From: a virus
DNA: 64,000 nt
Reading direction: 5' to 3' (one strand)
Virus record (IMG/VR): IMGVR_UViG_3300023117_002343
Location: 11,694 to 75,693 of that record
The translations under genes and the position numbers were made by a program. The notes under the pieces are model-generated. The model saw only the letters and a program-made list of their open reading frames with translations, did not search any database and was not told where the DNA came from. Shown here piece by piece: positions 1-64,000 of the stretch; positions within the stretch are counted from its first letter, which is position 1; every line of letters starts with the position of its first letter.

Positions 1-56
1 AGGCCCTTTCCAGGAGATTGCGCCACTTTGATCTTGGTGGGAGGATAAAATTCCAA
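1..56 (-). CDS. 5' fragment of a probable SET-domain protein (runs off the window)
   Basis: TTG start after GGAAGG gives MEFYPPTKIKVAQSPGKG(L), which resembles the SET N-terminal 'I.V..SP.KG.G' motif. Only 18 codons are visible. Confidence 0.4.
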   Translation of the reverse strand, partial: MEFYPPTKIKVAQSPGKG

Positions 57-57
57 A

Positions 58-723
58 TCAGCCTTCCTTGCGCTCAAAGCCGTAAGCAATTGCATCGAAC
101 TGAGCGCCGGCGCCAACAGTGCCTGCTGTGAGATCGTCATTGATTTCGACGACCAGGCGGTGATTGGTATTTTTGGCCAACTTCAAACCGTACTGAAAGC
201 CAAATACGCCTTTGAAATCCAAAACAGGCAAATAACCGTCAGAGACGTTCTTACCGCTACCTGAAATTGACGGAGCCAAAAAAGCATTAGCGGCATCGCC
301 AAAGGCTGGATTACCCTGGCACAACCGAATAAAACTGAAGTTAACGATCAGATCCGTGGCAATATTTGTTTCGCCATTGTTGTCTTCGTAATATATTCGC
401 ACCCCGTTAGTCAATGCCGAGCCAATGCCCAAAAAATCATTGCCAAGTGACACGCCAGTTGCAGCTATCAAAAAAGATACGCTGGTAATATAAATGTCCA
501 GATTTGGCACGGCTTGAATATAAAAAAGCTGCGAAGTTGTGGAGCCGTCAACAAGCATGCTTGATGTTGTGCCATCCCCATCCAGAGTCAAAAAATCACG
601 GAAGACCTTCTGAATATCTCTTTCGTCATCTGGCGGAAATGGTGCAGGAGACACGCGCAGATATCCGCCGTCCTCAATCAGAGCTTGCTGGTTATCATCG
701 ATAATAGAAGTTCTGCGCGCCAT
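58..723 (-). CDS. Hypothetical virion-associated beta-rich protein
   Basis: 221-aa ORF tightly packed in the operon with the fibre-like genes. Confidence 0.6.
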   Translation of the reverse strand: MARRTSIIDDNQQALIEDGGYLRVSPAPFPPDDERDIQKVFRDFLTLDGDGTTSSMLVDGSTTSQLFYIQAVPNLDIYITSVSFLIAATGVSLGNDFLGIGSALTNGVRIYYEDNNGETNIATDLIVNFSFIRLCQGNPAFGDAANAFLAPSISGSGKNVSDGYLPVLDFKGVFGFQYGLKLAKNTNHRLVVEINDDLTAGTVGAGAQFDAIAYGFERKEG

Positions 724-725
724 TA

Positions 726-1307
726 TTACCTCTCAGTAAACAAAAAGGTTCTGGCGCCAAACTGAACGTCCATAGATGTATTGCCGGTCGGAGGAGTAAC
801 AGTAATGGCAAATGAATTGCCTTTTTTCAAAACCAATCTTGCAGGTTGCAAATTATTAAATTGGCCAATTGGAAAGCTAAGTAATGCCACATTAGTGCCT
901 CCCGTGACAGTCGAACCTTGAGCACCATATTGCAGTGTCACATCTAATTCTTTGGAGGAACCAAAATTTTGATTAAGAGATGTAGTTGCTGTTGGGGAAG
1001 AAATAGAAGTCGGATTTTTATACCAGTTCACTCTGAACATATCAGGCGAACCGCCAGTTGTGGCTTCAGCAACAAAAAAGAAGTTTTCAAAAATGAGATC
1101 TTTGTCTTCATTATTTTCACAGAAAAATATAGCGCTTTCTGCTGCATTCGTTAGATTAACTAGAGGAGTGCCTAGGAAAAACGCCTCTCCACTTGCAGCT
1201 GCCTCTGTAAATTCAGGCTCAATAACGCTTCTAACTTGAAGTTTATTAGATGAGTCGATTTTAGCTTTCTTTCCAGAACCTGTGCCGTCTAATAGTTGAA
1301 ATCCCAT
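726..1307 (-). CDS. Tandem paralogue 4 of a DGTG-motif family (probable virion protein)
   Basis: N-term LLDGTGSG..AKID..NKL, internal NQNFGSS and C-term LKKGNSF..P, shared with neighbours. Confidence 0.7.
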   Translation of the reverse strand: MGFQLLDGTGSGKKAKIDSSNKLQVRSVIEPEFTEAAASGEAFFLGTPLVNLTNAAESAIFFCENNEDKDLIFENFFFVAEATTGGSPDMFRVNWYKNPTSISSPTATTSLNQNFGSSKELDVTLQYGAQGSTVTGGTNVALLSFPIGQFNNLQPARLVLKKGNSFAITVTPPTGNTSMDVQFGARTFLFTER

Positions 1308-1310
1308 TTC

Positions 1311-1904
1311 TTAAGCTCCATTATTGTTTGGTAGTCTATGCGCATTAATCCCCACGGAGACTTGCAGAGACGTATTGGATGGCGGAGGTATGATATTAAC
1401 CCCAATGGAAGACCCTTTGGGCAAAATTGTCGCTGCAGTTTCCGTAGTTAGCGATTCGACCGGGGCAACCAAGGCTGCATATGTAGATCCGCCCGTCAAT
1501 GAAGCGGCCTCAGCGCCTATTTCGCTGGTGAGCGTGAGTGTGTTAGAAGATCCAAAATTAATGTTGGGAGCCAAAAGAGCAGTGCTTGAACCGCCACTCA
1601 TAGCCGTCGGATTTTTAATGATGATGCCTCTGACGTGGTTCTCTGTACCACCGGTACTGGCTCTGACCCCGACCAAAAATCTGGTGATAACCAGGTCAAA
1701 ATCATTATCATTTTGAAAATAAAGCACTGCACTTTGATTTGCCGATGTGAGAGTTACAAATCCAGATCCGATCAGGTAAGCATCGCCGGAAATTGCTGCC
1801 TCTTCCCGCTCAGTTCTCTGCACTGCATCTGTCTTAAGTCTGTTGACATCAGTGACTTGCGCAAGATAACCGTTGCCTGTTCCATCTTCAATATTAAATC
1901 CCAT
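1311..1904 (-). CDS. Tandem paralogue 3 of the DGTG-motif family
   Basis: IEDGTGNG..NRL, NINFGSS and LPKGSSIGV. Confidence 0.7.
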   Translation of the reverse strand: MGFNIEDGTGNGYLAQVTDVNRLKTDAVQRTEREEAAISGDAYLIGSGFVTLTSANQSAVLYFQNDNDFDLVITRFLVGVRASTGGTENHVRGIIIKNPTAMSGGSSTALLAPNINFGSSNTLTLTSEIGAEAASLTGGSTYAALVAPVESLTTETAATILPKGSSIGVNIIPPPSNTSLQVSVGINAHRLPNNNGA

Positions 1905-1912
1905 ATTTTTTC

Positions 1913-2509
1913 CTAGCTGTTATTTGCAAGCAAGAAACCTTGAAAGCCTGTATAGATGTTAATAGGCTGCTGACCATTGGGCTCGTAAGAGACGCCCAGT
2001 GATCCTCCCTTTGGTACTACCAAATAAACATTGCCAAAAACTCTAGAAGCAGCATTTTGAGTCTGATAAAGTACAGGAGTGTTTGATCCTGTTGGATTCA
2101 TCCAAAAGCCGTCACCGCCTTTTTTGACATCAACTTCAAAAGTCACTGCACTGCTAATTTTTCTGTTGACGACTGTAATATCTGTACCAGCAGAAACAAT
2201 AGAGCCCGTAGTAATATTTGGGTAGACTCTCATTAAAGCCTTTTCAGTTTCGGATCCGCCACTGAGTCCAGTGCCGATAAACCAAGCTGCAATCACGATA
2301 TCTTTATCTTCATTATTTTTAAAATAAAGTAGAGGAGTTTCAATCGATGCCGAAACTGCCAAAAATTCAGTATTAATATTGAATGCGTTGCCTCTTCCAA
2401 CGGCATCTTCAAAAAAAGTTTCGCTTTTAACAGAGGCTAGAGCTCTGTTTTCACTATCAATTTTTAGCGAAAAACCTTGACCCGTTCCGTCTTCAATTGT
2501 TGTTGCCAT
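1913..2509 (-). CDS. Tandem paralogue 2 of the DGTG-motif family
   Basis: IEDGTGQG..NRA, LLYFKNNEDKD and VPKGGSLGV. Confidence 0.7.
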   Translation of the reverse strand: MATTIEDGTGQGFSLKIDSENRALASVKSETFFEDAVGRGNAFNINTEFLAVSASIETPLLYFKNNEDKDIVIAAWFIGTGLSGGSETEKALMRVYPNITTGSIVSAGTDITVVNRKISSAVTFEVDVKKGGDGFWMNPTGSNTPVLYQTQNAASRVFGNVYLVVPKGGSLGVSYEPNGQQPINIYTGFQGFLLANNS

Positions 2510-2515
2510 TTTTAA

Positions 2516-3112
2516 TCACCCGAGTGTATCATTGTCGTACCACCAATGTGTGACGACAAGAGCTGTAGCTGTAACCGTCCCATTTGGAGGTGTAAGTTTA
2601 AAGCCAATGCTAGTGCCCTTAGGAAGCCGCCGCCCAAGCGGCAAAATAATTCTGTCAATTGATTGCTTGATCTTCTGTGGAGCGCCGGTACCATCCACTA
2701 GTGTGTCACCCTCTACTCCTTTAAAATTATCTCCGTTTGGAATATTCGCAGAGCCGTGATTGGAGTTTGAGATGCCGGCTGATACTGCATTATCGATAAT
2801 GGTTCCCGACGTTGGATTTCGCAGAACTCTGAAGGTCCAGTCCTGATCGGAACTAGCACTGACAGCCGTGCCTAAAATCAAAACAGCCCGGTCCAGCACG
2901 AAGTCTCTATCGTCTGTATTTTTGGTATATAGCACTGCTGTCTCATTAGCGCCGGTAAAACTGACCGGAGTCGAAGCGATCTGATAACCGTCTCCCACTA
3001 CAATAGCATTATCTTCTTCAGTAATAATAACAGCCTGCGACAGTAATCGATTTTGACCGGTCACTCTCAGCCGGTTTCTGGTTCCTGTTCCATCTTGAAT
3101 TGTTGTCGACAT
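2516..3112 (-). CDS. Tandem paralogue 1 of the DGTG-motif family
   Basis: IQDGTG..NRL, VLYTKNTDDRD, NSNHGSA and LPKGTSIG. Confidence 0.7.
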   Translation of the reverse strand: MSTTIQDGTGTRNRLRVTGQNRLLSQAVIITEEDNAIVVGDGYQIASTPVSFTGANETAVLYTKNTDDRDFVLDRAVLILGTAVSASSDQDWTFRVLRNPTSGTIIDNAVSAGISNSNHGSANIPNGDNFKGVEGDTLVDGTGAPQKIKQSIDRIILPLGRRLPKGTSIGFKLTPPNGTVTATALVVTHWWYDNDTLG

Positions 3113-3113
3113 A

Positions 3114-3320
3114 TCAATCTAACTCGTCATTTTCGAAAATATTAGGATCAATGACAAAATCGTTTTCGTGCACTTTATACATGTTTGCAATTCGACTTTG
3201 ATGCAAGTTCTTTTTAGTGATCAGATTCAAGTCATTGATCAGTATTATTTGCTGCGCTAATTTTGCGGTCAGCACCTGAATGTCGTCCTCGACAGAATCA
3301 ATTGTAATTACTTTGCCCAT
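3114..3320 (-). CDS. Small hypothetical protein (coiled-coil-like)
   Basis: 68-aa ORF filling the operon gap. Confidence 0.55.
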   Translation of the reverse strand: MGKVITIDSVEDDIQVLTAKLAQQIILINDLNLITKKNLHQSRIANMYKVHENDFVIDPNIFENDELD

Positions 3321-3325
3321 TTCGT

Positions 3326-3667
3326 TTATCTCTTTGCAACTAAGTATATTGACAGCGTGCCTCGATCCGTAATGTCCAAGGAAACACGCAAAAATTTGCC
3401 TGTAAAGACAGTGCGCTCCAAAGTGAAAGCGCTATTGGAAGGGGTGACAAGTATAGAACCATTTTCCATATCATCGTAGTTAGTTCCGTCGTTTGACTGT
3501 TGTAGCGTAACTTCGGTGTCGCCTTGAATACTTGAGCCGACAAATTGGACCGAAATCCTATTGTAATCGGAAATGTCAGAGGATGTAAAGGTGGTTGGAC
3601 CGACGGTGAGATCATAGGACGTCGCCAGGGTTTCCTCAAATGCAAGAAGTTCGGGTATGTATGCCAT
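3326..3667 (-). CDS. Hypothetical virion-associated protein
   Basis: 113-aa beta-rich ORF with LQQSNDG.NY motif, directly downstream of the giant fibre gene. Confidence 0.6.
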   Translation of the reverse strand: MAYIPELLAFEETLATSYDLTVGPTTFTSSDISDYNRISVQFVGSSIQGDTEVTLQQSNDGTNYDDMENGSILVTPSNSAFTLERTVFTGKFLRVSLDITDRGTLSIYLVAKR

Positions 3668-3672
3668 AATGT

Positions 3673-6600
3673 CTACTCGATGAACCAGTTGGATGTGCCA
3701 TCGTTATAAAGACTGATGGCAATGTAATTTCTATTTAATATCGCGGTCGAATCGCCGTCGATCAGATCTGAGCCGGATGCCACGATCGTGATGTTGTTTT
3801 TCTTGGCATTGCCGTCTTCGTCTTTGAATCTCAGATCTCTCTCGCCCACGTCTGAAATTTTAGGAAGCTGAATGGTCACTTCATCGGTCGCTGTGTATCT
3901 CACGCCGATTCGATAGTCGTTGATTGTCGCTGTATAGACCGGTTGTGTGATGCGAGTTGTGGGTGTGGTGATGCTATTGTAATAGCGGACAGAACCAGAA
4001 ACTGAAACATCGCCGCCAAATACCGAAACGCCTTCAGAAGCTCCGCCCGCCGAATTTATGGCGCCAGAAACATAGAAGAAGACATCCGTTCCTTTATCGC
4101 TTGGTGCATCTACGGTACCAGCTTCAGCTCCAGGAATTGCTACAGAGCCAGTTGTGAATATAGATCCGTTAGTCGTCGAATCCCAGTAGGTATCCGCTTG
4201 AACTGAACTGACAGTGACTGAACCATTTGACTGTGAAGTAATGATGACATTATCGCCAGAAATCAAATAAGAGGTGCCGTCTGTTAATTGCGTGAGAGAG
4301 CCGGATAGACCAAGCAAACCATTGACAGAACCAGAAGCCGTAACATCGCCACCAAACAGAGCAGTCTGAGTCTTGTCTAGAGCGCCTGAGACGTAAAAGA
4401 AAACATCAGTGCCTTTATCCGTCGGATCATCTATTGTTCCAGAGTCACCTCCTGGAATTGCGACTGAACCCGTAGTGAATATAGCACCATTGGTTGTTGA
4501 ATCCCAGTAGGTAGAAACAGATGCAGCTGTAGAAGATATCGTAACAGGGCCATTTGACGCAGACGTAATTGTTACGCCTGGACCAGCAATCAAATAAGAA
4601 GTACCATCGGCCAGCTGTGTAAGAGAGCCGGATAAGCCCCCTAGGTGGACAGAAGTGCCGGTCACAAACAGATCGCTCTCAATAGAAGTATCGCCGGTGA
4701 CGTTAAGAGTGCCTGATACGTCTGTGGATCCTGTGATGGTCAGTTGGTTGTTTGTTCCCCAATCGACGGCATCAACGCCATTAGGATATTCCAGAATACG
4801 ATTACCCCAATCAAGGGAGATCACACCGGTGCCATCGTAAGCATATCGAGCAACTAGAGCTAGAGTTGCTGTATTAGTTGCATCAACAAGGTTATGAGTA
4901 AACTCAGAAATACCACTGCCGTTAACAGCAAGGACTTCGCCGACTGTGCCGCCTTCAATAACCGAAGAGGAAACGTAGGAGGCAGTCACGTTTGTTAGAG
5001 CGCTGCCGTCTCCTGTAAAAGATCCGCTAAAAGATCCGGAAAAGCCGGCCAAAGCCGTAATTGAGCCGGAAATAACAACATCGCCACCAAACAGTGAGAC
5101 TCCTGGAAAAGCACCATTTGCTGACCCGATTGCCCCTGAAACGTAAAAGAAGACATCAGCGCCTTTATCATCTGGAGAATCAACTGACTCAGAGCCGGGA
5201 ATGGCAACCGAACCTGTTGTGAAAATAGATCCGTTAGTTGTTGAATCCCAGTAGGTATCAGCCTGCGTTGAACTGATGGTTACTGCGCCATTTGACTCCG
5301 AGGTGATAGTAACATTGTCGCCGGCAATCAAATAAGATGTACCGTCTGCTAGCTGAGTCAACGAACCAGAGAGGCCAGCTTGGTGAATTGTTGCGCCGGT
5401 GAATGTTGTACCTGAGACGGTTGCAACAATAGAATCATCAATCTCAAGAGTAACATCGCCTGAAGTACCGCCACCCAATAGACCATTACCAGCATTGACC
5501 GATGTAATATCGCCAACAGTTCCATCATTGGTAATGGTAACAGAACCATTTGAGCCGGTCGTAATTGCAATACCAGATCCAGCAACAAGATAAGAAGAGC
5601 CATCCAGGAGCTGGGTTAGGGATCCTGACAATCCTTGCTCAAAGTAACCCGTACCAGACACATAAATGTCACCACCGAACAAAGATCGATTGGTATTGTC
5701 TAAAGCGCCAGAAACGTAGAAAAAGACATCCGTTCCTTTGTCACTGGGAGAATCTACACTCTCAACTCCAGGTATTGCAACCGATCCAGTCGTGAATATA
5801 GATCCATTTGTAGTAGATTCCCAGTAAGTATCAGCCTGAGTATCTATAGAGCTTATGGTTACTGCGCCATTGGACTCTGAGGTAATAGTAACATTGGTAC
5901 CCGCAATGAGATAAGAAGTGCCATCGGCCAACTGAGTTAATGATCCGGAAAGGCCGGCTTGGTGAATAGTGGCGCCAGTAAATGTGGTTCCGCTGACAGT
6001 CGCCACAACTGAATCATCGATATTCAGAGTTACGTTGCTATTTGCCCCTCCGTCGACAATATCGATGCCTGTTCCACCGGTTAAAACTCTTTCATCAGTC
6101 AATTCAGCATTGAGTGCCAGGGTGACATATTGGGCATTTGCAGGAGTGTTGCTGGAGACTGTAACTTGACCATTTGATTCTGAAACGATTGTTACATTGG
6201 ATCCAGCGACCAAATAAGATCGTCCGTCTGTTAATTGCGTGAGTGAGCCGCTAAGTCCTAACAGGCCATTTACTGATCCAGACGCTGTAATGTCACCGCC
6301 AAACAAAGCTGTCTGTGTTTTATCTAGCGCGCCAGATACATAAAAGAAAACGTCTGTGCCTTTATCGCTTGGCGCATCGACAGATTCAGCGCCAGGTATC
6401 GCAACTGAACCTGTTGTAAAGATAGATCCGTTGGTGGTGGAATCCCAATATGTGTCGGCTTGCGTGTCTATCGAAGAAATTGTGATGGCACCGTTGGATT
6501 CCGAAGTAATCGTAACATTTGTACCAGCAATCAGGTAAGAGGTGCCATCAGCCAGCTGAGTTAAAGAACCAGAAAGTCCGGCTTGGTGAACAGTAGCGCC

Positions 6601-9600
6601 TGTGAATGTTGTGCCAGATACTGTTGCAACAATAGAATCGTCAATCTCAAGGGTGACATCACCTGAAGATCCTCCACCAAGAAGACCGTTTCCAGCCGTT
6701 ACTGACGTGATGTCTCCCACTGTGCCGTCATTTGTGATTGTTACGGCGCCATTTGATCCTGTCGTAATTGCAATTCCATCGCCGGCAATTAGATAGGAAG
6801 TACCATCGAGAAGTTGAGTTAGCGATCCAGACAATCCCTGCTCAAAATAACCTGTTCCCGATACATAGACATCGCCACCAAAAAGAGAGCGGTTGGTATT
6901 ATTTAAAGCTCCCGATACGTAAAAAAAGACGTCTGCGCCTTTATCACTTGGCGAGTCAACAGACTCAGAACCTGGAATTGCAACAGATCCAGTTGTAAAA
7001 ATTGAACCATTGGTCGTCGAGTCCCAGTAAGTATCAGCCTGAGTATCAACTGAAGAAATTGTTACAGCGCCATTTGACTCACTGGTGATTGTGACGTTGG
7101 TTCCAGCAATGAGATAAGAAGTGCCATCGGCCAGCTGTGTCAACGAACCAGAAAGACCAGCCTGATGGATTGTTGCTCCGGTAAAAGTTGTACCAGATAC
7201 AGTGGCCACAATTGAATCGTCAATGTTTAGAGTTACGTTGTTGTTTGCTCCTCCGTCGACAATATCAATGCCTGTTCCACCTGTCAGAACTCTTTCGTTA
7301 GATAGCTCTGCATTGAGGGCCAGAGTCACGTACTGAGCGTCAGCAGGAGTATCACTTGAAATTGTGATTTGACCATTAGACTCAGAGACGATAGTCGTGT
7401 TCGATCCGGCAACTAAATATGATCGACCATCGGTTAATTGAGTCAAAGAGCCACTAAGGCCCAACAAGCCGTTAACAGAACCGGAAGCTGTTATATCCCC
7501 ACCAAACAACGATGTCTGAGTTTTGTCTAGTGCACCAGAAACATAAAAGAAGACATCGGTTCCCTTGTCCAGCGGGGAATCTACAGACTCAGCACCCGGA
7601 ATAGCGACTGATCCCGTCGTAAAGATCGAACCGTTGGTTGTCGAGTCCCAGTAAGTATCAGCCTGAGTATCGACTGAAGAAATTGTTACGGCGCCGTTGG
7701 ACTCACTAGCGATTGTGACGTTGGCTCCAGCAATCAGATAAGATGTTCCATCAGCTAGTTGAGTCAGCGATCCAGACAAACCGGCTTGGTGAATTGTAGC
7801 ACCGGTAAATGTAGTGCCAGAAACGGTAGCAACAATTGAATCGTCAATCTCCAGCGTAACATCACCTGATGAACCACCCCCTAACAGTCCGTTTCCGGCA
7901 GTGACTGAGGTAATATCACCAACAGTGCCGTCATTGGTGATTGTAACTGATCCATTCGAACCGGTAGTAATTGCAATTCCATCGCCGGCAACAAGATAAG
8001 AGGTGCCATCTAATAGCTGCGTAAGAGAGCCTGATAGGCCTTGTTCAAAATATCCCGTTCCGGATACATAAACATCACCGCCGAATAAAGAACGATTGGT
8101 ATTGTCTAACGCACCTGAAACGTAGAAGAAAACATCAGTGCCTTTATCACTTGGCGAATCTACGCTTTCCTCGCCCGGGATCGCTACGGATCCAGTCGTG
8201 AATATGGATCCATTGGTTGTTGATTCCCAGTAGGTATCGGCTTGTGTATCGACTGACGAAATTGTTACTGCACCATTAGACTCGGATGTTATAGTAACAT
8301 TTGTGCCGGCAATCAAATAAGAAGTGCCATCAGCTAGTTGAGTTAGCGAACCTGACAAACCAGCCTGATGAATCGTAGCGCCTGTAAACGTAGTGCCAGA
8401 AACTGTAGCAACAACTGAATCGTCAATATTGAGAGTTACATTGCTGTTGGCGCCTCCGTCGACAATATCGATGCCTGTTCCGCCAGTCAGTACTCTTTCG
8501 TCGGTCAGGGTTGCATTTAACGCTAGTGTTACGTACTGCGCATTTGTTGGAGCTCCGCCGCCAGCAGTCGGCGCTGATATCGTAACAGCTCCATTCGATG
8601 CTGATGTAATTTCAACATTGCTGCCGGCAATGAGATAAGAGGTACCGTCTGTTAGTTGTGTAAGAGAGCCACTCAGTCCTAACAGGCCTGAAACAGAACC
8701 CGAGGTAATGACATCTCCACCAAACAACGATACATCAGAAGAATTCAAAGAGCCCGACACGTAGAAGAAGACGTCAGTGCCCTTATCGCTTGGAGAATCT
8801 ACAGATTCAGAGCCTGGAATTGCAACCGATCCAGTCGTAAAGATTGAGCCGTTCGTTGTTGAGTCCCAGTAGGTATCGGCCTGAGTGTCAACTGAGCTGA
8901 TTGTTATCGAGCCGTTAGACTGTGACGTAATGGTTACATTGTCGCCTGCTACCAAATAAGACGTACCATCGGATAACTGTGTCAGGGAACCTGAAAGGCC
9001 GGCTTGATGAATAGTAGCACCGGTGAATGTCGTGCCCGAGACAGTTGCAACGATCGAATCATTGATTTCTAGCGTGACATCGCCCGAGGTGCCACCACCC
9101 AACAAGCCGTTCCCAGCTATGACTGCAGTAATATCGCCAACAGTTCCGTCGTTGGTAATCGTAACTGCTCCATTCGAACCGGTGGTAATTGCAATGCCAG
9201 ATCCAGCAATTAGATAGGACGTTCCGTCTACTAGCTGTGTGAGAGAACCTGATAGTCCCTGTTCGAAGTATCCAGTGCCAGAAACATATGTATCACCGCC
9301 AAACAGCGACCGGTTTGTATTGTCTAGAGCACCAGAAACGTAAAAGAAGACGTCAGTGCCTTTATCGGATGGAGAATCTACACTTTCAGATCCAGGTATT
9401 GCAACTGATCCCGTCGTAAAGATCGAGCCGTTGGTCGTTGAATCCCAGTAGGTATCGGCCTGGGTGTCAATCGATGAAATAGTAATAGCACCATTGGACT
9501 GCGAAACAATTGTTATATTGTCTCCCGCAATCAAATAGGAGGTACCATCGGACAATTGAGTCAAAGAACCTGACAGACCGGCCTGATGAATTGTTGCACC

Positions 9601-11541
9601 GGTAAAAGTTGTGCCTGAGACGGTCGCAACAACGGAGTCGTCGATGCTTAAGGTGACCGTGCTATTGGCACCTCCGTCAGTAATATCAATGCCGGTACCA
9701 GCGGTTAAGACTCTTTCGTCGGTGAGATTTGGATCGCTAGCCAGTGTTACATACTGCGCATTGGTCGGAGTGGTACCGGCAATCGTCACTTGCCCGTTAG
9801 AGGACGATGCAATAGTCACATTATCGCCGGCAACCAAATAGCTAGACCCGTCAGTCAAACGCGTCAGAGAGCCGCTTAAACCCAGCTGAGCGGTGACAGC
9901 ACCGGAAGCCAAAAGATCGCCGCCAAAAAGCGAAACAGAGTCTCCACTTAGACTCCCTGAGACATAAAAGAAGACGTCGGTGCCTTTATCACTTGGAGCA
10001 TCGATGTTTTCTGCGCCCGGAATTGCAACTGATCCAGTCGTGAATATGGATCCATTGGTGGTCGAGTCCCAATAGGTATCGGCCTGTGTGTCTACGGAAG
10101 ATATCGTTACGGAGCCATTTGATTCCGACGTGATGGTCACGTTGGTGCCGGCAACGAGATACGATGTGCCGTCTGTCAATTGAGTCAGAGATCCGCTTAA
10201 GCCCTCGGTGGCAAAAAATGATCCCGTGAAAGCATTCGTAAAAGAGACTATTTCTGTAGTATCATCGTAACACAGATAAGATTTGCCGCCAGCAATGACT
10301 CCGGATCCCGTAATCTGGGCTATGTCAGTTATGAACGTGGGCTCTTGGGGCCTTACCAGTACAACGCCTTCAGTGGCATTAGAAACCTGAACAACTCCCA
10401 CTCTGGCCGCAAAATTTGGCGCAGCCGGCCTAGAATTTGTGTACGTTCCGGAAGTAACTGACGACAGATACAGAATGTCGCCGGCTGCAAAAGTCGAAGT
10501 ATTTAGATCCCGTACGGCACCGAATGTAGTAATGTATCCCGACTGATTGAGGCCGATTTGCTCCGTTGCCACGCCCAGAATTTGATCTTGCTCGATTTCT
10601 TTCTTGAAAGACTTGACGGAAGCAATTGCCTTTTCGACGGTGACATTGCCGCCATTTGCGCCAGATATTCTAACTGCATCGCCATTATTAATAACGACGC
10701 CTGAATCGTTGAAGGCATAGACATGTTCTTCTTGGCCCAGCTGCAATCTGACATCAGAACCTTGCATATCGAGAGAGACAGTCTTATTGCCGTCGTCCCA
10801 AAACATTCGGCCGGTAGAATGACCAGTTACAGTTGCCTCAGTGTCAAACTGAAGCTCAGGAACATAGTGAACACCAGAAACCAAAACGTCGCCGGCAAAA
10901 ACCGAAACGCCTCTGGCGTTATCTTCCTTAGCTCCAATGATGCCGGTGACAAAAAGAAAAGTATCGGTAGGAGAATAGTTTTGAGTGCCGCTGGTGATCT
11001 GTATGGAATTGTCGCCAGAGCTTGGCACAACTATCGAAGCGGAAAGCGAAAGGTTGGCGTCTATGTGGGTTGCTGCAACCCTCTGATTCGCGTCATCGTA
11101 GGTAAATCCAGCATTGCCACCAAACAGGCCGCCATCGTTGTACTGAACATTTGTATCAGCGCCGCCCGGTGAAGTACCGCCTCCCGTCGAACTAATCGTG
11201 ATTGATCCATTAGACTGCGAGGAGATTGCGATATTGCTGCCGGCAATAAGATAAGAGGTGCCGTCCGTTAATTGAGTGAGCGAACCGGACAAGCCCTGAA
11301 AAGCAGAAACTGGATTAGCAAATTCAGCAGAACCCGTAATCTGATGCAGGTCCGTGAGCTGACCGCCGATAATGGTGCTGCCCGACACGTGAAGCTTGGC
11401 AAGAGGGTCAGATACCCCAATGCCCATTCTTTCAGAGCCAGTTGTAAAAACAAAATTCGGACTCGAATCAAAATCACCGTCAGTGCTAAACTGTATGACT
11501 CCGTTCGAACCCGAAGCTTCTATAACCCTAAATGCTGTCAC
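3673..11541 (-). CDS. Giant modular repeat protein, probable tail/head fibre
   Basis: 2,622 aa, rich in G/S/T, with about 20 copies of GLSGSLTQL.DG.SYL.AG and about 11 copies of TYW.STTNG.IFTTGSVAIPG...DKG.DVFFYVSG. The C-term KDEDGNA..NNITI..SGSD.IDG resembles phage fibre tips. Confidence 0.75.
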   Translation of the reverse strand: MTAFRVIEASGSNGVIQFSTDGDFDSSPNFVFTTGSERMGIGVSDPLAKLHVSGSTIIGGQLTDLHQITGSAEFANPVSAFQGLSGSLTQLTDGTSYLIAGSNIAISSQSNGSITISSTGGGTSPGGADTNVQYNDGGLFGGNAGFTYDDANQRVAATHIDANLSLSASIVVPSSGDNSIQITSGTQNYSPTDTFLFVTGIIGAKEDNARGVSVFAGDVLVSGVHYVPELQFDTEATVTGHSTGRMFWDDGNKTVSLDMQGSDVRLQLGQEEHVYAFNDSGVVINNGDAVRISGANGGNVTVEKAIASVKSFKKEIEQDQILGVATEQIGLNQSGYITTFGAVRDLNTSTFAAGDILYLSSVTSGTYTNSRPAAPNFAARVGVVQVSNATEGVVLVRPQEPTFITDIAQITGSGVIAGGKSYLCYDDTTEIVSFTNAFTGSFFATEGLSGSLTQLTDGTSYLVAGTNVTITSESNGSVTISSVDTQADTYWDSTTNGSIFTTGSVAIPGAENIDAPSDKGTDVFFYVSGSLSGDSVSLFGGDLLASGAVTAQLGLSGSLTRLTDGSSYLVAGDNVTIASSSNGQVTIAGTTPTNAQYVTLASDPNLTDERVLTAGTGIDITDGGANSTVTLSIDDSVVATVSGTTFTGATIHQAGLSGSLTQLSDGTSYLIAGDNITIVSQSNGAITISSIDTQADTYWDSTTNGSIFTTGSVAIPGSESVDSPSDKGTDVFFYVSGALDNTNRSLFGGDTYVSGTGYFEQGLSGSLTQLVDGTSYLIAGSGIAITTGSNGAVTITNDGTVGDITAVIAGNGLLGGGTSGDVTLEINDSIVATVSGTTFTGATIHQAGLSGSLTQLSDGTSYLVAGDNVTITSQSNGSITISSVDTQADTYWDSTTNGSIFTTGSVAIPGSESVDSPSDKGTDVFFYVSGSLNSSDVSLFGGDVITSGSVSGLLGLSGSLTQLTDGTSYLIAGSNVEITSASNGAVTISAPTAGGGAPTNAQYVTLALNATLTDERVLTGGTGIDIVDGGANSNVTLNIDDSVVATVSGTTFTGATIHQAGLSGSLTQLADGTSYLIAGTNVTITSESNGAVTISSVDTQADTYWESTTNGSIFTTGSVAIPGEESVDSPSDKGTDVFFYVSGALDNTNRSLFGGDVYVSGTGYFEQGLSGSLTQLLDGTSYLVAGDGIAITTGSNGSVTITNDGTVGDITSVTAGNGLLGGGSSGDVTLEIDDSIVATVSGTTFTGATIHQAGLSGSLTQLADGTSYLIAGANVTIASESNGAVTISSVDTQADTYWDSTTNGSIFTTGSVAIPGAESVDSPLDKGTDVFFYVSGALDKTQTSLFGGDITASGSVNGLLGLSGSLTQLTDGRSYLVAGSNTTIVSESNGQITISSDTPADAQYVTLALNAELSNERVLTGGTGIDIVDGGANNNVTLNIDDSIVATVSGTTFTGATIHQAGLSGSLTQLADGTSYLIAGTNVTITSESNGAVTISSVDTQADTYWDSTTNGSIFTTGSVAIPGSESVDSPSDKGADVFFYVSGALNNTNRSLFGGDVYVSGTGYFEQGLSGSLTQLLDGTSYLIAGDGIAITTGSNGAVTITNDGTVGDITSVTAGNGLLGGGSSGDVTLEIDDSIVATVSGTTFTGATVHQAGLSGSLTQLADGTSYLIAGTNVTITSESNGAITISSIDTQADTYWDSTTNGSIFTTGSVAIPGAESVDAPSDKGTDVFFYVSGALDKTQTALFGGDITASGSVNGLLGLSGSLTQLTDGRSYLVAGSNVTIVSESNGQVTVSSNTPANAQYVTLALNAELTDERVLTGGTGIDIVDGGANSNVTLNIDDSVVATVSGTTFTGATIHQAGLSGSLTQLADGTSYLIAGTNVTITSESNGAVTISSIDTQADTYWESTTNGSIFTTGSVAIPGVESVDSPSDKGTDVFFYVSGALDNTNRSLFGGDIYVSGTGYFEQGLSGSLTQLLDGSSYLVAGSGIAITTGSNGSVTITNDGTVGDITSVNAGNGLLGGGTSGDVTLEIDDSIVATVSGTTFTGATIHQAGLSGSLTQLADGTSYLIAGDNVTITSESNGAVTISSTQADTYWDSTTNGSIFTTGSVAIPGSESVDSPDDKGADVFFYVSGAIGSANGAFPGVSLFGGDVVISGSITALAGFSGSFSGSFTGDGSALTNVTASYVSSSVIEGGTVGEVLAVNGSGISEFTHNLVDATNTATLALVARYAYDGTGVISLDWGNRILEYPNGVDAVDWGTNNQLTITGSTDVSGTLNVTGDTSIESDLFVTGTSVHLGGLSGSLTQLADGTSYLIAGPGVTITSASNGPVTISSTAASVSTYWDSTTNGAIFTTGSVAIPGGDSGTIDDPTDKGTDVFFYVSGALDKTQTALFGGDVTASGSVNGLLGLSGSLTQLTDGTSYLISGDNVIITSQSNGSVTVSSVQADTYWDSTTNGSIFTTGSVAIPGAEAGTVDAPSDKGTDVFFYVSGAINSAGGASEGVSVFGGDVSVSGSVRYYNSITTPTTRITQPVYTATINDYRIGVRYTATDEVTIQLPKISDVGERDLRFKDEDGNAKKNNITIVASGSDLIDGDSTAILNRNYIAISLYNDGTSNWFIE
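5100..10210. repeat. Higher-order intragenic tandem repeat (about 1.2-kb period, about 4 units)
   Basis: The YVSGTGYFEQG module recurs near 5640, 6845, 8045 and 9260. Confidence 0.8.
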
Positions 11542-11617
11542 GTTTTGCCTTCAGAACTATCTCATGTTTCATTACCTTATAGCAATTTTTGAGACGTTGT
11601 AAATGTTTGCTTGGCGA

Positions 11618-12484
11618 TTAGCGCCCTGATCTAATGATCTCTCTAATGATTTTTTTCAGCTGCCTTTTGGCGCTTTTTATCTCTGCGCGTCGCGCATTCT
11701 CATATATGCCCTGCTCGCCAAAACGACGCAGGTATTTTTTGATCTTCTTGCGAAGACGCTCGGTGAACTCTGAGTCTGGATGGTCTCTGAAATACTGCGG
11801 AAAGTTGTAGCCTAGATCAATTTCATCGGCCAGCCTTGCCAGCTCAGAGACGTCTCCCTTTCTCGCCACCATTTGCTGCGCGGCAGACAGGCCAAATTCC
11901 TGCGCCAATCGCTCGGCAAACTCGTGGCCGAAAGCGTCGATTTCAATGCGAGACTTGAGATAATCAGTGACCGGAGCAGTTTCCTCTGGAATATCGTTCC
12001 ACTTTTCATACTGCTTTTTGGCTTGGTATTTGGTGATACCCTTATCTCTTGCCAAAGAATCATACTGCCGCAGATGAATCAGTTCGTGACGTACCTTGAT
12101 GGCCACGTCTTCCACCACTTTTTTGGCGTTGATCAGCTCCGGATCAAAACCTTCTTCAGCCATCACGATCTTGAGATAGATCTGGCCCTTACTGCGAGTC
12201 GACATGCGCGCTTCGGCGCCGATCAGATATCGATTGGGTTTTTCATCCGACTGCATCTCGACACCGTGATCTTCCTCGCTCAAGCTTTCGGCCACCACTT
12301 TGATGTTTAGACCGTGCTTTTTAAAAAATTTCTGCAGTGTCTTTTTAAGAAGATCAGCTGATTCTGTCAGAGCCTCTCGCCCAAATCGATCCTCATTGTC
12401 GTGCAGCCAAAAGCCCGAAGAGTAAAGAGTCGAGGTCAGGTCCTTGTACAAAAAAGAATCAAGGGGTGCTTCAAAAAGTTTCAT
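11618..12484 (-). CDS. Zincin-like metallopeptidase (HExxH), probable head-associated protein
   Basis: RHELIHLRQY plus downstream EIDAF. N-term MKLFE, C-term QLKKIIREII. Confidence 0.6.
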   Translation of the reverse strand: MKLFEAPLDSFLYKDLTSTLYSSGFWLHDNEDRFGREALTESADLLKKTLQKFFKKHGLNIKVVAESLSEEDHGVEMQSDEKPNRYLIGAEARMSTRSKGQIYLKIVMAEEGFDPELINAKKVVEDVAIKVRHELIHLRQYDSLARDKGITKYQAKKQYEKWNDIPEETAPVTDYLKSRIEIDAFGHEFAERLAQEFGLSAAQQMVARKGDVSELARLADEIDLGYNFPQYFRDHPDSEFTERLRKKIKKYLRRFGEQGIYENARRAEIKSAKRQLKKIIREIIRSGR

Positions 12485-13131
12485 TCTATCACACCTCCTA
12501 GCATTCGAGATTTGCCGCCACCCATCGGATCTGGCTTGTAAGAATAGTTATCGCCGCCAGAGTGCACAATAATGGACCTGCCTCTTACGTCTTCTAGAGT
12601 TAGCCTAGGCGCCAAAAGAATGGCGTCGATTGTGCCATCTTCGAGTGCATAAGCTCGAGGCAGATCGCCCAAGTGTCCATCGCCATAAGGTCCCAGATGC
12701 TTGCCTGTTCCCATTGGATCATAGTGTCCTCCGGCAGCCATTCCAGGCTGGATCTTGCCGTCTTTTTTTCCCGGGCCCACATCTGGATTTTCATGGATGT
12801 GAATGCCATGTTCGCCCGGTGGTACTCCTTCAGCCTTCAGTTTCACTATGAGACCTAGGTCGGTCTGTTCAAACTGAGCCGAGCCGACAGCTTCTCCCAC
12901 TCCATCTTTTGTCAGTCGTCGCAAAATTGCCATGGCATCCACAAAATCGCCCTCTTCAGACTGCTCAAAGAGATGACCGTAGGACTCCCGAATCAATCCC
13001 ATTTTTTTGTAGTAGTCACTGATCTTCTGAAGATATTCGGGCTCCCACTCGTTTTCGTTGCCGATTCGATCTAGAAAGAGACTGCTGGACGTGGCATCGT
13101 CGTAAGTCTGACCCGACTTTCTTTTTTTCAT
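12481..13131 (-). CDS. sodC: Cu/Zn superoxide dismutase with a phage-type N-terminal extension
   Basis: HGIHIHE, AAGGHYDP, KHLGPYGDGHLGDLP, IIVHSGGDNY and GGGKSR retain all metal ligands and the catalytic Arg. Confidence 0.92.
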   Translation of the reverse strand: MKKRKSGQTYDDATSSSLFLDRIGNENEWEPEYLQKISDYYKKMGLIRESYGHLFEQSEEGDFVDAMAILRRLTKDGVGEAVGSAQFEQTDLGLIVKLKAEGVPPGEHGIHIHENPDVGPGKKDGKIQPGMAAGGHYDPMGTGKHLGPYGDGHLGDLPRAYALEDGTIDAILLAPRLTLEDVRGRSIIVHSGGDNYSYKPDPMGGGKSRMLGGVIE

Positions 13132-13442
13132 TATGCTTCCGTTTCTTCGTCTGGAGCTGCAGCCAAAGCTTGTTTGAGCTTTGTCAAATCAACATTTTGA
13201 CCTTTGTCCATCAGTTTAATAAAAAAATCAGCAACCAACTCATTCTGTGCTGTATTGCGTCGATCTTTTTTAAGAGCAGCAATCAATTTTTGAGGCTCGT
13301 CAGCACCGATCTGATTTGCTAACTGCTTTAACTTTTGAAGCTGTTGACCTTCAATTGAAGCATCATCTTGTTCTTGAAGCAAACGTTTTTTAAGCTCGGT
13401 GCGAATCATCGCTCTCAGTTTGGATTCTTTGATAGGGGGCAT
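13131..13442 (-). CDS. Hypothetical protein with a KESKLRAMIRTEL..LLQE leader
   Basis: AGGAG RBS; ATATTTA motif upstream. Confidence 0.7.
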   Translation of the reverse strand: MPPIKESKLRAMIRTELKKRLLQEQDDASIEGQQLQKLKQLANQIGADEPQKLIAALKKDRRNTAQNELVADFFIKLMDKGQNVDLTKLKQALAAAPDEETEA

Positions 13443-13469
13443 GGTTTTCTCCTAACAGGTTACTGCAGG

Positions 13470-13476
13470 TAAATAT
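13470..13476 (-). promoter_or_regulatory. ATATTTA motif (candidate late promoter)
   Basis: Recurs in short intergenic gaps upstream of L/I-x-E protein genes. Confidence 0.55.
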
Positions 13477-13490
13477 CCCCCGCCAGATCT

Positions 13491-14429
13491 TTATGCAACC
13501 AAACGTTCCGGTCCGCCCTCAAATTTTTGGAGGTAATCAAAGACGGCCAGCTCCTTGGCCTTGGCTTCCATGGCAACATCGACCGATTTGCCACACGAAT
13601 CGAAAGGCTCGTAGTAGTAGTCTGAGTGTGCTGCCAAGGATCTACAGGATGAATCCTCGTACTTTTTGCGGCTGTTGGAGTGGTGGCAGACAGGCCGAAT
13701 GCCTTTGGGCCATGTCTCGTAAGCCATCAGAAACGCTTCCTCGTAGGTCGAATCCTGAGGTCCGCACGCAGCGTGGTGAGAATCAAAAACGATGGGAATT
13801 CCCAGGCGCTTGTAGACCGATTCGTAAAGCATCTTGGTGGAGTAGAGATTGGCCCTGTCGTCGTTTTCTACCGTCAGCCGACAGCGCACATTTTCGGGCA
13901 GCCTCTCGAAATTGCGGCACCAGGTGTCCAGGGCCTTTTCTCGATCGCCGTAAGCTGCGCCGATGTGGATGTTGATCTTGGCTTCATGTGTTCGTGGCAT
14001 GCCGAGCATGTCCATCTGATCGCCATGAATCGAAAGATCCTTCACACAGTTGAGAACGACGTCTTCTTTGGGAGATGCCAAGCAATTGAAAGGCCCCGGG
14101 TGAAACGAGAGCCGCTGTCCTGTGTCTCGTGCCAATTGGCCGGCATGTCGCAAGTTCTCTCGGATGGCATCAATATCCGGCAGGTCGCTCCAGTCGTATT
14201 CGCTGGCCCAGGGAAACATGGTGGAAGTGATGCGAAACACTTCGAAACCGTTCTCAGAATTCCACTGAATAATCTCTTTTAAGTCCGTGGTGTTCTTTAG
14301 GGACAGCTCTGATACATAACCCAGGCCCTTAGCGTCAAATGTCTTACGACGCATCGTGCGATTGGTCATGATGCCGCGGGATTTTTGCAGCGTAAGATTG
14401 ATGCAGCAGTAACCGTATCGGTTTGTCAT
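13491..14429 (-). CDS. uvsE: UV-damage endonuclease (UvsE/UVDE)
   Basis: GYCCIN, FRITS.MFP, RLSFHPG, INIHIG, LTVENDD, IVFDSHH, HSDY and MEAKAKE motifs. Start reassigned to the ATG after GGAG. Confidence 0.92.
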   Translation of the reverse strand: MTNRYGYCCINLTLQKSRGIMTNRTMRRKTFDAKGLGYVSELSLKNTTDLKEIIQWNSENGFEVFRITSTMFPWASEYDWSDLPDIDAIRENLRHAGQLARDTGQRLSFHPGPFNCLASPKEDVVLNCVKDLSIHGDQMDMLGMPRTHEAKINIHIGAAYGDREKALDTWCRNFERLPENVRCRLTVENDDRANLYSTKMLYESVYKRLGIPIVFDSHHAACGPQDSTYEEAFLMAYETWPKGIRPVCHHSNSRKKYEDSSCRSLAAHSDYYYEPFDSCGKSVDVAMEAKAKELAVFDYLQKFEGGPERLVA

Positions 14430-14455
14430 TGCTTTCTCCATGGGCAGTTTATTAG

Positions 14456-14485
14456 ATTTTATCACACTTTGGACCATAATTACAC
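14456..14485 (-). promoter_or_regulatory. sigma70-like promoter GTGTAA-N18-TAAAAT for uvsE, overlapping a plus-strand ATAATTA motif at 14476-14482
   Basis: The same -35/-10 pair is found at four other sites. Confidence 0.6.
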
Positions 14486-14505
14486 GTAACATCGGAGATT
14501 TATAA

Positions 14506-15204
14506 ATGAAGCTAGAAGACGTTCTCAATGAATCGCTTGACGACCTGCTGCGCGAGGCTCTGCAGGAAGACAAAGACCAAAACAAAGACGGCAAAAATGA
14601 TTTTGATGACGTTAAAATTGCCAGAATGAAAGCTTCTGGAATGTCTGATAAAGAAATTCGCAAGAAGCACCCTGATCTATTTGCTGAGTCTGATGAGCTG
14701 CCGGCAAGTTACAAAGCTAAGAAGGGCACCAAAAGAGGCGACAAGCTTCGAAAACTTACCGATCGATACAAAAATGCCAAGACAGAAAAAGAAAAAGAAG
14801 CTGCTCGCAAGGCTCGAGACAAGTATGAAGAAGAAATCGCTAAAAAGAACACTTACGGTAAACCAAAAAAGAGTAAGTACTCAGAATCTGTTTTAGATGA
14901 TTTGTTAGATGACTTGTTGACAGAAATCGCCGTGGAAGAGGCTAAGAAAAAGAAGCCAAAAAAGATCAGTAAGAAAGTTGATGCAGCTCTGAAGAAAAAA
15001 GCAAAGAAGCACAATGCGCCTTTGGGGGCACTTAAAGCAGTCTATAGAAAAGGTATGGGCGCATTTTACACCTCCGGAGCACGGCCGGGGCAGAGCGCCC
15101 ACTCTTGGGCCATGGGAAGAGTCAACTCCTTCCTCAAAGGCGGTAAGGCAAGAAAGGTCGATTCTGCGCAGTGGAACCAAGTCAAGAAGCATAGGAAAAA
15201 ATAG
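14506..15204 (+). CDS. Basic protein with an EF-hand-like loop and a DUF5824-like C-terminal domain
   Basis: DQNKDGKNDFDD loop; LKAVYRKGMGAFYTSGARPGQSAHSWAMGRVNSF resembles DUF5824 from memory; multiple LxE sites. Confidence 0.65.
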   Translation: MKLEDVLNESLDDLLREALQEDKDQNKDGKNDFDDVKIARMKASGMSDKEIRKKHPDLFAESDELPASYKAKKGTKRGDKLRKLTDRYKNAKTEKEKEAARKARDKYEEEIAKKNTYGKPKKSKYSESVLDDLLDDLLTEIAVEEAKKKKPKKISKKVDAALKKKAKKHNAPLGALKAVYRKGMGAFYTSGARPGQSAHSWAMGRVNSFLKGGKARKVDSAQWNQVKKHRKK

Positions 15205-15464
15205 TGATTAATAAGACAAAGTTGGCTGCGCTGTCTACTGTGATTTTTTTCTTGACGGGATTTTCAGGTGTTTCCAGTGGCAAACTACCTGCTCGATCAA
15301 AGTTCTACGACTTCTCTGACACTCTGATAGACGGCGAGATCAAGAAGCCGACCGCACTGTACACGGATGTTCGGCAGCAGGTCAAGTTCGAAAGGCTTCT
15401 CAAGATTCGGAAGTCCTTTCTGCGCAATCTCTTTGACACGGCAAAAGAGAGAGTCTTTAAGTAA
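15204..15464 (+). CDS. cglF: Secreted CglF/GltF-like gliding-motility protein homologue
   Basis: Signal peptide followed by DFSDTLIDGEIKKP...Y...R..VKF..L..IR..F, matching the CglF/GltF pattern DF.D..I.G...KP...Y..R...K...LI.IR..F. Confidence 0.7.
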   Translation: MINKTKLAALSTVIFFLTGFSGVSSGKLPARSKFYDFSDTLIDGEIKKPTALYTDVRQQVKFERLLKIRKSFLRNLFDTAKERVFK

Positions 15465-15672
15465 GGCTTGATCCCTTGATAAATTCTTCAACGAATAGCC
15501 GAAGTTGTTTTTCAGCACTTTCCTGCATGCTGGTCGTGTCTGTCAGTTTTTGCCAGTGTTTTTGAGAAATGCCCATAGGCACTCCGCCGCGGCGTCTTGC
15601 AAGGTCTTCAGGCGTGAGATACATGGCCTGCTCACGAATAAGATTTCGAATTTGCCTTAGGCTAACTTTCAC
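15457..15672 (-). CDS. Small protein with an MKVSLRQIRNLIRE leader
   Basis: GTG start overlapping the upstream stop; shared leader motif. Confidence 0.6.
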   Translation of the reverse strand: MKVSLRQIRNLIREQAMYLTPEDLARRRGGVPMGISQKHWQKLTDTTSMQESAEKQLRLFVEEFIKGSSLT

Positions 15673-16058
15673 TTATTGCCCTCGGCAACCTCGTTCATCG
15701 TCTCTAGCGTCTTCTGAATCACTAGCTGCTCGATGCGCTTAGGATCCACCAACTCGGTCAGTTTTCTGAAGGTATCAACGAAGGAGGCCATCTCTTCCAG
15801 TTGCTCACTCAGCTTTTGAATGGTATCATCGACAGCAAACTCGCCGGAAACTGCGGACGTCTTCAGTTCCAAAAAGCCCTGCGTGCTAATGTTTCTCAGG
15901 CCATCGAGCTGAGTTGGTTGATTTGCTGCAGGCTCTTCTTTCTGCGCGACCTGATTTGATTGAACCGGTTGATTCTGAGATTCTTCGATGCGCTGTGTCG
16001 ACCCTGAAGGTTGGGCCGACAGCCGATAAGGCATGTTAAGCGGCGCATCGATTCTCAT
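15669..16058 (-). CDS. Hypothetical protein
   Basis: 129-aa ORF in the operon. Confidence 0.6.
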   Translation of the reverse strand: MRIDAPLNMPYRLSAQPSGSTQRIEESQNQPVQSNQVAQKEEPAANQPTQLDGLRNISTQGFLELKTSAVSGEFAVDDTIQKLSEQLEEMASFVDTFRKLTELVDPKRIEQLVIQKTLETMNEVAEGNK

Positions 16059-16061
16059 CTA

Positions 16062-16349
16062 TCAATAACCAGAAGCATCTTCTAATGCTTGTAAAGCCGC
16101 CTCAAACTGATCAAGTGCTGCCATAGCGTCGTTCATAAGCTCATGAGCACCAGACATTTTATTCCAAAGCTGACCTTCAGCAGGAAGCGCCATACCACGA
16201 CTTAAAATTCTATCCGCGCGATCACGAAGAGACTGTTCTCTGTCGCGGATATGACTCCGAAGTTGAAACCTTGTCATGGGTTGTTCCGATAAGATTCGGG
16301 CTTTTTCTTCTTGAATAATTCTTCTTAGTTGTTGTTTTGTGATCTTCAT
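16062..16349 (-). CDS. Small protein with an MKITKQQLRRIIQEE..ILSE leader
   Basis: GAGGTGGAG RBS; shared leader motif. Confidence 0.7.
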   Translation of the reverse strand: MKITKQQLRRIIQEEKARILSEQPMTRFQLRSHIRDREQSLRDRADRILSRGMALPAEGQLWNKMSGAHELMNDAMAALDQFEAALQALEDASGY

Positions 16350-16368
16350 TGCTCCACCTCTAGCTTTT

Positions 16369-16453
16369 TGTCGAAAAGGATGAGGAGTACTACCTCCATT
16401 CCCCTGCTTGGTTACCCTGCGGCGTGATTCGTTCTATATCCAACCCTCAGACA
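16369..16453 (-). ncRNA. Candidate rod-like structured RNA with weak SRP (4.5S)-like features
   Basis: Ends pair (TGTC/GACA, GAGGGT/ATCCTT with G-U pairs, GGA/TCC); apical GG-GTAA-CC GNRA loop followed by AAGCAG. Confidence 0.3.
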
Positions 16454-16458
16454 TTTCT

Positions 16459-19400
16459 TCAGCTGCATTCACGAATTATTTTTGCAAAAAATTTGGGATT
16501 TACATCAACTATTGCAATTTTATTTTTTTGATATGCAAAAGCCTCGGCTAAACTAGCCGACTTTAAAGCTTTTTCAATATTTTCGTCGTCAATGTTCAGG
16601 TCAGCTATTTTGGGTCGATTACCACTTTTAGCCCAGCGAAAAATAATATTTTTCACTAAAGATTTTGCTTTGTCGTCCTTCAGTCCAGCCGCCTTTAAGG
16701 CAGCAATAGTATTGGAACCAACCAGGTAAATAACGGTCATTTTTGATTGATTTTTTGGCCGTTTAGCCCCCGGGGCACCTTTGATATTTTTACGAATATC
16801 GGAAATGTCTTTAACTGGGCCGGCATTAGTAAATCCTCCAGTGGAGGATTTTCTTTTTTTATCGCCTCTTGTTCGCGTATAAGAAATTCGATATTGATCG
16901 CCATCAACACCGCTGGAAATTTTTGCCAGCTCAGACTCTAAGCCATCAGAATTAACAAATACACCGTCAGCTTTTAATTTGGCCAATATTGAATCGTATC
17001 TAGCATGACGGTCAGCAAATTCCGGCGCGTCTTTATCGCCCGATCGTCGGGCATCGGAAGCGTATTTTTGAAACGTTTTCTTTTTTAAAATTCGAAATAC
17101 CTTGGCGCCTTCAGGGTCAAAAACAACCACCGCATTATCGCCTTTGGCAATCTGGGCCGGCTCAACTGCAACCGGTGGAATTTCTGATCGCTGCGGCGCA
17201 GTTGGAATTTTTACCTTCTTTCTTTTGTCGACAATCATTACATTGACATTTGGCGCCGTTAAATCAAAATCAGGAAGTTTTTCTTTGATTGCCTGAATAA
17301 CATATGGAATTTGACTGGCTTTTGTAATTTTGGGTGGTACGTCTGAAGAAACTGAATTAACTGTAAATTTAGCAACTCCACCCGTTTTTTCCAATTCTTC
17401 CGTGCCGCTGAGTCCGGTGATTTCGATTTCAGTTCGTTCAAAAAGATGATTATACAAACGTTTTAAATTTTCATTGACACCTTCTTCATCATAAAGCGTA
17501 ATTGTTACATTTGATTCAGATTCGGGTTCTGGAGCGACATTTTCTGCCGGCGGAGTGTCAATTAAATTTAATTGTTGCAACAGCGTATTTAAAGTCCCCA
17601 TTCGAGATGCCGACTTTGCGCGCTTTCTAATCAATGCTAAAGTACCGCCGGCGGCAACTGTTGAAATTCCAATGCCGGCAAGTACTGGCGCAGCGCCTGT
17701 CATTAATGCAACAGTTGATGCAGCTTTTGCAGATCCAACTTTTTTTAAAGTTTTAACGGTTATTTTTTTAGGTACCGATTTTGTGATAGTTTTTAACGCT
17801 GCATTCATCACAAATTGATTTAATTTATTTCCGACGCCAACGCTAAAAACATCTTTTCCGGGAAATTTAAGTCTTGCTGCAACATCGCCGCCCCTTGCTG
17901 TGCCGCCAGAAAAAAGATTCCAAAGGGAACCGTCCTGCCCTATATTTTTGACTCCAATATCCTCGGGGTTATTAATCGCTGTCTTCATCCACTCAAAAGC
18001 TTTTCCAGGATTGCCGCGGCCTTGCGTGAGAGAGGCAATATTTTTCAACCCGGTGTCTAAATCACCACCACCAACTTTAAGAGCTGCATTTTTTAAATCT
18101 TCTATAGAGGCATCAGCTCCAAGTAAATTTTCACCAGAGTCTAGCCCCATAATCCTAGAAACTTGCTGGGTTAAACCTCCGCCACCAGCTTTAACACTTC
18201 CCAAATTTTTCATTTCCGGATTTGCTTCGAAGTAAGAAGTTTTCATTTTTTCCATAACTTCTTTTGTTGAAGTATCCGTTATATCAGTTGTTTTGGGTAT
18301 ATCTAAAGTGTCCAAAACAAAATCGTGAAACCATGGTTGATTAGCAATCCAACCTAAAGCGCCCAAAGCCGCGCCAGTACCGGCAATAACCACCGGTGCC
18401 TTAAGACTGGTCATTCTTTGAAAAACAGGCGAAGATTTACCACGCATAATTTTTTCATATTCAGCGTCCGGATCAATTTCTTCGCCAGAATTCCGTTGTT
18501 TTTCGGCCTCTTCTTCAGCGTTTATTTTTTCTACTTCGGCTGCCCAATCTTTTTCCAAAAGAAGATTTAAATTTAAATTTTTACTTTCAACCATTTCGGA
18601 TGACATGCCGTGAGCATCCGGATCTATATCGCCTTCTATGCGATCTCCGCCTCCAAATGAAGCGTACATGCCTCCCTTTTCACGTTCAGTGTCAGCCATA
18701 TATTTTTGCACGACAATACGAAGTTGCTCGATAATGTCATTGGCAACTTCGGGAGGCAAGTAGCCGTCTTGACCTGACTTCTTTTGTGTAGCAGCCACAA
18801 TTGAATCGTAAGTCGATGCGATGGTATTGACGCCTGAAAAGAAAACATTAGCATGTTTATTGACCGGAAATTTTCGATCTTTTTCTTTAGAACCCAATCC
18901 TGTTTCTAATTCTTGAGTTTCTTGCTCTATGGCCTTAACCAGATCTTTTACCGTGTCGTGCCCTTCTTTTTCTGAAATTTTTGCAAATATTCGTTGCGCT
19001 TCTTCCCATCCTTTGGGTTCTTTTTTAAGCTTAATTTTTTTGAGAATATTGTCAATTCCGCCGGCAAAAGAACCAATGCCGGCTTGAACAGAATCCCAAA
19101 AACCCTCTGTTAGCAGAGGCGATTCTGATTCTATCAGACCGCTTTCTTTAAGTTCTGCTATAGTCTTTTTAACAATTCTGGAATAGAGATCGTTTTTTGT
19201 GGAGCGATAAGCCAAGTAAAACGGATGCAAAACTTCGTTTAATTGAATTAATTCAATTTTTTCTTCTAAGATTAATCTTTTTTGAGACGATTCAAAAAGC
19301 AAAGATAGCGATTTTCTATTTTTAGCATGCTTTTGTATTAAAGCTTTTCTTTCAAAAAAAAGTTCTTGAGTTAAAAAAGCTCCACATTGATAATTGGATT

Positions 19401-19695
19401 TTACTTTATTTTCGCTTAACCACCCTTTTAAAGGCATACCAGGCATGCCGCGGTGGTCACCTATGCCATAAGATGGAGAAAAATATCCCTTTTGGCCCGT
19501 GGCAACATCTTCAAAAACTGGCTCATCAGGACCCCAATCTCCCGGCTTTATTCCGACAAAGCGCAACTCTGTTCCAACTGGCAAATCGCGCTTGCCTTCC
19601 CAACCGCCTACTGATAATGCACCGTCACCCCAAAGCCTAGCTGAACGTTTACCTGAATGAATAACGCGATATACTTTACCAGTTTTTAATTCCAC
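16459..19695 (-). CDS. Large putative internal/ejection protein
   Basis: 1,078 aa; repeated LxE sites (LSE, LFE, LTE-GFWD); two Gly/Ala-rich hydrophobic segments. Confidence 0.65.
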   Translation of the reverse strand: MELKTGKVYRVIHSGKRSARLWGDGALSVGGWEGKRDLPVGTELRFVGIKPGDWGPDEPVFEDVATGQKGYFSPSYGIGDHRGMPGMPLKGWLSENKVKSNYQCGAFLTQELFFERKALIQKHAKNRKSLSLLFESSQKRLILEEKIELIQLNEVLHPFYLAYRSTKNDLYSRIVKKTIAELKESGLIESESPLLTEGFWDSVQAGIGSFAGGIDNILKKIKLKKEPKGWEEAQRIFAKISEKEGHDTVKDLVKAIEQETQELETGLGSKEKDRKFPVNKHANVFFSGVNTIASTYDSIVAATQKKSGQDGYLPPEVANDIIEQLRIVVQKYMADTEREKGGMYASFGGGDRIEGDIDPDAHGMSSEMVESKNLNLNLLLEKDWAAEVEKINAEEEAEKQRNSGEEIDPDAEYEKIMRGKSSPVFQRMTSLKAPVVIAGTGAALGALGWIANQPWFHDFVLDTLDIPKTTDITDTSTKEVMEKMKTSYFEANPEMKNLGSVKAGGGGLTQQVSRIMGLDSGENLLGADASIEDLKNAALKVGGGDLDTGLKNIASLTQGRGNPGKAFEWMKTAINNPEDIGVKNIGQDGSLWNLFSGGTARGGDVAARLKFPGKDVFSVGVGNKLNQFVMNAALKTITKSVPKKITVKTLKKVGSAKAASTVALMTGAAPVLAGIGISTVAAGGTLALIRKRAKSASRMGTLNTLLQQLNLIDTPPAENVAPEPESESNVTITLYDEEGVNENLKRLYNHLFERTEIEITGLSGTEELEKTGGVAKFTVNSVSSDVPPKITKASQIPYVIQAIKEKLPDFDLTAPNVNVMIVDKRKKVKIPTAPQRSEIPPVAVEPAQIAKGDNAVVVFDPEGAKVFRILKKKTFQKYASDARRSGDKDAPEFADRHARYDSILAKLKADGVFVNSDGLESELAKISSGVDGDQYRISYTRTRGDKKRKSSTGGFTNAGPVKDISDIRKNIKGAPGAKRPKNQSKMTVIYLVGSNTIAALKAAGLKDDKAKSLVKNIIFRWAKSGNRPKIADLNIDDENIEKALKSASLAEAFAYQKNKIAIVDVNPKFFAKIIRECS

Positions 19696-19696
19696 T

Positions 19697-20263
19697 TTAG
19701 TTCTCCAGTTCTGTCTTCACGCGTTGTTGAAGCAAATAGCTGTGTCCCTCGTGCACATTGGCCGAGGCAGCCAGCATATCATTGAGCCCAAGGGAGAGCA
19801 TGTCTGCCTCTTCCAGTTCCGCAAACATCTGCTCGACGAGCTCCACATAGTTGCGTTCGATCTCCAGGCCGACTGCTGCCATGGCCAGCGAGGAAATGGC
19901 CGGGGGCGATGGATAGCTCTGTAGAACCTGCAGCGCCATCTTGGTGATGTGCATCGGACATGCAATGCCTTCATCGCCGGTGACCCCAACAGCTTTCTCC
20001 ACAGCACCGTCAATTTCGTCCTGTATGGCCACGTAAATTCTGCCAAAGATATCTACATGGTCTCCAGCGAAAGAAGCGCCACGTGTGACGTGGTGCGCAC
20101 CGTGAAACCACAGCTGCATGCCGCGAAGCATGCCGAGCCACTGGCTGAGCCTCCTGGAGAGCAGTGTATTGTCGACGGGCTGTTTAACCGACCCTATCGC
20201 TTTGGCAACCAGCTGTGCTTCAACAGCATCGTCTGCTGGACATTCGCGAATCAGATCACTCAT
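19697..20263 (-). CDS. Dps/ferritin-like protein
   Basis: FHGAHHVTRGASFAGDH..F...Y..IQDEIDGAVEK carries the Dps ferroxidase H/H/D/E pattern. Start MSDLIRE follows GGAGG. Confidence 0.75.
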   Translation of the reverse strand: MSDLIRECPADDAVEAQLVAKAIGSVKQPVDNTLLSRRLSQWLGMLRGMQLWFHGAHHVTRGASFAGDHVDIFGRIYVAIQDEIDGAVEKAVGVTGDEGIACPMHITKMALQVLQSYPSPPAISSLAMAAVGLEIERNYVELVEQMFAELEEADMLSLGLNDMLAASANVHEGHSYLLQQRVKTELEN

Positions 20264-20831
20264 GAAAGTCACCTCCAACAAAAACTTCAAGCTCGCCAGG
20301 CATGTCCTCGCCTTTGGACTCCAACTTGTACTCCAGGTATTCACGCACCGAGTTCATCATCAGTTGCGCCTGAGCAATCTTATACTCGCACCACTGCGGC
20401 AGGTCGTCTTCATCGTTGAGCAGCTGATAGAGCCTGTAAGCATCGACCGCAATATTTCTCAGAGCGCCACGAGCCATTCTGCCCTCTCTCGAATCGGAAG
20501 CCGTGTGACCGTAGTCCAGCATTCTGCCTTCGTGCGATTCGTTGATGGGCGAAGTTCTTGTGTAGGGCTTTTCAGGATAAAGATCGCTTGTGTCTTCTGT
20601 CCTCGTAAAGTGGTTCTGAGCTCTCATTCGGTACTGCTCTCTCTTGGCATGCTGCTTGACCTGCTCAGCCATGTAGAGATCGCAGCCGTGATCTCGCATC
20701 AGATCCGCTTCGCTAACGGCCAAAAGCTCAGTAAGCTCCACCGGGCGGAGGGGAGCGTGAGACAAACATTTGACAATGGCCAGTTCCAAGTCTCGTTTGG
20801 CCTCAGAAAGAATTCTTTTATTGGTGTGCAT
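20256..20831 (-). CDS. Hypothetical L/I-x-E protein
   Basis: MHTNKRILSE start after GAGG; C-term EGRMAR...DDLPQW...KI domain. Confidence 0.65.
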   Translation of the reverse strand: MHTNKRILSEAKRDLELAIVKCLSHAPLRPVELTELLAVSEADLMRDHGCDLYMAEQVKQHAKREQYRMRAQNHFTRTEDTSDLYPEKPYTRTSPINESHEGRMLDYGHTASDSREGRMARGALRNIAVDAYRLYQLLNDEDDLPQWCEYKIAQAQLMMNSVREYLEYKLESKGEDMPGELEVFVGGDFHE

Positions 20832-20851
20832 GTGACTACCTCGCTTGGTTG

Positions 20852-20858
20852 TAAATAT
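20852..20858 (-). promoter_or_regulatory. ATATTTA motif (candidate late promoter)
   Basis: Lies upstream of the 20831 operon of L/I-x-E genes. Confidence 0.55.
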
Positions 20859-21487
20859 CACCGACGCGAGTAGTTTGCACTCCTGTATCCCAAAGATCGC
20901 AAAGTTTGAGCGTCGAGCCTGCACAACTCTCTGGTCGCCGCAACTTTGCGTTTGGGAATGTAAAAGCCCTGGTCGTCTCGCCAGACTTCTACCGGTCCTT
21001 TTGTCGAAGCCGCCACAGCAAGCCTTGAACAGCCCTGAAGCACTGCTGCTTTTTCTGCAGACATCTTTTTGGGCGGCGCTTCGCCTCGCCTTGCTGACGA
21101 GATTGCCGCAGGAGAGAAAGCAGTGTAAGTCCGACCGGATCCATTTCTCACCTCCACAGTTATTGCAGCTTCGTTGTCTCGGCCAAGATTAAATAAGCCT
21201 CGACGAAAGGGAACGCCTGAAGATTTTGCATCGCCGTCTCCCTCTCGGCGCCTGGAACGCTCCTTGACCTCTTTGATGAGTTTGAGGCCTCGATTGTAGC
21301 GGCCATCTTTTAGTGTTTCCAGCGATTTTTTACTGGCGTGGATCTCCATTACCGGAGCGGTCTTGTGGTCCCATATCATGTGGCCCACATATTTTTCGAC
21401 GTCTTTTGCACACAGGCGGCACTCGTCGATGGCGCCGATTTCTCGGTCCGCCGCGGTAATTTTTGCTTCACAGTGTTTGCATTGCAT
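20858..21487 (-). CDS. Hypothetical protein with an N-terminal CxxC..CxxC zinc ribbon
   Basis: CKHC...CRLC; AGGAGG RBS. Confidence 0.7.
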   Translation of the reverse strand: MQCKHCEAKITAADREIGAIDECRLCAKDVEKYVGHMIWDHKTAPVMEIHASKKSLETLKDGRYNRGLKLIKEVKERSRRREGDGDAKSSGVPFRRGLFNLGRDNEAAITVEVRNGSGRTYTAFSPAAISSARRGEAPPKKMSAEKAAVLQGCSRLAVAASTKGPVEVWRDDQGFYIPKRKVAATRELCRLDAQTLRSLGYRSANYSRR

Positions 21488-21506
21488 GTTGCTTCCTCCT
21501 GACGAC

Positions 21507-21536
21507 ATTATACCACAGCAGACCGAGAGATTACAC
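21507..21536 (-). promoter_or_regulatory. sigma70-like promoter GTGTAA-N18-TATAAT
   Basis: Exact TATAAT with a TG extension; recurrent -35. Confidence 0.7.
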
Positions 21537-21537
21537 T

Positions 21538-21783
21538 TTAATCAAGATGATCGATGCAGAGTTCAGACTCGAGCACATGAACCACCTGATCGTATTCAGT
21601 TGCTTCGTGCGATTTGAGCTTGGCTTTCTTTTTGGCGGCAGAAAGAGCAGCTTTGAAAACCTTGGGATCAACGCGATCTTTAAATTCGGCCAACACCTGT
21701 TTTTTATCCTCTTGCAGAAGTTTGATTTCATTTTCAAGGTTCATGTAGCGCTCAAAAAGTTCTTTTACGTCTTTGTTAGTCAT
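21538..21783 (-). CDS. GapR/DUF2312-like (T4 DsbA-like) DNA-binding protein
   Basis: ELFERYMNLENEIKLLQEDKKQVLAEFK..DPKVFKAAL pattern. Confidence 0.6.
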   Translation of the reverse strand: MTNKDVKELFERYMNLENEIKLLQEDKKQVLAEFKDRVDPKVFKAALSAAKKKAKLKSHEATEYDQVVHVLESELCIDHLD

Positions 21784-21952
21784 TTTTTTTATCTTCCTGT
21801 TTTTCTAATATAGCAGTGAGAATAAATGCACTGACCACATTGATCAGTGCAAATCCGTAATTTTCGATGATGAGATTATTAAGCAGCATCACCAGGTTGA
21901 GAGAGATGCCGGCAGGCAGTACCAGGTGCCAGATCGTTTCAGATCTTTTCAC
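21776..21952 (-). CDS. Small two-TM membrane protein
   Basis: Two hydrophobic stretches; GTG start inferred. Confidence 0.5.
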   Translation of the reverse strand: MKRSETIWHLVLPAGISLNLVMLLNNLIIENYGFALINVVSAFILTAILEKQEDKKND

Positions 21953-22154
21953 AGTACTTTTTGTGTGCCATGATAATCGTTCCGTTATCAAGGCTCACCC
22001 AGTAATGACTGCCGATACCTCCAATGATTATGCCCAGATCGTTTTTTGCCACGCGCACTCGATTTCCGTTGACAGCCATATTAATATATACGCCTTCAGT
22101 CATAGAAACCAGAGGACCCGCTTCGACGGGCAAATCGTAAGTTTCAGCCTTCAT
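21939..22154 (-). CDS. Hypothetical protein
   Basis: Overlapping start/stop packing. Confidence 0.55.
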   Translation of the reverse strand: MKAETYDLPVEAGPLVSMTEGVYINMAVNGNRVRVAKNDLGIIIGGIGSHYWVSLDNGTIIMAHKKYCEKI

Positions 22155-22494
22155 CGCTCGCTTTTGTCGACTTTTTCTTGGTAGCTTTCTTCTTGCGAGT
22201 CGTCTTCTTGGCCGGCTTAGCTTCTTCTACTACAGCTGCCTTAGTAACAACTACCGGCTCTTTGACTTCGACTTGCATGCCGCCCGTATAACTAACGTTG
22301 TTTTCTGCTTTCGGTTTTTCAGCCTTTTTGACTGGTACTGGTTTGGCAAAAAGTTTTTCCAGCGAGCCGTCGACGGGCAGATCAACTTTTTTGCGCTCAA
22401 AGACAGCCTTGGCCTCTTCCAGAGTTTTTGCACCCTTGACGAAATCTTCGAGCTTCATCCTTCTTCTCTTCGATAAAAATTCCCATGTTGCCAT
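22144..22494 (-). CDS. Hypothetical Lys-rich protein
   Basis: GGAGG RBS; basic tail. Confidence 0.65.
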   Translation of the reverse strand: MATWEFLSKRRRMKLEDFVKGAKTLEEAKAVFERKKVDLPVDGSLEKLFAKPVPVKKAEKPKAENNVSYTGGMQVEVKEPVVVTKAAVVEEAKPAKKTTRKKKATKKKSTKASDEG

Positions 22495-22495
22495 T

Positions 22496-22777
22496 TTATT
22501 CGACCTCCGTAATCAGAGCTGCTACGCTCATCTGAAATGTGGGATTCTTGGCAATTTTCATGATGTTGTCTTCGTTGGTCTCAATGCCGCGCTCTTCGCA
22601 GATGGGCTTGGCAATCTTGCACATTGCTGACAGCAACACGTTGCGAACATTGGAGGGACCGATCTTGATCCCATTTTTCTTGCACTCCACCGAAATTTGC
22701 CTGTAATTTTTGGCACCGGGCATTTTTGAAACTGAACAGTACCCGTTGTCAAACGTTTTGCCTTTTGGCATTGCCAT
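22496..22777 (-). CDS. Small HTH protein resembling sigma70 region 4.2
   Basis: NYRQISVECKKNGIKIGPSNVRNVLLSAMCKI; TAATG-coupled to the sigma gene. Confidence 0.55.
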   Translation of the reverse strand: MAMPKGKTFDNGYCSVSKMPGAKNYRQISVECKKNGIKIGPSNVRNVLLSAMCKIAKPICEERGIETNEDNIMKIAKNPTFQMSVAALITEVE

Positions 22778-23490
22778 TAAATATCTCCTTGCTCTTCTTC
22801 GAGGCCAAATCGCATTTTGATGATAATTTTTTCGCGCTCCGTCAGAGTCTGCAGCGCCTCTTGAATCTTGGCCTGCAGTCGATCACCGTCGATTTTTTCC
22901 TCTGCCGAAATATCTTCTGATGGGATCATTTCAGACAAGGGTGCCAGACCAGCATCATCTGAATTAGTATAGCGCGGCTGATCAAGCGAAACGGAAGAGG
23001 CAGCAGACTGTCGCAGCGATGCCAGCGTCTTCGTCGTCGTATTGAACATGTTAGCCACTTCTTTGTCTGTCGGACGCCGACCGAACTGCTTCTGATAGTC
23101 TTTTTCGAACTGTGAAATTTTATACAGCTTGAAAAAAGTGTTAGAAGGCAGATCGATCGGGCCGCAGTTAGCAGCCAGATACTGACGCACTGACTGCTGA
23201 ATCCACCAGTAAGCATAGGTGGAAAACTTGAATCCCTTGGTCCAGTCAAAGCGATCAACTGCATGCGTCAGACCAATGATAGACTCTTGGAAAAGGTCTT
23301 CTAGGTCAACGCCTTTGTTGATGTACTTTTTGGCCACACTCATTGCCAGGCGCAGATTGGCTTTGATCATCTTGTCTCGCGCCCGTTTGTCTCCTTTTTC
23401 AATTCGCTTTGAAAGCTCTTGTTCTTCTTCTTTCGTAAGCAGCTTTGTTTTGCCAATAGAATCAATCAACGAAAATGAAGTTGATTTCAT
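22777..23490 (-). CDS. sigma70-family factor (regions 1.2-4.1, lacking the 4.2 HTH)
   Basis: LLTKEEE, ANLRL..VAKKY, DLFQE..IGL..AVDRFD...GFKFSTYA.WWI.Q and SLD; ends LTERE...MRFGLEEEQGDI*. Confidence 0.9.
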   Translation of the reverse strand: MKSTSFSLIDSIGKTKLLTKEEEQELSKRIEKGDKRARDKMIKANLRLAMSVAKKYINKGVDLEDLFQESIIGLTHAVDRFDWTKGFKFSTYAYWWIQQSVRQYLAANCGPIDLPSNTFFKLYKISQFEKDYQKQFGRRPTDKEVANMFNTTTKTLASLRQSAASSVSLDQPRYTNSDDAGLAPLSEMIPSEDISAEEKIDGDRLQAKIQEALQTLTEREKIIIKMRFGLEEEQGDI

Positions 23491-23516
23491 ATTTTTGATC
23501 TCCTCGAGATCTTAAG

Positions 23517-23708
23517 TTAAACCTTATGTCCGCGATTTTGTGCTTCGGCCTGCAGGTAACACACCTCGACTTCAGCTTCCTGCGTAGACTCGCCAGCTTT
23601 GCGCTTCTTGGAAATAATGCGCTTGAGCCTTTTGATAGAGCCAAAGAGCTCGTCATCTGACATGGACAAGACGTCCTCATATTGGAATTTGGGAACTGTG
23701 TATGCCAT
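23517..23708 (-). CDS. Small hypothetical protein
   Basis: AAGGAG RBS. Confidence 0.6.
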   Translation of the reverse strand: MAYTVPKFQYEDVLSMSDDELFGSIKRLKRIISKKRKAGESTQEAEVEVCYLQAEAQNRGHKV

Positions 23709-23719
23709 CTTAAATCTCC

Positions 23720-25330
23720 TTAAATACTGTTAAAGTAGGCAATTTCGTTGTTCTCACTCGAGAATTCCTCTGTTATTATACACCCAATTGACAATAAATT
23801 ACACGCAACTGACAAACTATGTTCCACTGCAGACACAACGACTGCATGTGGATCAAGTATGCCAAGTTCAAACATGTTTCCATATCTATTATTTTTACCG
23901 TCATAGCCGAAATTTACAGCCACACGATTAATTTTTTGTACTACCAAATCGGCAGAGACTCCGCAGTTTTCAGCAATCTGCCTCAGAGGCGACTCCAAAG
24001 CGTCTAGAAATGCAAGAGCCCCAATACCGTAAGAGTTTTTAGGCTTGAACTGTTTTGCTGCGCGCTTTTTGGCTCGAGCCAGAGCTACACCGCCGCCCGG
24101 CTGTACCCCTTCTCTCAGAGCTGCTCGGGCCGCATGCAAAGCATCGTCGACTCGATCGCGCCTCTCAAACATTTCTGCCTCGGTTGCCCCACCGACTTGA
24201 ATGACAGCAATGCCGTCACTGAGCCTCTTGAGTCGCCTCTCTGCGATCTTTTTATCGTCTGAGCCTATTGCAGGATCGTCCAGAACTTCTCGCGCGGATT
24301 TTGCGCGGCTCTGCACGTCGTCATTTTGCTGCGTGCCAAAAAGTAGCGTGGTGCGATTGGTGACAGTCGCTTTTTTGACGCTGCCTAGTATTTCATCTAG
24401 CTCTTCAGCTTTCAGTGCCTGTTTTGCGTCGGTGACCACTGTGGCACCAACCAAAGCCGCCAGGTCTTGCAGAGCTGTGACTCGAGCTCCAGCAAATTCC
24501 GGCGACTTGATGACGCAGACTTTTAAGCCGGCTTTTACGCGATTCAGAACCAGTGCCTGAAGCGCTTCTCCACTCACACCGTTGCAAACTATCAGCAGAC
24601 TGCCGCCCGATGCCGCAATGCGCTCCAGGGCAGGCACCAGAGGCGCCAGAACAGTCAGCTCATCGTTTACCACTAGCACATCAGGAGAATCGAGCTCAGC
24701 GACCTGTTTTGCGGTATCTGTTACAAAATAAGGCGACTCATATCCTCTGTCGATATAAGTGCCGTCAACAATGGTTAATGTGGTATCATAACCTTTTGCA
24801 TCCTGTACTGAAACAGCACCATCAACACCGACTCGATTAATTGCTCTGCTGATAATCTCACCTAGGTCGCGATCTCCGTTGGCTGAAATGGTTGCAACAT
24901 TGATAAGCTCGTCCTCGCCAATTGTGACGCGCGTTGACTCAAGTTCTTTAGTCACTTCTTCCGCCGCGGCTCTCATGCCGTCCAGCACGTCGACAACGCT
25001 GTGTCCAGCCGCTAACAATTTATCGCCGTTATGAATGATTTCGCTGGCCAGCACAGTCGACGTGGTTGTGCCATCTCCTGCCACAGCAGCGCTGCGTTGC
25101 GCTGCCTCACGTACCAGGCTGGCACCAACATTTTCGTAAGCATCTTCTAGAAAAACAGAACTGGCTACAGTCACGCCGTCTTTGGTCAAGTGCGGTACTT
25201 CTCCGTTGCGACAGATTGCCACGGTTTTGCCCATAGGACCCAGAGTGACTTTGACAGCCGCAGCCAGCTTTTCAACACCGGTAATCAGCTTGGCTCGAGC
25301 TTCTTCGTCAAATAACAGAGAAGAGCTCAT
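23720..25330 (-). CDS. groEL: GroEL-like chaperonin
   Basis: TLGP.G, TKDGVTVA, AGDGTTT, VATISANGD, GGATE.E and PGGG; no GGM tail. Confidence 0.95.
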   Translation of the reverse strand: MSSSLLFDEEARAKLITGVEKLAAAVKVTLGPMGKTVAICRNGEVPHLTKDGVTVASSVFLEDAYENVGASLVREAAQRSAAVAGDGTTTSTVLASEIIHNGDKLLAAGHSVVDVLDGMRAAAEEVTKELESTRVTIGEDELINVATISANGDRDLGEIISRAINRVGVDGAVSVQDAKGYDTTLTIVDGTYIDRGYESPYFVTDTAKQVAELDSPDVLVVNDELTVLAPLVPALERIAASGGSLLIVCNGVSGEALQALVLNRVKAGLKVCVIKSPEFAGARVTALQDLAALVGATVVTDAKQALKAEELDEILGSVKKATVTNRTTLLFGTQQNDDVQSRAKSAREVLDDPAIGSDDKKIAERRLKRLSDGIAVIQVGGATEAEMFERRDRVDDALHAARAALREGVQPGGGVALARAKKRAAKQFKPKNSYGIGALAFLDALESPLRQIAENCGVSADLVVQKINRVAVNFGYDGKNNRYGNMFELGILDPHAVVVSAVEHSLSVACNLLSIGCIITEEFSSENNEIAYFNSI

Positions 25331-25527
25331 CCCTTGAGGACTCGCTTATTTCCCTCTGCCAAAACGGTAGCCTTGTATCCCAAGACTCTTTTTTCTCCTG
25401 ACTTCACATTTTCTGCTACTACCAAATCGCCAGCAACATAAGCATATTCTTCGCTGGTGATCGTCTGTGCATTGCGCAGCGATTGAAGCTGCTGGGCGCT
25501 TAAAAGCACTTTTGTGTCAAACTGCAT
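25327..25527 (-). CDS. Small hypothetical protein
   Basis: GGAGG RBS; coupled to groEL. Confidence 0.6.
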   Translation of the reverse strand: MQFDTKVLLSAQQLQSLRNAQTITSEEYAYVAGDLVVAENVKSGEKRVLGYKATVLAEGNKRVLKG

Positions 25528-26326
25528 ATTTTCCTCCTGCGGCCGTAAATTGATCAATCCATTTTGGCCACGCTTTTCCAATAATAGACTTACAGTTGCG
25601 TTTTGTGAATTCTTCTTTTAAAGAATCTGCCGCAAAATCGCTCTGTATACAAATTAGGTCTGATTCTTCCACGTCTTTCAGCGTAATAACCTGTCTGGCC
25701 ACTTCAAACTGCTGCCTTCGTTCGGGCTTGGCATCTAAAAATTCGTTGAGTGCTTCAGGTGATGCCGAAAGAACGTCGGCGCGCTTGGCTCCCACACCTG
25801 CTACCCCTGGCACATTATCAGCAGAGTCCCCTTTGAGAGACTTCCATGTGATATAGTCTGTGTGCCATGGTTCCAAGAATTTTTTCTTTTTTGGATGCCA
25901 GAGCCCAACTCTGTCAGAAATAAGCTGAATAAAGTCGCTGTCGGTAGAAACAATAACGACTTGATCCTCTGCATGCACTTTTGTCGCCAGATAACCAATG
26001 ACATCATCACACTCGTATCTGGGATGTTTAATATAGACGAAACCGCTCAATTGCTTGATCGTCTCGAATATCTCGTCTTTTTCCCGATAAAAGTCTTCAG
26101 GCGGCTTATTGGTGCGATTGGCCTTGTAGGAATCAAGCAATACAATGGATTGCACCGGTTTGCCTTCATCGACAATATAAACTAGGCCTGACTGGTGATT
26201 CTTGAGCTCTCCCATTAACATGCGAAAGAAATTGAAATAAATCTTGTGAGGCCCAGATCCAAAGCCGAACCTGGCTCGATGCATAAGATTATGAGAATCA
26301 ATTAGCAGGACTTTTTTGCTTGTCAT
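25517..26326 (-). CDS. 5'-3' exonuclease / flap endonuclease (T4 RNase H-like)
   Basis: LLID..N, ECDDVIG, STDSDF.QL and GDSADNVPGV.GVG. Confidence 0.9.
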   Translation of the reverse strand: MTSKKVLLIDSHNLMHRARFGFGSGPHKIYFNFFRMLMGELKNHQSGLVYIVDEGKPVQSIVLLDSYKANRTNKPPEDFYREKDEIFETIKQLSGFVYIKHPRYECDDVIGYLATKVHAEDQVVIVSTDSDFIQLISDRVGLWHPKKKKFLEPWHTDYITWKSLKGDSADNVPGVAGVGAKRADVLSASPEALNEFLDAKPERRQQFEVARQVITLKDVEESDLICIQSDFAADSLKEEFTKRNCKSIIGKAWPKWIDQFTAAGGKYAV

Positions 26327-26742
26327 GATTGCAACTCGGGCGGCAAGTGTACGCGGGCTCTGGTACCATCATCCAAAATTATGGTGTCAGTTGTTGATGA
26401 AAAAGAACCCGACAATATAGAATTTGTCGGCTGCGGAAATTCCTGAACATCAAATCGCTCTTGAGCTTTTGCTGCAGCTTTTTCCACCAGGCGATCTACC
26501 ATTTCAGTGGCCAGTTGCAACAAGTGACTTCGGGCATCATCGATCCTTTCAAAGACGCCAGCCAGCATATTTTTTTGCTGCCATGACTCCAAAGAAAAAG
26601 TCTCGCCTTCAGCATTTTCACAAACGTGTTGGATTGTCACGCCGTCGATGGTCTCGTCGGTCTGCTTTCGTACCACCTTGCAGGGCTCGACCGTCTTCGA
26701 CTTGCCCACAATAACATAAAGCACCTGTCCAATTCTATACAT
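26323..26742 (-). CDS. Hypothetical protein
   Basis: ORF packing; GGAG RBS. Confidence 0.6.
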   Translation of the reverse strand: MYRIGQVLYVIVGKSKTVEPCKVVRKQTDETIDGVTIQHVCENAEGETFSLESWQQKNMLAGVFERIDDARSHLLQLATEMVDRLVEKAAAKAQERFDVQEFPQPTNSILSGSFSSTTDTIILDDGTRARVHLPPELQS

Positions 26743-27401
26743 CAATTCACCGCTCCATATTCAAAGGTGTATTTGGTTGGAGTTGTTTGCCAGTATTTGA
26801 TTGATTTTTCAATCTTAGCTTTTTTCTTCTGAGCATTTGACGAACATGCTGCGAGTCTTTTGTGCAGCTTGTCGAGTTCCATTTCGTTCTTGCTCAGCAT
26901 TTTACCCCAGAGCACATTGCATTTTGCCGCGGCTTTATGTTTGATCATACGTGACTTGCCACGAGAACCTGATGCCGGTGGGGCAAAATCTTCCTTTGTA
27001 AGATCAGTATAGTGCAACACCACAAATTTTTCAAATTGTTCATCGGCTACAATATACAGATAATCTAAGCTGCCTTTATTGCAAAGGGTAGCCCAGTCAG
27101 TCTGAAAGGAAATTGCGCCAGACTGATGTGGACTGGTGATCTTGCATTCTAGCTCTTTTTGTAGCTGTTTAATTACAATGTCTGGCTCGCCTGTTTTGCC
27201 TGAATTATCAACACCTTTAAAGTCTTGACTTAGCGCTCGAGCAAAAAATTCTTCTTGAGCAGAAGACATCAAGATGTTGCGTCGCCCCCTGTTCTCTTCC
27301 AGCTGTAAGCCAAAATTTTCGTGAAGATCACGCAGCTGATCGTAAAACTGCAGCATGCCCTTAAGAGCTTTTGACACGTGATCTTTTGTAATATAACTCA
27401 T
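26742..27401 (-). CDS. PD-(D/E)xK nuclease-fold protein (restriction-endonuclease-like)
   Basis: GEPDIV...LECK; GAGG RBS and its own promoter. Confidence 0.55.
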   Translation of the reverse strand: MSYITKDHVSKALKGMLQFYDQLRDLHENFGLQLEENRGRRNILMSSAQEEFFARALSQDFKGVDNSGKTGEPDIVIKQLQKELECKITSPHQSGAISFQTDWATLCNKGSLDYLYIVADEQFEKFVVLHYTDLTKEDFAPPASGSRGKSRMIKHKAAAKCNVLWGKMLSKNEMELDKLHKRLAACSSNAQKKKAKIEKSIKYWQTTPTKYTFEYGAVN

Positions 27402-27432
27402 AATAACCTCTTAATAAAGGTAGTACAAATGA

Positions 27433-27461
27433 ATTATAACAACGAATTGGGAGCTTTACAC
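27433..27461 (-). promoter_or_regulatory. sigma70-like promoter GTGTAA-N17-TATAAT
   Basis: Recurrent motif. Confidence 0.7.
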
Positions 27462-27806
27462 TTTTGTGACTGAATCTCTCACTCTTTGAGTGATTTTTTT
27501 GCCGGCTTCAACAGCTTTTGCCATTGGCTCGAGGCCCAATGCAGCACGGACTTGATCGTAGACAGGTCCGTCCAGTTTTTCTTTAAGGACTGCCATGTCG
27601 GCATACTGATGCAGATTCATTTCTATCACTGGCAGCTCTTCACCGTCTTGTCCCGGTTCAAATTCGCCCGTTTCACGCGACTCAAAAATGAATAGCATGC
27701 GTGGCATCTCTTCATCTTCCGGAACTGTAATAAACGGAATATGACTTGACAGACCGTCGCCGTCAGCATCTTCATAAAAAATTTCAGGAACCCAACGTTG
27801 CTTCAT
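27456..27806 (-). CDS. Hypothetical protein
   Basis: 116-aa ORF; AAGGA RBS. Confidence 0.65.
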   Translation of the reverse strand: MKQRWVPEIFYEDADGDGLSSHIPFITVPEDEEMPRMLFIFESRETGEFEPGQDGEELPVIEMNLHQYADMAVLKEKLDGPVYDQVRAALGLEPMAKAVEAGKKITQRVRDSVTKV

Positions 27807-27821
27807 GATTTTCCTTTGCTA

Positions 27822-29144
27822 TCATTGCTTGCGAAGTTTCTTGAAATCATCATAAACGCCTGCATACTCTTCGTAAACTTCAATAAATTCGTCTGCTAAT
27901 TCCCCAAGTCTTTGCTTGCCAGTAGGGCTTATAATATCTTGAACAACTGGATCGTTTTTAGATTTGGGTAAAGCTTTAACTGCATCTTGAACTATGGGAT
28001 TAGCCTTTTCTAGACTTTCATTAAATTTTTCTTTGATTTGTTTTGTTGCCATTTCAAAAGCACTTTTAGCTGCCATAAAAGCTAATTCTTTGTCACTTAT
28101 TGCATTTTGTTTATTGTTTTGGCGCGCTTTTTTGAATTCAGGGTCGTTTATAAGATCTTTGACTTTTTGTTCAGCTTGGTCTAAAAGATCGGTCATTTCT
28201 TTAATTTTTTCTGGCGGTATTTCTTTCTGTTGCGCCATTTTTTTAATGGCCGCTTGAAATTCACTAAAGCTTTTTGCATCGACTATTTGCTTAGTTGCAA
28301 TACTTAATTTCATAGGTTCTATAGTGTTTTTCATTAAATTTATGTCAGCGCTGATCAATTCTTTCGCCGCTGGAATCAATTGATCTTGCATAATGCCATA
28401 ATATTCTAAAACTTCTTCGATCCATTTTTCAGCACTCATATTTGAAAATTTTGCTTGTTCAAGCAAAGCAACTTTACGTTGTTTATTTTCATTTTTTTCG
28501 TTGTCTTTTGAACCTAAAAATAATTTTGCTAATTTAGCATTGATTGTATTAAGTTGGGATAACTGATCATTAAGAGAACCTAGGCCCAAATTTTGCGCGT
28601 CGCGAAACCTTCTTTCATCTTCTTCTTTATCACCAGTTCCCATAAAGCCACCAAAATCAGATGATTTACGCATAATTGATGCCCAGGGCTCGCCAAAAAT
28701 AATTTCTGCTGCATTTTTGCCGGCTCTCAATGAAGCTTCAATTCCCTTAGTTGCCAAATAATTGCCGGGTGCTATAGCCAAACCAATCAGAGGGTCAAAA
28801 GAGCTTATGGCATCAAGATTTTTTTGCACTAAAGGACGCCATTCGTTGTAAATGACATCATGTTTTTTCTTATAAGAATCATAAGCCTTTTGCATTTTCT
28901 CAATGCTTTTAGCATCAGATTTTCCAGAATACAAAAATTTTGCCACATTAAATTGTAGCTGATTCGACATGTCCATGAATGCTAGTTTAAAATTTTTTAA
29001 TATGTCTTTAAAAGCATCTCCAACACTGGCAAAAAAATCTTCTCCGTCATATTCATTAAGCGCTTTGTTTTCTCTCAGGATTCTTTCGTATCTGGTCTTT
29101 GCCTCTAAATAACGAATTTTTTCTGCGACTTTTTTGGATACCAT
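27822..29144 (-). CDS. Helical L/I-x-E protein (putative internal head protein)
   Basis: ILRE, LNE and LLE sites; GAGG RBS. Confidence 0.65.
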   Translation of the reverse strand: MVSKKVAEKIRYLEAKTRYERILRENKALNEYDGEDFFASVGDAFKDILKNFKLAFMDMSNQLQFNVAKFLYSGKSDAKSIEKMQKAYDSYKKKHDVIYNEWRPLVQKNLDAISSFDPLIGLAIAPGNYLATKGIEASLRAGKNAAEIIFGEPWASIMRKSSDFGGFMGTGDKEEDERRFRDAQNLGLGSLNDQLSQLNTINAKLAKLFLGSKDNEKNENKQRKVALLEQAKFSNMSAEKWIEEVLEYYGIMQDQLIPAAKELISADINLMKNTIEPMKLSIATKQIVDAKSFSEFQAAIKKMAQQKEIPPEKIKEMTDLLDQAEQKVKDLINDPEFKKARQNNKQNAISDKELAFMAAKSAFEMATKQIKEKFNESLEKANPIVQDAVKALPKSKNDPVVQDIISPTGKQRLGELADEFIEVYEEYAGVYDDFKKLRKQ

Positions 29145-29151
29145 GTCAACC

Positions 29152-29490
29152 TCACAAGATGCCGGACATCTGCATAGCTCTTATGGAAGACCGACCGGTT
29201 CTGCGCGTGATTCTCTGTCGCGTTTCGGTCAGTGCTTCCTTCTTTCTCAGTTCTTTTTCTACAGCGCGAATTTTGCGGCGCAGGACTCTCAGAACGCCGT
29301 TATAATATATTCTCTCGTCTGATCTCGTACTGGATAGGTCTCGAGTACGCTTGGCGTCTTCCATTCTCGCATGTAAGTCGTCCAGACATGCCTGGCTGTG
29401 ACAGTCCACCAATCGGCCTCGCATGGTCAAGTGCTTGCCGTCGTTTTTGGCCTCTGACAGCAAAATGTCTAGGTGATGCACATCTTGCAT
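29152..29490 (-). CDS. Hypothetical protein
   Basis: LLSE leader; TAATG coupling. Confidence 0.6.
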   Translation of the reverse strand: MQDVHHLDILLSEAKNDGKHLTMRGRLVDCHSQACLDDLHARMEDAKRTRDLSSTRSDERIYYNGVLRVLRRKIRAVEKELRKKEALTETRQRITRRTGRSSIRAMQMSGIL

Positions 29491-30101
29491 TATGCACCTA
29501 CGACAATAACACCAGACGGCTTGGAGCTGTTGATTTTTGGCTCTTTTTTCTTTTTTGCGGCCGGCTTAGCTTCTTTTTCGGCCTGAGCTGGATCTAGAGC
29601 TGCAGAACCGGACTTGACTCCGGCCATCACTTGAGCCAGACTGTTAAGATAGACCAGCACCTGTTGCCGTTCTTCTCTGCCAAGCTTATCGAGATAATCC
29701 TTGAGGTTCTTTCTGACTTCCGGATCCTTGACTGACTTTCCGCCGCGCAAAAGATTGATGTTGTTGGCTATGGCTTTAAAGTCAGGATTCTTGAGTTGCT
29801 TGGCCGTCGGATCCTTCATTTTTTTCGAAGTGGGAGTACCTGGCATCTCTTTGCTTTCTTCTTCGCCTGACTCTTTAGATGTCGTCTTTTTGGGTTTGGG
29901 AGCATCGCCTTTAAGTTTGGCTTCCTCTTCCTGATCCTCTTCGTCAGCTTCTTCAACTTCATCGGTTGACTTATTGTCTCCTGCGCGCAAATCGAGCTTG
30001 TCGACCACGGCTGCCTGCTTTTTCTGCCTGGCTCTCTCGTCGCCCATTGTCTCATTGATTGCTGCTTCAATGATGCTGTCTAGCTGATCAAAAAGGTTCA
30101 T
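29490..30101 (-). CDS. Hypothetical acidic/basic L/I-x-E protein
   Basis: MNLFDQLDSIIEAAINE start inferred. Confidence 0.65.
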   Translation of the reverse strand: MNLFDQLDSIIEAAINETMGDERARQKKQAAVVDKLDLRAGDNKSTDEVEEADEEDQEEEAKLKGDAPKPKKTTSKESGEEESKEMPGTPTSKKMKDPTAKQLKNPDFKAIANNINLLRGGKSVKDPEVRKNLKDYLDKLGREERQQVLVYLNSLAQVMAGVKSGSAALDPAQAEKEAKPAAKKKKEPKINSSKPSGVIVVGA

Positions 30102-30274
30102 TTTCCGTACCTGACCCTCTGCCTGGCATGTTCGCGATATTTTCGGTCCAGCTCCTGACGCTTTTGCCACATCTCATTGGCTTGATGTAGTTTCTGTAGC
30201 TGTTCTAGACGCAATCGGTCGCGATCTGCCAGATCGTCCATGAATTTATCAAAGTAGTTTTTTTGCTCTTCCAT
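30098..30274 (-). CDS. Small hypothetical protein
   Basis: MEEQKNYF start; ATATTTA at 30280-30286 just upstream. Confidence 0.55.
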   Translation of the reverse strand: MEEQKNYFDKFMDDLADRDRLRLEQLQKLHQANEMWQKRQELDRKYREHARQRVRYGK

Positions 30275-30278
30275 GCAA

Positions 30279-30635
30279 CTAAATATCTCGAAAAACAACA
30301 GTTACCTGCCAGGCTCCGTCTTTTTTAATTGCACTGGTGCTTTTGCAGTTTTTTGCTGCGCCAAAAAGGGTCAGATAGGCGTCGGGAGGCAAAGGATTGG
30401 CAAAGTGATGGAGATGCAACACAGGAACTTCTAAAGTGGCTGAGTAGTCGCTCCAGGCTGTTATGTCGTAGGCATATGTCGAATCGCCTAAGGAAAACTG
30501 AGCTTCGTCATTGGCGGTTAGGTCGACTTTGCGGGGCTTTTTTTCAGCGCAAGACTCGTCGAATCTCTCTTTTAATTGATCGCTGACAAAAAAGCTCTCG
30601 GCGTTGAGATCACTGTTGGGAGGTGACGTCGGCAT
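30279..30635 (-). CDS. Hypothetical protein
   Basis: ORF packing. Confidence 0.55.
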   Translation of the reverse strand: MPTSPPNSDLNAESFFVSDQLKERFDESCAEKKPRKVDLTANDEAQFSLGDSTYAYDITAWSDYSATLEVPVLHLHHFANPLPPDAYLTLFGAAKNCKSTSAIKKDGAWQVTVVFRDI

Positions 30636-30972
30636 AAATCTCGTCCACCTTTTGAGCCCATTCGACGTCCAAGTCCGTCACGCGCTCCATCACTTTGGTA
30701 TTGATTCGAATGAGCACCTTTGAGCCGTCAACTAACAGTTTTCCGTGATGCTTCATTGCCTCTTGTAGTTGAATGACGTCTTCCAGAAAGTAAATGAGCT
30801 GCTGAGAGTTTTTGAAAGTGAAGAGCTTCTGCAGTTCCTCTTCCGGATCTTTAATGTGCTCCCAGGTCTGTTCGCTGGGGGTAATCGGCACTTGTCGACC
30901 CGGCGCCTCTCTCAGAATTCTTCGAGGGCGCTCAGAAAAATAGTCGCTCATGAGTTCTTTCAAAATGGTCAC
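30610..30972 (-). CDS. Pterin-4a-carbinolamine dehydratase-like protein (third His replaced)
   Basis: L.K.FTFKN....F.......E..KHH....V.I..NTK....TDLD..A..VD. Confidence 0.65.
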   Translation of the reverse strand: MTILKELMSDYFSERPRRILREAPGRQVPITPSEQTWEHIKDPEEELQKLFTFKNSQQLIYFLEDVIQLQEAMKHHGKLLVDGSKVLIRINTKVMERVTDLDVEWAQKVDEIYADVTSQQ

Positions 30973-30973
30973 T

Positions 30974-32134
30974 TCACACCTTTTCGGCCACGTAAGGATC
31001 CCCTGCAGCCTTTTTAACAATGCCTGCCAGTTTAGACTTTGACATCTTAGAATATCTTTGCAGCGCCGTCTCGATAAAGTCGTCTCCTGAAGTCGCCAGG
31101 TCTTTCATGGCTTCAAAAGAAGAAGCAATTTTTCTCTTAGCCCTCTCGCCTTCTTCTGCCGTCATTTTGCCGCTAGCCACATCTGCATTAATTCTCCTAT
31201 CAACCAGGCTTAATTTGCGAGGCATTTGGCCCATGAGCTGATTGGTGAGAGTAACTTTGGTTTCATCTGAGACGCCCAGATCGTTCATGAAAGCATCCAG
31301 CTCTTTACGGCCACCTCTCTCCAATTCTTTGACTGCCGGCAAAACGATGGCATTGCCTAAAAAATATTTGAAAGAGGGCAGATTCATCACGTGATTTTTG
31401 TTAGCACGTAGCATTGCCAGCTCGTCTTCTTCCAGAACATTGGCCTGATCCAGCACGTCGACGTATTCTCCCGCGGCAAATTCGATCAAAGCGTCTAGGT
31501 CACTTCGGCGCACGTCGCTCAGTCTCGCAATTCTGGCCAACATGCGATACAGGAAATTTTTAACGCCGGATGGCCCTGAAAAGCCGGTCTCTTTTGCGAT
31601 ATCTCCCAGGGTCATTTCGTCGGGAGTACTCGTCGGCATGGCTTTAAAATCGCTCGGCCCAAATTCTTCTTCGAAGTCTTTTTGCATTCTGGCGATTTCT
31701 TCGGGCGGCAACTGTTCTTCGTCCTCCATTGCCTCAACGATCATCTTTTTAATCTTTGCTCTCAGCTTGGATTCCATCACTTCTTCTCCTGCTCCAATAC
31801 CTGCATCTTTCAGTAGTCCCTGATCAACCATCTTTTCAATCTTGTTTCTAACCAGTACGTAAAACTTATCGATTTCTTCGTCTGGTACATATGAGGCCAG
31901 AGTGGCCATGGCTAACTCTAAAGCCTTTTTGCTATTAGGCCTGAAATCTGGATCGTCGACCGGGGGTCGATCCGCTGTCAACTGAGTCGCAACTTGCTCT
32001 CTGGGCACAATAGGCTCAAAGTCAGGCAGTGGTTCATTGGTAATATCTGGGCCTGGTCGATCATAGATGCCGTATGCAACATCGATGTGGCCCCCAGCAG
32101 ATGACTCTACGATTTTTTTCCGGGAGTTTGCCAT
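30974..32134 (-). CDS. Hypothetical L/I-x-E protein with an internal HTH-like segment
   Basis: ESKLRAKIKKMIVE; MTLGDIAKETGFSGPSGVKN; ATATTTA at 32140-32146. Confidence 0.65.
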   Translation of the reverse strand: MANSRKKIVESSAGGHIDVAYGIYDRPGPDITNEPLPDFEPIVPREQVATQLTADRPPVDDPDFRPNSKKALELAMATLASYVPDEEIDKFYVLVRNKIEKMVDQGLLKDAGIGAGEEVMESKLRAKIKKMIVEAMEDEEQLPPEEIARMQKDFEEEFGPSDFKAMPTSTPDEMTLGDIAKETGFSGPSGVKNFLYRMLARIARLSDVRRSDLDALIEFAAGEYVDVLDQANVLEEDELAMLRANKNHVMNLPSFKYFLGNAIVLPAVKELERGGRKELDAFMNDLGVSDETKVTLTNQLMGQMPRKLSLVDRRINADVASGKMTAEEGERAKRKIASSFEAMKDLATSGDDFIETALQRYSKMSKSKLAGIVKKAAGDPYVAEKV

Positions 32135-32149
32135 GCCTCTAAATATTGT

Positions 32150-32629
32150 TCAGTCGACAGTTTTGACAATGTGAGCTGCGCCAATTGCCAGGCCGATTCC
32201 CAATGCGATTCCAAGCGGCACCAGAAAGCCGGCTTCTTCGTACCAGGGTTTTGGCATGTAGTTTTCTCTTAGAAAATCAATCTGTTCCCGATTGATGTCT
32301 GAAATCTTTTTATGCTTTTCTTCTAAGGCCTGCAGTTTGCCATTTGCGATGTCTAACTTTAGCTGCACTTTGCTGACAGCAATTTTAATTTCCGCCGCGG
32401 CTCGAGCTTCTGCTAGCTTCAGGGAGATCATGGTCTTTCGCTCGGCCTCGATTCGTGCTGCCAAGTCTTTACTAAACAAGATGCCTTCGAACGGAGCCCT
32501 GTCGCCTTTGGACAAGGGTGAGACAGCCTCAAAAACGGATCTGGACTTTTCAGGCTCAGCTGCCAGAGCTGCTTGATGCCATGTGGAAAACGTCAAGCAA
32601 AAAATGCACAGCAGAGAAAACTTAGTCAT
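32150..32629 (-). CDS. Signal peptide + coiled coil + C-terminal TM protein (possible spanin component)
   Basis: MTKFSLLCIFCLTFSTWHQAALA leader; C-term GFLVPLGIALGIGLAIGA. Confidence 0.55.
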   Translation of the reverse strand: MTKFSLLCIFCLTFSTWHQAALAAEPEKSRSVFEAVSPLSKGDRAPFEGILFSKDLAARIEAERKTMISLKLAEARAAAEIKIAVSKVQLKLDIANGKLQALEEKHKKISDINREQIDFLRENYMPKPWYEEAGFLVPLGIALGIGLAIGAAHIVKTVD

Positions 32630-33020
32630 TCTCGCTGTCCTGCTCAGGTAAGACAACGTTGACTCCCAGGGTACTACCGATTTTTTCGGCCAGGTCCTCA
32701 TTGCTAGCATTTCGATTGTCTTCAGTTCGGTCCTGCACATCTTTCTTTGCCGCGGCAATCTCTTCGTCTTGTACTTTTTTGGCGTCATCGACTCGATCCT
32801 CGTGCTGCTGGTTTGCATTGGTTATAGCGTTAGAAACTTGGGTGTTGAAATCCTGCTCTGCCTGTTGCGTCTTGTCGGCGGCCTGCACTGTATTTTGCAA
32901 TACAGCATTTCTTTTTCGACGATCCAGTATACTCCAAACGAAGACACCGGCTGCAACTAAAAATCCGATTAGAAGCTGCCAGTATTTTTTGACGAATGCA
33001 GTAAATTTGACCCAAGCCAT
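32622..33020 (-). CDS. N-terminal TM + coiled-coil protein (possible i-spanin)
   Basis: YWQLLIGFLVAAGVFVWSIL followed by a Q/A/D-rich helix. Confidence 0.55.
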   Translation of the reverse strand: MAWVKFTAFVKKYWQLLIGFLVAAGVFVWSILDRRKRNAVLQNTVQAADKTQQAEQDFNTQVSNAITNANQQHEDRVDDAKKVQDEEIAAAKKDVQDRTEDNRNASNEDLAEKIGSTLGVNVVLPEQDSEND

Positions 33021-33022
33021 TA

Positions 33023-33388
33023 TCAGTCTCCAAATGGGTTGTCATGCCCAATAGCCTCGTAGAGATTTTCAGTGTATTTTTCTTCTAGCTGACTTATGAG
33101 CTTTTCTTTCTTTGCTTCGCAATAATCATCGATAATTTTTACCAGTGCTGGATGGCCTTCTGCATACAGACCGGCTAAATGCTCGAATATTTCCTGCATA
33201 GACAAATCTTTGGACACAGCAGCTTTTTTAAAATCAATATGTGTCTTGGCAAATAGAGCTACGTGAACAGATTTTTTACGCTTAGCATTAAGCAGAGCCT
33301 TGACTCTAGCCTCCGCCTTCACCTCTTGCTCCGACCGCGATCGGCGCCGGGGGGAGCTCTTCTTCTTTGCCTTGTTTTGCGATGTCAT
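33023..33388 (-). CDS. Possible ribbon-helix-helix DNA-binding protein (start uncertain; alternative GTG at 33322)
   Basis: KKSVHVALFAKTHIDFKKAAVSKDLSMQEIFE. Confidence 0.55.
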   Translation of the reverse strand: MTSQNKAKKKSSPRRRSRSEQEVKAEARVKALLNAKRKKSVHVALFAKTHIDFKKAAVSKDLSMQEIFEHLAGLYAEGHPALVKIIDDYCEAKKEKLISQLEEKYTENLYEAIGHDNPFGD

Positions 33389-33905
33389 AATCGTCTTCCA
33401 GGATGTCCAGTAAAACGCGCGCAGTGTCCTCACCATAATGATTATTGATAAAAGACTCAGCTTTGTTCAAAATTACTGACTCCCAATCGATTAAATTCTG
33501 ATAGTTTTTGACCAGACGCGCAACGTTGCCGGCAAAAGAATTGAGATCGATGTCTTCAGCCGCGGCTTCAAAGAGCCTTCTGTACACCGTCTCTTCTAGT
33601 TCCTCAGGCCGATTAACGACTGCAGACTTTCTAGCTTCCTCTTCAAAGTCAACTAATAGAGCATTGAGTTCTTGATCAATAGAATCGCTAAGAGCGTACT
33701 CTTCTTCAGGAGTTACATCGACTTCTTCCTCTTCCTGCTCCTCTTCAGCTTCATCTTCGGCTTCGCCGGCTCCTTCAGCTTCTTCCTCTTCGCCCTCTTC
33801 TTCTCCACCGGGTGCATCTTCTTCTGTTTCTTCTGCTTCTTCGTCCTGCTCAAAAAGCATTCGATAAGCCGTCTCTCTAAGAGTGAATCTTCTATTCTTT
33901 CTCAT
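33306..33905 (-). CDS. Acidic L/I-x-E protein (scaffold/core-like)
   Basis: LRE, LFE and LEE sites; Glu-rich linker. Confidence 0.65.
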   Translation of the reverse strand: MRKNRRFTLRETAYRMLFEQDEEAEETEEDAPGGEEEGEEEEAEGAGEAEDEAEEEQEEEEVDVTPEEEYALSDSIDQELNALLVDFEEEARKSAVVNRPEELEETVYRRLFEAAAEDIDLNSFAGNVARLVKNYQNLIDWESVILNKAESFINNHYGEDTARVLLDILEDDYDIAKQGKEEELPPAPIAVGARGEGGG

Positions 33906-34591
33906 TTCATCACCCGAGCAATTTTTTCGCACTTTTTAAATCTGTTTTCGATGACGTCCCAATTAAGTTCTCTCATCATGTTTTTGACGTAGCCTTCGAG
34001 GTTGGCAACGTAATCTCGATAGTAACAACCTTCACTGACGTCTATCACAATAACGGGGATGGCCGAAAAGGGCACACCAGCATCAGCAGTATCAACCACT
34101 AGATTAATGTAGCGCTGCAAGTAAATGCTGTAAGCCGTCACTGCATATCCATCCCGCGAGCTTTTGGCGCAGCCAATAAAGTCCTTTTGCCAATCGTCAA
34201 AGGTACCAAAGTCCCGTGCCAATCTCATATAACACAGCATGTCCATTGTAATAGAGCTGTTGAGATCGCTAATATTGTCCAGAAATTGACCCTGCAGAAA
34301 AGCGTCGTTGATTGCAAAGGACTCAGCAGTTTTGAGATTTCGAAACTTGCTGCTGACCTTATTGGCATTTTCGGGATCTGCACCTTCCAGTTCGGCGCTG
34401 ATCTTGTTGAGTTGTTCGACTGTGTTCTCAAAGTGCTTGATTCTGGCCGACTTGACTTTAGGAGACAGCTTTTCAGTGCTGAGCGAAAACTTTTTAGGCT
34501 CGACCACGTAAGCTTCATTGAGAGCTTGTCTCTTCGGAAGTACGTCGTCAATCGCCTTCAGTACATCATTTTTCAGGTTGGGTTTGCTCAT
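33902..34591 (-). CDS. Fe/Mn superoxide dismutase-fold protein lacking metal-ligand histidines
   Basis: RDFGTFDDWQKDF; PVIVIDVSEGCYYRDY (canonical DVWEHAYY); LNWDVIENRF. Confidence 0.8.
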   Translation of the reverse strand: MSKPNLKNDVLKAIDDVLPKRQALNEAYVVEPKKFSLSTEKLSPKVKSARIKHFENTVEQLNKISAELEGADPENANKVSSKFRNLKTAESFAINDAFLQGQFLDNISDLNSSITMDMLCYMRLARDFGTFDDWQKDFIGCAKSSRDGYAVTAYSIYLQRYINLVVDTADAGVPFSAIPVIVIDVSEGCYYRDYVANLEGYVKNMMRELNWDVIENRFKKCEKIARVMK

Positions 34592-34935
34592 TTGACTTCG
34601 TACTCCTTTTCAAATTCTTTGGCCGACACTGCCATCAGGTCTTCTTCGCTTTCCTCTTCTTCCGGCGCCGGAAAATAATAGAGTGACTCCAGGGAAGAAA
34701 CAGGATCGACCTCATAAAGCACTTTAGACTTTCTCTTGTCGGCCAAGACTGCTTCCTCGCCGGCCGGCTCAAATCTGGGCTTTTCTGGCGCTGCTAACAT
34801 GACCGTGATTTCTCCATCGGGTTCCTGTAGCACTTGATCGACTGTATATTCAAACTGCGAACCTTTGTGGCGGACTTTGAGACCCGGAGAAATAATGATA
34901 TTGCCGCGTTTGTCCTTAATGTCTGTTTCGTTCAT
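34588..34935 (-). CDS. Hypothetical protein
   Basis: MNETDIKD start overlapping the upstream stop. Confidence 0.6.
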   Translation of the reverse strand: MNETDIKDKRGNIIISPGLKVRHKGSQFEYTVDQVLQEPDGEITVMLAAPEKPRFEPAGEEAVLADKRKSKVLYEVDPVSSLESLYYFPAPEEEESEEDLMAVSAKEFEKEYEVK

Positions 34936-36476
34936 TTTAAACCTGCGAGTAATTGCCAACGTTGCAATCGTTTAGATTCAGAAATTATGCGTCCGTATTT
35001 TCTGTTCAAATATGAATGCACAATTTTTTCAATAGAAGCATAGGAATAATTTATTTTTCCTTCTTGTTTTTTCTTGGCAATATGATCAACTAGCTTCGGA
35101 ATAATCTTAATAAGATCATTTTGTAATTCTAGTGTGATTCCCATATTGGAACCCTTTCTTGATAGCATTTCTTTATGCGTTTTAAACCAGCTTACAATGG
35201 CTGCCTTAACTTTTTGTTCAATATTGTCTCGGTCCGAATCTTTTACAACTTTTTTCAAGCCATCTTCCAGATCGCTTACTATTTCGTCCGTCAAAGCATA
35301 TTGTCTAGTAAGAGGATCAGCACTATTTTTCCAACGAGTCAACATGTCTGATATGACGTCACCAATGGGTTCATCGAGTTTTGATGCTTCAACTGCTGAA
35401 TCTTTTAGTGCTTCTCTCGCTTTACTCTCAAGCTCTTGAGATTCTTGCTCAGATACTTCAGGTGTTTTGTCTGCATCTTCAGCTTTATCTTTTAATTCTT
35501 TTGCGGCTTCTTCGGCATCTTTAACTGCTTCTACAGATTCTTGAGCATCTTGTTTTTCAAGCTTAGGATTAAAAAACTTAGGATCCATTAAATTTTCAAT
35601 CTTAACTTTCATTAAAGCAGCGGCCATTTCTTCTGGCATTTTATCTATCTGTCTAGACTGCGCTTGAACTGGTGCCATTAATTGCTTTTGAAGCCCCGGT
35701 AATATTTTAATGTTCTTGAAAAAATTGAACATATTTTTAATTTTAGTGCCATCTATTTCTCTTCGAATATCAGCTGCTGCCTTTTTTTGTTCTTCTTCTG
35801 TATTTTTTCCAGCAAGATTAAAAATTTGTTCGATTGTTGAATCTTTACCAGTTTTTAAAGCTTTTAACGCTTCTTCAGATTGAGCATTTATGTTTCCCTG
35901 TTTGGCAGCATCTTCTGCTTTTTTTATTATCGGATTTAAAGATCGACCAACACGCTGCTGGAATGTTTTCATCCCATTGACAATGCCACCGGCGAATGTT
36001 TGAGATTTCAAAGCTAATTCGCTGGCTGCATTCACCAAAGGAATATAATCCCTAAATTTTTCGAAAGTTTTGCCAATTTGCGGCAATTTAACCCACTTGT
36101 TAAAACCATCAGAACTTGTATCTAATTTTTCTAACTTGGCCAATGTTGCATCGGTCTGTTGTTGCAATACTTCAAGATATTTTTGAACTTCCGGAACAGC
36201 ATCAAGAAACTCTTCAGGCGAAGATAATCCTTTATCAGCCTCAAAGTCATAAACTTTAAATTGTTTTAAATATTTTTCAACTGTTTCTAAATTTTTTGCT
36301 GCAGCATTTAAATTATCATTAACATTTTTAAAATCAGCTGCATCTAATTTTTCCACAAGCAAATATCGTATGGACATTTCGTGCAAGGATCGATCTGCAT
36401 ATTGCGGCAAAGATTGAATTTTGCGCAGCATGTCTAAGCTTTCTGCAATAATTTTATCATGATTCTTTAGTTGCAT
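34932..36476 (-). CDS. Helical L/I-x-E protein with a C-terminal RWQLLAGLK motif
   Basis: IAE, LHE, LVE and ISE sites; ATATTTA at 36504-36510. Confidence 0.65.
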   Translation of the reverse strand: MQLKNHDKIIAESLDMLRKIQSLPQYADRSLHEMSIRYLLVEKLDAADFKNVNDNLNAAAKNLETVEKYLKQFKVYDFEADKGLSSPEEFLDAVPEVQKYLEVLQQQTDATLAKLEKLDTSSDGFNKWVKLPQIGKTFEKFRDYIPLVNAASELALKSQTFAGGIVNGMKTFQQRVGRSLNPIIKKAEDAAKQGNINAQSEEALKALKTGKDSTIEQIFNLAGKNTEEEQKKAAADIRREIDGTKIKNMFNFFKNIKILPGLQKQLMAPVQAQSRQIDKMPEEMAAALMKVKIENLMDPKFFNPKLEKQDAQESVEAVKDAEEAAKELKDKAEDADKTPEVSEQESQELESKAREALKDSAVEASKLDEPIGDVISDMLTRWKNSADPLTRQYALTDEIVSDLEDGLKKVVKDSDRDNIEQKVKAAIVSWFKTHKEMLSRKGSNMGITLELQNDLIKIIPKLVDHIAKKKQEGKINYSYASIEKIVHSYLNRKYGRIISESKRLQRWQLLAGLK

Positions 36477-36521
36477 AGATTATAAGCCAGGTAAAGCTTT
36501 TACTAAATATGGCCTACTGAT

Positions 36522-36953
36522 TCAGTCTGAAGAATCTAATGACACTTTTCGAACCTGTCGTTTGGCTCTTGCAAGCATGTCCAAACCCGAAGTATCTCGA
36601 TAGGTCTCACAGTAGACGAGCTCGTCTATGCCGGCATTGATAATGGCCTTAGCACACATTTTGCACGGAGACAAGGTGACATACATTCGCTTTCTTTGCG
36701 GATTGTTATAGTCCATCTTGATCAGGGCATTGACCTCTGCGTGAATGCATCCACTCTGGCCGGGCTCTGCAGACTCAACTTCATTGGGTCCGCCGGCTTG
36801 ATCACCATTGTATCCCATAGCCAAGACCTGAGTGTTATCATTGGAAACCACCACAGCTCCAACTTTGTGTCTCTGGTCAATGCTTCTCTCGGCAATAGAC
36901 TGGGCAAAGCGCATCCAGATAGTGTCCCAATCGGGTCTTTTATTTATTCCCAT
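36522..36953 (-). CDS. dCMP deaminase
   Basis: KVGAVVV, GYNG, HAEVNA and SPCKMC. Confidence 0.92.
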   Translation of the reverse strand: MGINKRPDWDTIWMRFAQSIAERSIDQRHKVGAVVVSNDNTQVLAMGYNGDQAGGPNEVESAEPGQSGCIHAEVNALIKMDYNNPQRKRMYVTLSPCKMCAKAIINAGIDELVYCETYRDTSGLDMLARAKRQVRKVSLDSSD

Positions 36954-37789
36954 GGCCAAAACAACTTTTCTACGCTTTCTGATGGTCCCAAAGTAAACCC
37001 AGCAGCTTTTTTATGTCCACCGCCGCCAAAGCGCGCAGCAATTTTTGATACATCGACTTCGTTCTTTTGGGTTCTTAGGCTGACTTTATGCTTCATATTT
37101 TTGTGATCGTAGTACCAAATAACAACGAAATCACAAGTAGGAGCCAATTGAGATCCAATTTCGCTTTGTAAGATTGAGCTATTTACCACGCAAACTTCAT
37201 AGCTTCTCCATAAATTTTTTCGAGCACTTTGGCATATTTTCTTCATAACAATATTATTATAATGAAGAATAGTATAACCATCGCTCACAAGCTCCTCGAA
37301 CTGCGAGAGATTATTCATGGCATCAAACGACTCAAAAGTAAAGTCGATCAATGAGGTTAGCGCGGCAGACACAGCTTTACTGTCTTCCAGCTCAAAACGC
37401 CATAGGTCTCTGTCCTCAATATAACGCAAAAAAATCGGAGGATCTTCAGAGCCATGAAAGAATTGCCAGGACAATATTGCGCCACTTCTACTCATGTCTA
37501 ATTGAGCTTCAGGGATGCCGGCTAAATTTTCTTGGGCAGTTTTATGATGATCTAACACAATCAAAGAATTAGCTTTTTCTATCATTTTCTTAATATCATA
37601 ACGCGAATAAGAAAAATCCAGAATGGCTACATTTTTACCTGTAACATTTGGTATCGGATCGCCATAGGATGCCGGCAAATACTGAGCTCGATCGCCCAGA
37701 AGCTTCCAAGCGGCCCAAGCTGCACCGAATCCATCAGGACAATTTGCGTGATAAATAACTAGGTCGACGTCTTGCGGATTGGGTCTCAT
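36944..37789 (-). CDS. DHH/DHHA1 phosphoesterase
   Basis: YHANCPDG, LDHH, DRDLW and GGGGHKKAAG. Confidence 0.9.
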   Translation of the reverse strand: MRPNPQDVDLVIYHANCPDGFGAAWAAWKLLGDRAQYLPASYGDPIPNVTGKNVAILDFSYSRYDIKKMIEKANSLIVLDHHKTAQENLAGIPEAQLDMSRSGAILSWQFFHGSEDPPIFLRYIEDRDLWRFELEDSKAVSAALTSLIDFTFESFDAMNNLSQFEELVSDGYTILHYNNIVMKKICQSARKNLWRSYEVCVVNSSILQSEIGSQLAPTCDFVVIWYYDHKNMKHKVSLRTQKNEVDVSKIAARFGGGGHKKAAGFTLGPSESVEKLFWPWE

Positions 37790-37790
37790 G

Positions 37791-38333
37791 CTACCTCAAA
37801 AATGTTGTGTGCTGGTGGCATCTGGGCTCATATTTTTCTGAGCCTCCTACGTCAATGTAATTCAGACCTTCAACGCGAGCCACAGTGTAATAAGCATCAT
37901 GATAACACATGGTGCAAACTGCCGGACACACTTTGATCTCGGTGGCCCATGGCAGCATGGCTTGCACTTCCGGAAATACTTCGCCGCGAGCGGAAAGTTG
38001 AATGGTGGAGACGTATATGGACTTGCCCATCTTAAAAAGCGAAATGAGGGCCTCAGCCGAATCATCGATCATAAATGCTTCGTCGACTGCCACTACATCG
38101 CATTCCTGTGCTGCCTCAAAAATCTCGCGACCATTGGAAACCCCGATGGCCTCTGTAGCGTCTCCAGAATGGGTCACGATTGATTCGTCTGCATATCTAT
38201 GGTCTAACTTAGGTTTGAATGTCAGAACGTTTCTGGACTGGTATCCGGATCGATCTATAACGTTCAGCAGCTGACGAGACTTTCCTCCAAACATTGGTCC
38301 CGTGTAAATTACGAATTCTGGATTACTTTTCAT
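37791..38333 (-). CDS. tdk: Thymidine kinase
   Basis: GPMFGGKS, VDEA, C..C, VGGSEKYEPRC. Confidence 0.88.
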   Translation of the reverse strand: MKSNPEFVIYTGPMFGGKSRQLLNVIDRSGYQSRNVLTFKPKLDHRYADESIVTHSGDATEAIGVSNGREIFEAAQECDVVAVDEAFMIDDSAEALISLFKMGKSIYVSTIQLSARGEVFPEVQAMLPWATEIKVCPAVCTMCYHDAYYTVARVEGLNYIDVGGSEKYEPRCHQHTTFLR

Positions 38334-39363
38334 CACTTTCCTTTTGTGATTTTTTAGGCGTCAGTTCCCACCAGGCCAAAGTGGATTCCAGGCCAGTTTC
38401 AAAATCAGTCTGTGGCTTCCAGCTGGTCTCTTCTGTGATGGCCTCAATACTTGCCTTGGTGTGCTTGACATCGCCAGGTCTTTCAGGCGCATGTGTAATT
38501 TCAATGTCACCAAATCGATCTTTGAGCATTTGAAGGATCTGATTGTTAGACAGACTCTTGCCGTAGCCCACATTGTAGGCCGCAAAGTCGCCTGTGTCTT
38601 CTGATGCCACTGTCACCAGAGCGTTAACCACATCGCCTACGTAAACCATGTCTCTTGTCTGCTCACCGTCGCCATCAGAGCGCAGAGGTTGATTCTGTTT
38701 GAGCTTATCGCACCAGGCTGCTACGGCTGTAGCGTAGGGATTATTGCCATAACAGCCCGGACCGTACACGTTAAAAAATCTCAGTGCTGCACTTTTGAGT
38801 CCGTAGAGATCAGCAAACTGTTTTAAAAACATTTCAGAGCACAGTTTTTGTAGGCCATATGGGCTTCTGGGCTCTTTGTGAAAACTTTCTTCTGTGGCTA
38901 TTTCGTCTGGATGTGACGTAAAAGAGCCGTAAATTGCAGAAGAAGAAGCAAAGACGAACTTTTCAACTCCACTTTTTACAGCCATCTCTGCTAGGGCCAC
39001 CGTCTTAAAGAGGTTGGTGTCGGTGGAGACAGTGGGATTTTCGACTGAGTACTCAACGCGTGGATTGGCTGCAAGATGAAAGACGTGTGTATATCCTCCC
39101 TGCATGATGTGCTTAATAACGTCGGGATCTGACATGTCAGCTGTGATGACCAGAGTCTGATCGCTGCCCAGATTTTCGCGCGCAAAAAGTATGTCGACCA
39201 ATCCTGGTAAGACCGTTCGAGGCACCACGTCTTTTTCTATCAGGTTCTGAAGATAGCCTGAGCTCAAGTCATCAATAACTGTAACCTTCCAGCCTTCTTC
39301 CAATAGTTTTTTCACTAGGTGTGATCCAATAAAACCGCAACCCCCTGTCACTAGTGCTTTCAT
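38323..39363 (-). CDS. NAD-dependent nucleotide-sugar epimerase/dehydratase
   Basis: TGGCGFIG, HLAA, ASSSAIYG, YGLQK and RFFNVYGP. Confidence 0.92.
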   Translation of the reverse strand: MKALVTGGCGFIGSHLVKKLLEEGWKVTVIDDLSSGYLQNLIEKDVVPRTVLPGLVDILFARENLGSDQTLVITADMSDPDVIKHIMQGGYTHVFHLAANPRVEYSVENPTVSTDTNLFKTVALAEMAVKSGVEKFVFASSSAIYGSFTSHPDEIATEESFHKEPRSPYGLQKLCSEMFLKQFADLYGLKSAALRFFNVYGPGCYGNNPYATAVAAWCDKLKQNQPLRSDGDGEQTRDMVYVGDVVNALVTVASEDTGDFAAYNVGYGKSLSNNQILQMLKDRFGDIEITHAPERPGDVKHTKASIEAITEETSWKPQTDFETGLESTLAWWELTPKKSQKESDEK

Positions 39364-42300
39364 TAAGCAATTCTCCTTAGTTTTGTCACTGAGGTAGAGA
39401 AACCCCAGTTTGAATCATTTGATGCATGTGCCATCCAAAGTGAAAATCTTTCAGGCGGAACATTGTTTTCAAACTTACCCCATACACGTAACCAAGTCGC
39501 ATTATGTTCATTGTCAATTGCCCGAATCCGATAAAACGTTTTTCCATTTTTCGTTTTCTTTTGGATTACATCTTGCACACAAAACCAACCAATACCTGCG
39601 GTTCCTGATTGTATTTTATGCAAGGAACTCACATTTTTCTCACCAAGTCTGTTCATTAGCTTGCTTGAGAAAAGTAGTTCCGGATCAACTGATGACGTTA
39701 GATCAAATTGTAAATTTATTTTTTGAGTTCGAGTCCAATCTTCCAAATTGGCATATTTTTGTAATAACACATCTACAATTGGTTCAGGTTCTATTTCTTC
39801 TTTTGCCAATTTCTTAAGCTGTGTAGTGGTCTTTCCATATCGACCTTTTTTCAAAAGAACATAGTTGTTTTCATCAGTAAATGTATACAACAGCTGATTA
39901 TAGTTGATGTCACTTTGTTCAAAATCTTTAAGTGATGAAAGGGCTTCAATTTTGCACAGGGCTGATAGACATGTCTTGTTAATTTTAGACAATCTCCACT
40001 TGCCGTCTTCATTATAAAGAAAATCATCAATGCTGGCAAATGGGCGTAAATTCAAGATTTCATCTACGGCAGTCGCACCAATGCCTTTGACAGATGCAAG
40101 TGAAGGCACAAAAGCATCAATATCATCTGAAAATGCCCACTCTTTTTCGGAGTAATTAACATCAATTTGAGCAAATTCATAGCCCATTTTACGAATTTCG
40201 TTAATGACTTTTGTGAGTTTTTCCTGACTTCCACTCTCAGCCTGCAACACAGTGGACAACCAGTGTTTAGGATAATACGTTGACAACCAGGCACCGTAAT
40301 AAGATACGATTGCATAAGAAACAGCATGGCTCAAGTTAAAACCGTAAAGCGAGAAAAAAGCAATCTTGTCAAAAAGCTCTTGCGCTTTTCTTCTTTCCAG
40401 CCCGCTAACACTGACACAGCCCTCAACGAACTTCTTTTCCAGCTCTTCCTTTTCTTTAGCTTTCTTTCCTAGTGATGTCAGGTCTTTCTTCACAAGAGTT
40501 TTTCGCATCTTGTCCGAATCACCAGGTGAAAATCCTGCCAATTGCTGAGCCAAAAGCATGAATTGTTCCTGGAATGCGATAAAGCCGTATGTGGATCCCA
40601 GTACATTCTTGATTGCAGGATGATCGTATTTAATATTTTCTGCATCACGCTTAGCTTTTACGTACAACTTGTGAACGTTAGCCTTGAGTGGCCCGGGCCG
40701 ATAGATGGCTGTAATTGCCGCGAGGTCAGTAATGTTATCAGGTTGTGCCTCCAAGCAGAACTTTCGAGCACCAGGTGATGTAAACTGAAAAATGCCAGGC
40801 CAGTTACCGCCTTTGAAAACGTGATCAAAAACTTTTGAATCGCTTGGCTCAACATAACGACAATTTAGTTTTTCATCATAGAACTTTTTGATTTCTTCAA
40901 ACTGCGGTTCTTTGGAATTTTGACTCTTAAGAATGCGACGAATACAATCTTCGACCATCTTCATTTGAGACAGTCCTAAAAAGTCAAACTTTAGAAAACC
41001 ATTCTCTTCAAGGTTTCGGATGTTGACGCCCTCGGTCCAAGGTGTCTGTAGTTCACCACGAACCTTAATGAGCGGCATATGCTTTTCAAGCTCAGGACAG
41101 ATAAGCACACCACCCGCATGTCGACCAATCGATCGATTCATCATGAAAAGCTTTTTAACCTTATCCTCAACCTGAGGATATTTTTCCATGAAGTTTTGAT
41201 AGCGTTCTGAATACTTCATGCAATCTTCATGCTTCAGGACAAACATTGATTTTTCCATGTTTGGATCCTGTGCCCGGATTGAAACCTCGGCCTCCAGCGG
41301 ACCCGTCACCGCATTTACCTCACTAAAGGGAATTTGATATAACTTGCTAATGTCCTTTACCAGGGATTTGAGCTTTAAGGTGTTGAAGTTGGAAACCGGA
41401 ACCACAGCATCCTCACCAAAAATTTCCCTAGCGGCATTGATTAGCTCATCACGATCACCAACATCAGTATCGATGTCGGGCCACGATGCCTTTTGCTTAT
41501 TGAGAAATCTCTCAAACAGAAGGCCGTACTTAACGGGATCAACGTGTGTAATGCCTAGCAGATAGTTGACAAGGCTACCGGCGCCGGAACCTCGACCGGC
41601 ACCTGGAAGAGTTCGATTTTCGGCAAGCTTAAAAACCTTCTGAAGGGTCAAGAAGTAATCCGAAAAATTCAAGTACTTAATATCGCCAAGCTCCATCTTG
41701 GCTCGTTCAACATACTCAGGTTTTTCATGCAGTCCTTCGGCAACCAAACCGTCCTTGACCAATTGCGACAACTGTTGAAACGCGGTTTTCTTTTCATTGG
41801 TAAATCTTGGAAGTTTTGCAGTCGTATCAAACCAAACTTCATTACAAAGCTGCCAAGCAATATCATGACCGGTTTCGATTGACCGCCTGACAAGGTCTTC
41901 GGTTCCTTCGTACCAAGAAAATTCCTGCCGACGAAGAAGATACTCATCCCACATTTGTACTGCATTTTTTGGATACAGCTTTGCCTTTAGTTCATGTTCT
42001 AGCGGAACTTTTGGACCAGTGCCATCATCCTTAATGCGACCAGGCATTAATAGACGATAAACCTCACGTGCCTCCCATAGATCTGGCCCTGGAAAGTGTG
42101 AATCTGCTGTGGCCACCATTGGAATGCCTGTTTTCTTTGAGGTCTCAATGATGACTCGGTTAGTAAGATCCTGCGCGTTCATTGCATGAAACTGTGTTTC
42201 TAAAAAAAAGTTCTCACGTCCCACAGCATCAATAAACATGTCACAGGCGTTTTCAATCTTACCAACGCACTTTGACATGATTGCAGGATCATCAACCAAC

Positions 42301-42923
42301 GATGGGTGTAGTTGGTCAAATTTGAGACCAACAAATTCATCGTAAATGAGACCTGATGGGTATCCCCCCACGCATGCCGTTGATACAGCTAAGCCTTCGC
42401 CGTGTTGCTTAAGCATCTCAAAATCAATACGAGGAAAACGGAAAAAACCCTCAGCAAAGGAGCGTTTTACCAATGTAAAAAGATTTGCTAGGCCTACTTC
42501 ATTTTTTGCAATAACGACAAGGTGATACCTTCTATTGACATTGCTAACGGCAGCCTTGGTTCGTGTTTCATCTGCGTCTTCCAAAACCAACCCAGCGTCT
42601 TTATCACTTACACCTTTTTTGCTTTTGGCATCTTTTGACTCGGTGTATGCTATGCGCCAGTCCTTTAGTGAAGGCACAAAGTAAAATTCAACGCCATAAA
42701 TCTGTCGAAACTTTCTACCCTTTCCGGATAGCTTTTTCATGTGTGCATGAGCATGTGCCAAACCGTTACCGTTACCATGATCAGTCAGAGTCCAGCCATC
42801 CAGCTGATTCTTCAAGCAAAATTCAATATGCTCATGTGGTTGACCTAGGCCATCATAAGGAGAAAAAGTTGAATGACCATGAATAGAAACGAAACGATCA
42901 GGTGGACGTAAAATATGACTCAT
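39363..42923 (-). CDS. dnaE: DNA polymerase III alpha subunit with an intact PHP domain
   Basis: HGHSTFS..DG, TDHG, DSHF, GRGSGAGS, PDIDTD, HAGGV, KFDFLGL and YGFNLSHA. Start at the ATG after AAGGA. Confidence 0.96.
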   Translation of the reverse strand: MSHILRPPDRFVSIHGHSTFSPYDGLGQPHEHIEFCLKNQLDGWTLTDHGNGNGLAHAHAHMKKLSGKGRKFRQIYGVEFYFVPSLKDWRIAYTESKDAKSKKGVSDKDAGLVLEDADETRTKAAVSNVNRRYHLVVIAKNEVGLANLFTLVKRSFAEGFFRFPRIDFEMLKQHGEGLAVSTACVGGYPSGLIYDEFVGLKFDQLHPSLVDDPAIMSKCVGKIENACDMFIDAVGRENFFLETQFHAMNAQDLTNRVIIETSKKTGIPMVATADSHFPGPDLWEAREVYRLLMPGRIKDDGTGPKVPLEHELKAKLYPKNAVQMWDEYLLRRQEFSWYEGTEDLVRRSIETGHDIAWQLCNEVWFDTTAKLPRFTNEKKTAFQQLSQLVKDGLVAEGLHEKPEYVERAKMELGDIKYLNFSDYFLTLQKVFKLAENRTLPGAGRGSGAGSLVNYLLGITHVDPVKYGLLFERFLNKQKASWPDIDTDVGDRDELINAAREIFGEDAVVPVSNFNTLKLKSLVKDISKLYQIPFSEVNAVTGPLEAEVSIRAQDPNMEKSMFVLKHEDCMKYSERYQNFMEKYPQVEDKVKKLFMMNRSIGRHAGGVLICPELEKHMPLIKVRGELQTPWTEGVNIRNLEENGFLKFDFLGLSQMKMVEDCIRRILKSQNSKEPQFEEIKKFYDEKLNCRYVEPSDSKVFDHVFKGGNWPGIFQFTSPGARKFCLEAQPDNITDLAAITAIYRPGPLKANVHKLYVKAKRDAENIKYDHPAIKNVLGSTYGFIAFQEQFMLLAQQLAGFSPGDSDKMRKTLVKKDLTSLGKKAKEKEELEKKFVEGCVSVSGLERRKAQELFDKIAFFSLYGFNLSHAVSYAIVSYYGAWLSTYYPKHWLSTVLQAESGSQEKLTKVINEIRKMGYEFAQIDVNYSEKEWAFSDDIDAFVPSLASVKGIGATAVDEILNLRPFASIDDFLYNEDGKWRLSKINKTCLSALCKIEALSSLKDFEQSDINYNQLLYTFTDENNYVLLKKGRYGKTTTQLKKLAKEEIEPEPIVDVLLQKYANLEDWTRTQKINLQFDLTSSVDPELLFSSKLMNRLGEKNVSSLHKIQSGTAGIGWFCVQDVIQKKTKNGKTFYRIRAIDNEHNATWLRVWGKFENNVPPERFSLWMAHASNDSNWGFSTSVTKLRRIA

Positions 42924-42935
42924 GATATAATCCTT

Positions 42936-42976
42936 AAAAAAGTGTGCCTCCACAATTATATCATCATGGAGGCACA
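42936..42976 (-). terminator. Intrinsic terminator-like hairpin whose loop contains the dnaE -10 box
   Basis: TGTGCCTCCA-N14-TGGAGGCACA followed by CTTTTTT on the minus strand. Confidence 0.6.
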
Positions 42977-42983
42977 TTTACAC
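42955..42983 (-). promoter_or_regulatory. sigma70-like promoter GTGTAA-N17-TATAAT for dnaE
   Basis: Recurrent motif. Confidence 0.7.
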
Positions 42984-43013
42984 GTTTTTAATGGATGAAA
43001 ACGTGATGATTTT

Positions 43014-43472
43014 TTACTCGATGCTGTCAGAGTAAGGCTCTAGGAGCATCTCACCGGCTTCATGACAACGATCCAAGTAATCTTCCAACTGCTCAAAAGT
43101 CGTGCAAACCTTGACACCGCTTCTTGCCAGCATCAAATTGAATGGTGCTCCCTTTGGGAGACCCGCGCAAAAGTAAATAATGGCCTTATCAAATGCCGTG
43201 GCATAACCGCATTCCATGATAGTGCCAAGATCTTTATCACGGGTATTGACAACCAAAAAGTCAGCTTCTCGAATGTGCTTTAGGTTTCCTTGGTAGGTCG
43301 CATCCTGCACATCTTTTGGCGCATTTGGTGGACATACAAAAATTCTACGTGGGGAAGCCAGCTCAACCCAAGAATCACGCTCATCCAAGATCTGCTCAAG
43401 GCGATCAAGTTCGGCGGCCTGCGTGGGGTTAAACCAGCCGGCTGCCAAATAACACTTCTTTCTATCACTCAT
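43014..43472 (-). CDS. Nucleoside 2-deoxyribosyltransferase / nucleotide N-glycosidase family protein
   Basis: YLAAGWF, D.GT..ECGYA and NLML. Confidence 0.8.
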   Translation of the reverse strand: MSDRKKCYLAAGWFNPTQAAELDRLEQILDERDSWVELASPRRIFVCPPNAPKDVQDATYQGNLKHIREADFLVVNTRDKDLGTIMECGYATAFDKAIIYFCAGLPKGAPFNLMLARSGVKVCTTFEQLEDYLDRCHEAGEMLLEPYSDSIE

Positions 43473-43473
43473 A

Positions 43474-43995
43474 TTATTTCTCCAAAAATTGCTTAATATC
43501 GGAAAGCTCTCTTTCCAGATTTTCGTCATCAACATTCATAACCAAAACATCACACTTTGACCACTCGGCAAACTCGAGATAGCGTTCATGAATTTTTTCA
43601 ATATTATCATTAATCGCCTCATATTCATCACTCGAGTTTTCGTAATTTGATCGTACCGGTATTATTATTTTTGTCCCTAATCGTGCATGGCGTGAATCCA
43701 GTTCTCGTAAAACTTCAAAATCCACTTTTCGACCAAGCACAGAACCGTAAATCCACTCGGACGGCCATGCACGATCTAGAATAACTGAGGCACCTGATTG
43801 CTCTAAAAATGAAGTAAAATAGGTGTCGACATATCTGACAGCATGCAAAAAATAAGAAGGATCCTGTAAAAAGTATCGATGCTCATCACAATTTTTGAAA
43901 TACGGAATTTCAAGCTCATTTGCAAGTGCCTGAGACATTTGTGTTTTTCCACAACCATCAGGTCCATCAAAAATAATCACATGCTGTTTTGTCAT
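43474..43995 (-). CDS. Thymidylate-kinase-like P-loop NMP kinase
   Basis: DGPDGCGKT and ILDRAWPSEWIYG. Confidence 0.8.
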   Translation of the reverse strand: MTKQHVIIFDGPDGCGKTQMSQALANELEIPYFKNCDEHRYFLQDPSYFLHAVRYVDTYFTSFLEQSGASVILDRAWPSEWIYGSVLGRKVDFEVLRELDSRHARLGTKIIIPVRSNYENSSDEYEAINDNIEKIHERYLEFAEWSKCDVLVMNVDDENLERELSDIKQFLEK

Positions 43996-44919
43996 TTACT
44001 TGAAGCCAACTTTTCGGAGTCGACCCTCATATCCAATAGTACGCCAATCCTTAATCATTTCCTTTTCACCTGAAAACAAAAGATTTTCAGGAAGTTCTTG
44101 TAACTCCAGATACCATGCCGACTTATCAAACTTCCAATCAGCAGGATTCTCATCATTAACCGATGACGGAATATGAGCACCAGCACTAGGAGCACGACCT
44201 GTATTACCGAACACCTTGTCAACGTTCAGGCATACATTGTCATTTCCCATAGCGTCCAACTTCGTCATCAGGTGTGACCATCCGGACCCCTTAATCTTGT
44301 CGGTACCATCCTCATTGAGATGAGCTCGACGAAGCTCACGATGAATCAGGCGACCAATATAGTTCAGCTCATCAGTCAGGCCATTCTCACAACGACGAGC
44401 AAAATATCCTCGCAAGGCCATGAAATTTACAACACAAACCAAGTTTGTGTGCTGGCCATGTAGTGTCAGATAACGACAGTCTTGGGGAGGAACACCAGCA
44501 TCGACCATATCATCATACAATGACTGGGACATTTCCGCCAATTGATTAGCGCGGTCACCAAACTCAGATTGATAAATGTTCTTAGGAACTGTTACAGCAT
44601 GCTCAATTCTTTCAGGCATTTGTGAAGTTACCACATAAGCCCAACCAACACGACCTCGAGTAAACTGCGCCAAACCGACACGACTAATTCCCTCAATTCT
44701 AACTTGAAACTGAAGTGCTTCCTGCGGAATTGGAAGAGCACGCGCGGCAATTACATCCATTGCCGCCTGAATATGCTCAGGATTATCAGGATCATACTCG
44801 TCATTGCGAAGAGAATACCATGTCTCACGAAACCATTCCCAAAACATTTTGAATGGCATGGGGTTGCCCTGCTCAAGCAGAGTTACATTAATGTGTTGAA
44901 AACCGTTAAAAGTGCTCAT
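43996..44919 (-). CDS. Divergent ThyX-like flavin-dependent thymidylate synthase
   Basis: EALQFQVRIEGISRV..QFTRGR.......TSQ, GVPPQDCRYL and NF..L..Y..RRC. Confidence 0.75.
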   Translation of the reverse strand: MSTFNGFQHINVTLLEQGNPMPFKMFWEWFRETWYSLRNDEYDPDNPEHIQAAMDVIAARALPIPQEALQFQVRIEGISRVGLAQFTRGRVGWAYVVTSQMPERIEHAVTVPKNIYQSEFGDRANQLAEMSQSLYDDMVDAGVPPQDCRYLTLHGQHTNLVCVVNFMALRGYFARRCENGLTDELNYIGRLIHRELRRAHLNEDGTDKIKGSGWSHLMTKLDAMGNDNVCLNVDKVFGNTGRAPSAGAHIPSSVNDENPADWKFDKSAWYLELQELPENLLFSGEKEMIKDWRTIGYEGRLRKVGFK

Positions 44920-44961
44920 TTCTACTCCTTTGTGTGAGCCTCAGAATACCCTTGAATAATA

Positions 44962-45137
44962 TTACTGGGTGCGAAGATGTTCAATAAGTTTATCTGTCGC
45001 ATTACGCAATCCACTACGATTAAATTCTGTGTCACCGATTTGCAACCAGATATCCTCAAGAAATGAATCCATTTCAACTCGATACTGTTGCATGTCTTCG
45101 TAGGAAATTTTTGTCAATTCTGCGGTTGGATTATCAA
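44962..45137 (-). CDS. Possible small protein (start unclear)
   Basis: Open frame fills an otherwise empty gap in the operon. Confidence 0.3.
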
Positions 45138-46081
45138 GCAGTCTTAGTACTTGTCTCGATATTTTTGACGAGTGTTGTAATGTTGCCTGTCTCCCAGTCA
45201 AACATTTGAATACCTTCATAGCCCTTGACTCCTTGATTATATGAACGTGAGGGAACAAGACATGTTACACCATGCATCGCGTATTCTGCTGCATGTTTAG
45301 GTGAATCATCAATAGCACAAACAACTTTACCTTGTTTGTATGCATCGAGTGAGGCCACGGCAATATACTTTTCTGAGCTCAGTTGAACCGAATCAAACTC
45401 ACCCACATAGGTTTCGAGCCATTCATAGGTTTCATTCATACACTTGAGCTCAGACGCAGGACGTGCCGTTAAAATGTGAATCCAGTAACCTTCATCTCGA
45501 AGGCGACCTAGATTACTAACAACGTTTTGACATGTGTCAAGTTTTCTAACTTCTCCCGAATCGATAAACTCCTGCAATAGTTCATCGCCGGCTTTACCAG
45601 CAATCGGTTTGCTCAGAAAATACTCGGAAGAAGTATGATCGACATTTTCATCATAAGTTCGATTGACCCATTCATAAAAATTTTGCCTGAATCTCGCTAG
45701 AACATCATCGACATCAACTACCACTACGGGTTGCCCTTGCCATTTTGACCAATTCTTCTTAGACCGAACATTTAGATGAGAGTCTCTAGACGCAAACGCC
45801 TGCAAGGCATCGTTCTCATCGTAACCCCATAGATTAAGAATCGCTAGACAATATCGATAAACGTCCATTGTTTCAAACAGAATATTCTGCCTGTGTGTAG
45901 GGGTAAAAGTCTGGCGATGACCCCTGTAGTCAACAGCATCAGCTAGTTTCGCCACTTCTCCATGCATTGCCAAACACAGTGTCTTGTGCTTTTCTATTTT
46001 TTCCAACTCTGACATCTCAGCCGCATCATAGAAAATTCTGGCAAACTGTGCCTGTTTTTCCAAAAGTTCTTTCAATGTCAT
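45134..46081 (-). CDS. All-alpha NTP pyrophosphatase (MazG/dUTPase-like) fused to a HAD 5'-nucleotidase-like domain
   Basis: N-term HGEV...ETMDV; C-term DVDDVL, ILTARP and IDDSP. Confidence 0.75.
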   Translation of the reverse strand: MTLKELLEKQAQFARIFYDAAEMSELEKIEKHKTLCLAMHGEVAKLADAVDYRGHRQTFTPTHRQNILFETMDVYRYCLAILNLWGYDENDALQAFASRDSHLNVRSKKNWSKWQGQPVVVVDVDDVLARFRQNFYEWVNRTYDENVDHTSSEYFLSKPIAGKAGDELLQEFIDSGEVRKLDTCQNVVSNLGRLRDEGYWIHILTARPASELKCMNETYEWLETYVGEFDSVQLSSEKYIAVASLDAYKQGKVVCAIDDSPKHAAEYAMHGVTCLVPSRSYNQGVKGYEGIQMFDWETGNITTLVKNIETSTKTA

Positions 46082-46086
46082 ATCTT

Positions 46087-46311
46087 TTACTTTGGGTTGT
46101 TTACAAGATAGCTGATGTGATCGAGAATTTCCTCGACCTGATCATCGCCACATTCCTTGTAGGATTGCCCCATTTTCTCCTTGACACTACGCCAAATATG
46201 CGCATAGGGATTTCTTGAGGAATGTTCTGGGTGAGGAGGTAAATTTCCATCCAGGGCTTTACCCCCTAGGGCAACGGCTTCACGAATTTTCTGCATATTT
46301 TCAGGCGACAC
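46087..46311 (-). CDS. Small conserved hypothetical protein
   Basis: LPPHPEH..RNPYAH motif. Confidence 0.6.
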   Translation of the reverse strand: MSPENMQKIREAVALGGKALDGNLPPHPEHSSRNPYAHIWRSVKEKMGQSYKECGDDQVEEILDHISYLVNNPK

Positions 46312-46676
46312 TAATAGCCTCCATTGATCCTGCCTAAGTTGACTTGACCCTTTTTCATGTAGGCTTCAAATATTTCTTCGACAGAAATACCTGAATAGAT
46401 CAAAATCCCTACAAGGTAATGAAGTACATCGCTCAATTCTTCCATATAAGAATCACGATCAAAGTCTTTAAACTCTGTGGTTCGATGCTTTTTGGAATTC
46501 TTAAGCAGCATATTTGACTCAAAAAGCTCATGCATACATTCATGAGAAAGGTGCTTTAAAAACTGTTGGTTTTCCTTCTCAGCAAGATCTAAGGGGAAAT
46601 CTGGATGATCCCTTTTATCTCGTAAGAGCTCCAAGAAATCTTGTTGCTGTTTATACATTTGCTCAAATTTGTCCAC
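46311..46676 (-). CDS. Dimeric dUTPase/MazG-like NTP pyrophosphatase
   Basis: HELFE...KKH...EELSDV.HY...AY.KK..VN..R. Confidence 0.75.
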   Translation of the reverse strand: MDKFEQMYKQQQDFLELLRDKRDHPDFPLDLAEKENQQFLKHLSHECMHELFESNMLLKNSKKHRTTEFKDFDRDSYMEELSDVLHYLVGILIYSGISVEEIFEAYMKKGQVNLGRINGGY

Positions 46677-46678
46677 AA

Positions 46679-46879
46679 CTACTCTCCTGGTGCTACTTCA
46701 TCTTGCATTTTTACAAGGTTTTTTTCAAAGTTCTCGACGTAATCCGGATCCAAATCAAGAACGCCATCGTTCTCAACAAATTGAACCATGCGAATATTAT
46801 CAGAAATATCGGTACCCGTCAAAATCGCAAGTTGCAAAAGCTTTACCAGTTGTGCAATACTATTATCAGAAAGTCTCAT
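46679..46879 (-). CDS. Small hypothetical protein
   Basis: GGAGG RBS. Confidence 0.65.
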   Translation of the reverse strand: MRLSDNSIAQLVKLLQLAILTGTDISDNIRMVQFVENDGVLDLDPDYVENFEKNLVKMQDEVAPGE

Positions 46880-46926
46880 ATTTTCCTCCAGGTTTGATTC
46901 AATTTTATTAGTTTTATTGATTTTGT

Positions 46927-47724
46927 TCAGCGCTGAATTTGTGGAACCCAGTGCGTGGAACGGCCGTCTCCAGCATCCTCTTTAACCACTTCGTGGCCGT
47001 GAGGATCTGTCTTTCTTCCGTAAACCTGGAAGAAGTCTACCGCTTTGGCGTCTCCCTCAGGTGCACGATAATTCCTAATTGAAGCGCCTTGTCTTTCGTA
47101 ACTTTCTTTAAGAACATTTTCTATGGCCTCCTTGAGGTTTTTCATGTCTTCTGTCGACAGAGATCCGACCAATCGGTACGGCGACAGTCGAGCTCGATAT
47201 AGAGCTTCAGCTTTCACATAATTGCCAACACCGCATATAACACTCTGATCCATGATCGCTTTGGTCACGGTCCAGTGTTGCTTGACATCGAGTGCAGCAT
47301 TAAACCTTTCACTCGACACATCTTCGCTCAGCATGTCTGGACCCAAACTGTTGAGCTTATCAAAAAATGCTTTTTTGGTCCGAATAACTTTCAGCGTGCC
47401 AAAATTTCTGATGTCAGAGAAGAATACTGGCGGGCCTGAGTCAAAATTAAACTTGACGCGATTGTGCTTGTTGCTCGAGTCAAGAGTCCAATGTCCAGTC
47501 ATTCCCAGGGTATTCAACAGAAACTGGTCATTTTCCAGGATCCAAAATATGAGCTTGCCCTTGACGCCCACTCCAACAACTTTGGTCGGCTCAAACATTT
47601 CTATGCCTGTAATAGGCTTTTTGCAATATCTGCCAGAAATGGGCTGAATAGACAGGCATCTTCTAATACCAACCATTTGAGCCAATGACTCCCCAATCAG
47701 TTTTACTTCTGCTCCCTCTGGCAA
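46927..47724 (-). CDS. Fpg/Nei DNA glycosylase with a zincless finger
   Basis: MPEGAEV, KGK, LGMTG, DIRNFG, GVGNY and GRSTHWVP. Confidence 0.92.
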   Translation of the reverse strand: MPEGAEVKLIGESLAQMVGIRRCLSIQPISGRYCKKPITGIEMFEPTKVVGVGVKGKLIFWILENDQFLLNTLGMTGHWTLDSSNKHNRVKFNFDSGPPVFFSDIRNFGTLKVIRTKKAFFDKLNSLGPDMLSEDVSSERFNAALDVKQHWTVTKAIMDQSVICGVGNYVKAEALYRARLSPYRLVGSLSTEDMKNLKEAIENVLKESYERQGASIRNYRAPEGDAKAVDFFQVYGRKTDPHGHEVVKEDAGDGRSTHWVPQIQR

Positions 47725-47726
47725 TT

Positions 47727-48314
47727 TTATTCCTCCCTGTTTACGCTTTTTTCAGTTTCAAATCCATTGGGGTATCTCTTGCGTAATTTTTCTACATTTA
47801 CATGCATTGCAATGGCCATTCCGCCTTCACGCCCAGACTGAATAGGACCGTGAATCTTTTTCAGAATATGCACGATATCTTTGATGACATTAGAAATACC
47901 ATGACAAATTAGAGCTGGATTAAGTTTATGTCCGTGACCTACAACTTTTTTGACATGCTCGGTTACTTCCTTGGCATTTCGGATGATCCTGAATTTTTTT
48001 CTGAAGGATGCTGCGCAAGAATTGTTGTAATTGTCAATGTTGCCATAACTTTGCCACATGTGAAAAGGCACATCAAGCACATCCATGATTCGCGCAGCAT
48101 ACCATAGAACGTCACCAGCCTCTTTTGTCACTAAATCTATAGTATCAGCCAGGCTAATTTCGTTACGAGGATCGTAAATCTGGTCTACACAATCAATAAA
48201 TTCCGCACACTCGCCTATGAGGCCCAGAGCCAAAATGGCTAGATCGTCAGTAGCCGATGTTTCTCGGGTGATTTTTTGATATTCGTCGTAGGTGTATCTT
48301 TTAATGCCTGACAT
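47727..48314 (-). CDS. MazG-like NTP pyrophosphohydrolase (internal duplication)
   Basis: LGLIGECAE..KEAGDVLWY; NVEKLRKRYP.GF. Confidence 0.8.
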   Translation of the reverse strand: MSGIKRYTYDEYQKITRETSATDDLAILALGLIGECAEFIDCVDQIYDPRNEISLADTIDLVTKEAGDVLWYAARIMDVLDVPFHMWQSYGNIDNYNNSCAASFRKKFRIIRNAKEVTEHVKKVVGHGHKLNPALICHGISNVIKDIVHILKKIHGPIQSGREGGMAIAMHVNVEKLRKRYPNGFETEKSVNREE

Positions 48315-49664
48315 CTAAGCAACCTCCTTTTTGAGTAGTGTTTTAAGATCAGTTTCGTACATTTTTTCAGGTGTGGTCTTTTTTGTAGCTTCGAGCTCTG
48401 CCACTTTCGCTTTTTTGATCTTTCTGAGTTCTTCAGCTTTTTCTTTGGTGAGAGAGTGAATGGCCATATTGAGCAAATAGTTGTAACTGCCAGATTCTCG
48501 ATCGAAGTTCATCGCCTTGAGATCCCCTTCGATGGCTTTTTTGGGTCGATTGTTGATGACCAACCGGCCGGCAAGAATCTCTTCAATGAATTGGGCTTTA
48601 TTGTCTGCAACTCTTAGCTCCTTTTCCAGTCTTTTGATGTTGTTCTTTTTACGTAGATTATAGTATTTCAGCCTGAAATTAACAAAATATTCTACGATTT
48701 CTTCTGGCTTCTCAAATATCTTAAGCTTGCCGTGCTCGTCAAGCGTTGTGTAGTTCTCTCCGATTCGCTCTTTGATCTTAAGCAGCGCCGGAAGGCGGTT
48801 TCTCTTGACCATCTTGGCCAGATCTGCACGCTTAAATTTCAGAATGTAGTGTGGTGTCTCAGACGAGTGATCGTCGTAAGAGACTAAATCGCCCTTTTCA
48901 ATTAGTTTTTCCAGGAGCGCTTCGTATTTTTCGTAGGTGAATCCCGGCGGAATTTCGGTGACTTCAACTGTCGAAGTATTTTTGACGCGAAAATTGCCGC
49001 TCATGATCCAGGATTTTGGATTATCGGTAGCTCTCTCAAACTGGCCTGTGAAGCCATTGATCCAAGGCTTGATTTCCGGGCACTCTTTTCCTTTAAGAAC
49101 CGATAGACACGCCTTGATGAGATCGACAGGGTGACGATTGAGAATATTGGTGGCAAAGCCCACTGCGATACCGCTTCCACCGTTTAACAAGACTGTCGGA
49201 ATAATAGGCAGAAAAAACCTAGGCTCGATCTTTTCGCCTTCTTCTTCCTGAGACTCACACAAGTCAAAGTCTTGATAGAGCTGTCGAAAGTTTTCGTTAA
49301 ATTTGACGCCAACATAGCGAGGAGCTCCAGCTTCCGGAGATCGCAGCGAGCCAAACTGGCCAATGCCTTGAAATATAGGCATGGAGTTTTTGAAATTCTG
49401 AGTCATGCCGATGATAGTGGCATCCAGAGAGCCATGATGAAACATGGTCATGCTGGCAGCCAGGCCGCCAAGCTGAAAGACCTTCATAGGCTTTTCTTTG
49501 CCAGTCTTCCAAACTTGATTGGCCGTGTGAGCAATTTTTCGCTGTGAAGGCTTAAAGCCGTCGATCAAGCTCGGTATGGCTCGGTTTTCCACTGTGTACA
49601 GCGCATAGTCTCTTAGCTCCCTATCAAAAAAGTCTGAGACTGTTCTTTCGGCAACTTTATCCAT
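48315..49664 (-). CDS. Type IIA topoisomerase breakage-reunion subunit (T4 gp52-like)
   Basis: RAIPS.IDGFKPSQRK, HHG, APRY and GIAVGFAT. Confidence 0.93.
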   Translation of the reverse strand: MDKVAERTVSDFFDRELRDYALYTVENRAIPSLIDGFKPSQRKIAHTANQVWKTGKEKPMKVFQLGGLAASMTMFHHGSLDATIIGMTQNFKNSMPIFQGIGQFGSLRSPEAGAPRYVGVKFNENFRQLYQDFDLCESQEEEGEKIEPRFFLPIIPTVLLNGGSGIAVGFATNILNRHPVDLIKACLSVLKGKECPEIKPWINGFTGQFERATDNPKSWIMSGNFRVKNTSTVEVTEIPPGFTYEKYEALLEKLIEKGDLVSYDDHSSETPHYILKFKRADLAKMVKRNRLPALLKIKERIGENYTTLDEHGKLKIFEKPEEIVEYFVNFRLKYYNLRKKNNIKRLEKELRVADNKAQFIEEILAGRLVINNRPKKAIEGDLKAMNFDRESGSYNYLLNMAIHSLTKEKAEELRKIKKAKVAELEATKKTTPEKMYETDLKTLLKKEVA

Positions 49665-51513
49665 TGGAAACTCCGTCTAGCATCTTCTTCTTTCTTACGT
49701 CCGAATCACTTCCAAACCAGTCTTCAAGCGACTGATTCAGATCTTGTCCTGGCACCAATGCAAACATCTTCGGGCTCTTAATAATATCTTTATACTCCGG
49801 ATCTTCCAGAGCAGCCAGCCCCTTTTTGTAGGAGACGTTCCAGCCGGAAGACTTGTTGTTTTTGGCCCAGGCCTCAAATTCCTCATTGGTATAAAACATC
49901 AGCTTCTGATCTTTCTTGTCGGCGACAACAAGCGGCGTCATGACCCTCAGCAACTTCTTTTGCTCGAGCAGTTCCGGCCAATAACGACCAAAGAAATTGA
50001 CAAGCAGTCCCGCAATGTTGTCTCCGTCCGGATCGGCATCGGAATATATCAATATCTTGCCATAACGCAAATTTTTAGGCTCCTCGCCCAAACGCAATCC
50101 AATGGCATTCAACAGAGCCTGGACCTCTTTGTTCTGAATGACTTTGGAGGCAGGCAGTCCCGCCACGTTCAGAAACTTGCCGCGAAGCGGAAAGGCACCT
50201 TGTGTCATTGGATCGCGATACTTTCTAAAGGCACTAGAGGCTGAGTCTCCCTCGAAAAGAGACAGAGTGCACTTTTCTCTCTTGCGCCCCTTAGCATCGA
50301 TGAGCTTCAGGACCTTTTGCTTTGACAGTTTCTTGTTAAGCTGGCGAAGGGCCTTTCTCTCGTCGGCCTTCTTTTTCTGCTGCGCCCAGTCCAATATGCG
50401 CTGAATAACCTCAGAGGCACACACGGCTTTCAGAAACTTGTCAGACAGTTCGTGCTTGGAACCAAAATCTCGAGGGTCTGTAATGAGTTTCTCTTTGGTC
50501 TGCGAAGAAAAACTGGAATTGATGATGTCGGCAGAGACAAACACAAACAGGTGATTTTTAATCTCTGATGGCCTCAGATCGACCTTGTGCTTCTTTTTTA
50601 GCCGCGCGCGAATGGCATTGACAATCTGTGTTGCGATAAAATCGACGTGAGTGCCTCCGTCCGACGTAAAAACGCCATTGACAAAAGAGACGTGCTGCAG
50701 ACCTCCGTCTGATGCTCCCACAGCAATTTTCCAGCGCTCCGAGGCCTCAAACTGAATATCGTCGACGTACATGCGACAATAGGAGGCGAATGAGGGATAG
50801 CTGTAACGCTTGCCATTGAAGTAAACTTTGAGAGTGGGATTGCAGGCTGCCACGTCAATACAGCGCTTTTTCATCAGAGTGACGTGATGATCATCCAGTC
50901 CCGACATGCCAAACTGTTTAAAGTCGGGCAGATATGTTATCTGTGTGAAGCCGGCACCCCTCTTCTTTGAGACTTTGGGCTCTTCGCGCTCTCTCATGTT
51001 GCTGCGAAATTTTTGCGAGAAGAACTTTTTTCCGTCGCAGGTCTCAATGTGAAACTCTGAGGAAAATATATTGGTCAGGGTGGCACCGACGCCATTGGTT
51101 CCCGCTAGCAATCGATCTTCTGTGTCATCAAAATTTGATCCGGCTTTGAGATTGGAGAAGATCATCTCCGGTATCCACTCTTGATGTTCTGAGTGCTTTG
51201 CAACTGGAATGCCACCATTGTCTTTCACAGCAATCTTGCCCGTCTTTTGATCGACTGCCACATCGATTCGATTAAGCTTGGGATTGCGGCGATGCTCATC
51301 AGCGGCATTAGAAACAATCTCGTCAAAAATCTTGAGAAAGCCCGGATTTTGCTGAACCGACTGCATCTCGAAACGGCCTTCTTCATTGAGCGCATAGCAC
51401 TGATCGACTCGAGTTTTAGTGGAGCCAATGTACATTCCGGGCCTGGCGATACAGTGACTTATATCATCTAGCTTTTTATACTGTTCTTCAATGGTTTTCT
51501 TAGTTTTTGCCAT
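49657..51513 (-). CDS. Type IIA topoisomerase ATPase/TOPRIM subunit (T4 gp39+60-like)
   Basis: RPGMYIGS, EIVSNAAD, GTNGVGA, EGDSA, PLRGK, DADPDG and YKKGL. Confidence 0.94.
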   Translation of the reverse strand: MAKTKKTIEEQYKKLDDISHCIARPGMYIGSTKTRVDQCYALNEEGRFEMQSVQQNPGFLKIFDEIVSNAADEHRRNPKLNRIDVAVDQKTGKIAVKDNGGIPVAKHSEHQEWIPEMIFSNLKAGSNFDDTEDRLLAGTNGVGATLTNIFSSEFHIETCDGKKFFSQKFRSNMREREEPKVSKKRGAGFTQITYLPDFKQFGMSGLDDHHVTLMKKRCIDVAACNPTLKVYFNGKRYSYPSFASYCRMYVDDIQFEASERWKIAVGASDGGLQHVSFVNGVFTSDGGTHVDFIATQIVNAIRARLKKKHKVDLRPSEIKNHLFVFVSADIINSSFSSQTKEKLITDPRDFGSKHELSDKFLKAVCASEVIQRILDWAQQKKKADERKALRQLNKKLSKQKVLKLIDAKGRKREKCTLSLFEGDSASSAFRKYRDPMTQGAFPLRGKFLNVAGLPASKVIQNKEVQALLNAIGLRLGEEPKNLRYGKILIYSDADPDGDNIAGLLVNFFGRYWPELLEQKKLLRVMTPLVVADKKDQKLMFYTNEEFEAWAKNNKSSGWNVSYKKGLAALEDPEYKDIIKSPKMFALVPGQDLNQSLEDWFGSDSDVRKKKMLDGVSNG

Positions 51514-51555
51514 TATTTTTTCGCCAACTAGACCATGCATGTATATCGGTTATAT

Positions 51556-52119
51556 TTATGCTGCTTCTTTTTTCACATCTAACTGATCTACCCAATCATA
51601 AAAATTGGGATCAGTGGCCAGCCAAGACAGTTGGGATTGATCTACTCGCGCATAGGCCATATATTTTGAATTCAAGATAGAATCGGTCAGATTCGCTCTG
51701 TGCAGATTCGCTCTGTACAGATTCGCATCGGTCAGATCCGCATTGGTCAGATTCGCATTGGTCAGATACGCAGCGGTCAGATTCGCACCGGACAGATTCG
51801 CATCGGTCAGATTCGCTTCGGTCAGATCCGCACCCCACAGATCCGCATTGGTCAGATTCGCTTCGGCCAGTTTCGCTTCTGTCAGATTCGCATCGGTCAG
51901 TTTCGCTTCGGTCAGATTCGCACCGGACAGATTCGCATCGGTCAGATTCGCAGCGGTCAGATTCGCACCGGACAGATTCGCATCGGTCAGATTCGCTTCG
52001 GTCAGATCCGCACCCCACAGATCCGCATTGGTCAGATCTGCCTTTTTTCCTTTGTTGCCATTAGACTCTAGCCACAATTTGTGCTGCTTCAGAATGTGAT
52101 TGAGTTCAGACTGTTTCAT
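51556..52119 (-). CDS. Pentapeptide-repeat protein
   Basis: HKLWL..G.KADL followed by A(N/D)Lxx repeats. Confidence 0.9.
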   Translation of the reverse strand: MKQSELNHILKQHKLWLESNGNKGKKADLTNADLWGADLTEANLTDANLSGANLTAANLTDANLSGANLTEAKLTDANLTEAKLAEANLTNADLWGADLTEANLTDANLSGANLTAAYLTNANLTNADLTDANLYRANLHRANLTDSILNSKYMAYARVDQSQLSWLATDPNFYDWVDQLDVKKEAA

Positions 52120-52694
52120 GCTGCTTCTTTTTTCACATCTAATTTATCTACCCAATCACAAAAATTGGGATCAGTGGCCAGCCAAGACAGTTGGAACTGA
52201 CTCACTTTTGCATTGGACATCCATTTTGAATTCAAGATAGAATCGGACAGATTCGCATTAGTCAGATTCGCTTCGGTCAGATTCGCTTCGGTCAGATTCG
52301 TACCGGACAGATTCGCATTGGTCAGATCCGCATAGCTCAGGTACGCACCGGTCAGTTTCGCACCGGACAGATTCGCATTGGTCAGATCCGCATAGCTCAG
52401 ATTCGTACCGGACAGATTCGCACCGGACAAATCCGCACCGGTCAGATTCGTACCGGACAGATTTGCATAGCGCAGATTCGCTCTGGCCAGATCCGCACCG
52501 ACCAGATCCGCACGGTACAGACTCGCACCGGTCAGACTCGCACCGGTCAAATCCGCACCGGTCAGATTCGTACCGGACAGATTCGCATTGGTCAGATCCG
52601 CATAGCTCAGATTCGCCCTTTTTCCTTTGTTGCCATTAGACTCTAGCCACAATTTGTGCTGCTTCAGAGTGCAATTGAGTTTAGACTGTTTCAC
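51558..52694. repeat. Tandem gene duplication (about 560-575 bp period) with internal 15-bp units
   Basis: 51558.. and 52118.. share atgctgcttcttttttcacatctaa...aaaattgggatcagtggccagccaagacagttgg. Confidence 0.85.
52116..52694 (-). CDS. Pentapeptide-repeat protein (paralogue)
   Basis: Near-identical N- and C-caps; GTG start after AGGAG. Confidence 0.9.
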   Translation of the reverse strand: MKQSKLNCTLKQHKLWLESNGNKGKRANLSYADLTNANLSGTNLTGADLTGASLTGASLYRADLVGADLARANLRYANLSGTNLTGADLSGANLSGTNLSYADLTNANLSGAKLTGAYLSYADLTNANLSGTNLTEANLTEANLTNANLSDSILNSKWMSNAKVSQFQLSWLATDPNFCDWVDKLDVKKEAA

Positions 52695-52713
52695 AATGGC
52701 TCCTTTTGAGTTC

Positions 52714-52742
52714 ATTATATCATGAAGAAGCCGGCCTTACAC
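52714..52742 (-). promoter_or_regulatory. sigma70-like promoter GTGTAA-N17-TATAAT
   Basis: Recurrent motif. Confidence 0.7.
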
Positions 52743-52747
52743 ACAAT

Positions 52748-53350
52748 TTAATCAAATTTCATATTGACGTCGATGGAAACTGTCAGCTTTGGCACTCGAA
52801 GGTGATTGACCAAGTTATGCTTCTTAGCCTCTTTGGCGTCCATGAACCAATCTGCATGTTTTTTCTGCGTGACAATTTCCAGAAAGTAATCGTCTGCCTT
52901 TCCACAATTTTGTGCCATCATGGTGTAGATTCTCTCGTTTAAGCGTTCGGCCTCTCTCGTATCTGCCTTGAGCTCTTCAATTTTGCCGCGGGCAGACGAG
53001 CTAACATCGTGGATCATCACGGTAGCGTCTGGGTCAGCATATCGATAACCGTCTTCTCCAAACGTTGTTAGAACGGCACCGCAAGACATAGCCTTACCTT
53101 GAACAATAGTGGCAATTGGCAGATCGGAACCTTTGATTGCGGAAATCATAGCCATTAGGGAATAGACCGTTCCTCCGAAACTATCCACTATAACCGGAAT
53201 TATTTTCTGGCCAGTATTGTGAGCAGCGCCGATTGATCTCACAAATTTTTCGGCACTCTCCTCATCGAACTTGTTGACTTTGACGATAATGGGCTTTGCG
53301 CGCAGCTCAACATCCTTAATAAGTCCGCTGACAGTAGTCTTAACAAACAT
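52748..53350 (-). CDS. clpP: ClpP-like serine protease
   Basis: SFGGTV, GKAMSCGA (Ser), MIHD (His) and DWFMDA.EA. Confidence 0.85.
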   Translation of the reverse strand: MFVKTTVSGLIKDVELRAKPIIVKVNKFDEESAEKFVRSIGAAHNTGQKIIPVIVDSFGGTVYSLMAMISAIKGSDLPIATIVQGKAMSCGAVLTTFGEDGYRYADPDATVMIHDVSSSARGKIEELKADTREAERLNERIYTMMAQNCGKADDYFLEIVTQKKHADWFMDAKEAKKHNLVNHLRVPKLTVSIDVNMKFD

Positions 53351-53648
53351 AGGTTTTCTCCTCTAGCCAATTTTTAAATTCACTTACAGACCTGAAGCCT
53401 CTGAACAGATCGTGCTGACAATTGGGACCGAAGTAGTCCTGCAACTGTCCATCGTCTACGCAAACAGATCTGTACTGCCAGATTCTATCTGCATAGCGAT
53501 TAATTCCCATATAGTTCTTGAAGTCTTCGTAGTCTGCAGACCTTCTGAGCTGGCCGATCTCGTAGCCTTTTTCGATGCAGTACAAGGACAGAATGCTGTC
53601 TTCGTCTCTATCGTGCTTCTGTTGCCAAACCAATTTAATTTCTTTCAT
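53340..53648 (-). CDS. Hypothetical protein
   Basis: ATGA coupling with nrdA. Confidence 0.55.
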   Translation of the reverse strand: MKEIKLVWQQKHDRDEDSILSLYCIEKGYEIGQLRRSADYEDFKNYMGINRYADRIWQYRSVCVDDGQLQDYFGPNCQHDLFRGFRSVSEFKNWLEEKTYVC

Positions 53649-55996
53649 GAACCACACATGTCGCAGGCTTCTGGATTTTCAAGAGAGCAAGCGATGATCT
53701 CTTCTGGAGTAGGCTCTTCTTCTTTTTTGGTCTCGACCGTGATGGCTTTGGCCATAGAAGCCGGCTTGGAGCGCAGGTAGTACATGCCTGTTTTCAAGCC
53801 TTGTTCCCAAGCGAAGAAGTGCATTGAATTAACTTTGCCTATTGTAGGCTCTGCAATGAATAAGTTCATCGATTGGGACTGACAAATATAAGCGCCGCGG
53901 TCGGCTGCCATCTCGATGATGGGCTTCATGGACATCTCCCAGACGGTTCTGTATCGCCTCTTGATGTCGTCGGGAATGCTGGGAATGGCTTGAATGGAAC
54001 CTAAGTTGCGAACCACTTCATTTTTGAGATCCTCATCCCACAAGCCTTCTTTGACCAGATCGTTGACGAGATGACGATTAAGCACCACAAATTCACCAGA
54101 AAGAACGCGTCGAACGTATAGGTTGCTGGTGAACGGCTCGAAACACTCATTGTTGGCCAGAATTTGACTGGTGGAAGCAGTAGGCATCGGTGCTAGCAGC
54201 AGGCTGTTTCGCAGACCCCACTTTTTGATCTTGTTCTTAAGCGACTTCCAGTTGAGGTCTCCGACGGGTTCAACATTCCACATATCAAACTGAAGGACGC
54301 CCTGAGAAGCTGGAGAGCCATCAAAGCTCGAATAACTGCCGTTCTTCTTGGCCAACTCGCAGGAAGCTTCAAGGGCACCATAGTAAATGTGAGCAAAGAT
54401 CTGCTTGTTGAGTTCCTTGGCCTCTTCCGAATCAAAGTCTATTTTAAGAAGTGCAAACGTATCTGCCAAGCCCTGCACGCCAATGCCGATCGGCCGGTGT
54501 CTCATGTTAGAAGTACGAGTTTGTTCGGTCGGATAAAAGCCGCGGTCAATAACGTGATTGAGATTGTGTGTGACCTCAGATGCAATTGACCGCAGCAGGT
54601 CAAAATCGTACTTGCCATTCTTGACAAATCTGGGCAGAGCGATAGAGGCCAGATTGCAGACCGCAGTCTCGTCTGGATCCGAGTATTCAATGATCTCAGT
54701 GCAGAGATTGGACGACTTAATGGTGCCTAGATTTTTCTGATTACTTTTTTTGTTGGCTGAATCCTTGTAGAGCACGTATGGCACGCCTGTCTCAATCTGG
54801 GAAGTGATGACTTTGACCCACAGATCTCTGGCTTTCACCTGCTTAACGAACTGACCTGCTGCTTCGTATTTTTCGTACAACTCAACGAACTCTTCGCTGT
54901 GCACGTCTGATAGCCCAGGTGACTTGTGCGGACACATCAAGGACCACATGCCGTCTTCCTGGACGCGTTGCATAAACAGGTCAGGAACCCAGAGTGCATA
55001 GAAAAGGTCTCGAGCTCTAAGCTCTTCCTTTCCGTGATTCTTTTTCATTTCTAGAAATTCTTCGACGTCAGCATGCCAAGGTTCGAGATAGACTGCAAAG
55101 GCTCCTTTTCTCTTACCACCTTGGTTAACGTAACGTGCTGTCTCGTTCAGTACCTTGATCATGGGCACGACCCCGTCTGACTTGCCACCAGTACCGCCAA
55201 TTAGGGCTCCAGCTGCGCGCAAATTGTGGATGTGAAGACCGATGCCTCCAGCCCACTTTGAAATATTGGCAATCTGCTTGTAGGTCTCAAAGATGCCGTC
55301 GATTGAGTCGTCAGCGAGGCTTTGCAAAAAACAGGATGCCATTTGGCTGCGCGTGGTGCCAGCATTGAAAAGAGTCGGGGTGGCATGAATGTAAAGGCCC
55401 TTGCTTAAACTGTCGTAGCATTGCAGCGCTGCCGAAATATCAGTGCCGTGAATGCCTAGAGCCACTCTCATCCACATGAACTGAGGAGTCTCGGCAATTT
55501 CTCCATCAATCGATTTGAGATAGCCCCTCTTGAGGGTCAGAAGGCCGAAATAGTCAAAATTATTGTCTCGATCGTGCACGATAGCGCGGTCAATCAGTTC
55601 CGCCTTTTTACGATTAGAGACTATCTGAACTAATTCGTCCGAAACCAGCGGAGTGTGCAGGCCGGTATCTGGATTGACAAAATCGTAGAGCCTTCCAACA
55701 TTTTCACTAAAAGACACCGGAATGGACTTGCGCCAACGTGTCATGATAACCCTTGCAGCCAAGATTGAATAGTCTGGATGTACTGTGACCATTCTGGCAG
55801 CTTCCTGCGCGATAATTTCATCGATCTGTGCTGTCGTGATGCCGTCCACGACTGACTCGGCCACGCGTCGTGTCACTTCCGTTGGGACTACGTAATCTTT
55901 GTTGAGGTCTCTGCACTGACGCTTGATGCGCTGGGTAATCTTGTCAAACTTGATTTCTTCTCTTGTATCGTTGCTTTTTACTACATACTGTTTCAT
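53645..55996 (-). CDS. nrdA: Ribonucleotide reductase class Ia alpha subunit
   Basis: ATP cone, HATPTLFNAG, SCF, SNLCTEI, PTASTSQ, GLKTGMYY and C-term cysteines. Confidence 0.96.
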   Translation of the reverse strand: MKQYVVKSNDTREEIKFDKITQRIKRQCRDLNKDYVVPTEVTRRVAESVVDGITTAQIDEIIAQEAARMVTVHPDYSILAARVIMTRWRKSIPVSFSENVGRLYDFVNPDTGLHTPLVSDELVQIVSNRKKAELIDRAIVHDRDNNFDYFGLLTLKRGYLKSIDGEIAETPQFMWMRVALGIHGTDISAALQCYDSLSKGLYIHATPTLFNAGTTRSQMASCFLQSLADDSIDGIFETYKQIANISKWAGGIGLHIHNLRAAGALIGGTGGKSDGVVPMIKVLNETARYVNQGGKRKGAFAVYLEPWHADVEEFLEMKKNHGKEELRARDLFYALWVPDLFMQRVQEDGMWSLMCPHKSPGLSDVHSEEFVELYEKYEAAGQFVKQVKARDLWVKVITSQIETGVPYVLYKDSANKKSNQKNLGTIKSSNLCTEIIEYSDPDETAVCNLASIALPRFVKNGKYDFDLLRSIASEVTHNLNHVIDRGFYPTEQTRTSNMRHRPIGIGVQGLADTFALLKIDFDSEEAKELNKQIFAHIYYGALEASCELAKKNGSYSSFDGSPASQGVLQFDMWNVEPVGDLNWKSLKNKIKKWGLRNSLLLAPMPTASTSQILANNECFEPFTSNLYVRRVLSGEFVVLNRHLVNDLVKEGLWDEDLKNEVVRNLGSIQAIPSIPDDIKRRYRTVWEMSMKPIIEMAADRGAYICQSQSMNLFIAEPTIGKVNSMHFFAWEQGLKTGMYYLRSKPASMAKAITVETKKEEEPTPEEIIACSLENPEACDMCGS

Positions 55997-56962
55997 TTAA
56001 AATTCACCGTCCCACGTCAGTGCCTGAGATTCTCCAGACTTCACATTGGCTTTTGCATATTCGCTCACACGCCTCTCAAAAAAGTTGGTCTTGCCTTCCA
56101 ATCCCAGCATTTCCATCCAGGGAAACGGATTGGCTGAGTTGTAGATCTTAGCGTATCCCAGATCGACCAACAATTGATCTGCCACAAATTCGATGTACTG
56201 ACTCATTGCGTCGGAGTTCATACCGATAAGACTGACTGGTAGCGCTTCACAGACAAAGTTCTTTTCGATATCAACTGCCTCAGACACAATCTGGTGGACC
56301 TCCTCTGTTGACAGTTTTTCAAAAATGTGGTTTTTGTAAATTGTCACGGCAAAGTCGGTATGAGATGCCTCGTCGCGAGAAATCAACTCGTTAGAAAAAG
56401 TCAGCCCTTTGAGACCCTTGTTGCGATGTTTGAGCCAGAAGATGGAACAGAAAGAGCCCGAAAAAAAGATGCCTTCCACGCAAGCAAAAGCAATCAGACG
56501 ACGGACAAAAGAATCAGAAGAATCAATCCATTTGAGAGCCCACTGCGCCTTTTCGCCTACTGTCGGAATAGTGTCGATGGCCCTCAACAGCTTGATCTTC
56601 TCGTTCTGATCAGAGACATATGTGTCAATCAAAAGTGAATAGGTCTCACTATGAATAGTTTCCATGGCAGCCTGAAACGTATACGCTGCACGAGCCTCTG
56701 GGTACTGTACTTCATTGGCAAACCGATAGCATAGATTCTCGTTGACAATGCCGTCAGAGGCCGCAAAGAAAGCCAGTACATGCTTGATAAAGTGTCGCTC
56801 GTCATCGCTCAGCTTTTGCCAGTCTCGCAAGTCTTCGCTCAGATCAATTTCTTCTGCGGTCCAAAAGCTGGCTTCCTGCCGCTTAAATTCTGCCCACAGA
56901 TCGTTATGTACAATCGGATAAATGACAAATCTGTCAGGATTAGGTTGCAAAATTGGTTCCAT
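55997..56962 (-). CDS. nrdB: Ribonucleotide reductase class Ia beta subunit
   Basis: [32 protein letters not shown] and NFFE.RV..Y. Confidence 0.96.
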
Positions 56963-58392
56963 CAGAAACTCTCCTCTCTCTCCATTTCTTTCACTTCTTT
57001 CCACTTTTTAAGCAGGGCGGCTTTCGCCTCGCTATTCGAAGCCGCTGTGGCTTCATTGAGTGACATGCTATTTTCGTCCAGAATGCCAAAAGATGACATT
57101 GATGTGTCGATAGTGATCGGAAACACAATGCCGTCTCGGCCAGCTCGATTTTTGGCGATGAACAGACGACCCACGCCGGTGGCCTTCTCAGAAGCCTTAC
57201 GGGACAGGCTGATAACGACATCGGCGACCATGGCCTTGCCATAAGCCTCAGACATGTTTTCCAGTCCCACGATATCTGACTGTGCACTGTCTCGATTGGC
57301 TTGCGATGCTGTCCAGACTGGAATGTCCATCTCCATGGCCATATTGCGAAGCTCTTCATAGATGAGCTTGAGCTCGTGTCGCAGACTGTCATAGGACTTG
57401 GTGGACTTCATAATGTCAGCATAGTCAATGATGATCACATTGGGCTTAAAGCCCTTGAGAGACAGCTTCTCGATGTGATTGCGCAGCGTGACGACTGAGG
57501 CAGACCCGGTCGGATATTCTTTGATAATCAGGCGGCCTAGTTCTTTGTCCTGGTACACTTCCTTGACCATATCTTTATTATCTTGCACATCATTGCTTGG
57601 AATGCCACAGAGGTTTGAATCGTACCTAATTCCGACCGCTGTTTCAGTCAGTTCAAAGGTATAGTGCAGCACATTTTTTCCTGCGCGCATTGCATTGGCG
57701 CCAATGTTGACAAGCCAATGACTTTTTCCAACGCCCGTATTTGCCGTGACCACTCCGATTTCGCCGCGACCCAAACCGCCTTTAAAAATGTCCTTCTTGT
57801 CCAGCCTAGGAAAGCCAGTAGGCACAGCATTGCGATTAATCTTGACAAAGCGTGCTTCAATGTCTTCGAAAAAATCATGGCCACTTGAATTTTGCATGCC
57901 GATAGAAACAGCATTTTTCATCAGGTCAATGACTTCTTCGAAGTTTTCGCCTTGAATCAGATCAACGGACTTTTCCAGAGCGCCTTTGAAAGCCTGACGC
58001 TTACAAAAATCCAGCGTTTTGTCCTTGACATATCCGATATCACCCGGATTCGGATTGGCCTTGACGCGCAGCAAAAACTCGATGATCTGGTCTCGAATGA
58101 TGTCATCGCCGACGTCTGACAGTTCTTCTTTGATGACTTGGACCAACAAACCCAGCGTCGGAAAGCAGCGATACTTGTCGTAATAAGAAAAGTACTTCTC
58201 CGTCAGAAACCTGAGATAGTCGGTGTCAAAAAAGTTGGGCCTCATCACCTCAACCATCTGAGCGGCCCATGGCTTGTCGGTCACTAGGCCTTGAAATATC
58301 TTTTCTTGAAAATTTTTGCCGTAGCGTGAAAAGTGATGGACTTCGTTGGAATTTTCGATGATCTGTTTGAGAAATTGGTTCTGGATGCTCAC
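56962..58392 (-). CDS. Replicative SF4 helicase (T4 gp41/DnaB-like)
   Basis: [21 protein letters not shown] and AKNRAG. Confidence 0.92.
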
Positions 58393-59339
58393 CGATACCT
58401 CACGGAATTGATTGCGGTAAAGTGGCGGTCGACGTCAAAGTTCAGCATGCCTTGCTGTGACATCAAGCGCAGTAATGACATTTTATCAGATTTTCCTGTA
58501 TTTTCAAGCTGGCCATTGATTTTTTGAATTTGGTCTGCGGACAGGCTTGAGGTGTCCAGGTGCATCAATTTCCAATTCTTCTTGGCCAATTCTTTGCTTT
58601 CTGAGATGGCTTTAATCGTCTTGCTCCTTTTTTGCTTTGCCAGCTCTGTTGCCTGCTCGACCAGTTGCTCGCAGGATATAAATTCATCTCCAGCTAGATC
58701 TGTAAACCACTTTGATATATTTTTGAATCCTGCGCCTTTTACTCCAGAAACATTGTCGCTATTGTCTCCCACAAAGCAGCGAGCTGTCACAAAGTTAGTA
58801 GGGCTGATTCCAAATTTTTCTATCACTGTCTGCTTGTCTATAATTTTTTTCTGGCCGGGAGAATATTGAACTACATGATCCCCTATGAGCTGGTGAAGGT
58901 CCTTGTCAGAGGAGACCACAATTGTTTCTGTGTCTTTTAAAATGTATCTTGCGATATATCCGATAACATCGTCCGCTTCACAGTCCTTTACGTAAATCTG
59001 AGTTATTGGTAGATTGCCCAAGGCTTTGACCAACAACGAGATCTGCATGGTGTGGTTGCTAACTGTCGCGGGAATGTCATCCTCATAATATCTATTCAGC
59101 GTCGCCGGTCTTCGCCCCATTTTATAGGATCCGGCAATTGCACGCCGCCTCATATTGCCGCCCGATTCCCACACGACAATAAGCCGCGAAGGGTTGAACT
59201 GCTCGCAGAGAATTCCCAGGCCCTTCAAAAAGCCCAGGAATCCTCCAACGTGCTCGCCGTTGTCGGACATTGAAGGATTGACGCAAAAATGCCGCGTAAA
59301 CACATTTAGGCCATCACACACCAAAATTGGATTTTTCAC
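58389..59339 (-). CDS. Second 5'-3' exonuclease (PolI N-terminal-like)
   Basis: DGLN, YK..R, EADDVIG, SSDKD and GDNSDNV.GV.G.G. Confidence 0.9.
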   Translation of the reverse strand: MKNPILVCDGLNVFTRHFCVNPSMSDNGEHVGGFLGFLKGLGILCEQFNPSRLIVVWESGGNMRRRAIAGSYKMGRRPATLNRYYEDDIPATVSNHTMQISLLVKALGNLPITQIYVKDCEADDVIGYIARYILKDTETIVVSSDKDLHQLIGDHVVQYSPGQKKIIDKQTVIEKFGISPTNFVTARCFVGDNSDNVSGVKGAGFKNISKWFTDLAGDEFISCEQLVEQATELAKQKRSKTIKAISESKELAKKNWKLMHLDTSSLSADQIQKINGQLENTGKSDKMSLLRLMSQQGMLNFDVDRHFTAINSVRYR

Positions 59340-60539
59340 CTATGCCTCGAGTGCTTGCAGACTTTCTTCCATGTCGTCGGCTATGGCTTTTACTTCTTCA
59401 TAAGACTCTGTGTCAATATCCATCTGGTTAGGATCAGAAAGCTTTCTGACAAAAGCATCTTCAATCAAGTCTTCCAAATAATCTTTGTATTCGGGATTAG
59501 TTAAAATTTTATCAAAATCTGATTTATAAAACTTTTTTTCCACAAATACTTCGCCAGTTTTTTCATCAACTACGTGCAATGTTTTCCAGGTGCTAGTGCC
59601 TGTAACACTAACTAATTTTCCATTACTTTTTGATTCTCCGTGTTTTCTTAGCTCGTCGAAAAGCTGCTCGTGTTCTCTGATTCCCTTGCCAAAGTGAATT
59701 TCAAAATTGCAGGTTCGGAAGGGCGCAGCAACCTTGTTTTTGATGGTCTTTGCCGACACATTAATGCCAATGATTTCGCCGTCCTTATTTTTGATAGGCT
59801 GACCTGCACCAAGCTTAATGCGTACTGAGGAGTGGAAGGGAATGGCTTTTCCACCCGGTGTCGTAGTTGGGTCGCCATACATTACGCCAATTTTCATGCG
59901 AATCTGATTGAGGCAGATCATCAACACGTTTTGATTGGCAATGACGCCGGTAATCTTACGCATGCCCTTGGAGATTGCTCGAGCCTGCAGGCCGATGGTC
60001 TCTTTGTCGTAATCGCCAGTAAGCTCGGCTTTGGGAGAAGTGGCCGCAACAGAGTCCCAAATAATGGTGATGGGTACATCTTTGTCCATGGCTTTGGCTT
60101 TCATGATGGTAGACTCAGCAATACTCAATACCTCTTCGGTGCAGTGAGTGTCGACATAGACAAAACGCTTGCTGATGTCCACTCCTAATAAGCTAAGGTT
60201 TTCAACAGAAGTGGCATTTTCCGTGTCAATATAAACTACGATGCCGCCCAGATCTTGCGTTGATTTGGCCAACTGAATGGCGATGTGCGACTTGCCAATC
60301 GAAGGCGGACCAAAAATTTCTACAATGCGGCCCTCAGGCAAGCCTCCGTTTCGACGATTTGCAACAAGGTAATCAAGCTGCTTGGAACCGGTACTGATCC
60401 ACCTCTTTACGTGGGTCGGAGAATCATCGTGCTCCAGATTGTAAGCAATTTTTGATCCATGATCTTTGTTGATAGACTTGATCAAATCTTGCGTAAAATC
60501 TTCCATGATATTTTCTGTATTCTTCTTTTTTCTAGCCAA
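59340..60539 (-). CDS. recA: RecA/UvsX recombinase
   Basis: ISTGS, GPPSIGKS, YIDTE, WDSVA, NQIR and TPGGKA. Confidence 0.93.
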   Translation of the reverse strand: MARKKKNTENIMEDFTQDLIKSINKDHGSKIAYNLEHDDSPTHVKRWISTGSKQLDYLVANRRNGGLPEGRIVEIFGPPSIGKSHIAIQLAKSTQDLGGIVVYIDTENATSVENLSLLGVDISKRFVYVDTHCTEEVLSIAESTIMKAKAMDKDVPITIIWDSVAATSPKAELTGDYDKETIGLQARAISKGMRKITGVIANQNVLMICLNQIRMKIGVMYGDPTTTPGGKAIPFHSSVRIKLGAGQPIKNKDGEIIGINVSAKTIKNKVAAPFRTCNFEIHFGKGIREHEQLFDELRKHGESKSNGKLVSVTGTSTWKTLHVVDEKTGEVFVEKKFYKSDFDKILTNPEYKDYLEDLIEDAFVRKLSDPNQMDIDTESYEEVKAIADDMEESLQALEA

Positions 60540-60562
60540 TGTAATTTCTCCTGGTTTTTTCG

Positions 60563-60591
60563 ATTATAATGAATTACGTCTGCATAAACAA
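60563..60591 (-). promoter_or_regulatory. sigma70-like promoter TTGTTT-N17-TATAAT for recA
   Basis: TATAAT at the correct spacing; -35 overlaps the terminator U-tract. Confidence 0.5.
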
Positions 60592-60623
60592 AAAAAATGC
60601 GGGGCAGCAAAACCGCCCCGCAT
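60590..60623 (-). terminator. Intrinsic terminator after the SSB gene
   Basis: ATGCGGGGC-N9-GCCCCGCAT followed by a T-run on the minus strand. Confidence 0.85.
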
Positions 60624-60654
60624 CTATTCAATATTGCTGATTTAGCAATATTCG

Positions 60655-61443
60655 CTAAAGATTTTCTAGGTCAGCAAAAGCATCGTCAAGATCTTTCATC
60701 GTGTTCGATGAAGAATCAGAGCTTTCGGACTCCGGAGCTTTTGAGGACTTGGTGCTAAAGTCTCCGCGTGAAGTGCCAGAAGATTCTTCTGGATCTTCAA
60801 GCCAGGCATTGATAATTTTTTCCAGCTCTTCGTAAGACTTGCACGAATACATTTCATCGAGATTCGGGATGTTATCAATCCACTCCTTAGCCTGCTTTTT
60901 GCTGGATGCAAGAGCTGTAGCTTTTGGACGAGGACGTACAGAAGTCTCAGCCCACATACGACCAGGTTGTTTTGAGCAGGAAACCTTGATGTCAAAACCT
61001 TCGTTCACATCGGTGATGTCTCCATAGTCAGAGTCCAACATGATCTTAAGCAGATCTTGATAAACTGTCTTGCCGAAAGACCACAGGCGAACACCTTTAT
61101 CTTCTTCTCCGCGCACAATCACAGCTGCATAGCTGCGCATCTTAGGATAGAGCTTTTTGGCAAGCTCGTAGGATTCTTTGGTATCATCGCTACGAAGCTT
61201 GGTGATGAGCTCTTGAAAGGGATCAGGCTTGCCAAACTGATAAGGTGCCAGAAGGCCCGGGTTATTACCAATGTTGTAATAAAAGTAACGCTCCTTGAAA
61301 GGCTGACCGTCGTTGTCCGGAAAAGCAATAATGCGAACCGTCTCTTCTTCGTTTTCGGTCGGACGCCACATGGTATTCTTGCGCGAATTAACGCCGCTCA
61401 GTTGATTGAGCTTCTTCTGCAATGCTGCTAGATTAACTGCCAT
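60655..61443 (-). CDS. T4 gp32-like ssDNA-binding protein
   Basis: WRP...VRI, PF, W.FGK.VY, YGDITD..G.D; acidic tail LDDAFADL. Confidence 0.85.
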   Translation of the reverse strand: MAVNLAALQKKLNQLSGVNSRKNTMWRPTENEEETVRIIAFPDNDGQPFKERYFYYNIGNNPGLLAPYQFGKPDPFQELITKLRSDDTKESYELAKKLYPKMRSYAAVIVRGEEDKGVRLWSFGKTVYQDLLKIMLDSDYGDITDVNEGFDIKVSCSKQPGRMWAETSVRPRPKATALASSKKQAKEWIDNIPNLDEMYSCKSYEELEKIINAWLEDPEESSGTSRGDFSTKSSKAPESESSDSSSNTMKDLDDAFADLENL

Positions 61444-61536
61444 TTTCTAAACCTCCATAATGTTAAATTGGCAAAATTCAAATTGCAATATGCAATCGAT
61501 TAGAATATTAGTAGTTTAAAGTTTAAAATACAAAAA

Positions 61537-61806
61537 TTATTTGCGCTTATTTTTAGGTGGTCGCGCTCCACCAAAAGCATCTCCGGCAGCTTCAGCCGGC
61601 GACTTGCGATGATCTACTCTGGAATTGGGATAAGTGGCATCAGTACCAAGAGGAGTTGTGGCTCCGGCAATATTTGCCACCACGCTCTGTTCCTCTTGTT
61701 CATCGTCATCTTTTGGCAGATCAGGTTCAGTCAGGAGACCGTTTTCCGGCTCGTCGACGTCTTCTGTCAGCATCCACTTAACGTACTTCCAAAGTTGACC
61801 TTGCAT
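61537..61806 (-). CDS. Small L/I-x-E protein
   Basis: LWKYVKWMLTE leader; ATATTTA at 61812-61818. Confidence 0.6.
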   Translation of the reverse strand: MQGQLWKYVKWMLTEDVDEPENGLLTEPDLPKDDDEQEEQSVVANIAGATTPLGTDATYPNSRVDHRKSPAEAAGDAFGGARPPKNKRK

Positions 61807-61825
61807 GCTTATAAATATGGCTCTA

Positions 61826-62404
61826 CTAGGATTTCATCTCATTTAAAGCAAACGTTCTGGCAGTGTGCAGAGACTGTGCCAAGGGCAAAATTTCGTTGGC
61901 ATAGAATCGATTCTCGTCGTACTGAAAGCCGCCAGAGGTCGCCACAGCCACCCACTCTTCTCGATCGACTTGAAAGCCAAACTTGGCCAGATAGTAAAGA
62001 GTGCGATGTGCCACAGACATCTTGGGACAATTTTCATTGTACTTGTAATTGCGGCCCAATTTTTCTCGGTGCCAATCAGAAGTCTCAGGCAGATACAGGT
62101 CCAGACCTTCCTCCAGATCACCCAGTCGGCCCAGTTCGTGCACTAGAGCCACTCGAACCAGCTTCTTAGGATTAACTACAGCATCAAATGCCCGACAGTG
62201 CTTGGCGGTATTAAGAGCAAAACTGATAAGGCCACCGGGCACGCCACCAAATTCAGGCTTCATATCGCGAGGCGACAAGGCCAGACGCTCTCCTAAAGCC
62301 CCCTCCAGCTTGTCGACAGCATCGTGAGAGTTGGGAAAAAATTTGCGCAGTAACGCAATGTACTTATCGTACGAACCTTTAATATCTTCAGCGTTGTATT
62401 CCAT
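61826..62404 (-). CDS. Degenerate HD-domain protein
   Basis: PGGL.SF, ALVHELGRLG and LHTAR, where the canonical motifs are GG..H, HDLGK and HxAD. Confidence 0.6.
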   Translation of the reverse strand: MEYNAEDIKGSYDKYIALLRKFFPNSHDAVDKLEGALGERLALSPRDMKPEFGGVPGGLISFALNTAKHCRAFDAVVNPKKLVRVALVHELGRLGDLEEGLDLYLPETSDWHREKLGRNYKYNENCPKMSVAHRTLYYLAKFGFQVDREEWVAVATSGGFQYDENRFYANEILPLAQSLHTARTFALNEMKS

Positions 62405-62416
62405 GCTGATACTATA

Positions 62417-62929
62417 TTATTTTTTTCGCATTTTTTTAGGAATTATTGTAGGAGTATCTGTTTCTTGTATAGGAATAAAGCTAATCTCATCTTCCAGCTG
62501 CAAAACTCCGGCATTTTCTGCTGCCCAGAGTGTGAGGTGAATATACTTTAGCGCAGATCGCTTATCTAAATCTTTAGATTTTATAGGTACTGTAAAGATT
62601 TGATTGTCTTCAATTTCTTTTAATTCAGGCATTCTGTATGCTTCGGCCATAACCTCGTTATTTTCAATCGCTTGCTCGATGATTGAAAAGGCTTTTTCGA
62701 TATCTGTATTGCCTTCCTGTCTTTTGACTCCCAGGTCATTAAGCAGTTCATTCGGTTCATTTTTTGCACGAACCCCTACCGACGCAACATCGCGGTTAAA
62801 TTGGCCGCGACCAACTGCGCCAACTATATCTACTTTTGTAATTCTTTTATCTTTTTTGTCTTTTGGTTGCTCTTTGAGCAGCTCCAACATGGCCCGCTTG
62901 ATCATCGTATTCAATTTTTTGGTGCTCAT
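62417..62929 (-). CDS. Hypothetical protein with a KKLNTMIKRAMLELLKE leader
   Basis: GAGG RBS; ATAATTA at 62949-62955. Confidence 0.65.
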   Translation of the reverse strand: MSTKKLNTMIKRAMLELLKEQPKDKKDKRITKVDIVGAVGRGQFNRDVASVGVRAKNEPNELLNDLGVKRQEGNTDIEKAFSIIEQAIENNEVMAEAYRMPELKEIEDNQIFTVPIKSKDLDKRSALKYIHLTLWAAENAGVLQLEDEISFIPIQETDTPTIIPKKMRKK

Positions 62930-62947
62930 ATTGCTAACCTCACTGCA

Positions 62948-64000
62948 CTAATTATCCAGCTCTTCGACTTTAGTTGGAAACCAAGTACCTTCAAAATACA
63001 AACTAGATGCATTACTGAAAAATTCTTCTTTTGATGTATCGGGCACTTCAACAATCAGTGCATCGTGAATCACGACTAGCGGACGGACTTCCGGGTTGAG
63101 CTCGCAAAGATCGGCAAAGAGCAGCAGAGCCAGTTCGGCAGCAGTCGACTGAACGTAGTGGTTGACCCTTAGCCTCGGTTGCTTGACTGCTTCGTGCAGA
63201 GGTCGACCAAATCTGTTCTTGATAATTCCCTGATTGGCTTGACCATCTAGCTTCTGTTGTAGCCGTGCAATGCCAAAATATTCTTTTACCCTCTCCATTA
63301 ACTGTTTGGCCGCGCGCAAATTGCCAAGTTGCGCAGATAGCCGTCGAACTCCAGCGCCGTATAGAGTGCTCAGCGTGGCCAGCTTGGCATCATCGCGATT
63401 GGACACTTCGCACATTTGCATCACCGAAGCATAAACATCCTCGAAGTCTAGCTCGTCAGAACCTTCCCAAAGGGTCACACGAGGCTCAAGTGAGGTGAAG
63501 TCAATGGAATATATACGTGCATCTTTGCGTGAGCTCTGGATGCAACTACGGGCCTCTCTGGGCAGCGTAAGAAAGTTGGGGCCGTTGGTGACGATCAAGC
63601 GACCGGTGGACGTTCCCGAGGTGGAATATTCGATCCGAGCTGTGCCGTTGATCTGATTGTTCAAATGTTTGAGCAAAGCATCGATATTGGCTGATTCTGA
63701 TGCAACCTTTCTGACGTCCAGATCAAAACTTTGCAGAGAATCCAAGAAGGCTCTGATTTTATGCCATGTACTAAGATAGCCCGAATAGGATGATAACCCA
63801 TGGGCAAATCGCTTGCGTTGTTCTGTGATACTTTTGCGAAGGGCTGGCGTGGCCAATACCGGCCACATGCCGGCCGGACAGTTGAGATTGGCCAACATTT
63901 TCAAAAGACTGGGCGGCAGAGACTTTGCATCCTGGCCCGTAATCACCGATTCAAGCTCGTCAAGTTGCGACCAAGATATTTGAAAATTTTCATTCGCGTC
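62948..64000 (-). CDS. Compact family A DNA polymerase domain (5' end off the window)
   Basis: TSTGRL, DFTSLEPR (motif A), R..AK..TL..LYG (motif B), NHYVQSTAA and IHDAL (motif C). Frame is open to position 64000. Confidence 0.8.
   Translation of the reverse strand, partial: DANENFQISWSQLDELESVITGQDAKSLPPSLLKMLANLNCPAGMWPVLATPALRKSITEQRKRFAHGLSSYSGYLSTWHKIRAFLDSLQSFDLDVRKVASESANIDALLKHLNNQINGTARIEYSTSGTSTGRLIVTNGPNFLTLPREARSCIQSSRKDARIYSIDFTSLEPRVTLWEGSDELDFEDVYASVMQMCEVSNRDDAKLATLSTLYGAGVRRLSAQLGNLRAAKQLMERVKEYFGIARLQQKLDGQANQGIIKNRFGRPLHEAVKQPRLRVNHYVQSTAAELALLLFADLCELNPEVRPLVVIHDALIVEVPDTSKEEFFSNASSLYFEGTWFPTKVEELDN

Follow-up and report, generated by a model that had tools for sequence, protein, structure and literature searches.

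A large tailed phage encodes a paralogue of the gliding protein GltF that is predicted to dock into a Glt-like envelope complex

We have analysed a 64,000-nucleotide stretch of viral DNA (positions 11,694 to 75,693 of IMG/VR record IMGVR_UViG_3300023117_002343, here called the window) and find that it carries a gene for a small protein of the GltF/CglF family. We call the gene and its product F. Judged by sequence comparison F is a true homologue of GltF/CglF at the superfamily level, and it belongs to a paralogous subfamily (subfamily 2) rather than being the orthologue of the gliding GltF. We propose that the phage protein is a host-derived, exported periplasmic linker that docks into a Glt-like complex of the host as a working replacement subunit, and we give this proposal about an even chance of being correct. 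What the analysis adds is the assignment of F as a paralogue, with coexistence of the two types in single genomes, a conserved cellular operon of genes A to F, docking with controls, and a second F subtype. The literature that we searched held no account of a phage-borne GltF or CglF.

F lies on the plus strand at 15204–15464 (86 amino acids; the coordinates include the stop codon). The initial annotation had placed an 86-residue protein with a signal peptide here, and with GTG as the start codon these coordinates are exact. The GTG (15204–15206) overlaps the TAG stop codon of the upstream gene (15202–15204) by one shared G, and a Shine-Dalgarno-like AGGA (15193–15196, plus strand) lies 7 nt 5' of it. 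Together the overlap and the AGGA suggest that translation of F is coupled to that of the upstream gene. The latter (14506–15204, plus strand) encodes 232 amino acids with a C-terminal DUF5824 domain (Pfam PF19141, E = 9.4e-10) and matches phrog_28338 (E = 3.2e-12). The two genes form a plus-strand cassette amid minus-strand genes, and the same cassette is found in the same place in the related viral contig L140. For this neighbourhood the earlier remark is right that only two credible genes, F among them, are on the plus strand. Between the minus-strand uvdE gene and the cassette is a divergent intergenic region (14442–14505) with GGAG at 14494–14497. This is where a promoter would be expected, and a scan for sigma-70 consensus promoters and for terminators revealed none serving the cassette on the plus strand. 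Contigs from salt-marsh metatranscriptomes run across F in two runs (X14, 15172–15703). We have rejected these as evidence for expression of F, given that they are contigs only, that the whole 3 kb is evenly covered and that DNA may have been carried over.

The N-terminus of F has the basic residues K4 and K6, a hydrophobic stretch of 15 residues (7–21) and a small-residue c-region, VSSG. Residues 1–26 (15204–15281, plus strand) are thus predicted to be a Sec signal peptide, probably cleaved after VSSG; a modelled helix at residues 3–19 and the N-termini of the homologues are consistent with this. In the alignments every F homologue has a hydrophobic N-terminus that ends in a small-residue motif just ahead of the conserved core. 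The 86 residues include no cysteine, which argues for a type I signal peptide and against a lipoprotein. The predicted mature protein has two elements. The first is a conserved N-terminal motif at residues 31–49, RSKFYDFSDTLIDGEIKKP (15294–15350, plus strand), in which F34, Y35, D36, F37, G44 and P49 are invariant in alignments A1 and A2, and which corresponds in alignment to YDFxD..[IV][ED]G...P in canonical GltF-type proteins. The second is a long C-terminal helix at residues 51–80 (15354–15443, plus strand), seen in the AlphaFold2 model. In the model of a complex described below, this helix and the tail to residue 86 form the main predicted docking element.

The sole NCBIfam match of F is NF033764 (gliding_CglF), with E = 2.8e-9 and 36.9 bits, in which residues 31–80 align with positions 36–85 of the 88 in the profile. 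The core motif that the initial annotation had given for CglF/GltF is therefore real. The score fails the 90-bit equivalog cut-off of the family, so that a profile search gives a significant match to CglF/GltF but not one at equivalog level. Pfam and PHROGs returned nothing significant for the F protein, and tblastn against 50,697 deposited phage genomes gave zero matches. Homologues were found as 771 clusters of 47–151 amino acids at E ≤ 0.01, most with 55–82% identity, which places the open reading frame far beyond chance; the matches in the ESM Atlas are to clusters that are mostly viral. The alignment of the window's F family (A2) was compared with that of canonical GltF-type proteins from Myxococcota genomes (A4) using hhalign, giving a probability of 98.5% and E = 3.1e-15 over 52 columns. 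With the NF033764 match, this bears out the description of F as a phage-borne, signal-peptide-bearing homologue of CglF/GltF.

CglF has been equated with GltF (PMC4488436). The GltF protein of M. xanthus (MXAN_4868) has 89 amino acids, is positive for a signal peptide, is required for gliding and is located at focal adhesions (PMC3169522). F fits this pattern in size, the two proteins being about 86–89 amino acids with a type I signal peptide, and they share the core (K)x[FY]DFxDxx[IV][DE]G...[KR]P ... [SR]L[LI]x[LI][RK]xxF. The published range of gltF is Myxococcales plus Bdellovibrionales (PMC3169522). We located 80 subfamily-2 loci in species-representative genomes, nearly all of them metagenome-assembled genomes (MAGs) of Myxococcota with a GC content of 50–72%; the cellular relatives of F thus keep to that range, which supports the initial annotation on this point.

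Within the family F is not of the gliding type. Canonical proteins follow the pattern ..YKKKTxYDFEDDxVEG..RPEGE....SSLIRIRE.FVPEMLKSAEDI, and subfamily 2, to which the window's F belongs, has KSKFYDFSDQLIDGEIKKPT.LYTD.R..VKF.RLL.LKKSF.....T.KE.VFK. In a tree of 168 core sequences a branch labelled 100* divides 18 canonical rows from 150 rows of subfamily 2, with the window's F among the latter. Its core shares 80% of residues with the best phage copy and 78% with the best Myxococcota copy (L003), with 76% for L004, L005, L007 and L008 and a range of 49–78% over the Myxococcota copies. Identity to canonical proteins is 23–40%. Of 201 sampled Myxococcota genomes 151 contain matches to NF033764, usually one to three per genome, and the scores form a continuum that exceeds the 90-bit cut-off in only three genomes. 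About 45 of the 201 have a subfamily-2 match of at least 85 bits. Both types are present at separate loci in at least seven genomes (G066, G076, G100, G110, G115, G144 and G149), where the canonical gene scores 74–91 bits against NF033764 and the subfamily-2 gene 85–91 bits against profile A1. In G066 the two F copies lie at the ends of two separate runs, each made up of GltC-like, GltD-like, GltE-like and F genes. The coexistence with canonical GltF at other loci identifies subfamily 2 as a paralogue.

These results bear directly on the view that F is the true GltF of the Agl-Glt motor and alters the gliding of a gliding predatory host. F has no family match besides NF033764, the canonical member of that family functions in gliding as noted above, and the family is confined to the Myxococcota and relatives, all of which would agree with such a role. 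Yet the score of F is far short of the equivalog cut-off, F sits on the other side of the labelled branch from canonical GltF in the phylogeny, and single genomes contain its subfamily alongside canonical GltF. In M. xanthus itself there are paralogous Glt-like clusters, namely nfs/G3 (spore-coat assembly) and G4 and G5 (function unknown), and none contributes to gliding (PMC3169522). The gene context is also different. In the window F has no gltD-gltE-gltF-gltG-gltH arrangement around it, nor a gltI or gltJ context; the neighbours of F are uvdE, the DUF5824 gene and small open reading frames. We therefore consider a role for F as the gliding GltF very unlikely. The gliding function and the gliding predatory host that had been suggested are not established, and with F a paralogue it is unsafe to read gliding from the database name 'adventurous gliding motility protein CglF'.

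The cellular genes of subfamily 2 have a consistent setting. In 50–65 of the 80 loci F ends a conserved run of co-directional genes. The run has one or two outer-membrane β-barrel genes (A/B; TIGR04565, OMP_myx_plus), a GltC-like protein of about 640 amino acids (C; NF033756 over its full length at 183–202 bits, below the cut-off of 450 bits), a TPR protein of about 1160 amino acids, the size of GltD (D), a GltE-like TPR protein (E; NF033758 at a sub-threshold 58–70 bits), and finally F. The genes of the nfs operon (G3) follow this same order, A/B-C-D-E-F; NfsF, a component of the Nfs machine for the spore coat, is likewise a paralogue of GltF and is encoded in an A-to-H operon (PMC3169522). 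Unlike nfs, the cellular loci examined have no G- or H-like genes after F; what follows is variable, and among it are a DEAH helicase and large Ig-like proteins of the 'choice-of-anchor D'/ASH type. In the one genome inspected for it (G001), neither a TolQR-type inner-membrane motor nor a TonB-like GltG is encoded within about 17 kb upstream or 16 kb downstream of the operon. The subfamily-2 operon is probably a counterpart of the uncharacterised G4/G5 clusters of M. xanthus, and the A–F products would together form a trans-envelope machine of the Glt kind.

The phage itself appears to be large. The IMG/VR record is 75.7 kb, for which CheckV estimates a completeness of 20%, and the complete genome could thus reach a few hundred kb. 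It encodes a tail sheath, a DnaE-type polymerase, a two-subunit T4-type topoisomerase II, ribonucleotide reductase (RNR), DnaB, UvsX and GroEL, together with a Cu/Zn superoxide dismutase (SOD) and UvdE, a gene set that indicates a large tailed phage. A homologue search with uvdE gave about 7,850 matches and added no pointer to the host. Neither the window nor the remainder of the record has a tRNA or tmRNA gene. The public runs that contain the window stretch are salt-marsh metagenomes.

F of subfamily 2 is present on at least 80 IMG/VR contigs with a GC content of 34–51%, compared with 45% for the window. Among the matches listed, genes in common between the window and these F-bearing contigs include GroEL (in 23), DnaB helicase (in 9) and UvsX (in 7). 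Contigs L140 and L097 are syntenic with the window around F, and L113 shares the DnaE region. In other viral contigs F is part of a conserved block downstream of GroEL, with a PAP2 phosphatase directly after it, or with NUDIX, a trypsin-like protease and a MopE-motif protein beside it. Searching by tblastn (E ≤ 1e-4) we found no relatives of GltA/B, C, D or E in the window, in the rest of the record or in 80 related viral loci. The phage F therefore stands alone, detached from its operon. It resembles the cellular subfamily-2 proteins of Myxococcota MAGs in length, signal peptide and a nearly identical consensus, and differs from them in being phage-borne, at 45% GC and outside an operon.

A different F subtype (FNPLIKLRTDWN) is found on at least 16 other contigs listed as viral. 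Fifteen of the 16 score 57–77 bits against the canonical profile and 16–27 bits against A2, with L219 as the divergent exception. Such a pattern suggests that viruses captured an F gene a second time.

The phage copies have been kept remarkably close to the cellular form. Between the window and contigs whose GroEL is only 34–38% identical to its own, the core of F is 56–75% identical. F is better conserved than its neighbour in 94–100% of contig pairs for six neighbour families, and better than GroEL in 66%. Clear differences between the consensus of the phage copies and that of the cellular ones are confined to two of 55 positions (D/E at 39 and M/L at 76) and are both conservative; so far as the alignments go, all of the interaction elements are intact. 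None of the 74 phage F sequences used has an internal stop. We take this pattern to indicate very strong purifying selection on F across a deep phage clade. It also bears on whether F might be a recently captured passenger with no part in infection. The plus-strand cassette does diverge more from its closest relative, L140, than the flanking genes do, which suggests a swappable locus. Yet a recent passenger would not be expected on so many viral contigs, with a core better conserved than GroEL across such distant phages and free of internal stops, and we find this explanation hardly credible.

The comparisons indicate at least one transfer of F between Myxococcota and these phages. The tree has 55 columns and is poorly resolved, and the direction and number of transfers are beyond its reach. 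Phage and cell rows are mixed in the free tree, with eight or nine changes of label between phage and cell. In AU tests both a single phage clade (p = 0.66) and a single cell clade (p = 0.74) are compatible with the data, and the constrained trees are even likelier than the quick free tree. For this reason we no longer argue that subfamily-2 genes were exchanged repeatedly. Transfer from host to phage would be the parsimonious direction, given that the other family members are cellular genes sitting within operons.

We have modelled the structure of F with AlphaFold2 using an alignment of 108 sequences, with a mean pLDDT of 77. The model has the helix at 3–19 corresponding to the signal peptide, an extended region of lower confidence at 27–50, and the long helix at 51–80. 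Confidence is highest over residues 61–86, with block means of 86–94. The predicted shape is that of a linker, and is non-globular. No solved structure resembles F, the best match in the PDB having E = 0.3.

Mature phage F (residues 27–86) was then docked with the GltC-like protein (residues 28–643) of MAG locus L008, each with its own alignment. The partner comes from a MAG of 70% GC and serves as a stand-in for the host. Three runs gave ipSAE values of 0.88, 0.87 and 0.88, against 0.00 for the best control, with about 124 confident contacts, contact agreement between runs of at least 92% and a pLDDT for the partner of at least 69. Calibration of the method saw 58 of 80 solved complexes attain this mark, as did two of 110 mismatched pairs; these figures are only a rough guide when user alignments are supplied. 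The modelled interface comprises residues 31–49 and 61–86 of F and approximately residues 242–430 of the GltC-like protein, i.e. its TPR groove, and the contacts of lowest error are made by F residues 61 and 64–86. Fourteen of the 18 invariant or near-invariant positions of F are inside the interface. On the other side there is no clear enrichment, with conserved residues at 20 of 76 interface positions compared with 123 of 616 overall by hand count.

TPR grooves take helical peptides generically, which tempers this result. The relatives of the GltC-like protein in the PDB are consensus TPR proteins only, over exactly the groove region. Since F has no solved relative and its partner matches generic TPR proteins alone, it is unlikely that the docking score reflects recall of a known complex. 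At the level of an in silico prediction, the modelling supports binding of phage F to the GltC-like TPR protein of the operon. It is also in keeping with a published AlphaFold model for M. xanthus, in which GltF bridges the complex, with its C-terminal helix in a crevice of GltC and a β-strand paired with the TonB-like domain of GltG (PMC11761067).

From these observations we propose the following role. During infection mature F, of about 60 amino acids, would enter the periplasm of the host by the Sec route. A GltC-like protein of the host, lying beneath outer-membrane barrels of the GltA/B kind, would be its chief point of docking, with the TPR groove receiving both the N-terminal motif and the C-terminal helix. 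There F might sustain or re-tune the host machine as host gene expression fails, rather as proposed here by analogy with cyanophage psbA. What leads us to a replacement subunit, and away from a disabled copy acting as an inhibitor, is that every conserved residue is kept, that partner genes are lacking and that selection is very strong. The parallel with psbA, whose product D1 is the kind of labile host subunit that phages replace with a copy of their own, is that of a conserved, host-derived single subunit carried without partners under purifying selection in a large phage clade; unlike psbA, the machine that F would serve is an envelope complex and not a metabolic one. Photosystem genes are mentioned in jumbo cyanophages (PMC9123017). 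The phyletic range of the gene and the docking model make a host among the Myxococcota probable.

The main rival is that F acts by dosage to jam the complex or to exclude other phages. An excess of F would fill the groove of the GltC-like protein and, separately, occupy any second partner, so uncoupling or locking an outer-membrane complex that might for example be a phage receptor. The F gene is alone, without partners A–E, and encodes a small protein that is predicted to be exported and is a predicted binder of the periplasmic face of an outer-membrane complex. Moreover the published model of M. xanthus shows GltF as a bridge that binds through two distinct elements (PMC11761067), and a surplus of a bridge can titrate its partners apart. 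An over-made linker of wild-type character could thus uncouple the complex as easily as sustain it. Against this, the phage consensus is nearly that of the cell with no interface element lost, and the same protein is already made by the cell, so any jamming effect must come from dosage alone. Nor is a receptor known. We regard jamming as rather unlikely overall, and it is more likely that phage F sustains the complex than that it jams it.

A precedent of a sort for exclusion is Llp of phage T5, a lipoprotein that acts from within the cell to block FhuA and so excludes superinfecting phages. Like F it is a small phage-encoded envelope protein, and both would act on an outer-membrane complex from within, which for F is a prediction. 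But Llp is a lipoprotein and is no homologue of a host subunit, being unrelated to the subunits of its own target, and the Glt-like complex is not known to act as a receptor. Mutants of the cgl class are contact-stimulatable. The initial annotation had raised the further idea that F is passed to neighbouring cells. It would then be a public good, handed on by infected cells in the manner of Cgl proteins in outer-membrane exchange, and the name CglF does imply membership of that class. However, F has neither a lipobox nor a cysteine, and its modelled partner is periplasmic. We judge such transfer extremely improbable. The lack of a lipobox, taken with a phage consensus so close to that of the cell, favours neither occlusion of a receptor nor transfer of the lipoprotein type.

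If F is a replacement subunit, a phage carries one structural component of a trans-envelope machine, and the idea of the auxiliary gene is widened from metabolism to envelope machinery. The analysis also corrects a mis-annotation, since the only database match names F as a gliding motility protein, yet it is a paralogue. Attention is drawn to an operon of barrels, GltC-like, GltD-like and GltE-like proteins and F that is conserved and widespread in Myxococcota and distinct from the gliding Glt, and for whose machine phage-made F would be a ready tool of perturbation. More broadly, a deep clade of jumbo aquatic phages may depend on this uncharacterised Glt-like outer-membrane machine of Myxococcota, whether as a route of entry or exit or as something that must be kept running, and carry its smallest subunit as a key. 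We offer that only tentatively, as possible but less than probable. Were it true, the capture of linkers of trans-envelope machines would be a recurrent phage strategy, as the second F subtype would suggest, and phage F genes would lend themselves to probing what orphan Glt paralogues of the G4/G5 kind do. The Myxococcota are in any case a testable host prediction for a large and widespread group of uncultured jumbo phages.

The + strand cassette of the window comprises a DUF5824 gene and F, the gene encoding the 86-aa GltF/CglF-family protein (14506-15464), and has a counterpart at 9213-10162 of L140, the phage contig that is the closest relative. The cassette is far more diverged from L140 than are the genes that flank it; the DUF5824 gene and F have 30% and 69% identity to L140 respectively, whereas uvdE and GroEL have 82% and 79%. 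Another relative has a protein of 108 aa (P0004) that opens with ~25 residues similar to the N-terminus of the DUF5824 gene product, fused directly to F. This fusion suggests that the body of the DUF5824 gene has been lost by deletion, and together with the divergence of the cassette from L140 it suggests that the DUF5824-F locus is swappable.

The uvdE gene lies beside the cassette on the - strand. The mechanical ORF (13491-14663) encodes 390 aa from a TTG start at 14663, but this is over-extended, given that UvdE homologues have 304-316 aa and that the Pfam domain begins at aa 83 of the ORF. The ATG at 14441 is the likely translation start, which would leave uvdE clear of the + strand gene starting at 14506.

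A distinct second subtype of F, with the pattern '..VVYKQKTEIDFEGLEIEG..KPQ.AL.LERKKA.FNPLIKLRTDWN..', is found on 16 other IMG/VR contigs (L208-L223, of which L219 is a divergent exception) having a GC content of 33-56%. These proteins score 57-77 bits against the profile of the canonical GltF-type sequences, compared with 16-27 bits against subfamily 2, the subfamily to which F of the window belongs. Their greater proximity to the canonical profile implies that these putatively viral contigs acquired an F-type linker in a capture event of their own.

Several cellular Myxococcota loci carry a tandem pair, in which the subfamily-2 F gene precedes an additional F-like gene that is more divergent; this second copy lies ~330 bp downstream in L050, L054, L057, L060 and L070, and 0.5-1 kb downstream in L002, L003, L022 and L029. 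Very large secreted proteins (750-1300 aa) with 'choice-of-anchor D'/ASH/HYDIN-like Ig domains repeatedly flank the cellular A-F operon, for example at L060:10710-16641 and L206:8517-14431. These may be cargo or adhesins of the A-F machine.

Elsewhere in the window, 58-3112 on the - strand holds a tandem array of five paralogous genes of 193-221 aa. The four inner copies share 27-39% identity over ~170-190 aa, while the first (58-723) gives a partial match only, 27-34% over 44-112 aa.

Window positions 13400-16400 occur near-verbatim in more than 20 salt-marsh metagenome runs, all from one 2018 campaign, and also in two salt-marsh metatranscriptome runs, which places the phage in this habitat.

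Some of the related phage contigs (L096, L114, L118, L120 and L137, viewed ~5 kb to each side of position 10000) have F inside a strictly conserved gene block. It runs from a 500-aa protein and GroEL through several small proteins (~80-160 aa) to F, which is followed by a PAP2 phosphatase and then by a protein bearing a LeuA-dimer-like domain. The position of the membrane PAP2 enzyme directly downstream of F hints that the two are part of a wider envelope-modifying module.

Follow-up and report, generated by a model that had tools for sequence, protein, structure and literature searches.

Pre-replicative pyrimidine replacement of the T-even and SPO1 type relies on a recurring set of enzymes: a ThyA-family dCMP/dUMP hydroxymethylase, a dNMP kinase, a dCTPase/dUTPase or dTTPase, a dCMP deaminase and, sometimes, a dTMP nucleotidase. 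In the nucleoside-antibiotic pathways of MilA/MilB and BcmA/BcmB, a ThyA-like CMP hydroxymethylase is paired with an N-glycosidase of the nucleoside 2-deoxyribosyltransferase (NDT) superfamily. PolB of polyoxin biosynthesis, a neofunctionalised ThyX paralogue that methylates UMP/dUMP at C5, is a precedent for a second ThyX making a non-standard C5-modified pyrimidine nucleotide (PMC5954106). In ThyX itself, R174 activates dUMP, while S88, R90 and Y91 help in the transfer step from the flavin carbinolamine; the substitutions S88A, R90A and Y91A slow the enzyme greatly, Y91A by more than 100-fold (PMC8316439).

The window analysed here is a 64,000-nucleotide stretch of an IMG/VR virus record (IMGVR_UViG_3300023117_002343, positions 11,694 to 75,693). 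Profile searches (Pfam, PHROG and NCBIfam) recovered all 12 genes named in a preliminary description of this DNA, co-oriented and tightly packed on the minus strand at 36522-48314, with only two gaps of more than 200 nt within the run (44920-45133 and 46677-46926). The gene-neighbourhood comparison proposed in that description found the order Fpg, pyrophosphatase, fusion, ThyXL (a ThyX-fold paralogue), kinase, NDT, DnaE, epimerase, thymidine kinase (TK), DHH and deaminase again in related viral contigs, which excludes a chance arrangement. The run is best explained as the nucleotide-metabolism part of a jumbo phage replication module, and its source as a fragment of an uncultured giant phage.

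Sequence comparison indicates that only part of the run is a conserved deep unit: the NDT, ThyXL, a pyrophosphatase-nucleotidase fusion and a kinase of the TMK/dNK fold. We found this cassette at 38 viral loci, whose replication backbones are of at least three kinds (DnaE, PolB-like/D5 and primpol/D5); where the DnaE-type DNA polymerase III alpha sits here (39363..42977, minus strand; PHP, DNA_pol3_alpha, finger and HHH_6 domains), other carriers of the cassette encode PolB-like or primpol-D5 proteins. The cassette is mobile, virus-only and embedded in the replication module. Of the base-replacement pathway first proposed, the linkage of ThyXL to its own kinase, fusion and NDT stands across deep divergence, whereas the idea that it is built around DnaE does not. 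This linkage follows the logic of known phage base-replacement pathways. As in the T-even/SPO1 type, a thymidylate synthase (TS)-like enzyme is joined by a dedicated kinase and a pyrophosphatase/nucleotidase predicted to act on the competing dNTP, with a deaminase and TK nearby. Here, however, the TS-like enzyme has the ThyX rather than the ThyA fold, a canonical TS is retained, and DNA glycosyltransferases are generally unlinked; ThyA (PF00303) was absent wherever tested. We know of no T-even- or SPO1-type pathway with NDT as a constant member, and we found no published description of the ThyXL cassette family in the literature.

ThyXL (43996..44919, minus strand; 307 aa) forms the core of the cassette. 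It matches PF02511 at 61.8 bits over residues 47-199 only, scores 35 bits against TIGR02170, where the ThyX equivalog cut-off is 87.9, and carries a conserved C-terminal extension of ~100 aa that ThyX/FDTS lacks. The predicted fold is confidently that of ThyX (AF2 pLDDT 95): all top Foldseek matches are ThyX, with E ~1e-8 against the M. tuberculosis and T. maritima enzymes and TM scores of 0.6-0.73, normalised to target, against ThyX/FDTS (T. maritima TM0449, M. tuberculosis ThyX, PBCV-1 A674R). Counterparts of Gln75, Arg78, Ser88, Arg147 and Arg174 are retained, and ThyXL R88, S99, R149 and R176 (T. maritima R78, S88, R147 and R174) are invariant in both tiers of loci. The nearest canonical relatives share an IGWSYSV-type spacer with ThyXL and read RHRIGWSYSVQSQRY, where ThyXL reads RGRVGWAYVVTSQMP; three residues are swapped and the scaffold is otherwise kept, giving TRGR-x8-SQMP in place of RHR-x8-SQRY (RGR..SQMP for RHR..S.RY in ThyX/FDTS generally). 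ThyXL has no counterparts of Arg90 and Tyr91, its folate-stacking His region reads ALPxPxE, and the His53 region is replaced. H53 and H79 are also missing, as is R80 in tier 2; in canonical ThyX these residues are assigned to FAD and folate. With these His and Arg residues lost, ThyXL may or may not bind flavin, or even be an enzyme.

ThyXL homologues form at least 142 metagenome clusters (45-99% identity) with family-specific invariant motifs, a pattern that points to strong constraint. We found none in 185,579 species genomes, the family occurring only in viral and metagenome sequences, and the rewired proteins make up one side of a tree branch (SH-aLRT 98). The divergent ThyX of the preliminary description is thus borne out as a conserved, rewired paralogue, with a canonical ThyX at another site of its genome and in jumbo relatives; genomes G000-G004 and G010 encode ThyXL together with a canonical ThyX (129-165 bits). 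Compared by description, PolB is a bacterial enzyme that belongs to an antibiotic gene cluster and still acts as a methylase (PMC5954106), whereas ThyXL is encoded by viruses, among DNA-precursor genes, and its motif is rewired.

The kinase (43474..43995, minus strand; 173 aa) has a P-loop, DGPDGCGKT, and an LDRxW..E..YS motif. It scores under threshold for dTMP kinase, and its best PDB sequence match is thymidylate kinase (E=7e-4), while Foldseek searches with its model (AF2 pLDDT 91.5) tied between TMK, deoxynucleoside kinases and SPbeta YorR; on the structural model its substrate may be a nucleoside and not an NMP. Every one of the 15 tier-1 loci with flank present has this kinase downstream of ThyXL, within ~1.1 kb, which makes it the constant partner of ThyXL, and a tblastn search of cultured phages gave no match.

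The NDT gene (43014..43535, minus strand; PF05014, Nuc_deoxyrib_tr, 51 bits) probably starts at an internal Met, giving a protein of ~152 aa, and adjoins ThyXL in 13 of 16 tier-1 and 22 of 22 tier-2 loci. Its family profile matches NDT 6evs (1.5e-16) and PTD 1s2d (1.9e-8) far better than DNPH1 (E 0.1-0.8), and its invariant residues are Y, D, D, E (GTI.E.G), N (FN.ML) and a C-terminal Y. Of the proposed NDT/N-glycosidase, we therefore keep the NDT, predicted to be a transferase-type nucleoside base-exchanger, and reject the nucleotide N-glycosidase. The cassette resembles MilA/MilB and BcmA/BcmB in combining a TS-like enzyme with a PF05014-superfamily protein; it differs in the ThyX fold of the former and in that the MilB and BcmB type of partner is a nucleotide N-glycosidase releasing free base.

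The 315-aa fusion (45134..46081, minus strand) joins an N-terminal dimeric-dUTPase-like all-alpha NTP pyrophosphatase (dUTPase_2, 17.2 bits, under threshold) to a C-terminal NT5C-type HAD 5'-deoxynucleotidase (33.8 bits) with invariant DxDxV, T, K and DD motifs. It occurs in 10 of 16 tier-1 loci and had no match in cultured phages. The HAD half of the suggested MazG-HAD fusion was correct; the other half is instead a paralogue (hhalign 95.6%) of the 121-aa dimeric-dUTPase/DCTPP-like all-alpha pyrophosphatase of the dUTPase_2 type encoded nearby (46311..46676, minus strand; PF08761, 25 bits, cut-off 22.9; phrog_12184, 56 bits; motifs ExFE, EExxD and K..R...GY). The latter, present in 11 of 16 tier-1 loci, is ~30% identical to actinophage genes annotated as dUTPase or dCTP pyrophosphatase and is probably the phage's dUTPase or dCTPase; because a 93%-complete relative has no trimeric dUTPase, it may simply be the dUTPase. 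All 22 tier-2 loci encode a 5'-deoxynucleotidase, and in 12 of them a non-homologous fusion of HD(YfbR) and trimeric dUTPase occupies the slot of the dimeric-dUTPase-like-HAD fusion as its functional analogue, showing selection for combined pyrophosphatase and nucleotidase activity. In the complete 53-kb phages (38% GC) the order is NDT, ThyXL, HD-dUTPase, kinase.

Five other genes in the run are ordinary neighbours or accessories: DnaE, the epimerase, DHH, Fpg and the 195-aa MazG. The dCMP deaminase (36522..36959, minus strand; PF00383, 83 bits; ComEB-like) serves dUMP supply as a lineage-level neighbour outside the deep core, and the NrnA/RecJ-like DHH/DHHA1 phosphoesterase (36944..37789, minus strand; phrog_4771, 264 bits; DHHA1, 34 bits) probably recycles oligonucleotides to mononucleotides; both are syntenic in L006, L019 and G001. 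A TK1-type thymidine kinase (37791..38336, minus strand; PF00265, 113 bits) is found in jumbo relatives, with none in complete 53-67 kb cassette phages. The Fpg/Nei-family DNA glycosylase/AP lyase (46927..47724, minus strand; H2TH, 65.6 bits; N-terminal domain, 53.4 bits; TIGR00577, 141.5 bits against a cut-off of 203.3) begins (M)PEG and lacks the zinc-finger cysteines, with no Cys in its C-terminal 40 residues; it occurs in 8 of 16 tier-1 loci, and tier-2 loci gave no blastp match. A conserved 74-aa ORF between the two pyrophosphatase genes (46087..46311, minus strand) has homologues in the same position in five related loci and no match in Pfam or PHROG searches. The 195-aa MazG-like pyrophosphatase (47727..48314, minus strand; PF03819, 22.5 bits, marginal against a cut-off of 22; phrog_229, 78 bits) has a homologue in 0 of 16 related loci and appears to be a strain-specific accessory. 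Counting three pyrophosphatases as an excess over dTTP supply was therefore an over-reading.

We put at roughly 0.5 the probability that the cassette serves to make a non-canonical pyrimidine dNTP pre-replicatively. On this reading a pyrimidine dNMP, most likely dUMP, would come from the deaminase and the dUTPase-type pyrophosphatases. ThyXL, with the nucleotide-activating residues of ThyX and without the Arg-Tyr pair by which ordinary methylene transfer is completed, would turn it into a pyrimidine dNMP with a change at C5 other than that of thymine; the option closest in chemistry is a hydroxymethyl-type product. The dedicated kinase would phosphorylate this product on its way to the triphosphate that the phage polymerase uses, the fusion would degrade a competing canonical dNTP to nucleoside, and the NDT, with TK in jumbo phages, would transfer the freed deoxyribose to the base that is wanted. 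Because dTMP would still come from the normal ThyX encoded elsewhere, any replacement could be only partial or would concern another base. Canonical ThyX and TK speak against full thymine replacement.

The main rival, an elaborate but ordinary dTTP supply with pool rebalancing, is possible but clearly less probable. In such a scheme the nucleotidase would turn surplus host dNMPs into nucleosides, the NDT would shift deoxyribose to thymine or uracil, TK or the cassette kinase (as a dTMP or deoxynucleoside kinase) would re-phosphorylate, dUTPase would give dUMP, and ThyXL would be a divergent yet working thymidylate synthase. The classic order of dUTPase, TS and TMK matches the small complete phages, in which ThyXL is the only ThyX-type gene, beside dUTPase and a TMK-like kinase; in the complete 53-kb phages it is the sole TS-like gene. 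The kept nucleotide-site residues, the transferase-type NDT and the kinase fold that ties TMK with dNK fit this scheme too, as does the result that no follow-on hypermodification or tailoring genes were found in the complete 53-kb carrier G006 (partial Pfam inventory, 38 ORFs scanned). Salvage of dTTP would account for each activity of the cassette as well. Working thymidylate synthesis is nevertheless hard to square with a ThyXL far under the equivalog cut-off that lacks H53, H79, in tier 2 R80, and the very Arg90 and Tyr91 whose replacement in R90A and Y91A costs much of the rate (PMC8316439). Moreover, canonical ThyX is retained in jumbo phages from two ThyXL groups with a deep split between them, which simple redundancy does not explain.

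We think it unlikely that ThyXL is no C1-transferase but a nucleotide-binding regulator or scaffold of a dNTP-synthesising complex, a protein of unrelated chemistry, or part of a counter-defence cassette that removes or converts nucleotides made or depleted by host defence and leaves phage DNA unaltered. The residues that ThyXL keeps unchanged across both tiers fall mostly in the assigned nucleotide site, the FAD/folate-assigned ones vary, and the C-terminal motifs are tier-specific (GNTGR vs YN.DF); the cassette also moves among unrelated phages, like many accessory counter-defence genes. Yet many family-specific residues are very strongly conserved, acidic and Arg residues close to the former active site among them, and the constant pairing with catalytic partners (kinase, NDT and nucleotidase) suggests substrate flow.

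The sugar link first suggested, taken here as a glycosylated hydroxymethyl-pyrimidine, would draw its NDP-sugar from the GalE-like SDR, an NAD-dependent NDP-sugar epimerase/dehydratase (38323..39363, minus strand; PF01370, 180 bits; under every NCBIfam equivalog cut-off), with a glycosyltransferase elsewhere in the genome. The epimerase is syntenic in L006, L007, L012, L019 and G001, a conservation confined to the jumbo lineage; near tier-2 cassettes nothing matched it by blastp, and no epimerase family is listed for G006. In L039/G009 the cassette is immediately followed by two DXD glycosyltransferases; G001 has a GT2-like gene, scoring under threshold, between its DnaE and epimerase genes, and GT1 and GT2 genes occur elsewhere in G001 and G002. 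The sugar link is nonetheless very improbable, because glycosyltransferases adjoin the cassette in only two other lineages, each context restricted to one, and a search widened from the window to the whole 75.7-kb record (PF00535, PF00534, PF04488) again found none; the distant clusters in G001 and G002 are equally compatible with glycan synthesis, and the complete 53-kb carriers have neither glycosyltransferase nor epimerase among the Pfam families listed (38 scanned ORFs, partial inventory).

If the reading as a non-canonical pyrimidine dNTP pathway is true, the cassette may feed an unusual pyrimidine into phage DNA.

All 12 genes named in the preliminary description were confirmed between positions 36522 and 48314 by Pfam, PHROG and NCBIfam profiles, in one orientation (minus strand) and mostly abutting or overlapping. 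They encode a dCMP deaminase, a DHH/DHHA1 phosphoesterase, a thymidine kinase (TK), an NAD-dependent epimerase/dehydratase, DnaE, a Nuc_deoxyrib_tr protein (NDT), a P-loop kinase, a divergent ThyX, a fusion of a dUTPase_2-like domain to an NT5C-type HAD, a 121-aa dUTPase_2-type pyrophosphatase, an Fpg/Nei protein and a marginal MazG. The 75,693-bp record, of which the window is positions 11694-75693, is rated ~20% complete by CheckV; it represents part of the genome of a jumbo myovirus-like phage and carries nearly all of its predicted genes on the minus strand. Upstream of the run lie genes for topoisomerase II subunits, two pentapeptide-repeat proteins, ClpP, RNR, DnaB, FEN, RecA, gp32 and PolA, which places the run within a large module for replication and nucleotide metabolism. 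The two tandem pentapeptide-repeat proteins (51556-52715, minus strand; 187 and 199 aa; 147 and 204 bits for PF00805) are encoded directly upstream of the GyrB-like and GyrA/ParC-like topoisomerase II genes (48315-51540), a placement that recalls DNA-mimic gyrase regulators of the Qnr/MfpA type. Only two intergenic gaps in the run exceed 200 nt, at 44920-45133 (upstream of the divergent ThyX) and 46677-46926 (upstream of the 121-aa pyrophosphatase), and these may be sites of internal promoters. A 98-aa ORF at 44962-45258 lacks homologues in relatives and is unlikely to be a real gene.

Among cultured phages, the region found no megablast match, neither the kinase nor the fusion found a tblastn match, and the best identities were 24 to 31% for sheath and DnaE (DnaE, ~30%; sheath, ~27%). 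It follows for the kinase that phages with 5-hmdU DNA kinases, if present in that collection, gave no match either. As judged by sequence comparison, no close cultured phage relative is available from which to borrow biology.

The divergent ThyX, which we call ThyXL (43996-44919, minus strand; 307 aa), matches Pfam Thy1 (PF02511) at 61.8 bits against a cutoff of 24.8, over residues 47-199 only, and does not reach the ThyX equivalog TIGR02170 (35 bits; cutoff, 87.9). Its AlphaFold (AF2) model has a pLDDT of 95, and the top Foldseek matches are all ThyX; sequence-only PDB searches with ThyXL, the kinase and the fusion returned just repeat or P-loop noise, and a protein-atlas lookup gave "ThyX" and nothing more. 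When tested against the ThyX signature RHRx7-8SxRY (which holds His79, Arg90 and Tyr91, T. maritima numbering), ThyXL fails, reading TRGR-VGWAYVVT-SQMP instead, and this reading is invariant through the family. Among 1.84 billion representatives scanned, the canonical sequences nearest to ThyXL read RHRIGWSYSVQSQRY, which indicates that ThyXL differs, on a nearly unchanged scaffold, exactly at His79, Arg90 and Tyr91. The His53 region reads ALPxPxE in ThyXL versus HxSxxEH in canonical relatives, leaving no counterpart of either His79 or the His53 region; we take His53 and His79 to be residues that canonical ThyX uses for FAD and folate. Counterparts of Gln75, Arg78, Ser88, Arg147 and Arg174 are conserved in every tier, meaning both the 16 related viral loci with ThyXL (tier 1) and the loci with a more distant ThyXL (tier 2); R176, R149 and S99 of ThyXL, the counterparts of Arg174 and of the phosphate-site residues Arg147 and Ser88, are invariant or nearly so in both. 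In ThyX, dUMP is activated by Arg174, and transfer from the flavin carbinolamine is aided by Ser88, Arg90 and Tyr91; S88A, R90A and Y91A mutants are much slower, Y91A by >100-fold (PMC8316439).

The ThyXL family comprises at least 142 metagenome clusters (90% identity clusters) of ~300-aa proteins with 45 to 99% identity. It has invariant motifs of its own (SRV.LAQ.TRGR.G, SQMP, PPQD.RY and R.ENGLTDELN), and its C-terminal extension carries an invariant D.VFGNTGR.PS. In an unrooted maximum-likelihood tree, proteins with the canonical motif and rewired proteins split at a branch with an SH-aLRT of 98, and within the rewired side the ThyXL family and tier 2 form a clade (SH-aLRT, 99). Further rewired ThyX-like groups, with the motifs RTR...GGRDN...QWEIN and RAR...GW(K/R)DN...EQEDTVA (representatives P0152-P0270; 270-380 aa, one with an intein), make up a sister clade of 44 representatives, and none has the two His residues found in canonical ThyX. 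No ThyXL member was found among 185,579 species genomes scanned, which thus yield no host clue.

The gene order common to the tier 1 loci, which were drawn from contigs of up to 318 kb, is Fpg, 121-aa pyrophosphatase, a 74-aa ORF, fusion, ThyXL, kinase, NDT, DnaE, epimerase, TK, DHH and deaminase. The kinase lies within ~1.1 kb of ThyXL in all 15 loci with the flank present, and NDT is found in 13 of the 16, the 121-aa pyrophosphatase in 11, the fusion in 10, Fpg in 8 and the 195-aa MazG in none. The kinase (43474-43995, minus strand), 171 to 186 aa long in all tier 1 loci, carries both a P-loop and an LDR motif. By sequence, thymidylate kinase is its closest match in the PDB (E = 7e-4), it scores 29 bits for TIGR00041 (TMK) against a cutoff of 83, and Foldseek with its model ranks TMK and deoxynucleoside kinases equally, also retrieving SPbeta YorR. 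NDT (43014-43535, minus strand) scores 51.4 bits for PF05014 (cutoff, 28.8), with E values of 1.5e-16 for NDT 6evs and 1.9e-8 for PTD 1s2d versus 0.1 to 0.8 for DNPH1. Since the profile favors NDT over DNPH1, we drop the earlier label of N-glycosidase and place the protein, from these similarities, in the predicted transferase branch of PF05014. Invariant in NDT are the catalytic Glu (GT..E.G), an Asn (FN.ML) and a C-terminal Tyr, whose roles we assume to be those assigned in Lactobacillus NDT structures. Some relatives have an NDT reading frame of ~400 aa (G003:C1:97745-98062, L008:12156-13364 and L012:13019-14191), in which an additional N-terminal segment appears to precede the NDT domain or to be fused with it.

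The 121-aa pyrophosphatase (46311-46676, minus strand) scores 25 bits for PF08761 (cutoff, 22.9), carries the motifs ExFE, EExxD and K..R...GY and resembles actinophage genes annotated as dUTPase or dCTP pyrophosphatase. Because G001, a 93%-complete jumbo relative, has no trimeric dUTPase, this enzyme may be the phage's only one. The N-terminal half of the fusion (45134-46081, minus strand) is its paralogue (hhalign, 95.6%), scoring 17.2 bits for PF08761, below the cutoff, and the C-terminal half scores 33.8 bits for NT5C PF06941 (cutoff, 24.8). All HAD motifs of the fusion are intact, with DxDxV, T, K and DD unchanged across 10 homologues.

A further 22 viral loci were found to carry the distant tier of ThyXL (~320 aa; motif TR[ED]xG..F.SES). 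NDT adjoins it in 22 of 22, often abutting, and a YfbR-type HD 5'-deoxynucleotidase is likewise present in every locus, fused to a trimeric dUTPase in 12 and alone in the other 10. In those 12 loci the HD-trimeric dUTPase fusion sits between ThyXL and a kinase homologous to that of the run, and by this position it fills the slot of the window's fusion. It is a nonhomologous replacement of the dimeric-dUTPase-like and HAD fusion, and we regard such a replacement as the strongest sign that pyrophosphatase and nucleotidase activity combined belongs to the unit. The tier 2 carriers, which include complete 53-kb genomes, differ in their replication genes, having an ATP ligase, SNF2 helicase and primpol-D5, or a PolB-like protein. 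In G006, a complete cassette phage (L052-L054; 53 kb, 38% GC), a Pfam scan of 38 ORFs gave no further modification gene and no DNA polymerase family among the 25 families listed. A 634-aa ORF beside its primase-helicase had no Pfam match, and a 9-kb ORF (~34678-43764, minus strand; ~3,000 aa) is reminiscent of the virion RNA polymerase gene of N4-like phages.

Four components form the core of the cassette: NDT, ThyXL, the kinase, and a dNTP pyrophosphatase accompanied by a 5'-nucleotidase. The deaminase, DHH protein, TK and epimerase are lineage-level neighbors, DnaE simply adjoins the cassette, Fpg is found repeatedly but within the jumbo lineage only, and the 195-aa MazG (47727-48314, minus strand) is strain specific. 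The preliminary description had the pathway built around DnaE, a view that we reject because the cassette is found on other backbones, and we also reject three pyrophosphatases acting as one system, given the strain specificity of the 195-aa MazG. DnaE is split into two to four pieces in the ORF maps of several relatives (L007, L008 and L018), which fits inteins or homing-endonuclease insertions, and in G001 NUMOD3/TnsA-like and DUF7487 genes are inserted around the epimerase (L051:8800-9639 and 6941-7807); the replication and nucleotide module seems particularly prone to mobile-element insertion. The Fpg/Nei protein (46927-47724, minus strand) begins (M)PEG, and its N-terminal and H2TH domains score above cutoff (TIGR00577, 141.5 versus a cutoff of 203.3). 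The four zinc-finger Cys residues are absent, the C-terminal 40 residues having no Cys, which makes a "zincless finger" possible. Together with a nearby SOD-like gene (33902-34591), Fpg/Nei hints at an oxidative-damage theme.

We propose, at a probability of about 0.5, that the cassette is a pre-replicative pathway for a noncanonical pyrimidine. The deaminase and dUTPase-type enzymes would supply a pyrimidine dNMP, which ThyXL would turn into a product other than dTMP; the nearest chemistry would be a stalled methylene transfer, or water capture to give a hydroxymethyl product. The kinase would then move this product on towards the triphosphate, while the fusion would drain a competing dNTP down to the nucleoside and NDT, with TK where present, would recycle the deoxyribose.

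The main alternative is an elaborate dTTP salvage system in which ThyXL is a working synthase. This would suit the small phages well: the complete 53-kb cassette genomes have no canonical ThyX, ThyA or TK. It leaves unexplained both the lost catalytic residues of ThyXL and the canonical ThyX kept in jumbo phages, and we consider it unlikely. ThyXL and canonical ThyX occur together in the relatives G001 to G004, a complete 300-kb phage carries both along with TK, and the source phage has a second ThyX (L003:775-1533 on G000:C1, 11 kb outside the window; 164 bits), which reads RHRTWSYNEISRRY. No match to the ThyA family (PF00303) was found in the source record (G000), G001 to G004 or G006 to G010. 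Beside the canonical ThyX are genes for a NUDIX hydrolase and for a truncated protein resembling glutamine synthetase (345 aa; Gln-synt_C, 74 bits), and this group (L003:775-2973) adjoins a 1095-aa tail-sheath-like gene. That ThyXL is noncatalytic, or that the cassette serves in counter-defense, seems to us quite improbable.

Within the pre-replicative pathway reading, a sugar-linked base is a subset to which we give only a slim chance. The earlier remark that no glycosyltransferase was visible holds for the whole 75.7-kb record, ~20% complete, in searches with the families PF00535, PF00534 and PF04488. Glycosyltransferases adjoin the cassette in two places only: two DXD enzymes in the relative G009 and, in G001, a GT2-like gene scoring below threshold that lies between DnaE and the epimerase, beside a homing-endonuclease-like gene. 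The GT1 and GT2 genes of G001 and G002 lie >100 kb from the cassette. A uracil-DNA phage is unlikely, given that dUTPase-type enzymes, ThyX and TK are encoded together.

The cassette shares its logic with the T4 and SPO1 pathways and, having no ThyA-family enzyme, falls outside their class. Like MilA/MilB and BcmA/BcmB, it pairs a TS-like enzyme with an enzyme of the NDT superfamily. To our knowledge, every known phage pyrimidine-replacement pathway begins with a ThyA-family enzyme. ThyXL resembles PolB (polyoxin) in being a repurposed ThyX paralogue (PMC5954106). Phage thymidine hypermodification pathways begin with a ThyA-family enzyme (PMC8989533), and we found neither a ThyX-fold route nor such a cassette described in the literature on phage DNA modification and jumbo-phage genomics (including PMC8989533 and PMC7824862).

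The ThyXL family is abundant, and several sister groups carry other rewired motifs. Should ThyXL prove to be an ordinary synthase, ThyX would work without residues now held to be catalytic. We tentatively entertain a broader view of the ThyX tree, in which its rewired side would represent a large group of pyrimidine-nucleotide-tailoring enzymes that radiated only in viruses and that parallel, on a ThyX fold, the ThyA-family hydroxymethylases. The portable cassette would then be a complete pre-replicative pathway, giving many uncultured aquatic phages, of 53 kb up to jumbo size, a hitherto undescribed pyrimidine in their DNA. A starting enzyme of the ThyX fold, partnered by a dedicated kinase, a nucleotidase and a base-exchange enzyme, would be a second, independent route to modified DNA. 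Such a route, if real, would imply either an additional DNA base or another way of making a known one, would bear on restriction and CRISPR evasion, could mean bias in the sequencing of environmental viromes and would offer new enzymes for modified-nucleotide production.
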